Source of the DNA: Euryarchaeota archaeon UBA39
GTDB taxonomy: Archaea; Thermoplasmatota; Poseidoniia; Poseidoniales; Thalassarchaeaceae
Reading direction: 5' to 3'
Length of the DNA: 37,931 nucleotides
NCBI GenBank assembly: GCA_002503045.1
Contig: DAQW01000008.1
Coordinates: forward strand, 1-37,931
Position numbers and translations under genes: made by a program. Shown in pieces: positions 1 to 37,931 of this stretch; the first letter of the stretch is position 1; each line of letters starts with the position of its first letter. A model generated the notes under the pieces. The model ran no database searches, was not told the DNA's origin, and saw nothing but the letters and a program-made list of their open reading frames with translations.

Positions 1-1
1 A

Positions 2-466
2 TTGTTGGATTGTGTTGGTTCTCCTATTGAAGAATGGTGGCAATTCCGTGAACATCTTCTTGGATTATGCCTTCAGAATCCGACTGATTTGAACTATATG
101 AGGATGAATAAAGTCAACAATACTGACTTACTTTATGCTCATGTAGTCAATGATATGGATATTGATTATCTCCAACAAAGTCCAGAAGATGATATAGATG
201 TTGTTTGGGGTCAATGGACTGACCCTTGGAATCGAACATTTGGCGATGAGAATCATTTGCCTAATCTTGGTAATGGCGAATTTGTTTGGGGCTGGTATAA
301 TTTGGATATAGATGGGGATCAAATTGCCGATGGTACAGATCCGTTTAATTATGATACTGATGGTGATTGGTTGAATGATTATTTCGAAATTGAAGATGAT
401 TTACTTGATGGGATTAGGGGTAACGGTGGTTCTCCAATAAGATATGATGACCGATCTACATCATAA
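2..466 (+). CDS. 3' part of a gene cut by the window edge: C-terminus of a secreted Ca2+-binding repeat protein (thrombospondin type-3-like DxDxDG repeats)
   Basis: The frame is open from the window start to TAA at 464-466. The translation contains DIDGDQIADGTD and DTDGDWLNDYFE, both fitting DxDxDGxxDxx[DE] acidic Ca2+-binding loops. It is Trp/Asp-rich, typical of extracellular repeats. No C-terminal TM segment. Confidence 0.6.
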   Translation: MLDCVGSPIEEWWQFREHLLGLCLQNPTDLNYMRMNKVNNTDLLYAHVVNDMDIDYLQQSPEDDIDVVWGQWTDPWNRTFGDENHLPNLGNGEFVWGWYNLDIDGDQIADGTDPFNYDTDGDWLNDYFEIEDDLLDGIRGNGGSPIRYDDRSTS

Positions 467-488
467 TATGACCGTCCGAGGTCATATT
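465..488. repeat. Perfect 9-bp inverted repeat AATATGACC-N6-GGTCATATT overlapping the stop codon of the upstream gene and about 30 nt before the ATG of the giant gene
   Basis: Read directly: arms at 465-473 and 480-488, 6-nt spacer GTCCGA. It could be an RNA hairpin (3' end or processing) or a dyad operator in the promoter of 517-6066. No oligo-T tract follows it. The repeat itself is certain; the function is not. Confidence 0.5.
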
Positions 489-516
489 CAAAGGCGGTTG
501 CTACACTACAGGTACT

Positions 517-3500
517 ATGAGCGGCAGCACTTCGGCGTCTATTGTTGGCCGATCGAGCCCCTTGTTGTTGGTTTCTATTTTTTTGTTGGCTTCGTTAGTC
601 CCACTTTTTTCATCAATCGATGAGGTAGAAGCTAATCAGAGTGGTCGCCATATCTATACATTTTCAGATGGCACTTCTAGCGCTATTGCTCTTGCATCTC
701 CAGGTTCTCCTGCTCGTAACATAATGGTTAGTTTACCCAAAGGTGCTGAAGTTTTGGATGCAGAATTAACGTTGTCTGGTGCGTCTTCAACTGGATGGAA
801 TCAGGTGACTACAATTAATCGAGCAGATTGGTTGTCAGGTGAATCCAATTCAGTTGAACCACGTTCTGATGACTTATCTTTAGGATTTGATAATCCTGAG
901 ATAGATTTCGTACCCTATGGTATCGATTCTACTTCTACTTCTGGAGATGCATGGTATGATGATGCTTCTTTTTCAATCCGTCAACCACATTCAACCAATG
1001 CTTCTGAATCTCGTTTTTCCCAACAAAGTTCAATGTCTACTACTTCTGTTGGAACTTATTCAGGTGCTGTTTTCAAACATCGTGATTGGTTAGTAGCATC
1101 CGATCTTCGTTCAACATCATTTGGGGGGATGCTCCGATTATTACATGCCAATAATGGGACTCAGGTCCAGGGTGCTGCTTTCAATAATGGAATGATTTCA
1201 ATAGACACTGATAGTTGTTCCATCCCTTCACTTCCATTCACTTGGTCAGGTTATGGAATTCGAGATTGGGCAATTACTGATGATGAAAGAGCATTCGGAC
1301 TTCTTACCACGTATTATTCCTCTACATCCTCTCAATATCATCGAATTATCGAATTTGATATTCGTTATATTACTGAGTGGAAATGCTTAGGGGTTCACGA
1401 CCCATCTTCAAATAACCATGGAGATTATTCAGGAATATCTTATGATAGAAGTAGGGATTTAATTTGGGTGAATCATAATTTGTTAAATCGAGTAGTAGCT
1501 TATCATCCTGAAGATGGTAGTTTTACTAGAAACTCCACACTGTATTACAGTTATTTCATGAGTAGTGGAACTCCAAGAGGAATGGTTGTCAATGGTTCAT
1601 ATGTATATTTTAGAACGTACTCTTCTTGGCAACAAGATCGATTAGATGCATATGCGATTACTGGAAATATTGGTTCTACTTTAACCCAACAACAAGGGGC
1701 TAGATCTATCCCTGCGAATGGTTATGGATTGGTATATGATGGTCAAAGATTACTCACTCAAGACTACTATTCTTGGTCTACAGCATATTATCGAGAATAT
1801 GGATCGGGTTGGGCTTACGAGATTTCTCCTGTACCAGGGACATCTACTTGGGTAAGTCATACTCATGAAACCGATGAAGAAATATTAGCAGCTAACATGG
1901 AAGTAGATTGGAGTGCAAGTGCAGCAGGTGATCGAGTAGATTATTGGATATCTGCAGATAATGGGACGCATTGGGAGCCAGTAACAAATAATGAAACAAT
2001 ACGATTCACCCACACTGGAACTCAACTTAGATGGAAACTGGAACTCATTGGGTCTACTGCAATTGCTTGGTGGTCATCAATTGAATATTCTACTGCATAC
2101 GCATCTATTGGAGATTGGACCAGTGATCTAGTTCAGACTGGAACTGAGATTGGAAGAGTTCGAGCTACGTGGATTGCAGATATCCCTACAGATACCTCAT
2201 TGGAAGTACATGTTTCTGCAGATAATGGAACAAATTGGCAAGAAATAGAGAATAATGTGGAAGTTCAGTTTGACAATACTTCATTTTCAGGTGCAGGTAA
2301 TCGATTGAAGTATAGATTATTGATGCAGACAAATGACTCCAGTGTTACCCCAGTAGTAGAGAATCTTGTTATCAATTATGAAGAAGGTTGGCCTGCAAGT
2401 GTCCGATTAGATATTGGAAACGATGGAACAATGGAATTTACCCATACAGGTGTTTTAACAGACCCACAAGTCGCAGATAATCAACAAATGATTGATGCAT
2501 TCAATGATCATACTATTCAGAATGGTGAAGGTAATACAGACATTATTTTAGCAATTCATGCAGGTTCTGCAGGTCGTATTTTATTGAGTAATTTGGATAT
2601 CACTTACAGATATGGATCTCGTGTAATTGAGGCTACAATGGAAGGTGGTACGATAGTTCCTGATGGTGAGCATCGTAATCTAATTGTTAGAGCAGCTGTT
2701 GGTGATGTTGCATCTTCATTGCTTCGACTTGATGTTGATATTATGTCTGGTCAAGGCTCGACTCCTCGTCTAACTTGGATTAGTGGCAATACCTGTTCCG
2801 TCTCAAATGATCCACTGGGATTGGTATCTTTTGATTATTCAAATTGTAGTTCTCAAGAAATAGGTGGAATTACTTCTATTCGGATGCCAATTATGCCAAA
2901 TTGGGCATGGGATGATGAAAACGATGTTGAGGTCAGAGTGGATTTAGAAGATGATCTTGGCCTTGCAGTAAATGATTATGAAACTGAAAGTTTGGATCTA
3001 AGAGTCGAGAATGACATCGTCCTTGGGGCTCTAGAAGTAACTGACGAGACAGGTAGAGTTTTACTCCCATCAGATTGGATGAGAGGTGGCCTAAATGCTA
3101 CATTTACAGGTACAATTTCCTTTGAAGATACTTCTCGATATCCTAGGCCTGGTAATTTTGGCCTTCAAGTAATTGGTAGGAATTTGACATTAGATGGACT
3201 TCCGATGGAAGAACCGACAATGTTTGTCAACCAATCTAATCCCTCATATGGCCTATATTCGATGACATTTCAAACTCCTTTCCAGTCCTCTCCCGGAGGA
3301 ATGCTTTTCGAAGTTGGAGTTTTCAATATGAAAAACGGTTCTAATTTTGTTAATCCCGGGCAGAATACAATCAAATTAGTTCTAGATGGTGTTAGTCCAT
3401 TGGTAATTGCTTCAACTCCAAGTGATGGGGACGAGATGCATGCTGGGAATCAACCGATTTCAATTACAATTCAAGATTCTGTAGATCCACCGGAAGAAAT

Positions 3501-6066
3501 TACAGTACATTATTGGATAGAAAATCAATCTGATTTGAATTACAATAAGGTACCCGATAGATCTGAATATTCGTCTATGTTATTCCGGTCCCCTGAAATT
3601 CAACCTGGTGGGATCAATGTTTTCAATGGGATATTAGATGATTCTTGGAACGTTCATAAAGAACGAGTATCTATTTATGTTACTGGAGAGGATACTAGTG
3701 GAAATACGATTGCTTTAGGCGGTGATGCAATTTGTCCCGAACCTCCATCTCCTTGCAACAAAGATATCCGAGGGATTTCTGATTGGAATGAAGATTTGGT
3801 TACGTATATCAATAGAGAAGAATTTGAACCCTCTCTAGTTTCTGAAAATAGTACGATAATAGGACATGATGATGAAACGCCGCTTCACCCTGGTATCCAA
3901 TATTTGGCTAGATTGAGAATTGAGGATGGTAATGGCTGGCAAGATATTCGTTCAATTCAAATGGCATTAGCAGGGGATTTATCTGACCCCGAACAATCAA
4001 TCTATGGCAATGTATCATTTTCTTCAGATGGTTCTCCATCAATACAATTCGAATCAGGTGGCGAAGGACTTGCTGTTTCCAATTTGTATAGCACATATGG
4101 GCCCAACCCTATGGCAACAGAAATTGATTCTTCAGAACTTTTCGTCGATATTCGTTTCCAACTTACCTGGTGGTTCCCTGAAGAGTTTGACACAGATGGG
4201 GAAACGACGTTTATCCCTGTCATTGAAGTCACAGATTGGCCATGTAACGTGGGTGAAACTATACCTTGTCACGATGATAGAGGAGGTTTAGGGTTTGACG
4301 AGTGGAGTTTAGACAACGATCTTCGTTTTGATCTTGGAGAGGGTCATCTTACTGCAACAGACTTGGCAACTGGACGTAATGTCTTTGATGGAGATGAATC
4401 TTCAGGTCCTAGTTTGATAGCAGCCGGACAAGTGGTAAGAATTGAAGGGAAACTGTTGTTCAGTGAGGATTTAGTTCCGGCTCCCGGTGGTGCTTGCGAT
4501 ATTGTTGTTTCAGATTTAGATAACGTATGGGTTGCAATTCCAAGAGAAGATGGTCATTTCACTCTAGATATTCTTGTACCTAATTTACAATCCGGATATC
4601 TCGATGCTTCTATGAGCTTAGATTCACTCCCGGGTCTTGCTCAAGATGAAACTGAAAGCACTCCTCGTTTACAACTATCAGTAGATGGGACTCCTCCTCA
4701 AATCAAGGAAATTGCCCCAACTGGAGATGTTCGTATAGATCGAGCATCACAAGTTCAGATTAATTTGTTAGCTTCAGATTCTAGTGGTTTTGATGAGGAT
4801 TTATCCAGCGTCCTTCATTATCGAATCAGAGCAGGTTCTAGTGAAATTTCTAGAGGCAGTGTGCCTTTGTCAGAATTAACCGAGATTCAAAGTGAAGCTA
4901 TGTGGAGTGGAAAGCTGGATCTTACAGATGGTGGTGCAACTGCATTGTTACCTGGTTATCTTGTCGATGTATGGATTACAGGTTCAGATCGAGCCGGCAA
5001 TCCCTATGATAACAATATGAATTCCGAAATTCAACCGTTTGATACTTGGCGATTGGTTAGAGTAGGTCCCGAGATAGATTTGCCTAGTTCTTCAATCAAA
5101 TGGTCCGACCCTTCTCCTACTGGGGGAGATATAGTCTCACTTATGATTGAAGGGAGTAATCCGTTGGAGTATGAGGGCGAGATAAAATTCGTTATTCAAA
5201 ATGAGGTATCTCCTGGTATTTGGTCTGATGTTGATGGTGCTGAAACAGATTTGAATATTCTACCTGATTCTACATATGATGCTGCAATTGATTTACTAAC
5301 ATTAGGTGTTGATTCTACAGAGGTTCAACGTTATCGATTAGTTGCTAGAGATGGCCATATTGACGTTGATATTCTCACATTAGAATCTCTAATTGTTCAA
5401 CCTTATCAGGCAAGAGATGGTGAGGCATTGGGTCAACAAATTGAGGAAGGCCAATTGACATTTTTACTATATCTTGCTGCTTTGTTCGGTTTAATATTTG
5501 GAACCATAATGTTAGTGTTGTATCGGCAAGAAAATACCTCAGAAGACGATGAAACAGTAACTGATGAGGAGCAAACAGATTTGGTTGTGGAATCAATGAA
5601 TTCTCAAAAGGCCAGAACAAATCCACCCCCTCCACCTATGCCCATTACTCCTCCAAAGTCTGCTGTCCCTCCTCCCGTGGCTAAATCACCTCCTCCAATG
5701 CCTGCTGGTTTACAGTCCTCAACTCCAACTGTCCAAACTGAATTGCCAACACAGAATCCTAAGCCATTACAATGGAGCGATGAACAATTAATTTCTCAAG
5801 GATGGACCGCAGAGCAGATTGCAGTGTGGAGAACACAACAAGCTCAGACGACATACCAACAAGCTACTCCTAGTCAGGATGTAACTGGAGGAGTTGCGGG
5901 GGCGTCCTATTCTGACAGAGTAGTCTCTCATTTGATGCAGAAGTATAGCCTGACTGATCGCGCCTCATTTTTGGCTGCGGCAGAGTTCTTTGATGCAGAT
6001 GGGAACCGATATCTGACTGCTGAGGAATTAGAAAAGACTGCACGCAGTCTTGGTGAAGGGGCCTGA
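517..6066 (+). CDS. Giant (1849 aa) secreted, C-terminally membrane-anchored surface protein with Asp-box jelly-roll modules, Ig/cadherin-like repeats, and a cytoplasmic proline-rich tail ending in an EF-hand
   Basis: ATG at 517. N-terminal signal-like segment LLLVSIFLLASLVPLF. Uninterrupted 5.5-kb ORF. Two SxDxGxxW Asp-box motifs. Repeated D-G-x-x-P modules (LDGVSPLVIASTP, VDGTPPQIKEIAP) typical of Ig-like surface repeats. A single hydrophobic helix LTFLLYLAALFGLIFGTIMLVLY at 5455-5523 is followed by a 180-aa tail. Confidence 0.85.
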   Translation: MSGSTSASIVGRSSPLLLVSIFLLASLVPLFSSIDEVEANQSGRHIYTFSDGTSSAIALASPGSPARNIMVSLPKGAEVLDAELTLSGASSTGWNQVTTINRADWLSGESNSVEPRSDDLSLGFDNPEIDFVPYGIDSTSTSGDAWYDDASFSIRQPHSTNASESRFSQQSSMSTTSVGTYSGAVFKHRDWLVASDLRSTSFGGMLRLLHANNGTQVQGAAFNNGMISIDTDSCSIPSLPFTWSGYGIRDWAITDDERAFGLLTTYYSSTSSQYHRIIEFDIRYITEWKCLGVHDPSSNNHGDYSGISYDRSRDLIWVNHNLLNRVVAYHPEDGSFTRNSTLYYSYFMSSGTPRGMVVNGSYVYFRTYSSWQQDRLDAYAITGNIGSTLTQQQGARSIPANGYGLVYDGQRLLTQDYYSWSTAYYREYGSGWAYEISPVPGTSTWVSHTHETDEEILAANMEVDWSASAAGDRVDYWISADNGTHWEPVTNNETIRFTHTGTQLRWKLELIGSTAIAWWSSIEYSTAYASIGDWTSDLVQTGTEIGRVRATWIADIPTDTSLEVHVSADNGTNWQEIENNVEVQFDNTSFSGAGNRLKYRLLMQTNDSSVTPVVENLVINYEEGWPASVRLDIGNDGTMEFTHTGVLTDPQVADNQQMIDAFNDHTIQNGEGNTDIILAIHAGSAGRILLSNLDITYRYGSRVIEATMEGGTIVPDGEHRNLIVRAAVGDVASSLLRLDVDIMSGQGSTPRLTWISGNTCSVSNDPLGLVSFDYSNCSSQEIGGITSIRMPIMPNWAWDDENDVEVRVDLEDDLGLAVNDYETESLDLRVENDIVLGALEVTDETGRVLLPSDWMRGGLNATFTGTISFEDTSRYPRPGNFGLQVIGRNLTLDGLPMEEPTMFVNQSNPSYGLYSMTFQTPFQSSPGGMLFEVGVFNMKNGSNFVNPGQNTIKLVLDGVSPLVIASTPSDGDEMHAGNQPISITIQDSVDPPEEITVHYWIENQSDLNYNKVPDRSEYSSMLFRSPEIQPGGINVFNGILDDSWNVHKERVSIYVTGEDTSGNTIALGGDAICPEPPSPCNKDIRGISDWNEDLVTYINREEFEPSLVSENSTIIGHDDETPLHPGIQYLARLRIEDGNGWQDIRSIQMALAGDLSDPEQSIYGNVSFSSDGSPSIQFESGGEGLAVSNLYSTYGPNPMATEIDSSELFVDIRFQLTWWFPEEFDTDGETTFIPVIEVTDWPCNVGETIPCHDDRGGLGFDEWSLDNDLRFDLGEGHLTATDLATGRNVFDGDESSGPSLIAAGQVVRIEGKLLFSEDLVPAPGGACDIVVSDLDNVWVAIPREDGHFTLDILVPNLQSGYLDASMSLDSLPGLAQDETESTPRLQLSVDGTPPQIKEIAPTGDVRIDRASQVQINLLASDSSGFDEDLSSVLHYRIRAGSSEISRGSVPLSELTEIQSEAMWSGKLDLTDGGATALLPGYLVDVWITGSDRAGNPYDNNMNSEIQPFDTWRLVRVGPEIDLPSSSIKWSDPSPTGGDIVSLMIEGSNPLEYEGEIKFVIQNEVSPGIWSDVDGAETDLNILPDSTYDAAIDLLTLGVDSTEVQRYRLVARDGHIDVDILTLESLIVQPYQARDGEALGQQIEEGQLTFLLYLAALFGLIFGTIMLVLYRQENTSEDDETVTDEEQTDLVVESMNSQKARTNPPPPPMPITPPKSAVPPPVAKSPPPMPAGLQSSTPTVQTELPTQNPKPLQWSDEQLISQGWTAEQIAVWRTQQAQTTYQQATPSQDVTGGVAGASYSDRVVSHLMQKYSLTDRASFLAAAEFFDADGNRYLTAEELEKTARSLGEGA
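1951..2238 (+). other. Two Asp-box (BNR-type SxDxGxxW) motifs in tandem homologous modules of the giant protein
   Basis: SADNGTHW at 1951-1974 and SADNGTNW at 2215-2238. The flanks are similar too (DYWISADNGTHWEPVTNNETIRF versus EVHVSADNGTNWQEIENNVEVQF), indicating an internal domain duplication. Confidence 0.7.
5623..5703 (+). other. Poly-proline tract in the predicted cytoplasmic tail of the giant protein
   Basis: Translation is PPPPPMPITPPKSAVPPPVAKSPPPMP. It lies about 33 aa after the only C-terminal TM helix. With an N-terminal signal peptide, the tail is predicted to be inside the cell. Confidence 0.7.
5992..6027 (+). other. Canonical 12-residue EF-hand Ca2+-binding loop at the extreme C-terminus of the giant protein
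   Basis: DADGNRYLTAEE fits the EF-loop pattern: D1, D3, N5, G at position 4 rather than 6 with R at 6 (a variant), hydrophobic L8, E12. It is flanked by helix-prone ASFLAAAEFF and LEKTARSL. Only one clear loop is visible. Confidence 0.6.
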
Positions 6067-6074
6067 GTTTTCTC

Positions 6075-6539
6075 ATGTCCGAAGCGATGCCTTCAGTTTC
6101 TTCATCAAGTACCGAGAAGATGTTGTTTCTACAGGAGAATATGGTTCATTTTGTTAATCAGATGTCGATGCCTGTTATTGAAGTAAGTTTGGTGATTTCT
6201 AAATATCTTAAGAGACTGGTTGATGTTCTTGAAGAACGTGCACAAAAAGAAGATGAGGAACTATCTAGTGAAATACTAAACCCTTGGCCTATAGAGTCGG
6301 ATTCTAGTGCTGGAGACCGACCTGGAATGGCTTTAGACAGAATCTTAGAGATAGTTGACATTGATCGCATGGATATTTTAGATACTATGATTCGAACAAT
6401 CATTAACGGAACTGAATTACCGTTTATTGACGCAGTTCTGGCATTAAGAAGATGGGAACATCTCGCTAGAAATCAACTATCGAGGGCATCTGGAACTGGC
6501 CAACTATTCTCCCCAATGATTTTACCCGCTGACTTCTGA
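6075..6539 (+). CDS. Hypothetical acidic, predicted cytosolic, helical protein (154 aa), 9 nt downstream of the giant gene
   Basis: ATG at 6075. No TM segment. Acidic helical composition (EERAQKEDEELSSE, LDRILEIVDIDRMDILDTMIRT). I recognise no family. The spacing suggests co-transcription with 517-6066. Confidence 0.55.
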   Translation: MSEAMPSVSSSSTEKMLFLQENMVHFVNQMSMPVIEVSLVISKYLKRLVDVLEERAQKEDEELSSEILNPWPIESDSSAGDRPGMALDRILEIVDIDRMDILDTMIRTIINGTELPFIDAVLALRRWEHLARNQLSRASGTGQLFSPMILPADF

Positions 6540-6893
6540 TACATTCAGGATTGACGAATCTTTCGCAACTCGATTATTTGCTACCCACCATGCGTCTACA
6601 ATGGAAAATAACCACAATAAAGGCCAAAGTACGATAGATAGTAACAGTGGGATTTGTAATAAGAACCAATCTCTTGCTTTACCATGTTCTCGATTGAAGT
6701 GCTGTCCTAAGAATAGGAATGGAATCAATGCCAATAATATAGCAAATAGTGGTCTCATTGCACCCCAAGGTCCAACTCCACCAGTGAATTCATACCAAAT
6801 TATTCGAGATACATTGATTGGAGATTTAGCTCGATTTTGGATTTTTTCAGCCAAGTCGAATTCGTCATTTTCGACCTCTACTGTCTCCACCAT
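6522..6893 (-). CDS. Small membrane protein, possibly TM2-domain-like (123 aa from the ATG at 6893)
   Basis: Two hydrophobic helices (LFAILLALIPFLFLG, LLLSIVLWPLLWLFSIV) plus LGQH....G and WLFSIVDAWW segments loosely resembling the TM2 domain pattern. The ORF-track start at 6971 is a TTG lying only 27 nt from the divergent gene; the first ATG is at 6893. The 3' end overlaps 6075-6539 by 18 nt (convergent). Confidence 0.5.
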   Translation of the reverse strand: MVETVEVENDEFDLAEKIQNRAKSPINVSRIIWYEFTGGVGPWGAMRPLFAILLALIPFLFLGQHFNREHGKARDWFLLQIPLLLSIVLWPLLWLFSIVDAWWVANNRVAKDSSILNVSEVSG

Positions 6894-6998
6894 GTGTTGT
6901 GGTGTACATTGCTGCTTCTCAAGTTCTCTGTTCTTCTGTGTAAGAAAGACAGTTTCTCGGAAGTTATTCAATTAGGCAATAACTGGGGAGTCATACCG

Positions 6999-8021
6999 AT
7001 GTACAAGATTTTGATTACTGGATTTGAACCGTTCGCTGGACTGGAGACCAATGTGAGCGAGATTGTAGCTAATTCCTTGGATTCAAAAACGTTCAATATT
7101 AATCTAGGTGAAATTGGAATTGGTATCAGGAAAATTCGTGACCGAAATCCGTTGTTATCTGTTCGTTCTGAGATTCTCACTGTAGATAGAAGTGGGAGTA
7201 ACTGCATTTCAAATGTTCTTCAATCAGATTCAATAAATGATATAGATGCAATAATACATCTCGGATTAGCAAGAGGGGCTTTGATTCCGAGAATAGAAAC
7301 TAAGGGCTTGAACATGAATCGATTCTCATCTCCAGATAATGAGGGTAGAATTGCCAATGGAGAAATTATTCCGGGAGCACCTTCAGAAATTCCTATTTCT
7401 GTATCGCTTGAATCACTTCAAAATGAGAATCTCAAATATCCATTTGAATTTAGTGAAGATGCAGGAGGTTTTGTATGTAATGAAACACTATTCAATACGC
7501 TTCATGCATTACAATCTTTAGATCGAAATTTACCCTGTATTTTTGTTCACTTACCTTCAGAAGAAACCATGTGTATTGACGAACAAATCGAATTTGTATC
7601 ATTAATCTCTGGAATAATTGTACAACCTAAGCATATCGATGTAGTGGCGGCGATTTTTGAGGACGAAGGAAATTGGTTTGCTAGTAGGAGAAAAGGGCCT
7701 TTACACACAGATAAATGGGAATTCCCTGGTGGAAAAATTGAGAATGGTGAAACTGAAGAGGCCTCATTGGTTAGAGAATGTAAAGAAGAATTAGATTGGG
7801 ACATAACACCTGAGGAGAAAATTTTGGTAATTGATCATAAGTATCCAGATTTCACAGTCACAATTCATTTTTGGAGATGTATTTCACTAAGTAATCATCC
7901 TCCTGCTAATCATAGTCACACCGAACATCGTTGGATTAAAACATCATTACTTGGGGATTTTGATTGGCTAGATGCAGATATCCCATTGATAGAATTCATT
8001 CAGTCAGGATTCAAAATTTAA
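6999..8021 (+). CDS. pcp: Fusion protein: pyroglutamyl (pyrrolidone-carboxylate) peptidase I (C15) domain plus Nudix (MutT-like) hydrolase domain
   Basis: MYKILITGFEPFAG is a typical Pcp N-terminus. GGFVCNETLF is the Pcp nucleophile motif (Cys codon 7476-7478). CIFVHLP is the His motif. The C-terminal 130 aa carry a full Nudix box. The ORF-track N-terminal extension (6837-6998) reads as nonsense and overlaps the opposite gene. Confidence 0.8.
   Translation: MYKILITGFEPFAGLETNVSEIVANSLDSKTFNINLGEIGIGIRKIRDRNPLLSVRSEILTVDRSGSNCISNVLQSDSINDIDAIIHLGLARGALIPRIETKGLNMNRFSSPDNEGRIANGEIIPGAPSEIPISVSLESLQNENLKYPFEFSEDAGGFVCNETLFNTLHALQSLDRNLPCIFVHLPSEETMCIDEQIEFVSLISGIIVQPKHIDVVAAIFEDEGNWFASRRKGPLHTDKWEFPGGKIENGETEEASLVRECKEELDWDITPEEKILVIDHKYPDFTVTIHFWRCISLSNHPPANHSHTEHRWIKTSLLGDFDWLDADIPLIEFIQSGFKI
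7731..7799 (+). other. Nudix box (GX5EX7REUXEEXGU)
   Basis: GKIENGETEEASLVRECKEELDW matches every fixed position (G1, E7, R15, E16, E19, E20) except G22, which is D. Confidence 0.85.
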
Positions 8022-8578
8022 TCATTCCATTCTCTAGATGTTCCATCCATCTCCATCCCATATCCGTCACCTACTGTTCTTGGGACATGGTTTCTACCTT
8101 CATGATGGGTTTCTTTTTCTATCCATGAAATTAAATTAGGTAATTCTAGTAAAACATCGAAATGTCCGCCCAATGTTGCTTCACCTTCTAGGACGAATCC
8201 TACTTTTCCTACAATTGCAGCTTGTCTAGATAATCTAAACAATGTGGAGTTTTCTGTAGAATCCATAGTCATTGCATCCATCCCTGTATCGAGAATTCTT
8301 TGTTCTCTAAGTACCTGAAAGAAAAAATCCATTTTTCCTCCGTGACCATGCATTTGAGTCCAAACATTCTCTCTTGGAAATGATGTTTCTTCGACTTGAT
8401 TATCTGGTTGAAAATCGGGAAACAATCCCTTAATTGATTCAATTATTGCGACTGGTGATTCGTGTGCCCCTAATTGGGTACTGATTCTCACTGATGGCTC
8501 CTCCATATCATTGCGTGATGGTGGGGGGCCATGGGTGTTGCGCTTGAACAGTATCTCTACTAATTGGTTTCTAAACAA
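8018..8578 (-). CDS. Hypothetical soluble protein (186 aa from TTG 8578; 162 aa if ATG 8506 is used)
   Basis: Long ORF with ordinary globular composition. It contains MHGHGGKMDFF and a C-terminal His/Glu-rich segment (EKETHHEGRNH), possibly metal binding. I recognise no family. The annotated first codon is TTG. The stop overlaps the stop of 6999-8021 within TTAA. Confidence 0.45.
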   Translation of the reverse strand: MFRNQLVEILFKRNTHGPPPSRNDMEEPSVRISTQLGAHESPVAIIESIKGLFPDFQPDNQVEETSFPRENVWTQMHGHGGKMDFFFQVLREQRILDTGMDAMTMDSTENSTLFRLSRQAAIVGKVGFVLEGEATLGGHFDVLLELPNLISWIEKETHHEGRNHVPRTVGDGYGMEMDGTSREWND

Positions 8579-8622
8579 TTTTTCAATGACAAGGTTGACG
8601 GCTGAAAGGTCAAGTTGAGGTC

Positions 8623-9753
8623 ATGGATGAGGTCAAGATATTGACGGTCATTCCTGTTTTAGATGAGTCACGACATCTCGATAGGTGCCTTCTTTCCCTT
8701 CGTAATCAGACCTTTGATTCTAGGCGTCACAGAATTTTGGTTTTGGACGGTGGGTCAACTGATAATTCTAGAGAGATTGCTGAGAAACATTCTGTTGAAA
8801 GTAAAAATTCAGAAGGCCCCTTAATCGAGGTATTAGATAACCCTGGGAAATATGTATCTTCAGCACGAAATATTGGATTAGAGCGAGTTGAAGATGCCAC
8901 ACATATGTTAGAAATTATTGGCCATACATGGGTTCCAGATGATCACATCCAATTAAGGGTTGATGATTTGCTTGATGCAGAAGAATCAATTGGGAAATCT
9001 ATTGGTTCAATGGGGACTCAAATTATGCCCTCTGAGGAAAGAAATGGTATGCCTAAATCAATTGAAAATGCTCTCCATTCTCCTTTGGGTGGAAGTGGAC
9101 AATTCGCAAGTTTTGAAGGTCGTGGTGATGCAAGTTCACCAGCATTTTGCTTGCACCGTGTTGAAGCAGTAAAGTCAATTGGAGGTTGGGATAATCGATG
9201 GGTTGCAGGACAAGATCATGATTTGAATCATCGGCTTAGGGAAAATGGTTGGCCAGTAATGCGTTCTGATGTTTCATTTGTATGTATGTCAAAAAGGTCC
9301 AATTTATCGGGCTTATGGGGGATGGGGCGAAGATATGGATATTGGAGAATGAGGCAATTGAAAGTTTATCCAAATCGTGCTAGATTACGAGAATTTCTTC
9401 CTTGGATTGGTATTATTACTGTTTTACTCTCGTTAGCATCAAATTTCATTATCTCCCAAAATCCTGAGATGTTCGATAATTACAATTTTTTCACAGGTAA
9501 TTCTGATATTTTCTTCTATTTCTCAGTATTACTAGTTCAATGTTATATTGGAATTTTACTTTATATTTCGATTTTTAGACCATACAAAATGCAATCACAA
9601 AAGCGGCGACCCGATTTTGGAATGTTTGTATCTTTGGTAGTGTTACATATTTCATTTAGTCTTGGACTACTTACTGGTTTGTTACATCTAAAACCGCCTA
9701 ATAATGAACGAGTCAAGGGCGCGAATAATTCAAACAATAAAGGTAGGAATTAA
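8623..9753 (+). CDS. Family 2 glycosyltransferase with C-terminal membrane domain
   Basis: The N-terminus reads ILTVIPVLDESRHLDRCLLSLRNQTF ... ILVLDGGSTDNS, the GT-A/GT2 nucleotide-binding signature. Later comes a DxD-like QDHD, then 3-4 hydrophobic helices in the last roughly 120 aa. Confidence 0.8.
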   Translation: MDEVKILTVIPVLDESRHLDRCLLSLRNQTFDSRRHRILVLDGGSTDNSREIAEKHSVESKNSEGPLIEVLDNPGKYVSSARNIGLERVEDATHMLEIIGHTWVPDDHIQLRVDDLLDAEESIGKSIGSMGTQIMPSEERNGMPKSIENALHSPLGGSGQFASFEGRGDASSPAFCLHRVEAVKSIGGWDNRWVAGQDHDLNHRLRENGWPVMRSDVSFVCMSKRSNLSGLWGMGRRYGYWRMRQLKVYPNRARLREFLPWIGIITVLLSLASNFIISQNPEMFDNYNFFTGNSDIFFYFSVLLVQCYIGILLYISIFRPYKMQSQKRRPDFGMFVSLVVLHISFSLGLLTGLLHLKPPNNERVKGANNSNNKGRN

Positions 9754-9757
9754 ATTC

Positions 9758-10624
9758 ATGGCGGATAAGAATTCGGGCACTTCAGTGGCCTTATTCTTGG
9801 CCCCAGGATTGATTTTTCTTGTGTTAGATCTCTTCGGTCCACCTGCCATTGATCTTTTGTTAGACGAAAAGATTTGGATCCCCTATGTTTACTATGGTAC
9901 TTCTCTTGTTTTTGGCTATATTTTGTTCCGTCGTTCAAGAGTTGTAAAAGATATGGAATGGCATCGATCAAAGAGTATTCAGCGTTTAGAAAAGGTATAC
10001 AAGGCCGAAGATAAAGGAGTTTGGTTGCGCTCTGAAGAAGCAGATAATCGTTTGAGTGCTGCAGCGATAAATCGACCACTCACTTCACAAAAAAAGGCTG
10101 TCGAACGTCTTTCAGGTTCAGTGTCACAAATTAATCATGAAGGTGGCCCCACAGAAATTGAATCGAATGAATCTGATGTTGAGAATGTAGATTTATTTCT
10201 TGAACAGGATCATGTTGCAAGGAGTACAGCTAGGGTGACTGGAAAAACAGGCCCTGTGGAATCAGTTCAAGGAGTCACTTTGGAAGAGTCACCTAAAGAA
10301 GAATCTGGATTATTCAGGGGTGCTCTACGCCGATTATCAGAAGCTAGAGAATCGGCAGCACAAAATCAAGTTAATCCAGTAAATACCTCCGTCTCAAGTA
10401 AGTCAAGAGACCTCATAAATAATCAAGAAAGTCCAATTGATCGAATTTATGTTCGGCCTGGAGAAGATTATGATCCATCACCAGAATCGTCCCGTTCTAT
10501 CCCTGCTCCTTCTGTTCAAAAAAACGAGTCACAGGAGTCCAATATGAGGCGTTGCAATGAATGCGGAGCTCACATGAATTTGAATGAATCATATTGTCCA
10601 AAGTGTGGTTCATTTTCTGCCTAG
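9758..10624 (+). CDS. Membrane protein with N-terminal TM hairpin, long disordered linker and C-terminal zinc ribbon
   Basis: ATG at 9758, 4 nt after the GT2 stop. TM segments are VALFLAPGLIFLVLDLF and IPYVYYGTSLVFGYILF. The middle is Ser/Glu-rich low complexity. CNECGAHMNLNESYCPKCG (10553-10606) is a CxxC-N10-CxxC zinc ribbon. Confidence 0.65.
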   Translation: MADKNSGTSVALFLAPGLIFLVLDLFGPPAIDLLLDEKIWIPYVYYGTSLVFGYILFRRSRVVKDMEWHRSKSIQRLEKVYKAEDKGVWLRSEEADNRLSAAAINRPLTSQKKAVERLSGSVSQINHEGGPTEIESNESDVENVDLFLEQDHVARSTARVTGKTGPVESVQGVTLEESPKEESGLFRGALRRLSEARESAAQNQVNPVNTSVSSKSRDLINNQESPIDRIYVRPGEDYDPSPESSRSIPAPSVQKNESQESNMRRCNECGAHMNLNESYCPKCGSFSA

Positions 10625-10680
10625 TTGCGGGAACGATTCAAAGGGGGCCATTCATACCCTAAAACCGTCGAGGAGCCAAT

Positions 10681-11829
10681 ATGTCTGAGAAGAGGGATTA
10701 CTACGAGGTTCTTGGTCTATCCAAGAAGGCGTCTAATTCAGACATAAAGAAGGCATTCCGTTCTTTGGCTAGGAAATATCATCCTGACAAGAATCCAGGA
10801 GATGAAGATGCTGAAAATCGTTTCAAAGAAGTACAAGAGGCATATGCAATCCTGTCAAACGAAGAACAAAGAAGACAGTATGATACATTCGGGCACAATC
10901 GACCAGATGGGAATCCATTTGGTTCCGGTTTCCAAGGAGTAAATATCAATTTTGAAGATTTATTTTCTGGAGGTAGTTTTGATTCAGTATTTTCACAAAT
11001 TTTTGGTGGAGGTGGTTCTAGAAGGAGAGAGAGAAGAGGCAATGATTTATTGATGCGTCACCGCATTTCATTCGATTCGATGTTTAATGGTTCTGAGGAA
11101 GAATCAGAGATTGAATCCTTGATAGAATGTTCAGAATGTATGGGTTCTGGAGCAAAATCAAAGGAAGGTGTAAGTTCCTGTAGTACTTGCGACGGCCACG
11201 GTAGAATTACTCAGACTCAGAGGATTGGTCCGTTCTTACAAGAGTCAGTTGCAGATTGCCCAAATTGTGGGGGGTCTGGAAGAATTGTCACTGATCCATG
11301 TTCTCCTTGTAGGGGTGATGGTAGAGTAAAGAAAGATCGCACTATTCGATTTTCAGTGCCTCCTGGTATTTCTCATGGAACTCGACTTCGTATGCAAGGT
11401 CAAGGTGAACCTACATCGGGAAGAAATGGACCATCTGGACATCTGTATATCGAAATTTTAGTTGATGATCATGATTGGTTTGAACGTTCAGATTCAGATC
11501 TGTTGATGGCATTTCCAGTAGGGTATAATGATTTATTGAGTGGCAAGAAGTTTGAGTTACCTCATCTAGATGGTTCCCCCCTAATTATCGATGTTCCTGC
11601 TGGTTCTAAGCCAGGAGATACTATTGATATCAGAGGAAGAGGAATTCCTAGAAATCGAGGTAGAGGGAGGGGAAATGTGACAGTACTGCTAAAATTACAT
11701 ATCCCTGATAATCTTTCTAAAAAGACACTTTCATTATTACAAGAGTTAAGTGAATCAATTGATATTTTAGACCATGAAATTGAGGATTCTATTCGTAAAG
11801 AAGCTCGTCACCGAAGAAGTGGTGTTTAA
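10681..11829 (+). CDS. dnaJ: Chaperone DnaJ (Hsp40, type I)
   Basis: J domain DYYEVLGLSKKAS...KYHPDKNPGD with HPD. G/F-rich linker. Four CxxCxGxG repeats (CSECMGSG, CSTCDGHG, CPNCGGSG, CSPCRGDG). C-terminal substrate-binding domains. GAGGAG sits 5 nt upstream of the ATG. Confidence 0.95.
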   Translation: MSEKRDYYEVLGLSKKASNSDIKKAFRSLARKYHPDKNPGDEDAENRFKEVQEAYAILSNEEQRRQYDTFGHNRPDGNPFGSGFQGVNINFEDLFSGGSFDSVFSQIFGGGGSRRRERRGNDLLMRHRISFDSMFNGSEEESEIESLIECSECMGSGAKSKEGVSSCSTCDGHGRITQTQRIGPFLQESVADCPNCGGSGRIVTDPCSPCRGDGRVKKDRTIRFSVPPGISHGTRLRMQGQGEPTSGRNGPSGHLYIEILVDDHDWFERSDSDLLMAFPVGYNDLLSGKKFELPHLDGSPLIIDVPAGSKPGDTIDIRGRGIPRNRGRGRGNVTVLLKLHIPDNLSKKTLSLLQELSESIDILDHEIEDSIRKEARHRRSGV

Positions 11830-11841
11830 CTTGGATCATAT

Positions 11842-13281
11842 CTACAAATCAAGTATTATTGGTACGGCAGAATCCTCAGTAGTGTAATCTCCAACTTGAC
11901 CATTAATATTCCTACCCCAACATGCTATACTTTTATCCTCAAACATAATGCAAGTATGGAAATTTCCTAGGAACAGATTTTCCGGTTTGGACATTCCTTC
12001 AAATCCTGTAACTGAAAGAGGAGATGCTTCATAACTCGAAGGAGGGGAACCCAATTGTCCATATGTGTTATTGCCCCAGCAAACAACATCCCAATCCTCT
12101 AGAATTGCACAAGAATGGTGTGTCCCTGCAGAAACTTGGAGGGCTTTTCTATCATTACCAAAATCAATTGTATCTCTTGGCGTAAATTGATCTGTGGGCG
12201 CCTGTGTGTATCCTAATCCACGTTGGCCGTAGTCATTTCTACCCCAGCACATTACTGAACCATTATCAAGTAATGAGCAAGAATGGAATCCCCCCACAGA
12301 AACATCTCTAACGAGGGTTTCGTGGGGGATATGTGCAGGGTTTTTGATGTGTTGATTAGAGTTTGTAATTCCTTTGAGTGCTTTGTATCCCCAACAATAT
12401 AGTTGTCCATCTGTGGTTACTACACATGTTGCATGCCCTCCTGATCGAACTAATGATGCATTACTTCCTTGACCAAATTCCTGAATCTCATAAGGAGTCG
12501 AAATTCCATTTGGAGAAGTTTCCCCATTTCCGATTTGACCATAGGTATTGTTCCCCCAGCATGCAACAGATTGGTCAGATAGTAATGCGCAAGTGTGGTA
12601 ATATCCAGCAGATAATTGCAGTGCTGTGACTCCATTAGAAAAACTAGTAATGGGTACTGGGGTGTAACGATTATCATAGGTCCCATCCCCTAAAGTTCCA
12701 TCTTCATTGAAACCCCAGCATGCAACACTACCATCTTCTAGAATCGCACAATTGTGGAAACCCCCAGCAGATAGGTTAGTTACTAAGTGTCCTCCATACA
12801 TTGGAACTTCAATTGGATTATGTGATCCCGATGAATTTCGGTATCCTACACCGAGTTGTCCATAGTAATTATTACCCCAGCACATTACTGTACCATCCTC
12901 TCTAAGCATACAAGTATGCCAACCACCTCCTGTTAGTTGATCAACTGGCGATGTTTCATTTTCACAGTTTGTGGGATTACAACAATCTTCTGGGTTACAA
13001 GCCCCGTCATTTCCTGGTGCTCCATTACAAACATAAGATGTGAATTCAATTTCATTATCATTTAATTTCCCATTATTGTTTAGATCGATACCTGAATCTA
13101 TCTTAACGCCACCATGCGTACAATTCGATCCCGCCTCTTCATCGATCATTCTAATCAATGAATTAGATCCACTTACTATACTTTCACCACTATCACTTTT
13201 CGTCGAATCATCAGTAGGTGAGATGCAACCTGCCATTGGACCGACCAAAAGTATCAGCGTAGCGAAAATCACTCTAAGCAT
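11842..13281 (-). CDS. Secreted RCC1-repeat (seven-bladed beta-propeller) lipoprotein with N-terminal Cys-rich Ca2+-binding module
   Basis: Seven CWG-x-N-x-x-GQxG repeats (VMCWGNNYYGQLG, VACWGFNEDGTLG, VACWGNNTYGQIG, LYCWGYKALKG, VMCWGRNDYGQRG, VVCWGNNTYGQLG, IACWGRNINGQVG). Signal peptide MLRVIFATLILLVGPMAGC with a lipobox-like AGC. EF-like loop DLNNNGKLNDNE at 13051-13086. The ORF-track start at 13305 is GTG; ATG 13281 gives a textbook signal peptide. Confidence 0.85.
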   Translation of the reverse strand: MLRVIFATLILLVGPMAGCISPTDDSTKSDSGESIVSGSNSLIRMIDEEAGSNCTHGGVKIDSGIDLNNNGKLNDNEIEFTSYVCNGAPGNDGACNPEDCCNPTNCENETSPVDQLTGGGWHTCMLREDGTVMCWGNNYYGQLGVGYRNSSGSHNPIEVPMYGGHLVTNLSAGGFHNCAILEDGSVACWGFNEDGTLGDGTYDNRYTPVPITSFSNGVTALQLSAGYYHTCALLSDQSVACWGNNTYGQIGNGETSPNGISTPYEIQEFGQGSNASLVRSGGHATCVVTTDGQLYCWGYKALKGITNSNQHIKNPAHIPHETLVRDVSVGGFHSCSLLDNGSVMCWGRNDYGQRGLGYTQAPTDQFTPRDTIDFGNDRKALQVSAGTHHSCAILEDWDVVCWGNNTYGQLGSPPSSYEASPLSVTGFEGMSKPENLFLGNFHTCIMFEDKSIACWGRNINGQVGDYTTEDSAVPIILDL

Positions 13282-13305
13282 AAAAGTAATAATGAAATCA
13301 TACAC

Positions 13306-13315
13306 ATAATATTAT
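13306..13315 (-). promoter_or_regulatory. Candidate TATA box for the RCC1-repeat gene (near-leaderless transcript)
   Basis: ATAATATTAT on the minus strand is centred about 29 nt upstream of ATG 13281. The archaeal TATA-to-TSS distance is about 26 nt, which puts the TSS at or just before the ATG. Sequence-only call. Confidence 0.35.
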
Positions 13316-13366
13316 GTTAGAGAATAAGAATCAAAGATATGTTTGGTATTTTCTTTCTTAATTGCA

Positions 13367-15349
13367 TTATTCTTCTGAATCTCCTAGGGCTATTGCAGGC
13401 ATTGCAGCCATTGGCACTCCCTCTACAGTCCCAGTAACTATTACATCTAATTTGGTTGACCCACTTGAATGTTGAACTCTAAGGAATTTTAGTTTATTAG
13501 CATGCATCTTATCCAAAACAATTTCATCTTCAAAGTGAAGATGACTTGGATGCACATCTTGAATTTCTACTCTATCTCCCATTGTAGCTGCAAGTCTTAC
13601 TCCGGCATGTTCCCATGTTACATTAGAACGAATTCCGATTAATAATGTAGGGTTTTCCATATCTAATCTCCAAGCAGCAATATCAACATCTTCAGTTGAA
13701 TGTCTTACATCTGGTTTACCCCATTCTTGAATTAATGCATCCCACTCAGAATCACCTAATGATGAAAGAGCAGCATCAATATCATCATCGTCTTGCGAGT
13801 CTAATCCGATTCCACTAAGTCTTTCACGTAAGCGAATTAGCCGTAGTCTTTCGTGTTTTTCTACACGTATTACATCTCTATCTTTCCATTGCCAATAGGC
13901 AATTGGCAATAGAGGTGAAAGCATAAGGAATCCAACTATTACGTAGAAAACAATGAATTCTCCTGAACGATCAAGGTATACTGGTTCATCGGTTTCTTGT
14001 AATTCTAATCTGAATGAATATGATATGGAAGATGAATTAGAGGTGCGATTTTGGTCTAAAGAAATTCGAATCGCGTGTGTGCCTTTCTCAATTACATTCA
14101 ATGTACTTGCTGAATTGATCAAATCTGATAATGGGACTATTTCCATAATGCAACAATCCGATGATTCAGATGAAGGGATTAGATGGACGATTGACCCATT
14201 TTCTTCGATTATATCAAAAATCCAATAATCGATATCTTCCGTATTTGTTAGATGGCCATTATACCATCCACCATCATCCTGAATACTTGGATATGCATCT
14301 CTATTTCGTTGAAGATCTGGGGGGAAATCAGGAGCATCACCAAAAGTATCTCCATCTGATTTGAAATCTATTGAATGAGAAATATTGTAGGAAACAGCAC
14401 TAGAAGATCGAACATGAATTTGTAATGTGGCATTTGTTTCTCCTACATTTTGAATAATTAGATTCCCACTAGATTGGTTCAATTCACTCATGTTTCCATT
14501 CTCAACATATCTTAATTCAATCAATCCAGATGTTTCAAATTGGATATTCACGGGTGCTCCTGGTCCGACTTTAAGTAGGTAAAAATCACCTTCTTCATCC
14601 ATAGGCCCTATTGTTCCAATTATTGCAGTATCTGGGTAGATAATATCTTTATTTTCATCATCATCATCCCAAATATTCACATCAAAACTATACGGATTAA
14701 TTCCATCTCCATCGTTTGAATGAATTTTTAGATAAAGTCCTTCGTTTGAAGGGACTTCGATAAATAATGGAGAGTTCTCAATAGTTCCGAGTAGTACTGG
14801 AATTTGACCACTTGTATCAAGTATGTCTACTGTTAAATGATATCTTGAAGATATTGGATGGACTTCAACTATGTCTCCTTCATTTCCAATAATATGGATT
14901 ACATCACTATCTGTTCCATCTAAATAACCGGTATTTCTTGAAATAAAACTTGCATCTACTACTTCTTGATGTCCTGAATGTTCTGGATGATCAGTAAATT
15001 CGTGACCTTGAGTACTAGGTAGTAATGTTTTGAGTTCCCATCCATTTTCTTGAAATGAAATATTAGAAGATATAGATACAGTACCTGAAGTGATATTTTT
15101 GAGAATTTCACTTGATGTAGAAGAAATATAGTCAATACTTCCATTTGGCCAAATTATTGTAACATTAATGGGCGCACAATTTTGATTTGTATTCTGACAA
15201 ATAATACCAATCCATGCCATCCCATCGCCTACTTGAGTATCTGATAACGTATTTTCTTCTTCTGCACTTATTGTATGAATTGGTGCCAAAGGAGTCATGA
15301 GAATTAAGAGAATCCAAAATGCCCAAACTGATTTGAGTCGGATGCCCAT
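13367..15349 (-). CDS. Surface protein with PPC-like (pre-peptidase C-terminal type) beta-sandwich repeats, one TM helix and a roughly 170-aa cytoplasmic domain
   Basis: Signal peptide MGIRLKSVWAFWILLILMTPLAPIHTISA. D-x-D-[YF]-[YW] type motifs (EGDFYLLKVGPG, EDIDYWIFDI) recur in roughly 100-aa modules. TM is FIVFYVIVGFLMLSPLLPIAYW, followed by the basic stretch KDRDVIRVEKHERLRLIRLRER (positive-inside), then an acidic linker and a beta-rich C-terminal domain. Confidence 0.75.
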   Translation of the reverse strand: MGIRLKSVWAFWILLILMTPLAPIHTISAEEENTLSDTQVGDGMAWIGIICQNTNQNCAPINVTIIWPNGSIDYISSTSSEILKNITSGTVSISSNISFQENGWELKTLLPSTQGHEFTDHPEHSGHQEVVDASFISRNTGYLDGTDSDVIHIIGNEGDIVEVHPISSRYHLTVDILDTSGQIPVLLGTIENSPLFIEVPSNEGLYLKIHSNDGDGINPYSFDVNIWDDDDENKDIIYPDTAIIGTIGPMDEEGDFYLLKVGPGAPVNIQFETSGLIELRYVENGNMSELNQSSGNLIIQNVGETNATLQIHVRSSSAVSYNISHSIDFKSDGDTFGDAPDFPPDLQRNRDAYPSIQDDGGWYNGHLTNTEDIDYWIFDIIEENGSIVHLIPSSESSDCCIMEIVPLSDLINSASTLNVIEKGTHAIRISLDQNRTSNSSSISYSFRLELQETDEPVYLDRSGEFIVFYVIVGFLMLSPLLPIAYWQWKDRDVIRVEKHERLRLIRLRERLSGIGLDSQDDDDIDAALSSLGDSEWDALIQEWGKPDVRHSTEDVDIAAWRLDMENPTLLIGIRSNVTWEHAGVRLAATMGDRVEIQDVHPSHLHFEDEIVLDKMHANKLKFLRVQHSSGSTKLDVIVTGTVEGVPMAAMPAIALGDSEE

Positions 15350-15413
15350 ATAGTGCTGTCATCCTGACTGGCTTTTAGAATCATTCAAGCAGGTCTGTCT
15401 TCTCCTTGGTAAC

Positions 15414-17186
15414 ATGGGTGCCCTAGGTCGAACCATAGTTGGCCGGAATCGGTACGCTAGAATTATTGGTTTAGGTGATAGAAGGTCGCCTTGTGTACAT
15501 ACTCCCTGTTTAGTGAAAATTGACGGGGATCCAGATTTCCATGATGCGCTTGCACCCTTTAGATTCGTTAGAGATGGTACTGTTTCTCCAGCGACTCTAA
15601 CTTTAGAGACATTAATTGAAGATATGGACATATTATCTCCTCCATCTATTATCAAATGGCAGGCTTCTGAGGGGCAACATCTTCCTCCAGTGTTAATTGA
15701 AGCTGACTCCGGTAAATCAGGTGGTGACGAAAATATCTTGATAGTTTCATGGCAAACCTTGCATCATGATTCAAGATTAATGGATGATAGTCTTGCTCCA
15801 GATTTTGTAATATTAGTTGATGCACCTCAACTTATTTCTTCAGGTGAAATTTTTCTCAAAGCTCTCCTTAGTTTGAGGGAACGTTTCCCATCAGCATTGA
15901 TTTGGACTCCCGGAATTAGTGGGCCAGATAATGCTGCGTTACTAAGTTGGTTTGGAGTAGACTTGTTTGATTCCGCTAGATCCCGATCCGCTGCAGTAAA
16001 CGGGCACAGACTAACAATGCAGGGTCCTCGTCCAATGGATGAGGATGAAAATCCAGATATTTGGATAAGTGATTGGGAGGATTCATTGCGATTTATTCGT
16101 TCATCAATCAAATCAGGAAATTTGAGAGAATTAGTCGAAATCCAAGCCCTCAATAGTCCTCGTAGTGTAGAACATCTTAGACGCCATGATTCATTGTTAA
16201 GGGCTAGAGAATCTCCCCTCGCAAGACATGTTTCTCAAAATCGTAGATTTAGATTTAATTCTAATTCTTCGCGTAATGACCCATTAGTTCATGATTGGAA
16301 AAAAAGGGTATCAGAACAATATACTCCTCCCAATCATTGCCAATCAGTTCTACTATTACTTCCATGTAGTGAACGTAAACCATATCGAGAATCTCAAAGC
16401 CATAGGAGATTTTCTCGCCATATCCCATTTACTTGTGTTGATCAAGTAATGGTCACCTCTCCTCTAGGTTTAGTTCCTAGATCTCTTGAGGACCTTTGGC
16501 CCGCAGCACACTATGATATTCCAGTAACTGGTGATTGGGATTCTGATGAAATTTCGATGATTCATGAAATGGTACAATCTCTGATTGATCGAATTGGTTA
16601 TCGAATGATTATTAATCATTCAGGAGTTGATATGTCTTCAATTCAAGGGGATTTTGAATTGATAGATACTCGGCAGGGTTTAACTGCAGGTTCTCCAGAT
16701 GCGTTGAAAAGACTTGAATCCACTATTTCTGATGCGGTAAAGAGCTTAGAAATCAGGGGCCCTAAGGGGCATCGACATAGATTAGAGATTTATCGTTCTA
16801 CATCTCGATTTTTGTTTGGTACTGATTCATGGTTGTCCGATGTTAAGATAGAAGGTCGTCCACCTCGTTGGAGGATAGAGAAAGAGGGGGTGCAAATTGC
16901 GCAATGGCACCCACATTCTGGTCGTTTTGCATTTTCTAAGGCTTCACTTCAACTATTAGATGAGGGAGATGTACTTCAACGAATACACTTGATTCCAGAT
17001 GTAGAATGGAAAGGAGATATATTTGTGTCAATTCTTGATTCTTATCCAGATGGTATTAGAGAAGGAGATGATCTTCTCGTGATGCAGAATGGAAATTTGA
17101 TCGGTTCTGCGAGAGCAGTTGCTGCAGGATGGGAATGGCGAGGTTCTCCTGGAAGAATTGCTAGATCCCATCAAAGAATTGGCTAA
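15414..17186 (+). CDS. arcS: Archaeosine synthase ArcS (tRNA-guanine transglycosylase-like, DUF5591 plus PUA)
   Basis: Exact ArcS signature PCSERKPYRESQSH (PCX3KPYX2SX2H). The C-terminal part is PUA-like (GDDLLVMQNGNLIGSARAVAAGWEW). The length of 590 aa is typical. The precise start is uncertain. Confidence 0.8.
   Translation: MGALGRTIVGRNRYARIIGLGDRRSPCVHTPCLVKIDGDPDFHDALAPFRFVRDGTVSPATLTLETLIEDMDILSPPSIIKWQASEGQHLPPVLIEADSGKSGGDENILIVSWQTLHHDSRLMDDSLAPDFVILVDAPQLISSGEIFLKALLSLRERFPSALIWTPGISGPDNAALLSWFGVDLFDSARSRSAAVNGHRLTMQGPRPMDEDENPDIWISDWEDSLRFIRSSIKSGNLRELVEIQALNSPRSVEHLRRHDSLLRARESPLARHVSQNRRFRFNSNSSRNDPLVHDWKKRVSEQYTPPNHCQSVLLLLPCSERKPYRESQSHRRFSRHIPFTCVDQVMVTSPLGLVPRSLEDLWPAAHYDIPVTGDWDSDEISMIHEMVQSLIDRIGYRMIINHSGVDMSSIQGDFELIDTRQGLTAGSPDALKRLESTISDAVKSLEIRGPKGHRHRLEIYRSTSRFLFGTDSWLSDVKIEGRPPRWRIEKEGVQIAQWHPHSGRFAFSKASLQLLDEGDVLQRIHLIPDVEWKGDIFVSILDSYPDGIREGDDLLVMQNGNLIGSARAVAAGWEWRGSPGRIARSHQRIG
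16362..16403 (+). other. ArcS signature motif PCX3KPYX2SX2H
   Basis: The translation P-C-SER-K-P-Y-RE-S-QS-H matches every fixed residue of the motif described for archaeosine synthase. Confidence 0.8.
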
Positions 17187-17212
17187 TCATTGATTTTCCA
17201 TTGTCGGAGCGG

Positions 17213-17219
17213 TTATAGA
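17213..17219 (+). promoter_or_regulatory. Candidate TATA element upstream of rps15
   Basis: TTATAGA lies 38-44 nt upstream of ATG 17257. This would place the TSS near 17242, inside the palindrome below. Weak, sequence-only. Confidence 0.3.
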
Positions 17220-17230
17220 GGGGAAGGAAG

Positions 17231-17244
17231 TCGCAGCGCTGCGA
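17231..17244. repeat. GC-rich 14-bp perfect palindrome TCGCAGCGCTGCGA in the rps15 leader/promoter, abutting the Shine-Dalgarno-like GAGGAG
   Basis: Verified base by base as self-complementary. It lies in a 70-nt spacer of an otherwise AT-leaning genome. Its last two bases overlap GAGGAG (17243-17248), which sits 8 nt before ATG 17257. Confidence 0.6.
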
Positions 17245-17256
17245 GGAGTGGTATCG

Positions 17257-17712
17257 ATGGGTCGAATGCATGCGTCAGGACGTGGTCGTAGTGGATCTAG
17301 TAAGCCATTTGTTGACTCGGCTCCAGAGTGGTCAAACACAGACAAATCTGCTGTTGAGGAGACCATTGTTGAACTTGCTCGAAAGGGACATACTACTGCT
17401 CAGATTGGTCTTATTCTTAGAGATCAACATGCTGTGCCAAATGTTAGGTTACTTTTAGGCGAGAGAATCGGACAGGTATTAGCAAGAAACGAAGTCTCTC
17501 CAGCAATCCCTGAAGATTTGATGAATTTGATGAGAAAGGCTTTGAAGATGTTAGACCATCTTAACTCAAACAGAAAGGATCTCCACAACCGTCGTCAACT
17601 CGAACTAGTCGAATCTAGAATTCGTAGGCTCTCAAGATATCTCAAAGGTACAGGTGCTTTAGATTCCGAATGGACATACAAGCGAGATCAACTCCGTCTT
17701 GCTGTGAATTGA
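17257..17712 (+). CDS. rps15: 30S ribosomal protein uS15 (archaeal S15P/S13e type)
   Basis: MGRMHASGRGRSGSSKPF is the archaeal S15 N-terminus. The C-terminal part HNRRQLELVESRIRRLSRYLK is the conserved S15 helix. I prefer ATG 17257 to the GTG at 17248 because of the SD spacing. Confidence 0.93.
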   Translation: MGRMHASGRGRSGSSKPFVDSAPEWSNTDKSAVEETIVELARKGHTTAQIGLILRDQHAVPNVRLLLGERIGQVLARNEVSPAIPEDLMNLMRKALKMLDHLNSNRKDLHNRRQLELVESRIRRLSRYLKGTGALDSEWTYKRDQLRLAVN

Positions 17713-17755
17713 TCTGAATAGTATAGGTCTTGAACCTCCATGTGGGTCTAGATTC

Positions 17756-18622
17756 ATGACGCGCCTAGTTGACTTGGAACCTTTTTCCGGTCAATCATTA
17801 GCAATTCGTACTGCTGCGAGGCATATTTTGGATAATCCGGGATGTTCTGTTACCTTGCGGGCTCCACTTACAATTTCAGGATGTATTGCACTATCAATGG
17901 TTGAATCAGCATTGGTAGATTTAGGTCGACCATATAGTCGTCGTTTTTCTCCATCTTCTGTTGATAAGTCAAATATTCTAATTGACGTAATAGATGGCCA
18001 TGATGCAGAAACTGTTTGGAATGATATGGATTCTACACTTTCTATTAATTCTGCTACTGTACATGCCTTAGATGGACATAGAGGAGATGAAAGGCATGGG
18101 CGTCTTTCTCCAGTTGCTATTTCTGCATCTTTAATGGAAGAATTAGCACCTGATGGAAAAAGAAGTCTCAGGTTACTTCCATTCTCAATTGCAGGTAATT
18201 GGTTACATGATGCTATGGATCAAACTTACGACCCAGTTTTCACAATTATTCGTGATTATTTGCAAGAACGTGGCAGTATCATTGTTGTTCCATTACCTGA
18301 AGTCCCTGACCCTTCAATTGAGATGTTACCTGGATTAGATCCATTTCTACTTGAAGGTCTAACACTAGGGTGGAATAAGATGGATTTAGAAGATCGAGCG
18401 CGTTCTCTTTCTACCTATCTTTTGCCTTTACTTTCTCTGAATCGCCCCTCTACTCCTCGTATTGAAGAATTAGGATGGCATCGAATTCTTGCTCCCGATT
18501 GGTCAAGAGACCTTGCGTCTCAACTCCATGACATTTCAGATGAATGGAGTCGATCTGATGAGATTCGATTATTTGCTAGTAGGACCGTAGATGGATTGGT
18601 CAGAACTGGAAGATTTGAATAA
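17756..18622 (+). CDS. Hypothetical protein; probably a degenerate, likely catalytically inactive DHH-domain (RecJ/Cdc45/GAN-like) protein
   Basis: The layout matches the DHH fold. Helix AIRTAARHIL and strand CSVTL are followed by RAPLTISG where DHH motif I (DxDG) should be, so both Asp are lost. ILIDVIDG resembles motif II. VHALDGHRG resembles motif III with DHH changed to DGH. SIAGNWLHD resembles motif IV. No clear DHHA1 GGGH. The CDS call is solid; the family assignment is tentative. Confidence 0.5.
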   Translation: MTRLVDLEPFSGQSLAIRTAARHILDNPGCSVTLRAPLTISGCIALSMVESALVDLGRPYSRRFSPSSVDKSNILIDVIDGHDAETVWNDMDSTLSINSATVHALDGHRGDERHGRLSPVAISASLMEELAPDGKRSLRLLPFSIAGNWLHDAMDQTYDPVFTIIRDYLQERGSIIVVPLPEVPDPSIEMLPGLDPFLLEGLTLGWNKMDLEDRARSLSTYLLPLLSLNRPSTPRIEELGWHRILAPDWSRDLASQLHDISDEWSRSDEIRLFASRTVDGLVRTGRFE

Positions 18623-18630
18623 TTATTCAA
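18615..18630. repeat. Perfect 16-bp palindrome TTGAATAATTATTCAA centred exactly on the junction of two convergent stop codons
   Basis: The plus gene ends TTT GAA TAA (stop 18620-18622). The minus gene ends ATT GAA TAA (stop 18623-18625). The symmetry centre lies between 18622 and 18623. Confidence 0.6.
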
Positions 18631-20644
18631 TCAGGAGTATTCTTCCACAGCCTCCACAAGGTAGTCGAAGTGGACGTTCATTAGATGGAATAGGATTAGT
18701 TTGTTTGCAAATCGGGCAATCAATAACTGGAATTTTTTTATTCGGAATATCTCCTACCCCCTCAATTCTGTGACGGGGTGAGATGAAGATGATGATTAGT
18801 GAAAGAACGAAAGTACCAATGCCTGCGCCTAATACTAACCCCATTCTAATTCCCATAGTGTATAGGGTCACAAGAACAGCTATTGAAAGAATCAACCAAA
18901 ATATTGAGGGGGATCTTGATTTGTTTCTAGTTCCTTTAATTGATACAGTTCCACTAATAATTAGGATGATTAACACTAGGAACAATCCCGTCAATGGTCC
19001 ATCAATAAACGAGGTTGCAGGAGTAATTGTGACTCTAAAATCATCAATTCTTTCTTCCGAAGTAAATGAAACTCGGACATTTTCTGTAATTCCTATACGA
19101 AGATGGGTTGAATCAATCTCTTCAGAGTATACATTTGAAATTCCTTGTAAGGGATTTGTAGAAAGTGTAGCATCTAAACTTACCTTCGTCCAATATGTTT
19201 GAGATTGAGAACGAACGAATGATTCAATGAAAACGAAAGAACCAGAATCAAGAACAGTACTAGATCGAATAGTGATTGTAATTGGTTCAGGTCCGAATGA
19301 ATTTTGTCCATTCATATCAATTTCAATATCTAAGGCTCCTTCTAGGTCAAATGGATCACCTCCTAGAATTGACTTGGATTCTAATGCTAGCCCCCTATCG
19401 ATGAAATCGGCTAAATCTCGAGAACTCCCAGTTAGGTAATTCTCAAGAATATCAAGTTCTGAATCGTCTACAACGCGATTATTCAAACTATCAGCGCCAA
19501 CAATAGATCCCGAATCTCCTAGTTCTCTCCACCATGATGTTGAGTCAAGACTGTCGTTACCAATGTTATCCAATCCCCATCGAATCCATGTAGATACAGC
19601 GCCCTCAATCTCTAACTTGCTCGTTCTTTCAAGTCGATCATCAACTTGATTCACGACGATATCTAGGTGTAAATCGGTGCCTCCTGTTCTTACGGGCTCG
19701 TTAGAAGGATACCAACCATCACCATCACTTGAGCTACCATCTAATGTCAATTCATGACTGAGTTCAGCCTGAATTATTACTCCTTCTTGAGGTTTTAGTG
19801 TAATGTTGAATGTGTAACTTCCTGATTCTGCATTATCTGGATGTGTCCAGATGTATACTACTTCTACTCCTGTTGACGTAGTGCTAACATATGGATTTCC
19901 TGGAATTTCATTGCCTAGGACTTTAGCAGTCAAAGTTTCTGCAATAGCGAGTTCATCTCCGAATTCAGAATGAAATCTCACAGGAAAGTATACTTGATTT
20001 CCATCTACATTTGGCTCCATCATTTCTATATCAAGTAGAGGTGAGTTCAGAACTAATCCACTATTTGAGTCTGTATCACCCCACATTATCATAGCCTTGG
20101 AGTCATCATCTGGATTAGTCCAAATTACTCCTCCGTTGTTAAACAAAGAAACTGTAATTTTCTCACCTCGAGATACCGATATTTCATCCACTTCTACTTC
20201 GATGCAGAATGTTCCCTCTCTACCTGGCTGGAATGGGATCCCAGCGTGTCCTCCTTGTGATGCCGTGAATGTCTCGCCCCCAACTTCGACTTCTGTAGAA
20301 AAATTAGCTGCACCGGTAGAACCGCCTTCTGCTCGGTAATCAGTGCAAACTTCCCACGTACCTGAAGGAATGATTCCATTAATTCCAATCACGGATTCAA
20401 ATTGGGCCATTCGTTGTTTTTCAACGCCTTGGTATGTAATCTCCAATTCATAATTTTGATTTTTTGAAGATTCAGAAGGTGACATTGAACCGGTTTTTGT
20501 ATTATCTGACTCTCCTATGAAGAACATTACATGTTCTAGAGGCCCTTGATGTACCGTGGCCTGTTCTGCTGAAATATTTTGAACCGGAAACATCGAAATC
20601 AGGAAAATGAATAGAATAGTGAGAACCAGACTTCCCCGTTTCAT
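18623..20644 (-). CDS. Surface protein (673 aa) with signal peptide, large ectodomain, three C-terminal TM helices and a cytoplasmic zinc ribbon
   Basis: Signal peptide MKRGSLVLTILFIFLISMFPVQNISA. The TMs are at aa 551-569, 581-599 and 603-621. CPICKQTNPIPSNERPLRLPCGGC (18647-18718) is a CxxC-N17-CxxC ribbon. The odd TM count puts the ribbon inside the cell. Confidence 0.75.
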   Translation of the reverse strand: MKRGSLVLTILFIFLISMFPVQNISAEQATVHQGPLEHVMFFIGESDNTKTGSMSPSESSKNQNYELEITYQGVEKQRMAQFESVIGINGIIPSGTWEVCTDYRAEGGSTGAANFSTEVEVGGETFTASQGGHAGIPFQPGREGTFCIEVEVDEISVSRGEKITVSLFNNGGVIWTNPDDDSKAMIMWGDTDSNSGLVLNSPLLDIEMMEPNVDGNQVYFPVRFHSEFGDELAIAETLTAKVLGNEIPGNPYVSTTSTGVEVVYIWTHPDNAESGSYTFNITLKPQEGVIIQAELSHELTLDGSSSDGDGWYPSNEPVRTGGTDLHLDIVVNQVDDRLERTSKLEIEGAVSTWIRWGLDNIGNDSLDSTSWWRELGDSGSIVGADSLNNRVVDDSELDILENYLTGSSRDLADFIDRGLALESKSILGGDPFDLEGALDIEIDMNGQNSFGPEPITITIRSSTVLDSGSFVFIESFVRSQSQTYWTKVSLDATLSTNPLQGISNVYSEEIDSTHLRIGITENVRVSFTSEERIDDFRVTITPATSFIDGPLTGLFLVLIILIISGTVSIKGTRNKSRSPSIFWLILSIAVLVTLYTMGIRMGLVLGAGIGTFVLSLIIIFISPRHRIEGVGDIPNKKIPVIDCPICKQTNPIPSNERPLRLPCGGCGRILLIE

Positions 20645-20687
20645 GTGTGTGCCACCCGTCTAAAGTCCTTGAATCCAACGCCATAAT

Positions 20688-22415
20688 TTATTCATGCAGA
20701 TAGACAAGTTTGATTTCCGAATTTTCGGAAATTTCAGTAATTCTAGCAAATCCTACTCGTTCTAGTTGTAGAACATCACCGACTGTGTATTTTCCTAGTT
20801 CAATCATTCCTTTTTGATTATTGATTTCGTCTCCTTCGGGTATAGAAAGAGTAGCTGGTTGAACATGATCTTTGAGTAGCCAATGTACAATAGGTCTTCG
20901 ATCTGAACGTTGAAAACCATCTGTTTCAAGTATCTCATTACTCCAGTTGACGTTAGAAAATTCTTTGAGTCTAAATTCGTCACTAATATCTTCAGTTTCT
21001 ACTAGTATCTTGTCTCCATCTTTAGGTGCAGGCCAAATCCGATTTCCCATGGCTGAATTATCTGGATGACTTGGGATTAGAAGTTCTTCAGTGGGCCATT
21101 TTTCACCCATATTAAGTGTCAGTGTAGTATGTTTTCCACTTACAAAAGAAACTCTCCGAGTTGTCTTTTCAATTACTTTTGAATTATGGGACTCTATACT
21201 TTTCATTGATACCGAAATATCCTTTTGATTTAATCCAAGTTCAATCCAAAAAGCACGTAAAGCATCCGGAGAAAAACCACGTTCCCGTAATGCTGCAATA
21301 GTTGGTAGACGAGGGTCATTCCAACCAGTGAATTTTCCATCTAAGATGTCGGCTTTCATTCCACTTGTTGAAAACCCTCCGAATTCATGGACTTTGACCC
21401 TCCCCCAATACATTGTTTCAGGGTATTTCCATCCTCGTAATTCGTAAAGTAATGTCTGCTTTCGTGTAGAATCCATCAAATCCTTTCCACGAATAATATG
21501 TGTGACCCCCTGCAGATAATCTTCGATAGCAGATTGGTAATCCAATAATGGCCAAACACGGTAAGTTGTGCCAACTCTAGGGTGCTCAGATGTTTGAATT
21601 CTTAGAGCCGGCCAATCTCGAAGAGCAGGATTTGGGAGTGATAAATCGGTTTTGATCCGTACTACTGCTGCTCCATCATCCCAACCTCCATTTGGATCAT
21701 TCATTCGATTCCACCTTTCATGATGTGTGGATGCGTCAAGATTTCTACAAGGGCATGTCTCCTTTGAATCTCTTAAAATCTTGAATTCTTCTGCAGTACA
21801 GGTACAAACATACGAATTCTGTTTCAGTATATCTTCTTCAGCATGTTGTAGATATATTTCCATTCTATCAGATGCAAAAACAATCCGTTCTGGAGTCTTA
21901 CCAGTTAACCATTCATATTCCTCTTCAATTTGCTTATACGCCCAAATCTCAGGGGGTTTTCGTTTGGTATCAGTATCATCGAACCTTAGAATCACTTCTC
22001 CGTCATACATTTTAGAATATTCACTGTTGATGATTACTCCTCGACTATGTCCTAATGTCATTGGACCATTTGGATTTGGAGCAAATCGTAAGATTACTTT
22101 GTCTGTTTTTTCTAAAGGTTTGAGTCCTTCTCTACGTTCTTTTACTCTTTTTTCCAGGGCTTCTGGAGCTTCTTCTGAAAGTAATTGTCTAATGTGATCC
22201 AAACCTTTCTCATTAGCAATTTTATTTGCTTCTTCTACAGCGGGTTGGATTTGTGAAACGAGTTCTCTTGCATGTGGTTTTAGGTTAGGATGAGCTCCGA
22301 AGATTCTTCCCAAAACTGATTTCATTTCTCCTGCTCCTTCATACTCAAGAGCATTTTGAAGAGAAAAGGTTCTGATTGCCTTAACAATTTCAGGCTGATC
22401 AACTGGACTGGGCAT
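20688..22415 (-). CDS. gltX: Glutamyl-tRNA synthetase, archaeal/eukaryal type
   Basis: RFAPNPNGPMTLGHSRG is the class I HIGH region. IIRGKDLMDSTRKQ, WGRVKVHEFGGFSTSGMK and the WNDPRLPTIAALRERG block are characteristic of archaeal GluRS. The ORF-track start at 22424 is TTG; the ATG at 22415 (MPSPVDQ) is preferred. Confidence 0.93.
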   Translation of the reverse strand: MPSPVDQPEIVKAIRTFSLQNALEYEGAGEMKSVLGRIFGAHPNLKPHARELVSQIQPAVEEANKIANEKGLDHIRQLLSEEAPEALEKRVKERREGLKPLEKTDKVILRFAPNPNGPMTLGHSRGVIINSEYSKMYDGEVILRFDDTDTKRKPPEIWAYKQIEEEYEWLTGKTPERIVFASDRMEIYLQHAEEDILKQNSYVCTCTAEEFKILRDSKETCPCRNLDASTHHERWNRMNDPNGGWDDGAAVVRIKTDLSLPNPALRDWPALRIQTSEHPRVGTTYRVWPLLDYQSAIEDYLQGVTHIIRGKDLMDSTRKQTLLYELRGWKYPETMYWGRVKVHEFGGFSTSGMKADILDGKFTGWNDPRLPTIAALRERGFSPDALRAFWIELGLNQKDISVSMKSIESHNSKVIEKTTRRVSFVSGKHTTLTLNMGEKWPTEELLIPSHPDNSAMGNRIWPAPKDGDKILVETEDISDEFRLKEFSNVNWSNEILETDGFQRSDRRPIVHWLLKDHVQPATLSIPEGDEINNQKGMIELGKYTVGDVLQLERVGFARITEISENSEIKLVYLHE

Positions 22416-22460
22416 GATATTCAAGTGAGGCTGAGAGGCGCTTACTCTTACATTTGCCGA

Positions 22461-23189
22461 TTACCAGGAGTCTAAAGATGTCTGTCCTTCAACATTTTCA
22501 GATTTACGAGGCCTAAGCGGAAGTTTTCCCTTTCCCGCTTCAACCCATGCCCGTTTTACTGTGGCCCATGACCATCTAAGATGTATGTATGGCAAATCTT
22601 CTGAAATTAAGACAGGAATTACTTTCTTTGTTTTTGGATCAGACGGATATCCTGAACCAATCTCTAATCCACATTCTTTTGATATTCGTTCTATTTCTAA
22701 ATCTCTATGCACTTTTGCAAGAATAGATGCTGCACCTACAATTAGATGTTTGGCGTCTGCTTTATGTTCAGAAATTAATGTTGTATTTTTAGAGAATGAC
22801 TCGACTTTATTTGTTACATTTCTCCCAAATCTCTCTTCGTTTACGTCACATGCATCTAAAATTAGTTTGGTGATATTATGTGCTCCAATTTCTTGTATAG
22901 ATTTGGCAAATAATTTGACCTCTATCGAATTAAGATTTTCATATTCCATTGCTCTATCTATTTGTTCTGCTGAGAACTCAACAATCGAATACTTCCAATT
23001 TTTTTGTGTTAAAATTTTGTTTCGAATTTCTAATCTCTTTGTTGCAGAAAGTACCTTTGAGTCGTTAACTCCGAATTCACTGAGTATTTCTATTTCAGAT
23101 TCCGGAATTGCTAGTGACGCAACAACAAGAGGTCCAATCACCGGGCCTCTACCTGCCTCGTCAACTCCACCAATCATGATTCTGTTCAT
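22461..23189 (-). CDS. rnhB: Ribonuclease HII
   Basis: The active-site motif GVDEAGRGPVIGPLVVA is present, together with DSKVLS and GSGYPSDP. The start ATG overlaps the stop of the upstream gene (ATGA at 23186-23189). Confidence 0.95.
   Translation of the reverse strand: MNRIMIGGVDEAGRGPVIGPLVVASLAIPESEIEILSEFGVNDSKVLSATKRLEIRNKILTQKNWKYSIVEFSAEQIDRAMEYENLNSIEVKLFAKSIQEIGAHNITKLILDACDVNEERFGRNVTNKVESFSKNTTLISEHKADAKHLIVGAASILAKVHRDLEIERISKECGLEIGSGYPSDPKTKKVIPVLISEDLPYIHLRWSWATVKRAWVEAGKGKLPLRPRKSENVEGQTSLDSW
22464..22484 (-). other. C-terminal PCNA-interacting peptide (PIP box) of RNase HII
   Basis: The last seven residues QTSLDSW fit Qxx[LIM]xx[FYW] at the extreme C-terminus, the position where archaeal RNase HII carries its PIP motif. 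Confidence 0.6.
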
Positions 23190-25270
23190 AGGTCTAGGTC
23201 AAAATCGGTATCGGTCAAATTTTCTGTTTCTGTTGTTTTACCTATTGTTTTGGTAGGATTGATATCTGCAGAACTAACTTTAGTTTTCTTTTCCAATTGA
23301 TTTGATGGCATTAATGTTTCACCTAGAGTCTTCTTAGTGCTATCTCCAATAAGTCCTAAGGCCAATAAATCGGCTTCTTTTAGATTTTCTTCCTTTGTAT
23401 GGTAGTCAAGTACATTGGTAGCGGCACTTACATTTTTTGTGTTGTTTACGATGTTTTCATTTTCTTTTTTTGTTTCAAATTTCTTTGTCCAATCTTCGAC
23501 CTTTTCAACTGGTTTAATTACTATTTTTTCCTTTAATTTCTTCATATCTTCTTGTCGTTTAATTAAAGCACGATTCAACATAATTGAGCCTATTGCAACA
23601 ACAACTAATGTGAGAATAAGACCATTCCATTCTGAAAGAAATGAAATTCCTGATTCTAATAATTGAGAAAATACAGTTGGTTCATTTTCGTTTTCATCAA
23701 TAATATAATCTTCACCTAGGTATTCTATATCTTCATAAATTGAGAAATTAATACTCGGATCCAATATGCTATGAGCCATAACCTCAAGTCTAGCTGTGCC
23801 GTTCATTTCTAATCCTGTAGGCGTAGTTGCAAATGCCATGAAAGAGATTTTTTGGTTTGGTTCGATATCTCTCAATTCGAAGAATCTGATATTTTCTGTA
23901 GAATCATAAATTGAATTGGAGGGGGGAATTAGCCCGAAATTTGATGTTACATTCATGTCAAGCGAAATCATCATTCCATCTAGGTCATTTCCAGTGTTTT
24001 GAAATGATAATGTAATTGTACAATTGTTGTTTTCAAGAATTGCCTCTTGACTATCAAGTTCCCAACTAATTATTGAATCAACATCGATAGAGTATTTTTC
24101 TATAGCAATTAATTCCCCTGCTATGAATGCCCCAATAGAGATTTCTCCACTTGTTCTAGCCATTGTTCCATTCAAAATTTCGATTGCAAGATCTATATTG
24201 TTGACGTTTTCTCCTTTTGCTAGAGAGATTTGAGATGATCCTAATTTTACGTCGGACCAAATCGGATTAGAAAGAACTTGAAGTTCAACAATGTCGTTAT
24301 AATTCCCTGTATTTGTTATTGATAAATTCTCATGGCAAGAGGGGGAATTCGATGTGGTCGAAGGCTTCAAAGATTCACATTTTTTATCTCCATCAAAATT
24401 AATTGAAACCCCTCGAATTCGATTTATTGAAGCGGATTGATTTACAGTTAAGATTTCTAATGGCTCAAATTCATTGAATGCACTAATGCGAATATCCATT
24501 TCACCTGAATCAGTATATGGGGCTGCATATTCTATTAGGATGACTCCTGAACCATTAGCAGGTAGATTTTCAATTTTGTAAAGATCAAATGTTCCTACTG
24601 TCCATCCATCAAAAGTGAATGATTGGTCAGGAATTGTTCCGTCGACTGGTAGGCCGGATTGTAACATTGGTTGGACTTTGATTACTAAATTTGCATTATG
24701 GTTTCCAACATTACGTAAGGATACTGGGAGAAGGACTTTCTGTCCAGGTTCTACTGTTGCAAAATTTTGATGTGAATCAATTGAAATTCCTGAAACTGCA
24801 GTAACCTCTATTGTGAAATTCCAATATGATTCATATCCATCAATCTGACTTTTTGCTTTGACAGAAATAGGATGTTTACTTCCTGCTAGAGGTGCGCCGT
24901 TTTCAACAATTGGAACATCTACTCTGAATTGTATCCATACTAATTCATTCGAAGCAATAGTGATATTTTCTCCAATAGTCGGATCAGAAATTCTTGGCCA
25001 AACTATATTCCATCCTGAAGATGAAGTAATGCTAATATTAGCAGAATCAGAGATTGTTGCATTGTTCGTAATATTTACTAGAATATTTGTTCCAACTCCT
25101 GGCTCAATTACGAAATTAGAACCAGATGTGCTGCCAAATGAAAGATGACTTGTTTGTTCTATTGAATTACTTGTTACTTCTGATTCTAAAGGCTCTATTG
25201 TAATCAACAAAGAAGAGGAAAATAATATGATAATTGAGAGGGCGACAAGACGTGAAGTCGCTCCATGCAT
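23186..25270 (-). CDS. Surface protein (694 aa) with COG1470/NEW3/CARDB-like beta-sandwich repeats, a single C-terminal TM and a 124-aa Lys/Glu-rich cytoplasmic tail
   Basis: Signal peptide MHGATSRLVALSIIILFSSSLL. Repeated strand motifs typical of S-layer-like NEW3/CARDB domains (VEPGQKVLLPVSLRNVGNHNANLVIKV, NLSITNTGNYNDIVELQV, TITLSFQNTGNDLDGMMISL). TM is ILTLVVVAIGSIMLNRALI. The tail ends with acidic DTDFDLDL. Confidence 0.75.
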   Translation of the reverse strand: MHGATSRLVALSIIILFSSSLLITIEPLESEVTSNSIEQTSHLSFGSTSGSNFVIEPGVGTNILVNITNNATISDSANISITSSSGWNIVWPRISDPTIGENITIASNELVWIQFRVDVPIVENGAPLAGSKHPISVKAKSQIDGYESYWNFTIEVTAVSGISIDSHQNFATVEPGQKVLLPVSLRNVGNHNANLVIKVQPMLQSGLPVDGTIPDQSFTFDGWTVGTFDLYKIENLPANGSGVILIEYAAPYTDSGEMDIRISAFNEFEPLEILTVNQSASINRIRGVSINFDGDKKCESLKPSTTSNSPSCHENLSITNTGNYNDIVELQVLSNPIWSDVKLGSSQISLAKGENVNNIDLAIEILNGTMARTSGEISIGAFIAGELIAIEKYSIDVDSIISWELDSQEAILENNNCTITLSFQNTGNDLDGMMISLDMNVTSNFGLIPPSNSIYDSTENIRFFELRDIEPNQKISFMAFATTPTGLEMNGTARLEVMAHSILDPSINFSIYEDIEYLGEDYIIDENENEPTVFSQLLESGISFLSEWNGLILTLVVVAIGSIMLNRALIKRQEDMKKLKEKIVIKPVEKVEDWTKKFETKKENENIVNNTKNVSAATNVLDYHTKEENLKEADLLALGLIGDSTKKTLGETLMPSNQLEKKTKVSSADINPTKTIGKTTETENLTDTDFDLDL

Positions 25271-25318
25271 GATGTCTCCCCAATATCTAGAGGTTTAATT
25301 CGTTGTATTTGGCGTTCA

Positions 25319-27070
25319 TCAGATTAACGGGTCTGGGATTGCTTCTGCCAAAGCCCGTAAGTCGAACTCGCCTGCATGAATTGGGACTTTTAACCCATAA
25401 ATTTCACTTATTTCTGGATCTATTTCTCCAAAGGTCCCCAATTCTATTTCGCCAATTAGCATTTTAGCTCCTCTTCCAGGAATCCATGGGCCTTCTTTAT
25501 CCTCTAATGGGATAAATGAGATGTCTTCTCTAGCACCTAAATCTCTCGTTAATGCTTGAGCAATTCCCTTAGCTGCTGTGAATCCTGCATTTGTTTCAGC
25601 ACATGCCCAAGAAACTCTCCATGCATTATGATGGTCTCGAACTACTTCTCCACACTCTTGAATTCTCTGAGGCAATTCATGGTGCCTATTTTCTGCTAAA
25701 ATTTCTAATAATGATGGAAGTATATTTTGACGAAGAATGGTATGCTCAATTGTGATGGGATTAGCGATTCTAGTCACTTCTCCTTGAGGCCTCCATCTCA
25801 TATTCGAAAATTGTGATATCTCATTCGACAAAGTAAGACTTTGAACTTGCTGAATTCCTTGAGAAGACAGACTTTCATTTATTCTGCGAGTGAGATTTGC
25901 TCGAGTTAACGGAACACCTTCAAGGGCGAGTGATGAATGTGCTTCACCTAGGGATTCATAGCCAATTCCTGTTGCGATTTCTTCGACTAAATCAATTGGG
26001 TGAAGAATGTCAAATCGCCATCGAGGCATTTCGATAATGTGTATTTTTTCACCTACTGATGCCTCCCCCCATCTGTTAGATTTCCTTGGTCCATCTGTTG
26101 CAGTTCGAGTTTCAATTAATTTCCCTCCCATTCTTTCGAGTGCTGAATGAATAACGCTTGATTCGATTTTTCCTCCTAAAATTTTCTCTAACAATGGTTC
26201 AGGTAAGACGTGTGTTCGTGCCTTTCCATTTGGGGTGACCATTTCTTCACCATTGGCACTAGTTAGATTGATACTTTCTATCTCCCCTCCTCGCTCTGCT
26301 AGGGAAAGACAAACCAAGAGTAGTGATGCTTCACATGCTCTTTCATCCCAACCTGTAACATCGATGAAAAAATCAGTTGTTGTTTCAGTTACAGTTGTAT
26401 GGTTTCCATTGATTATCGGTGGAAATGAGAGTGTTCTGCCCACTGCATCTTCGATTACTGGTACACTTTCCATCCCATCAAGAAGATGTGCATATTCCAT
26501 TCCTTTAGGGTGTGAATCGAGGATTTCTTGAATACTCATTTCAGTATTCATCGCTAATGGGATGAATCTGTGATTCCTATCTACTGCTCTAACCTTGAAT
26601 GGGGGTGCAAGAGTGGAAAGGTCATGAACTCCGATCGATGCTAGTCTACGTTTTCTACCGAGAGTAAGGTGTAATTTTTCTTGATGGTCCATTAGTGATT
26701 GAATAAATTGGTCTTTTTCTTCATTTGTTGATCCAATGTTTACATTACGAACAATTGCACCTAGAATTACTGGGCGAATTGTAGATATCTCTGGTTCGAT
26801 TTCCATAGAGATTGTACCTGTTTTAACTTTCAAATTTGGTGAAGTAATATTTGAGTAAAGGAATGCACGAGCAGCCCGTGTCATTGTTTCAACAGATAGG
26901 AGATCTGAGCGGTCGGGAAATACTTCTATTTCGATGCCTTCTTCATCTGCCTCTTCAACTACACATCCGATATCTGAGAGTTCTTTTTCCCATAATTCTG
27001 GGTCGTATACTATGTCATGAAAAGAGAGTAAATTACGAATTGTTTCGTGTTCGTACTTCACTGTGGGCAT
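25319..27070 (-). CDS. pheT: Phenylalanyl-tRNA synthetase beta subunit, archaeal type
   Basis: The MPTVKY start and the 583-aa length are typical. B3/4 and B5 blocks are present (SFPPIINGNHTTVTE, IEMPRWRFDILHPIDLVEEIA.GYGY-like), together with the C-terminal catalytic-like fold. Confidence 0.92.
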   Translation of the reverse strand: MPTVKYEHETIRNLLSFHDIVYDPELWEKELSDIGCVVEEADEEGIEIEVFPDRSDLLSVETMTRAARAFLYSNITSPNLKVKTGTISMEIEPEISTIRPVILGAIVRNVNIGSTNEEKDQFIQSLMDHQEKLHLTLGRKRRLASIGVHDLSTLAPPFKVRAVDRNHRFIPLAMNTEMSIQEILDSHPKGMEYAHLLDGMESVPVIEDAVGRTLSFPPIINGNHTTVTETTTDFFIDVTGWDERACEASLLLVCLSLAERGGEIESINLTSANGEEMVTPNGKARTHVLPEPLLEKILGGKIESSVIHSALERMGGKLIETRTATDGPRKSNRWGEASVGEKIHIIEMPRWRFDILHPIDLVEEIATGIGYESLGEAHSSLALEGVPLTRANLTRRINESLSSQGIQQVQSLTLSNEISQFSNMRWRPQGEVTRIANPITIEHTILRQNILPSLLEILAENRHHELPQRIQECGEVVRDHHNAWRVSWACAETNAGFTAAKGIAQALTRDLGAREDISFIPLEDKEGPWIPGRGAKMLIGEIELGTFGEIDPEISEIYGLKVPIHAGEFDLRALAEAIPDPLI

Positions 27071-27115
27071 AGTATCTCTCCTATGGGTGGAGGCTTCTCG
27101 GTTTGACTCCTTCGT

Positions 27116-28690
27116 CTAACGGCGGGACCACATTGGTAGTGGTTGTCGGATTCCATCAAGTCGTAAACCACTTAGAACAGCGGCTTCATGAGTAGTTGCT
27201 CTTAGATGATGCCTTTGCAGAGAATCAATTGCGGAAACACCCATGGCTTGCATCCATCCACGAGCATGGTCTTCCATTGTCGACAGTTTACCATCAATTT
27301 CAGTTGCAATTTTCTTTACTCCTGTTGGGGGTGTTTCATCATCAATAAATGGTTCAGATACAATCCCATTAAGTCCTGCTGCAATTGACATTAATGCTTC
27401 TGATGGGCTCGGTGTCCAATCAGTCTTTAGAAACACGCTCATCTGTGATTTTTGTTTTGAACGAGCCATGCCAACAGTTGGCAATGTAGATATTGCAGGA
27501 GCAGAGCCGATGGTTCTCACATCTACAATGGCTCCTGCTAAACCTAATTCAGCAGTCATTCTGAGTAATTTTTCGACACGATCAACATCATCCATAAGGA
27601 GGACTGGAGAATCCTTTGGAAGAAAACCGATTGCAATTGTTGCCATAGCATGAATTGCTGCTTCGTTTAGATTAGGGAATGATGAAATATCGATTACTGC
27701 TCCACCTGCTTCTGATAATTCTTGTCTAAGGTTTAGGTAGTTTTCTTGATAGATTCTGAGGTAATCATTTTCTCTTGGCGATGAGTCAACAATACATGGT
27801 TGCCCTTCCAAAGCAGAACCTGCTTTGGAGGGCCCCTTCTGAAGTTGAGGAATCCAAATATTTCTCAGGTGACTTCCCGAAGCAACTCCTGGCATTGTGA
27901 TTTCACTTGATAATTCTACAACGGAAGATGGGGGTAAAGAAGCACCATGGGGGCAAAGACGTAATCCTCCAAATCTCCCCTGTGAAGAAACTTCAGGCGG
28001 TTCTGCTCCAACATGTTCCTCTAAATCGGCTTCAATTATTGTAGCATCCATAGTGAGCTTGAATCCATGTGGTTCTAGCATGTCATTTAATTCAACTAAT
28101 TCATCAGCAGCAATTTCCCTACTATGGGCACCTTTGCCAACTGAACGAACTTTACCATCAACTATGATTCTACCTCCAATCATTCCAGATCCCGCATCAA
28201 TATCTACATTGGAAAGTGCTACTATAGTTCCATCAATCATGCCCGATCCAATTCGTTCACCTACCATTCCTCGAACAACTAGAAGACCTCCAGTCATCGA
28301 TTCTCCTGCATCAAATCCTACATCTCCTCTTACAATTACTGTGCCTCCAGACATTCCTAAAGCAACTCGATCTCCTGTTCCTTTCTCAATAATTGTCTTC
28401 CCATCTTTTTGAAAGGCAGCAGCCAAATTTCCTAATGTGCCCTCAATTTGTAGTAATGCACCCTGATTAGCACTACCTACAAGATCGCCTAAATCACCTA
28501 GTAACCGCATTTTCAGTTTGGCTGGAAAATGTGTCATTACTCCGGTTTCGCCTTTCTTTGGTTTTTCATCACCATCGCGCCCCCACCCAATCTTCAAAGC
28601 CCGATCAAGTTGAATGGCTTGATCAATCATCTTGGCAATATCTCGAGTTAGTTTGACGCTCTTCTGAGTGATCTCTGCTCGTGACTCCAT
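27116..28690 (-). CDS. Glutamate-synthase-related protein: N-terminal GXGXG (GltB domain-3/FwdC-like beta-helix) domain plus C-terminal degenerate domain resembling the FMN-binding TIM barrel
   Basis: Repeated G-x-G-x-G turns (GTGDRVALGMSGGTVIVRGDVGFDAGESMTGGLLVVRGMVGERIGSGMIDGTIVAL...GSGMIGGRIIVDG). The C-terminal half ends like the GltB FMN domain (MEDHARGWMQAMGVSAIDSL) but lacks obvious GGTGA / DGG-type motifs. ATG 28690 (MESRAEITQ) is chosen as start, because the 135-aa ORF-track extension runs antisense into gap. Confidence 0.65.
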   Translation of the reverse strand: MESRAEITQKSVKLTRDIAKMIDQAIQLDRALKIGWGRDGDEKPKKGETGVMTHFPAKLKMRLLGDLGDLVGSANQGALLQIEGTLGNLAAAFQKDGKTIIEKGTGDRVALGMSGGTVIVRGDVGFDAGESMTGGLLVVRGMVGERIGSGMIDGTIVALSNVDIDAGSGMIGGRIIVDGKVRSVGKGAHSREIAADELVELNDMLEPHGFKLTMDATIIEADLEEHVGAEPPEVSSQGRFGGLRLCPHGASLPPSSVVELSSEITMPGVASGSHLRNIWIPQLQKGPSKAGSALEGQPCIVDSSPRENDYLRIYQENYLNLRQELSEAGGAVIDISSFPNLNEAAIHAMATIAIGFLPKDSPVLLMDDVDRVEKLLRMTAELGLAGAIVDVRTIGSAPAISTLPTVGMARSKQKSQMSVFLKTDWTPSPSEALMSIAAGLNGIVSEPFIDDETPPTGVKKIATEIDGKLSTMEDHARGWMQAMGVSAIDSLQRHHLRATTHEAAVLSGLRLDGIRQPLPMWSRR

Positions 28691-28778
28691 TGTCTCTGCT
28701 GGAACTAGCCCGTCCTTGACCCCTTCGCTCCAAATTGCCTTGGAATTGTTGATAGATGGCCTGCCGTGGGGAGCCAAC

Positions 28779-28784
28779 AGGTGA
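28779..28784 (+). promoter_or_regulatory. Shine-Dalgarno-like AGGTGA upstream of gap
   Basis: It is complementary to the conserved 16S 3' end (..CACCU..) and lies 6 nt before ATG 28791. Confidence 0.45.
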
Positions 28785-28790
28785 GTGCAT

Positions 28791-29828
28791 ATGACAATCA
28801 AGGTTGCCATTAATGGATTTGGAACAATTGGGAAGAGAGTAGCGGACGCAGTAGATGCACAAGAGGATATGATTGTGGTAGGTGTTACGAAGACAGGTCC
28901 ATCATTTGGTTGTGATTTAGCTGTGAAGAAGGGATTCCCTTTGTTTTGCACTTTTGATGATCCGGCAAAGATTTCTGCATTTGCAGATGCAGGATATACT
29001 TGTTCTGGAGGCCTATCTGATTTACTTTCAATTGCAGACGTTGTTGTAGATTGTGCCCCTGGAAAATTAGGAGCTGAAAATCTTGAAAAATACAAGAATG
29101 CAGGAATTAAACATATTTTCCAAGGCGGTGAAAAACATACACTTACTGGTAAATCCTATACTTCTAGTGCCAATCATTCAGAGAATATTGGAGTTCAAGG
29201 TACTAGAGTTGTTTCTTGTAATACTACTGGGCTTTCTAGGACTTTAGTTCCTCTATACGAACACTGTGGTTCTTTGAAGGTAGAGTGCACCATGATCAGA
29301 AGAGCTGCTGATCCTGGTGATTCAAAGAAGGGGCCAATTAATGCAATTTCTCCTGTTCTCAAAGTACCAAGTCATCATGGTCCAGATGTAATGACTGTAA
29401 AGCCTGAGATTGAGATTAATTCCTTAGCAGTGGCAGTTCCTACAACAATAATGCACGTTCATGCGATTGTCGCAGATTTGCCTGAAGGTCATGGTTTGAC
29501 TACTGAATCAGTAATACAAATGTGGAAAGAAACTCCTAGAGTAATCGTCATGGAAGGTGCAAAGAATAGAATCACAACAACTGCTGAGGTGATGGAGATG
29601 GCACGAGATATAGGCAGAAAATGGGGGGACCTCCACGAAATTTTTGTATGGCAAGATGGAATTAGCCTTCAAGGAAATAGGTTGTATTATTTCCAAGCTA
29701 TCCATCAAGAGAGCGATGTAATCCCTGAGAACGTTGATTGTATCAGGGCATTAATGGAGACTGAAACGGATTGGAAAGTAAGTGTTGCTAAGACTGATTC
29801 TGCGATTTCATCTTATTATGGTCTGTGA
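28791..29828 (+). CDS. gap: Glyceraldehyde-3-phosphate dehydrogenase, archaeal type II
   Basis: MTIKVAINGFGTIGKRVADAV is the Rossmann N-terminus of archaeal GAPDH. The active site is VVSCNTTGL (Cys codon 29217-29219). VPSHHGPDV is also present. The length is about 345 aa. Confidence 0.93.
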   Translation: MTIKVAINGFGTIGKRVADAVDAQEDMIVVGVTKTGPSFGCDLAVKKGFPLFCTFDDPAKISAFADAGYTCSGGLSDLLSIADVVVDCAPGKLGAENLEKYKNAGIKHIFQGGEKHTLTGKSYTSSANHSENIGVQGTRVVSCNTTGLSRTLVPLYEHCGSLKVECTMIRRAADPGDSKKGPINAISPVLKVPSHHGPDVMTVKPEIEINSLAVAVPTTIMHVHAIVADLPEGHGLTTESVIQMWKETPRVIVMEGAKNRITTTAEVMEMARDIGRKWGDLHEIFVWQDGISLQGNRLYYFQAIHQESDVIPENVDCIRALMETETDWKVSVAKTDSAISSYYGL

Positions 29829-29854
29829 ATAATATTGCACATTTCCATGCAACC

Positions 29855-32800
29855 ATGAAAAAGGGGGGCATTACATCAATGCGTATGCAAGCACGGAGTT
29901 GGAGCCTTTTTCTTGTTTTCATTTTGCTTGTACCCTTGCTTCCATCATCTGATTCATTGAATCAAGAAATGCCCTTAGAAAATGAATCTTGGTCTTCGGA
30001 ACAGGCTTCAGAACATTGGACAATTGGAGCGAGTCCGATTTTGGAATCAAGTTCAATGCGTCAGACAAGTGGCCTACTCCATCCGGTGACTGGCTCTTTC
30101 GATCCACTGGTTGTTACTCCTGTACTTCCTTCAAACTTGCACAATAGTCTAGACGTTATCCAGACTGGAATGTTAATTATTCAGGACATTGATGCTGATA
30201 GAAGCGATTTACATGATTGGCTGAAAATTCAAGATTTTCCCGTTCTAGATATAATTCCAGATGACGCGCTTCTTATTCGAGTTCCTACGGATCCGAATGA
30301 ACTAGATGCTGCTATTTCCGCGATTTCTTCGAATGAAGGAATTCGATGGTTTGGTAGTCAGCATCCTGGGTGGCGTTTGTCTCCAGATCTCCCATCATCT
30401 GGGCTTGTCGATGTGAATATCATTCCTGCTCCTGATCTTGAAGAAGTTGAATTACAACAATTAGAATCCTCAATTTATCTGAAGGGTGCAAAAATTGTAC
30501 ATTGTGATTCTTGGCTTTGCCAAGTGGAGAGAATTCAATCTCATGCTTTGATTGACTTAGTAAACTCAGGAAATATACTTTTTATTGAACCATCTGCAAA
30601 ATTAGTTTACGAGAATATTTATGCCCGTTCAGTTTCAAATATTGATGACGTTTTGACGAATCATAATCCTTCATTAACTGGTCAAGGACAAGTAGTTGCC
30701 ATCTCAGATAGTGGGTTAGATCAAGATCATGGCGATTTCAATGGTAGAATCCGTGCAGTATACAACCAGTATGGACCAGATAATTCTGCTGCAGATATGC
30801 ACAGTGGACATGGAACCCATGTCACTGCTACTCTTCTAGGAGATGGTTCAGGTGATAGTAGTACGCGAGGCATGGCTCCAAATGCGACATTCCATTTCTA
30901 TCAACTTGAATATGATCAAACAGGGGCCTTGGCAAGATACGGATCTTTGTTTGATATGTTTAGACATTCATGGCAACAGAACGCCCGTATGCAAACAAAT
31001 TCTTGGGGCTCTGAGAACTTAGGGGGGCAATACAATTCTGATTCTCGTTCTGCGGATTCATTCGCTGATCAATATGGTGATTTCCTTGTTCTGTTTGCCG
31101 CTGGAAATGAAGGTTCATCAGGTTCAGGAACCATCAGTCCTCCTTCAACTGCAAAGAATGTGCTTACAATTGGTGCATCAACTAGTGGGAGACCAGGTAC
31201 TGCAGCAGCAGGCCAAGTCCCCACGTTCTCTTCTATTGGACCTACATCAGATGGAAGGATAAAACCAGATTTAGTTTCTCCAGGTGTTCAGATTTGTTCT
31301 GCTAGAGCTCAAGAAGCACAGTATCCGATGGGTTCTTCTTGTTCATCTGCTAGACATTCCGATGGCTCAACACCACTATACCAACAAATGGATGGGACTT
31401 CTATGGCAACTCCAGTTGCAGCAGGTAATGCATTATTAGCACGCCAATTTTTGACAGATGAATTTGGGATTTCTTCTCCTCGTTCTGATCTTCTCAAGGC
31501 TTTGTTAGTAAATGGTGCTAAGGATATAGGTGCCAAAGATATACCAAATATGGATGAAGGCTGGGGTCAAATTGATCTTGAACAATCACTCTATCCTAAA
31601 GATGGCATAGTTCCTTTGAATACCTTCATGGATTGGAATCAAACCTTGCAACCTGGTTATTCTTACGTATACACCTATGATTGGGATGCATCTCATGGTG
31701 TCGATATTACTATTGCTTGGACAGATGCTGCTGGTTCTTCCAGTGCCTCTCAATCTACGAAGAGGTTGGTAAATGATCTAGATTTGACTGTAATTGCTCC
31801 TGATGGATCTGTCTACAAAGGAAATGTATTCTCAAATGGATACAGTATTACTGGAGGAGCCAGTGATGATTTGAATAATGTCGAGAGAGTCAAATTACCA
31901 CCTACTTCAGGACTTTCAGGGACATGGGAAATTAGAGTGCAACATACTTCAGGTAATTCACAAGATTTTGCTATGGTTGCAACATCAATTGGTTCTGAGA
32001 ATCTTATTGCTGATCTTGCTGTCTTTTCTGGCTCGCTGTGGGTTTCAGCAGATCAACCACTAGAGGGGGATGCGGTTGTTGTTAGGGCATCTTGGTTAAA
32101 TCAGGCGCCAGGAGCGGCTTCAGGATATGATATTCTGATTGAAGATATTTCTACTTCTCCTCCTACGATTATTCTCCAAAGTAGCCGGGGCCCTATTCAA
32201 GGTGGTTCAGCTGATTCCATAACTACTCAACATACATTCTCTACAACTGGAGTTCATACTCTTAGGTTAACATTGGATTCTGGTGGATCTGTTGCTGAAT
32301 TAAATGATGATATTAATGGTACTGATAACAATCAAATTACTTACGATGTTAATGTTACAGCTATCGGTGTCCGGATAGTCCCATATATGGATGATGGAAG
32401 TCTTCCCGATACTCCTGAGAAATTATCTCAGGCTAGTCGTCGAATAATTGATCCAAGTGTTACTTCGTCAGTTACTTTCAATCTAGATATTATGAATGAA
32501 GGTACAGCCTCAATCGAGGCTGGATTAATTGTTACTCCAGTTCAATTTGTTCGTGATGATGGGATTCTTGATGCCCCGCAAGATGAGTGGTCTAGAACAC
32601 TTTCTGAATCGGGTCCTTGGACCCTACCCGAAGGAGGTGCATCTGGTTCTACTCGTACCATTTCCTTATCTGTAGTTGATGAAGATGCGGATTTTAATGA
32701 CCCATATGGTGCTATTTTTGCCTTACCTGGTACGTATATACTTGATTTGACTATGTATGATAGAAACGCTCCATTGGTGTCCTATACCATCAGATTGACA

Positions 32801-34627
32801 ATTGATGTTGAAAGGGTTGAGGGACTAAATACGGTTATTGCTGGGGATCAAGGTTTGGCAGGAAAACCTGGAGATACAGTTGGGTATACAATTACCGTTA
32901 GAAATTCAGGAAATGGACCAACAATATTTGCAGTAAATTGCGAAAATGATCAACGATGGCCAATTGAATTAGGTAATGGAAACACATCTTCAATAGAACT
33001 CGATCCTTTGAATAGATTACAGTTCATTGGATTATCTGTTCGTATTGTAATCCCTCAGGCATATATGGGTCAACCTGCCGCAGGATCATCCGCAACAGTA
33101 ACTTGTGAAATCAACTCTGCAGTTGATTCATCCATCTCATCTACAGAAATTTCTACTGTTGGAGTTCTAGAGAGTCGAGCTTATTCTGTGGAAATTTTTG
33201 AAGATGATGGTACACCTATTGGTCCATCAGGTTTGGCTATTCAACGTGCTGTATTGAATGATGAGATCGTAAATACCACTATCAATGTTGAAAATAAAGG
33301 AAATACTCCTTTCGATGTTGATATTTCGATGAGTACTGGATTAGTTTCTTGGCCAGTTTGGCTTTATGTCGATGGAAATCAAGTCTCTTCTCCTTATTCA
33401 GTTAATCTTCAGCCAGGAGTTGTTTCCTATCTTCAAGTTCAGATGGCAGTTTCTCCAAATGCAGATAATTTTGATGTTAACGTAGTGACAATCCGGACCT
33501 CACTTTCTGGATCAATACCTACTGTTAATCAAACAAAATTCATTGTTGAACAACGTACTGATTTTTCTCTTGAGGGTCCTGAATCGGGAATAATTGACGT
33601 ATCTCCTGGTTCTACGTCTAACTTTAATGTTACAGTGAGCAATACTGGTAATGTCCCAATAGTGTTGAATTGGACCTTCCCTTCTCTCCCAGATGGTTGG
33701 TCAATTGGTTTTCTTTCTTTAGCCCCATATAGTTTGATGATGGGTGAAGTTAGAACTGTGAATATTGGCCTTTCAGTTCCTTTGGGGTTAGAATCTGGTG
33801 TATCTGCCACAGAAGTTGGTTTATTGGTACAGGGTGGGCTATCCTCTTCATCATTGGATATTTCCCAATCAGTCCTTCTTGGAGTTCGAGTCTCATCACT
33901 TGCAGTACCCGTTGTCACATTTGACGAAAATAGATTTAATGATCTTCCAAGAGGAGAATCCTCTAATTTGATAATGCATTTGAGTAATGGAGGTAACTTA
34001 CCCCTTACCGCTTCCCTTGATTTAGTTGGTCCAGAAGGGTGGAATTATGATTTTGATCAGCAATCAATTTCTGATTTATCACCAGGTAATACAGTTGATA
34101 TTATTCTTATCATTAATCCCTCAGAAGAAGTATCTTCTGGAGTACAGAATTTTGTTATAATTACTACAGTAGATGGAATTGAGATGGAAACTGGTGGTTT
34201 TGAGGCTACTGCAGCAGCATCTACATCAGGTGGTGGTGCAATTGGTTTACTTGAATCAATAGGAGTTCCTACTTGGGCAGCAGGTATTTTGGTAATGTTA
34301 GTAATTGTAGGTCTGTTTGCTGGAACATTCATTCTTCGGAATCGTGGGATTTCGTCTTTATCTGAAGGCGAACGATTAATTCCAGCAGGATCCACCTTGA
34401 ATCAAGGTGATTACCAAACTCGATTTGATGCCGCCATAAATACTGGAAATGAAGAAAACTCATTGGTTAGCGGAGGAGTTTCACAGGCAGAGATAGATGC
34501 CGCGTTAAACAGTGGTCTTGCTCCGTTACCCCCTCCAACTCCTGAAGGCTTGCCTCCTGGTTTCTCCAGACCCCCTCCTCCATCATTGCCACCAGGCCTT
34601 CCACCGGGGCTCCCTCCTTCCGAATAG
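29855..34627 (+). CDS. Giant membrane-tethered subtilisin-like serine protease (peptidase S8) with P-domain, CARDB/NEW3-like repeats, C-terminal TM and proline-rich cytoplasmic tail
   Basis: Catalytic triad motifs: VVAISDSGLD (Asp 30707-30709), HGTHVTATLLG (His 30809-30811), GTSMATPVAAG (Ser 31400-31402). Signal peptide SWSLFLVFILLVPLLPS. Post-catalytic LVNDLDLTVIAPDGS is P-domain-like. There are many repeats of the PGDTVGYTITVRNSGNGP / PGSTSNFNVTVSNTGNVP type. The TM is at 34274-34336. The start could be ATG 29855 or ATG 29879; the GTG at 29825 overlaps the gap stop. Confidence 0.9.
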   Translation: MKKGGITSMRMQARSWSLFLVFILLVPLLPSSDSLNQEMPLENESWSSEQASEHWTIGASPILESSSMRQTSGLLHPVTGSFDPLVVTPVLPSNLHNSLDVIQTGMLIIQDIDADRSDLHDWLKIQDFPVLDIIPDDALLIRVPTDPNELDAAISAISSNEGIRWFGSQHPGWRLSPDLPSSGLVDVNIIPAPDLEEVELQQLESSIYLKGAKIVHCDSWLCQVERIQSHALIDLVNSGNILFIEPSAKLVYENIYARSVSNIDDVLTNHNPSLTGQGQVVAISDSGLDQDHGDFNGRIRAVYNQYGPDNSAADMHSGHGTHVTATLLGDGSGDSSTRGMAPNATFHFYQLEYDQTGALARYGSLFDMFRHSWQQNARMQTNSWGSENLGGQYNSDSRSADSFADQYGDFLVLFAAGNEGSSGSGTISPPSTAKNVLTIGASTSGRPGTAAAGQVPTFSSIGPTSDGRIKPDLVSPGVQICSARAQEAQYPMGSSCSSARHSDGSTPLYQQMDGTSMATPVAAGNALLARQFLTDEFGISSPRSDLLKALLVNGAKDIGAKDIPNMDEGWGQIDLEQSLYPKDGIVPLNTFMDWNQTLQPGYSYVYTYDWDASHGVDITIAWTDAAGSSSASQSTKRLVNDLDLTVIAPDGSVYKGNVFSNGYSITGGASDDLNNVERVKLPPTSGLSGTWEIRVQHTSGNSQDFAMVATSIGSENLIADLAVFSGSLWVSADQPLEGDAVVVRASWLNQAPGAASGYDILIEDISTSPPTIILQSSRGPIQGGSADSITTQHTFSTTGVHTLRLTLDSGGSVAELNDDINGTDNNQITYDVNVTAIGVRIVPYMDDGSLPDTPEKLSQASRRIIDPSVTSSVTFNLDIMNEGTASIEAGLIVTPVQFVRDDGILDAPQDEWSRTLSESGPWTLPEGGASGSTRTISLSVVDEDADFNDPYGAIFALPGTYILDLTMYDRNAPLVSYTIRLTIDVERVEGLNTVIAGDQGLAGKPGDTVGYTITVRNSGNGPTIFAVNCENDQRWPIELGNGNTSSIELDPLNRLQFIGLSVRIVIPQAYMGQPAAGSSATVTCEINSAVDSSISSTEISTVGVLESRAYSVEIFEDDGTPIGPSGLAIQRAVLNDEIVNTTINVENKGNTPFDVDISMSTGLVSWPVWLYVDGNQVSSPYSVNLQPGVVSYLQVQMAVSPNADNFDVNVVTIRTSLSGSIPTVNQTKFIVEQRTDFSLEGPESGIIDVSPGSTSNFNVTVSNTGNVPIVLNWTFPSLPDGWSIGFLSLAPYSLMMGEVRTVNIGLSVPLGLESGVSATEVGLLVQGGLSSSSLDISQSVLLGVRVSSLAVPVVTFDENRFNDLPRGESSNLIMHLSNGGNLPLTASLDLVGPEGWNYDFDQQSISDLSPGNTVDIILIINPSEEVSSGVQNFVIITTVDGIEMETGGFEATAAASTSGGGAIGLLESIGVPTWAAGILVMLVIVGLFAGTFILRNRGISSLSEGERLIPAGSTLNQGDYQTRFDAAINTGNEENSLVSGGVSQAEIDAALNSGLAPLPPPTPEGLPPGFSRPPPPSLPPGLPPGLPPSE

Positions 34628-34665
34628 TCCGTTCCACTTATCTCTAGGACCCTGTTCAGAAGACC

Positions 34666-35304
34666 ATGGATTCGAGCATAGTGCTCTTTGGTCCGCCCGG
34701 TGCAGGCAAAGGAACTCAAGCAGGGCGCATCGTACAAGCAACTGGAAAACCTCAGGTTTCTACAGGTGATATGCTTAGAGCAGCGGTTGAAAATGGAACT
34801 GAATTGGGTCGAATCGCTAAGGGATACATGGAGTCAGGAGGTTTAGTCCCTGATGAGGTGATTATTGGTCTCATAGAAGAGAGAATAAAGCAGCCAGACG
34901 CTATCGGTGGCCTACTTTTCGATGGTTTCCCTCGCACCATCCCTCAAGCTGAAGCTCTCGAAAAAATCGCTCCGGTTTCGATGGTCATTGCAATACATGT
35001 TGAAGATGAGTCAATTGTGGAACGAATTTGTGGTAGATTTACCTGTGCTTCATGCGGTGAAGTCTACCACGATATATTCCGGCCATGTAAAACTGAATCT
35101 GTTTGCGATTCTTGCAATGGGACTGAATTTAAACGACGTGCTGATGATTCTGAAGCCACAGTTAGAAATCGCCTCTCAGCATATCATGAGCAAACATCTC
35201 CCCTTGAATCATGGTACTTTGATAGAGGACTACTTAGAAGAATAGATGGGAATCATAGTATTGAGCAAGTTGGACAAGAAATTTCTAATCTTCTTGATGA
35301 ATAA
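34666..35304 (+). CDS. adk: Adenylate kinase, long (bacterial-type) form with four-Cys zinc lid
   Basis: P-loop IVLFGPPGAGKGTQA. The GFPRT motif is present. Lid: CASCGEVYH...CDSCNGTEFKRRADD. Confidence 0.95.
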   Translation: MDSSIVLFGPPGAGKGTQAGRIVQATGKPQVSTGDMLRAAVENGTELGRIAKGYMESGGLVPDEVIIGLIEERIKQPDAIGGLLFDGFPRTIPQAEALEKIAPVSMVIAIHVEDESIVERICGRFTCASCGEVYHDIFRPCKTESVCDSCNGTEFKRRADDSEATVRNRLSAYHEQTSPLESWYFDRGLLRRIDGNHSIEQVGQEISNLLDE

Positions 35305-35321
35305 TAATTCGTGGTGTTTTC

Positions 35322-35639
35322 ATGAAACGTAGACGTCGACAAAGTCTACGGGTGGAGAGGGCAAATGAGGCGATTGCTCATCTTTCAGGTATTATAGTAG
35401 ATGTTGGCGCAGATTTAGATGTGCGGAATACAGCTGCACGTGATCTTATTAGGACCTGTATGAGGCATAATTGTTCGATTCCAGAAAATCTCAAACGATG
35501 GGTATGTCGTGGATGTAAAGGCGCTTTAATCCCAGGCGAGACTGCAAGAATACGTGTTCGTTCTAGAGTTCGTGTTACTACATGTTTGACTTGTTTTCGT
35601 GAAAAACGCATTCCTTTGAATTCGGAGGAGTTAGAATGA
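35322..35639 (+). CDS. rnp4: RNase P protein component 4 (Rpp21/Rpr2 family)
   Basis: Basic N-terminal helices are followed by a zinc ribbon, CRGCKGALIPGETARIRVRS..RVTTCLTCFREKRIPL, the Rpp21 pattern (CxxC ... CxxC with the R-I-R strand). 105 aa. Confidence 0.85.
   Translation: MKRRRRQSLRVERANEAIAHLSGIIVDVGADLDVRNTAARDLIRTCMRHNCSIPENLKRWVCRGCKGALIPGETARIRVRSRVRVTTCLTCFREKRIPLNSEELE
35624..35630 (+). promoter_or_regulatory. Shine-Dalgarno GGAGGAG for the yhbY-like gene, inside the 3' end of rnp4
   Basis: It lies 5 nt upstream of ATG 35636. The ATG overlaps the rnp4 TGA (ATGA), consistent with translational coupling. Confidence 0.5.
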
Positions 35640-35902
35640 AAATTCCTGATTGGGTAATTTTGTCGGCTAAGGATCCAGACCTAAAATCCACTGTACGTTT
35701 AGGTAGAAATGGATTGACTGATTCTATTATTGAAGAAATTAAAACTCAATTATCTGCTCGTACATTGGTCAAAATTAGATTAAATCGAGGATTTGCCATT
35801 GATTCTGAACAGAGGGAAAAGATATTTTCTCATTTGGAAGAATCAACCATGAGTACTCTTGTTTTTTCTCGAGGTAATGTCGCTGTTTTATGGAGATCAT
35901 AA
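35636..35902 (+). CDS. YhbY-like CRM-domain RNA-binding protein
   Basis: LKSTVRLGRNGLTDSIIEEIKTQL..RTLVKIRL matches the G-K/R-N-G-L-T core of the CRS1/YhbY (CRM) domain. 88 aa. Confidence 0.85.
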   Translation: MKIPDWVILSAKDPDLKSTVRLGRNGLTDSIIEEIKTQLSARTLVKIRLNRGFAIDSEQREKIFSHLEESTMSTLVFSRGNVAVLWRS

Positions 35903-35922
35903 GTAGAAATTTGGAATAATCA

Positions 35923-37608
35923 ATGGATGGTTATTTGAATCGCCTAATGGACGGAGTAATAATGCGAGTCTTTTCCCGAGGGCGGTCGTTTTGGATCCGA
36001 TCTACTCTTTTACTCTCTTCGTTGGCCATGTTTACCTTTTTTCCGATGGTCCAAGCAGGTGGAGGAGGAGGCTTAGCAGGCAGGCATTGGTATGTCGATC
36101 ATATTTCTTCAATGCCCGAATGGGCATTACCTGCGTCATTTTTGATTCTTCTAGCAGTTTATGGCCTAATCATTTTTGAATTGATAGATAGGGCTCTAGC
36201 AGCAACAATTGGTGGAATACTATGTGTATTTGTTTTACACATAATAGCCGCAGGCGATCCTAATTCTACGGGTCCAGATTTACTAGATGTTATTGTTTGG
36301 ATAGATATGGAGACCGTCGGCCTTCTAATGGGTATGATGATTATCGTAGGAGTGTTATCGGAAACAGGTGTTTTCCAATGGGCCGCAGTAGAGGCTTATG
36401 CTCGGAGCGGAGGTTCTATTTGGAGGCTGATGGTAATCCTTGCAGTAGTTACTGCAGTATTTTCGGCATTCCTTGACAATGTAACGACTATGTTGTTGAT
36501 TGCCCCAGTAACTATTCAACTTGCAAAGGTGTTGAATTTAAATCCAATTCCATTGTTAGTTGGAGAGGTAATGTTCTCGAATATCGGAGGTACTGCAACT
36601 CAGATTGGTGATCCTCCGAATATTATCATTGGCGCACAACTTTCTAGAACAAGTCTTGCTGGAACTCCTCTTGCCGAGCATTCTATTGCTTTCATTGATT
36701 TCGTTATCAATCTAGCTCCTGCTGTCTTCCTAGTTTTCCTTCCCTCATTATGGCTTCTACATCGTCTCGAGAGGGAAGGTCTAGATTTACATCGAGATAG
36801 GGATATTGAATCACTCAGGGAAACATATGGGATTAAAGATAAATCTATGCTGATAAAGTCAGGGATTATTCTCTCAATTGTATTGGTGGCATTTTTCGCC
36901 CATAGTGCAATTGTACATCCTCTATCCAATGTGGCAGTGATTGCTCTTATCGGTGCATTTGTAATGTTATTAGTGGTTACTCCACACGAAATTGAACATT
37001 ATCTTGACGAAGTAGAATGGACCACATTGTTGTTCTTTGCAGGATTATTTATTTTGATTGGCGGCCTAAGTGCAATGGGCCTCATTGATGCTTTAGCAGA
37101 ATGGACTAGTACAATGATTGCTCGTGCACCCGAGGATCACCGATTGTTTGTTGCACTAATGTTATTGCTGTGGGTTTCAGCGATTGCTTCTGCCTTTATT
37201 GATAATATTCCATTTACTGCCACGATGGTTCCTGTGATGCTCGAAATTGCTCAGGATGTTGATTTAGATCTTCCATTGGGTCCTCTAGCTTGGGCTCTTG
37301 CACTTGGAGCATGTCTCGGAGGGAATGGTACTTTGATTGGCGCTTCAGCAAATGTAGCAACTGCAGGAATCGCTAGTGGGGCGGGACATAATATTACTTT
37401 CATGCGCTTTTTCAAGACCGGTTTCCCAATTATGATTGTTAGCGTAATTTTAGCTTCGGTTTACTTGTACATCATGTTCGTAATGTGGGAAGTCCACGTC
37501 ACACCTTCAGTAATACCTTATGTTGTGATTGGAATCGGGGTTCTGGGTATGGTAATGATTGGGCGAATTTGGGGTCCAGCAGATATCACGATTGTTGAAG
37601 AAGAGTGA
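35923..37608 (+). CDS. ArsB/NhaD-superfamily (citrate-transporter-like) anion/ion permease
   Basis: About 12 or more hydrophobic helices. The two halves carry matching re-entrant motifs, AFLDNVTTMLLIAPVT and AFIDNIPFTATMVPVM, typical of this inverted-repeat permease family. The N-terminal 40 aa look like an extra signal-like helix. The substrate cannot be read from the sequence. Confidence 0.8.
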   Translation: MDGYLNRLMDGVIMRVFSRGRSFWIRSTLLLSSLAMFTFFPMVQAGGGGGLAGRHWYVDHISSMPEWALPASFLILLAVYGLIIFELIDRALAATIGGILCVFVLHIIAAGDPNSTGPDLLDVIVWIDMETVGLLMGMMIIVGVLSETGVFQWAAVEAYARSGGSIWRLMVILAVVTAVFSAFLDNVTTMLLIAPVTIQLAKVLNLNPIPLLVGEVMFSNIGGTATQIGDPPNIIIGAQLSRTSLAGTPLAEHSIAFIDFVINLAPAVFLVFLPSLWLLHRLEREGLDLHRDRDIESLRETYGIKDKSMLIKSGIILSIVLVAFFAHSAIVHPLSNVAVIALIGAFVMLLVVTPHEIEHYLDEVEWTTLLFFAGLFILIGGLSAMGLIDALAEWTSTMIARAPEDHRLFVALMLLLWVSAIASAFIDNIPFTATMVPVMLEIAQDVDLDLPLGPLAWALALGACLGGNGTLIGASANVATAGIASGAGHNITFMRFFKTGFPIMIVSVILASVYLYIMFVMWEVHVTPSVIPYVVIGIGVLGMVMIGRIWGPADITIVEEE

Positions 37609-37632
37609 ACTTCTGTCCGTCAGCATCAAATC

Positions 37633-37931
37633 ATGCGGAGTTTACCGGATAGCATGCAAGAGTGTCAGGTGTGCGGACTTCTCTTTGGTGGAGGAGACCG
37701 TTGCCCTGAGTGTAAGAGCGTTTTTGGTACAACTGTCGAGATTGATCAAGATGATTCGCTACCTTCTGGTCCATTGCCTGGAACTGCTTCGCTTACAGAA
37801 ATTCTGACGGAGGTAGACGGATTGAGTGGCCCATCTTCTGATGATTTAGATTCGCGTCCCAATCTTCCATTCACATTGGGTGGCGCAAGGTCTGCACCTA
37901 AGGTACAATTGTTGTTTGGTACTGGGGCCCG
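37633..37931 (+). CDS. 5' part of a gene running off the window: protein with N-terminal zinc ribbon followed by a low-complexity Ser/Pro/Asp-rich region (not in the supplied ORF track)
   Basis: My own translation from ATG 37633 is MRSLPDSMQECQVCGLLFGGGDRCPECKSVFGTTVEIDQDDSLPSGPLPG... It stays open to the last base. CxxC-N9-CxxC is at 37663-37713. It fits the gene spacing better than the track ORF 37559-37807, which overlaps the permease. Confidence 0.5.
   Translation, partial: MRSLPDSMQECQVCGLLFGGGDRCPECKSVFGTTVEIDQDDSLPSGPLPGTASLTEILTEVDGLSGPSSDDLDSRPNLPFTLGGARSAPKVQLLFGTGA

What the first reader, a model, noticed from the sequence alone, without database searches (positions are those of the whole stretch)
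517..6066. 1849-aa surface giant whose cytoplasmic tail combines poly-proline tracts and a terminal EF-hand
Directly seen:
- signal peptide
- about 1640-aa ectodomain (duplicated Asp-box modules, Ig-like repeats)
- one TM helix (5455-5523)
- a 180-aa tail containing PPPPPMPITPPKSAVPPPVAKSPPPMP
- a Trp-flanked duplicated helix motif WSDEQLISQGWTAEQIAVW
- at the very end, helix, DADGNRYLTAEE, helix: an EF-hand

The topology (signal peptide plus a single TM) puts the EF-hand and the proline tract inside the cell. An intracellular Ca2+-binding module and proline ligands on an adhesin-like giant would be a eukaryote-style outside-in coupling design (integrin or cadherin logic). I know of no characterised archaeal example. 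The functional reading is inference.
Basis: partly seen in the sequence, partly recalled or inferred. Interest (0 to 1): 0.7.

Follow-up and report, generated by a model that had tools for sequence, protein, structure and literature searches.

The report
Archaeal surface giant with cytoplasmic EF-hand tail
A 1849-residue surface protein found in nearly every marine Group II archaeon ends in an intracellular tail with a proline-rich spacer, a conserved tryptophan hairpin and, in one family, a probable calcium-binding EF-hand module that is reused on many other proteins; that it signals like integrins or cadherins is not shown.

Summary
ORF 517..6066 encodes 1849 aa with an N-terminal signal-like segment, one C-terminal TM helix (nt 5455-5523) and a 180-aa tail carrying every stated motif.

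The protein is not a one-off. More than 120 full-length orthologues (1750-1880 aa) exist across Poseidoniales (MGIIa and MGIIb), in conserved synteny behind a ~1900-aa secreted giant with thrombospondin-type-3-like repeats.

Tail anatomy:
- 119 of 120 orthologue tails carry a Pro-rich spacer plus a GW[ST]xxQ hairpin.
- The EF-hand part is an accessory ~55-aa module in about a third of orthologues, all MGIIb. In one subclade its order relative to the hairpin is swapped.
- Its loop (D1, D3, N5, Y7, L8, E12) is conserved. The module profile matches calmodulin and calbindin Ca2+ loops, and AlphaFold gives a confident helix-loop-helix.
- It misses every Pfam EF-hand threshold, and Foldseek finds no EF-lobe match.

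The same module occurs in about 140 other representative proteins:
- tails of surface proteins with unrelated ectodomains, beside SAP and zinc-ribbon motifs;
- proteins with no signal sequence (TPR, ketoreductase, APP1 phosphatase, zinc ribbon plus canonical EF-hands).

These contexts and the positive-inside charge bias place the tail in the cytoplasm. Ca2+ binding is likely but untested. "Integrin-like outside-in coupling" remains speculation.

Verdict: a new variant of known kinds, moderately interesting.

The parts
2..466 (+). C-terminal end of the upstream ~1900-aa secreted giant with thrombospondin-type-3-like DxDGD repeats and no C-terminal TM helix. It is always directly upstream of the studied gene.
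   Evidence: The full-length MGIIa counterpart gives weak NCBIfam hits to MtsD and CglD.
517..633 (+). Signal-peptide-like N-terminus, residues 1-39: R12, a hydrophobic core at 13-35, and V-E-A before a putative cleavage site.
   Evidence: Hydropathy scan. 109 of 121 family members have exactly this N-terminal segment plus one C-terminal TM helix. The cleavage site is inferred by eye.
634..5454 (+). Ectodomain of about 1607 aa. It has no curated family match, two Asp-box motifs (nt 1951-1974 and 2215-2238), 17 N-x-S/T sequons and 9 Cys.
   Evidence: The membrane-proximal half is 22-26% identical to paralogous MGII giants P0204 and P0149.
5455..5523 (+). Single transmembrane helix, residues 1647-1669, followed by R1670.
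   Evidence: positive-inside bias across orthologues.
5524..5772 (+). Acidic juxtamembrane stretch and proline-rich spacer, with the proline tracts at nt 5623-5703. Sequence and length vary, but the proline richness is conserved.
   Evidence: Pro is 15.5% of tails against 4.8% of ectodomains, and PPP occurs in 106 of 120 tails.
5773..5859 (+). Trp hairpin WSDEQLISQ-GWT-AEQIAVWRTQQAQ..., residues 1753-1781. It is the only tail element present in essentially all orthologues.
   Evidence: GW[ST]xxQ occurs in 119 of 120 tails. The AF2 helices at 1755-1760 and 1765-1781 have pLDDT about 90. The alignment is A2.
5896..6054 (+). EF-hand-derived module of about 53 aa, residues 1794-1846: beta-strand and helix A (YSDRVVSHLMQKY), a turn, helix B (ASFLAAAEFF), the 12-residue loop, and helix C.
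5992..6027 (+). Putative Ca2+-binding loop DADGNRYLTAEE, with ligand positions D1, D3, N5, Y7 (backbone), T9 and E12.
   Evidence: Loop positions 1, 8, 12 and 13 are invariant and positions 3, 4, 5 and 7 are at least 90% conserved in 24 tails. In 178 twelve-residue loops of the module family, D1 is 97%, D3 89%, N5 92% and E12 97%. The loop aligns on calmodulin EF3 and calbindin loops.
6075..6539 (+). Small 154-aa acidic helical protein starting 8 nt after the giant's stop. It is probably co-transcribed and is a possible cytoplasmic partner (inference).
   Evidence: It is 42% identical to the gene in the same position in MGIIa and holds the same position in L003 and L004. There are 69 homologues with no Pfam match. 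AF2 pLDDT is 87.7, with no PDB fold match. It is absent in the L001 lineage.

Best explanation
The gene encodes a core type I membrane protein of the Poseidoniales (Marine Group II) cell envelope.

Architecture (shown, or following directly from sequence):
- A signal peptide exports a ~1600-aa, probably glycosylated, ectodomain.
- That ectodomain most likely works together with the secreted thrombospondin-repeat giant encoded directly upstream.
- One TM helix anchors the protein, and the last 180 residues stay in the cytoplasm.
- The tail is modular. First comes an acidic, proline-rich spacer, probably extended.
- Next comes a universally conserved GW[ST]xEQ tryptophan helical hairpin.
- In this lineage (MGIIb) the tail ends with a ~55-aa EF-hand-derived module. 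Its single canonical 12-residue loop most likely binds Ca2+.

The module belongs to an uncurated domain family. That family is spread through marine Thermoplasmatota proteins that have no signal sequence, and through the tails of surface proteins with unrelated ectodomains.

Inferred mechanism:
- The hairpin is the constant docking or self-association handle of the tail.
- The EF module is an add-on switch. Its Ca2+-dependent conformation modulates what the tail binds or how neighbouring tails associate.
- In this way the state of the envelope protein is coupled to cytoplasmic Ca2+, or the reverse.
- The direction of coupling and the partner are unknown.
For: Architecture, topology and conservation:
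- The ORF, TM helix and motifs are as described.
- More than 120 full-length orthologues of constant length occur in both MGII families, with conserved synteny: upstream giant, this gene, then the small gene, C15-NUDIX, GT2 and DnaJ.
- Positive-inside bias is 2.8 against 0.5 K+R. Sequon density is 1.06 per 100 aa in ectodomains against 0.33 in tails.

Tail elements:
- The hairpin is present in 119 of 120 tails, and proline is enriched threefold.
- The EF loop is invariant or nearly so at its ligand positions across 24 tails at 32-80% identity to the window tail.
- The linker between hairpin and module varies from about 10 to 80 aa, and the module order is permuted in 16 orthologues. This marks the two as independent modules.

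EF-hand identity:
- The tail profile hits calbindin (E = 1e-7) and calmodulin (about 5e-4) with loop aligned on loop.
- hhalign of the module profile against calmodulin EF3 gives 92.5% probability and E = 4.8e-7.
- AF2 gives pLDDT 88.8 and pTM 0.80. The entering helix ends at loop position 0, a beta-bridge sits at position 7, and the exiting helix starts at position 10.

Distribution of the module:
- 207 library hits have E below 1e-3.
- Of 142 non-orthologue representatives, 112 have no TM helix, 15 carry the module after the last TM helix, and 9 carry it before the first TM helix with no signal sequence.
- Partner domains are TPR, KR/PKS, APP1 phosphatase, double zinc ribbon plus canonical EF-hands, and SAP.
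- The ectodomains of P0252, P0267 and P0275 are unrelated to this one.
Against: - The module fails all Pfam EF-hand gathering thresholds.
- Foldseek of the AF2 model finds no EF-hand lobe; the best E-value is 1.9.
- Only 2 of the 5 AF2 models are confident.
- Loop position 6 is R here, and Gly in only 65 of 178 family loops. Position 9 is K or R in 104 of 178 loops. About 14% of family members have an 11-residue loop and about 13% have degenerate loops. Ca2+ binding therefore cannot be universal in the family.
- All MGIIa and some MGIIb orthologues lack the module, so it is dispensable for the core function.
- At least one module-bearing bacterial-type protein (P0139) starts with a lipoprotein-like signal by eye, so the module is not strictly cytoplasmic.
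- No partner, Ca2+ affinity or expression data exist. The organisms are uncultured.
Confidence: 0.5

Rival explanations
1. The EF-like module is a metal-independent helix-loop-helix. It is a degenerate EF-hand that acts only as a protein-protein interaction or dimerisation module. The tail is a static anchor to a cytoplasmic scaffold or to neighbouring tails.
For: - The Pfam scores are sub-threshold.
- There is no structural match to EF lobes.
- Family members exist with 11-residue or degenerate loops, with non-Gly at position 6 and K/R at position 9.
- The tandem arrays in APP1-like proteins look like scaffolding repeats.
Against: - The four side-chain ligand positions (1, 3, 5, 12) are 89-97% conserved over the 178 twelve-residue loops and invariant or nearly so in the orthologues. 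That is hard to explain without a metal.
- The profile aligns exactly on functional Ca2+ loops.
- The module co-occurs with canonical EF-hand pairs in P0158 and P0164.
Confidence: 0.22
2. The tail is a eukaryote-style outside-in signalling device. Ligand binding by the ectodomain is transmitted through the membrane. It is read out by Ca2+/EF-hand and by proline-tract binding proteins such as SH3-, WW- or profilin-like readers.
For: - The tail is long, cytoplasmic, modular and conserved.
- Tail modules are shuffled among different surface proteins together with SAP and zinc-ribbon motifs, which resembles adaptor logic.
- A conserved small cytoplasmic protein is encoded 8 nt downstream.
Against: - A single-pass helix with no known oligomerisation switch offers no evident transmission mechanism.
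- No proline-binding domain, kinase or other transducer was found in the window or in the conserved neighbourhood.
- The small downstream protein has no recognisable fold and is missing in some lineages.
- The proline tracts vary in sequence like spacers.
- The EF module is absent from two thirds of the orthologues.
Confidence: 0.12
3. The tail serves biogenesis rather than function. It would be a sorting, insertion or quality-control handle for exporting and positioning very large envelope proteins, for example a recognition site for a chaperone or targeting factor. The EF module would be incidental.
For: - The GW hairpin is conserved in essentially every orthologue regardless of the EF module.
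- Other large type I proteins in the same window also have Pro-rich cytoplasmic tails, for example 29825..34627.
- DnaJ lies in the conserved neighbourhood.
Against: - The GW motif was not found in the other type I proteins of the window, so it is not a general sorting tag.
- Known archaeal TM-anchored S-layer proteins manage with short basic tails (bioRxiv 10.64898/2026.08.21.746120).
Confidence: 0.12
4. The C-terminal region is extracellular and the Ca2+ loop is a structural extracellular site, as in dockerins or thrombospondin repeats.
For: - Seawater Ca2+ is abundant.
- The upstream partner giant is full of extracellular-type DxDGD Ca2+ motifs.
- One module-bearing protein (P0139) seems to have a lipoprotein signal.
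Against: - A signal peptide plus a single TM helix forces the C-terminus inside.
- There is a positive-inside bias and sequons are depleted in tails.
- Most module-bearing proteins lack any signal sequence and pair the module with zinc ribbons, TPR or SAP.
Confidence: 0.03

Closest known systems
Canonical EF-hand Ca2+-binding motif (calmodulin, calbindin; Pfam EF-hand clan, PROSITE PS00018)
   Same: - A 12-residue loop with D1, D3, N5, a backbone ligand at position 7, a hydrophobic residue at 8 and a bidentate E12, flanked by helices.
- The profile aligns loop on loop with calmodulin EF3 and calbindin EF1.
- AF2 secondary structure matches: a beta-bridge at position 7 and the exiting helix starting at position 10.
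   Different: - There is one Ca2+ loop per module, paired at most with a ligand-free pseudo-loop.
- It scores below every Pfam EF-hand threshold and finds no Foldseek match to EF lobes.
- Position 6 is usually not Gly and position 9 is often K or R.
- A characteristic N-terminal [YFW]x[FYW][SN][DE]xV strand-helix, not part of EF-hand models, is conserved.
Polycystin-2 (PKD2) C-terminal cytoplasmic tail, where a single functional EF-hand packs against a non-binding helix-loop-helix (from my own knowledge: Petri et al., PNAS 2010)
   Same: A membrane protein whose cytoplasmic C-terminal tail carries one functional-looking EF-hand packed against a degenerate helix-loop-helix, proposed to act as a Ca2+ sensor for the membrane protein.
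   Different: There is no sequence homology beyond the EF loop. PKD2 is a multi-pass channel, not a single-pass surface giant. The resemblance is recalled, not tested here.
TM-anchored archaeal S-layer proteins (for example the Pyrobaculum 'colossal' SLP and Haloferax SLG)
   Same: A very large, probably glycosylated, lineage-wide conserved envelope protein with a signal peptide and one C-terminal TM anchor.
   Different: - Known examples have short, basic cytoplasmic tails (bioRxiv 10.64898/2026.08.21.746120). Here the tail is 73-222 aa, acidic and carries folded modules.
- There is no sequence similarity to any solved S-layer protein.
- Lattice formation was not tested.
Integrin and cadherin cytoplasmic tails
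   Same: A type I surface protein with a conserved cytoplasmic tail that probably serves as a docking site.
   Different: There is no homology, no NPxY or catenin-binding motifs, no identified adaptor and no evidence of signal transmission. The resemblance is architectural only.

Membership tests
EF-hand (PROSITE PS00018 / Pfam EF-hand_1, _6, _7) | A 12-residue loop with oxygen ligands at positions 1, 3, 5 and 12, a hydrophobic residue at 8, and a fit to the PS00018 pattern | tested here: met
   DADGNRYLTAEE followed by L fits the pattern by inspection. The regex matched orthologue loops that differ from the window's only at non-ligand positions 10 and 11. Ligand positions are conserved.
EF-hand (PROSITE PS00018 / Pfam EF-hand_1, _6, _7) | A score at or above the curated Pfam gathering threshold | tested here: not met
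   On the tail alone, EF-hand_6 scores 16.9 bits against 25, EF-hand_1 12.9 against 25.4, and EF-hand_7 12.2 against 30.
EF-hand (PROSITE PS00018 / Pfam EF-hand_1, _6, _7) | Helix-loop-helix geometry with an entering and an exiting helix | tested here: met
   AF2 places helices at model residues 71-81 and 91-102 around the loop at 82-93, with a beta-bridge at residue 88. Local pLDDT is 89-95. I could not inspect the coordinates.
EF-hand (PROSITE PS00018 / Pfam EF-hand_1, _6, _7) | Pairing of two EF-hands into a four-helix lobe | tested here: inconclusive
   AF2 shows a beta-bridge between residue 53 (a ligand-free pseudo-loop) and residue 88, which resembles a pair. Foldseek finds no EF lobe, with best E = 1.9, and only 2 of 5 models are confident.
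EF-hand (PROSITE PS00018 / Pfam EF-hand_1, _6, _7) | Profile-level sequence homology to proven Ca2+-binding EF-hands | tested here: met
   hmmsearch of the tail profile against the PDB gives calbindin at 1e-7 and calmodulin at about 5e-4. hhalign against calmodulin gives 92.5% probability and E = 4.8e-7.
EF-hand (PROSITE PS00018 / Pfam EF-hand_1, _6, _7) | Measured Ca2+ binding | not testable with these tools
   This needs ITC, 45Ca overlay or NMR on the expressed tail.
Type I (signal peptide plus single C-terminal TM) archaeal envelope protein | An N-terminal signal sequence, one TM helix near the C-terminus and a cytoplasmic C-terminus | tested here: met
   Hydropathy finds exactly two hydrophobic segments. 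Positive-inside bias is 2.8 against 0.5 K+R. Sequon distribution agrees. Dedicated predictors (SignalP, DeepTMHMM) were not available.
Archaeal S-layer protein | Forms the paracrystalline surface lattice; short basic tail in the TM-anchored examples | tested here: not met
   The tail is long and acidic, with net charge -11. There is no similarity to solved S-layer proteins. Lattice formation itself cannot be tested here.
Integrin- or cadherin-type outside-in receptors | Homologous ectodomain or tail motifs and identified cytoplasmic adaptors | tested here: not met
   There are no Pfam, NCBIfam or PDB hits to such domains, and no adaptor-like gene in the conserved neighbourhood.

The most novel reading that the evidence does not exclude
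Marine Group II archaea have a combinatorial cytoplasmic-tail toolkit that they attach to many otherwise unrelated type I surface giants. The toolkit comprises a Pro-rich spacer, a GW hairpin, a single-EF-hand module, a SAP motif and a zinc ribbon. It physically and Ca2+-dependently couples the cell envelope to intracellular structures such as a scaffold, the nucleoid or a small helical partner like the product of window 6075-6539. This would be a prokaryotic, independently evolved counterpart of eukaryotic adhesion-receptor tails, and the first case of Ca2+-regulated transmembrane coupling in archaea.
Probability: 0.15. Interest if true: 0.85.

Novelty: new variant of a known kind. Interest (0 to 1): 0.55.

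Why it matters
Poseidoniales are the most abundant planktonic archaea in surface oceans. They are uncultured, and their cell envelope is unknown.

This work defines three things:
- a universally conserved pair of envelope giants;
- a cytoplasmic tail architecture unlike the short basic tails of known TM-anchored archaeal S-layer proteins;
- an uncurated EF-hand-derived domain family, with about 200 representative clusters, that current domain databases miss.

If the module binds Ca2+, it would give a concrete and easily expressed 55-residue handle on Ca2+ sensing in archaea, for which experimental evidence is scarce. It would also suggest that envelope proteins are regulated from inside the cell.

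Tried and rejected
- Pfam and NCBIfam scans of the whole protein gave nothing above threshold.
- phmmer of the whole protein against the PDB found only weak calmodulin hits to the tail.
- Foldseek of the tail model and of the small downstream protein against the PDB gave no significant match. No fold-based function could be assigned, and the 'paired EF lobe' could not be confirmed structurally.
- Self-BLAST for internal ectodomain repeats found none at E below 0.01.
- A six-frame search for the GW motif elsewhere in the window gave only chance-like hits, so it is not a general tag of this genome's surface proteins.
- tRNA and Rfam scans of the window were empty.
- Literature searches found no description of this protein or its tail. 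They found only general remarks on Poseidoniales-specific families with calcium-binding domains (PMC9258230) and on thrombospondin genes (PMC6461757).
- I considered the W motif as SHOCT-, UBA- or SAM-like. Only a sub-threshold SAM_SMF hit on a related protein supports this, so I did not pursue it.
- I considered the small downstream protein as a proline-binding fold such as profilin or SH3. I rejected this because the model is all-helical.
'Ig-like repeats' therefore remains unchecked.
Full report
**1. Observation**

ORF 517..6066 (+) is intact and encodes 1849 aa.
- A hydropathy scan finds only two hydrophobic segments. Residues 13-35 follow R12 and end in V-E-A, which looks like a signal peptide. 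Residues 1647-1669 (nt 5455-5523) are followed by R1670.
- The 180-aa tail contains the proline tracts (nt 5623-5703), WSDEQLISQGWTAEQIAVW (nt 5773-5829) and DADGNRYLTAEE (nt 5992-6027), exactly as reported.
- Two Asp-box motifs lie at residues 479 and 567.
- Pfam gives nothing above threshold. BNR and EF-hand_6 are sub-threshold: EF-hand_6 scores 16.9 bits on the tail against a cut-off of 25.
- The 'Ig-like repeats' could not be verified.

**2. A conserved core protein of Marine Group II archaea**

A whole-protein search returned more than 120 full-length relatives of 1750-1880 aa.
- Thalassarchaeaceae (MGIIb) relatives are 46-90% identical.
- Poseidoniaceae (MGIIa) relatives are about 42% identical.
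- The window itself is MGIIb. Its small neighbouring protein is 86% identical to one from a Thalassarchaeaceae MAG.

Synteny is conserved across both families. The order is:
- a divergent metallo-beta-lactamase gene;
- a ~1900-aa secreted giant rich in thrombospondin-type-3-like DxDGD repeats and lacking a C-terminal TM helix (window 2..466 is its C-terminal end);
- the studied giant;
- usually a ~155-aa protein a few nucleotides downstream;
- a C15-peptidase-NUDIX fusion, a GT2 glycosyltransferase and DnaJ.

Constant length, single-copy-like distribution and fixed context point to a structural envelope component rather than a variable adhesin.

The ectodomain has no solved or curated relatives. 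Its membrane-proximal half is 22-26% identical to that of other MGII giants, P0204 and P0149.

**3. Topology**

- 109 of 121 family members have exactly one N-terminal and one C-terminal hydrophobic segment.
- The 15 residues after the TM helix average 2.8 K+R, against 0.5 before it. MGIIa tails begin RRxL or RRIR.
- N-x-S/T sequons are 1.28-fold over expectation in ectodomains (1.06 per 100 aa) and under expectation in tails (0.33 per 100 aa).
- The contexts of the tail module described in section 5 agree. The tail is cytoplasmic with high probability.
- Dedicated predictors were not available.

**4. Tail anatomy across orthologues**

Tails are 73-222 aa long, with a median of 108. Proline makes up 15.5% of tails against 4.8% of ectodomains.

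Universal element. GW[ST]xxQ occurs in 119 of 120 tails, and the one exception is a truncated record.
- In MGIIa the tail simply ends ...PPTGLPEGWTQEQWNSYGWQYIDALSKK.
- AF2 models the window's version as a short helix, a GWT turn and a long helix, with pLDDT about 90.

Accessory element. The EF-hand part is found in 40 of 121 members.
- 24 members, including the window, have the order hairpin then EF.
- 16 members have the order EF then hairpin, with the hairpin at the extreme C-terminus.
- 81 members have no EF module: all MGIIa and a few MGIIb.
- The linker between hairpin and EF module varies from about 10 to 80 aa.

Hairpin and EF module are therefore separable modules.

**5. The EF-hand module**

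Conservation in 24 tails at 32-80% identity to the window tail:
- Loop positions 1 (D), 8 (L), 12 (E) and 13 (L) are invariant.
- Positions 3 (D), 4 (G), 5 (N) and 7 (Y) are at least 90% conserved.
- An upstream [YF]-[SN]-[DE]-x-V-V...V-M...T-D...F element is also conserved.

Similarity to proven EF-hands:
- The tail profile hits calbindin (1e-7) and calmodulins (about 5e-4) in the PDB, with loop on loop.
- A profile of 200 module instances aligns to calmodulin EF3 with 92.5% probability and E = 4.8e-7.

Structure prediction:
- AF2 on residues 1745-1849 gives pLDDT 88.8 and pTM 0.80. The entering helix covers model residues 71-81, the loop 82-90 with a beta-bridge at loop position 7, and the exiting helix starts at position 10.
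- A second beta-bridge partner at model residue 53 sits in a ligand-free pseudo-loop before helix 56-65. This is the pattern of a pseudo-EF/EF pair.

Caveats:
- Only two of the five AF2 models are confident.
- Foldseek finds no EF lobe or anything else; the best E-value is 1.9.
- The Pfam thresholds are missed.

**6. The module is a widespread, uncurated domain**

An exhaustive profile search of 1.84 billion representatives found 207 proteins at E below 1e-3 and 63 at E below 1e-10.

Contexts beyond the orthologues:
- Tails of MGII giants P0149 (2336 aa; two modules, a W motif and a SAP motif) and P0204.
- Tails of surface proteins whose ectodomains share no similarity with this one (P0252, P0267, P0275), often followed by a SAP motif and a zinc ribbon.
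- Proteins without signal sequences: TPR proteins, a KR/PKS-dehydratase protein annotated as Euryarchaeota, proteins with polyproline N-termini and DUF11, and double-zinc-ribbon proteins carrying canonical above-threshold EF-hand pairs.
- APP1-type phosphatases with 2-3 tandem modules.

Counts for 142 non-orthologue representatives:

| Context | Proteins |
|---|---|
| No TM helix | 112 |
| Module after the last TM helix | 15 |
| Module before the first TM helix, no signal sequence | 9 |
| N-terminal hydrophobic segment only | 5 |
| Other | 1 |

Loop statistics across 242 instances:
- 178 have 12-residue loops, with D1 97%, D3 89%, N5 92%, Y7 91%, L8 97% and E12 97%.
- 33 have an 11-residue loop (HDDGNRYL) and 31 are degenerate.
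- Position 6 is Gly in only 65 of 178 loops. Position 9 is K or R in 104 of 178. The window has R6 and T9.

The window's module has the full ligand set. The family as a whole probably includes non-binding members.

**7. The neighbours**

- The downstream 154-aa protein (6075..6539) is conserved between MGIIb and MGIIa at 42% identity.
- It keeps its position in other loci and has 69 homologues without a Pfam match.
- It is confidently all-helical (pLDDT 87.7) with no PDB fold match.
- It is missing in one MGIIb lineage.
- It is a candidate partner only by position.

**8. Interpretation**

Shown:
- The architecture, its conservation, the modularity of the tail and the EF-hand-type sequence signature.
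- The predicted helix-loop-helix.
- The predominance of contexts that lack any signal sequence.

Inferred:
- Ca2+ binding.
- The hairpin as the constant docking or self-association handle.
- The EF module as an optional Ca2+-dependent modulator.

Not supported by any test:
- Outside-in signalling of the integrin or cadherin kind.
- Proline tracts as ligands for specific readers. Their sequences vary like spacers.

Comparison with known systems:
- TM-anchored archaeal S-layer proteins have short basic tails, so this long acidic modular tail is unusual.
- The closest functional analogue I know of is the polycystin-2 tail, with one real EF-hand beside a degenerate helix-loop-helix. That comparison is from memory and was not tested.

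**9. Literature**

No paper in the searchable library describes this protein or its tail.
- Méheust et al. note Poseidoniales-specific families with calcium-binding domains (PMC9258230).
- Rinke et al. note thrombospondin genes in the order (PMC6461757).

**10. Verdict**

- Novelty: a new variant of known kinds, namely a divergent single-EF-hand domain family and an atypical tail on a type I envelope giant.
- Interest: 0.55.

Noticed in passing
window 2..466 (+); full-length counterpart L002:2175-7937: This is the C-terminal end of a ~1900-aa secreted giant packed with thrombospondin-type-3-like DxDGDGxPDGWE repeats and lacking a TM anchor. It always lies directly upstream of the studied gene in both MGII families, so it may be an extracellular partner, loosely like the SlaA/SlaB division of labour.
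   Followed up: partly
window 6075..6539 (+): A 154-aa protein starts 8 nt after the giant's stop and is conserved across MGIIa and MGIIb. AF2 gives a confident all-helical model with no PDB fold match and there is no Pfam family. It is absent in one MGIIb lineage (L001). Its 3' end overlaps the convergent membrane-protein ORF 6522..6971 (-) by 18 nt.
   Followed up: yes
window 29825..34627 (+): This is a second type I giant (1600 aa, signal segment plus TM helix at residues 1475-1507). Its 93-aa tail ends in LAPLPPPTPEGLPPGFSRPPPPSLPPGLPPGLPPSE. PPG[LF]-type proline tracts seem to be a recurrent tail feature in this genome.
   Followed up: no
P0149, P0141, P0137, P0252, P0267 (representative-library hits, not in the window): Cytoplasmic tails of other MGII surface proteins combine the EF module with a SAP motif (LKRLKKAELVDLA..GTKADIIARL). 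P0252 also ends in a zinc ribbon. SAP is a nucleic-acid-binding motif, so its presence on a membrane-protein tail hints at envelope-nucleoid tethering.
   Followed up: partly
P0134, P0138, P0139, P0140 (representative-library hits): APP1-type phosphatidate-phosphatase domains are preceded by 2-3 tandem copies of the same module (YRWSDNVV...FDADGNKYLKRSELEAAAK). Some copies have an 11-residue loop. P0139 appears to have a lipoprotein signal. This would link the module to lipid-phosphate metabolism.
   Followed up: partly
P0166, P0180, P0211 (representative-library hits): These proteins have no TM helix and start with long formin-FH1-like N-terminal polyproline arrays (PPAPPGLPPMPGS repeated). 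They continue with a central region that hits DUF11 in P0180 (the only one scanned) and the EF module. P0180 and P0211 also end in a C-terminal zinc ribbon.
   Followed up: no
window 18623..20644 (-) and 9704..10624 (+): Two membrane proteins end in C-terminal zinc-ribbon motifs (CPICKQ...CGGCG and CNECG...CPKCG). This is another recurring cytoplasmic-tail element in this genome.
   Followed up: no
window 6987..8021 (+): A fusion of pyroglutamyl peptidase (Peptidase_C15) with a NUDIX hydrolase domain, conserved in the same position in all related loci examined.
   Followed up: no
window 11842..13305 (-): An RCC1-repeat beta-propeller protein with an N-terminal hydrophobic segment ending in a Cys (lipobox-like MAGC) and a DUF7151 domain. 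It is probably another surface protein.
   Followed up: no
P0218 and P0233 (representative-library hits): The helix-G[WY]T-helix unit of the tail hairpin occurs as tandem repeats elsewhere. There are four copies of LLANGWTQAQIDA in an 1837-aa Ala-rich repetitive protein that looks like a phage tape-measure protein by eye (not tested). There are five copies of LVNRGYTPEQIAAY in a 467-aa protein. It may be a generic small interaction unit.
   Followed up: no
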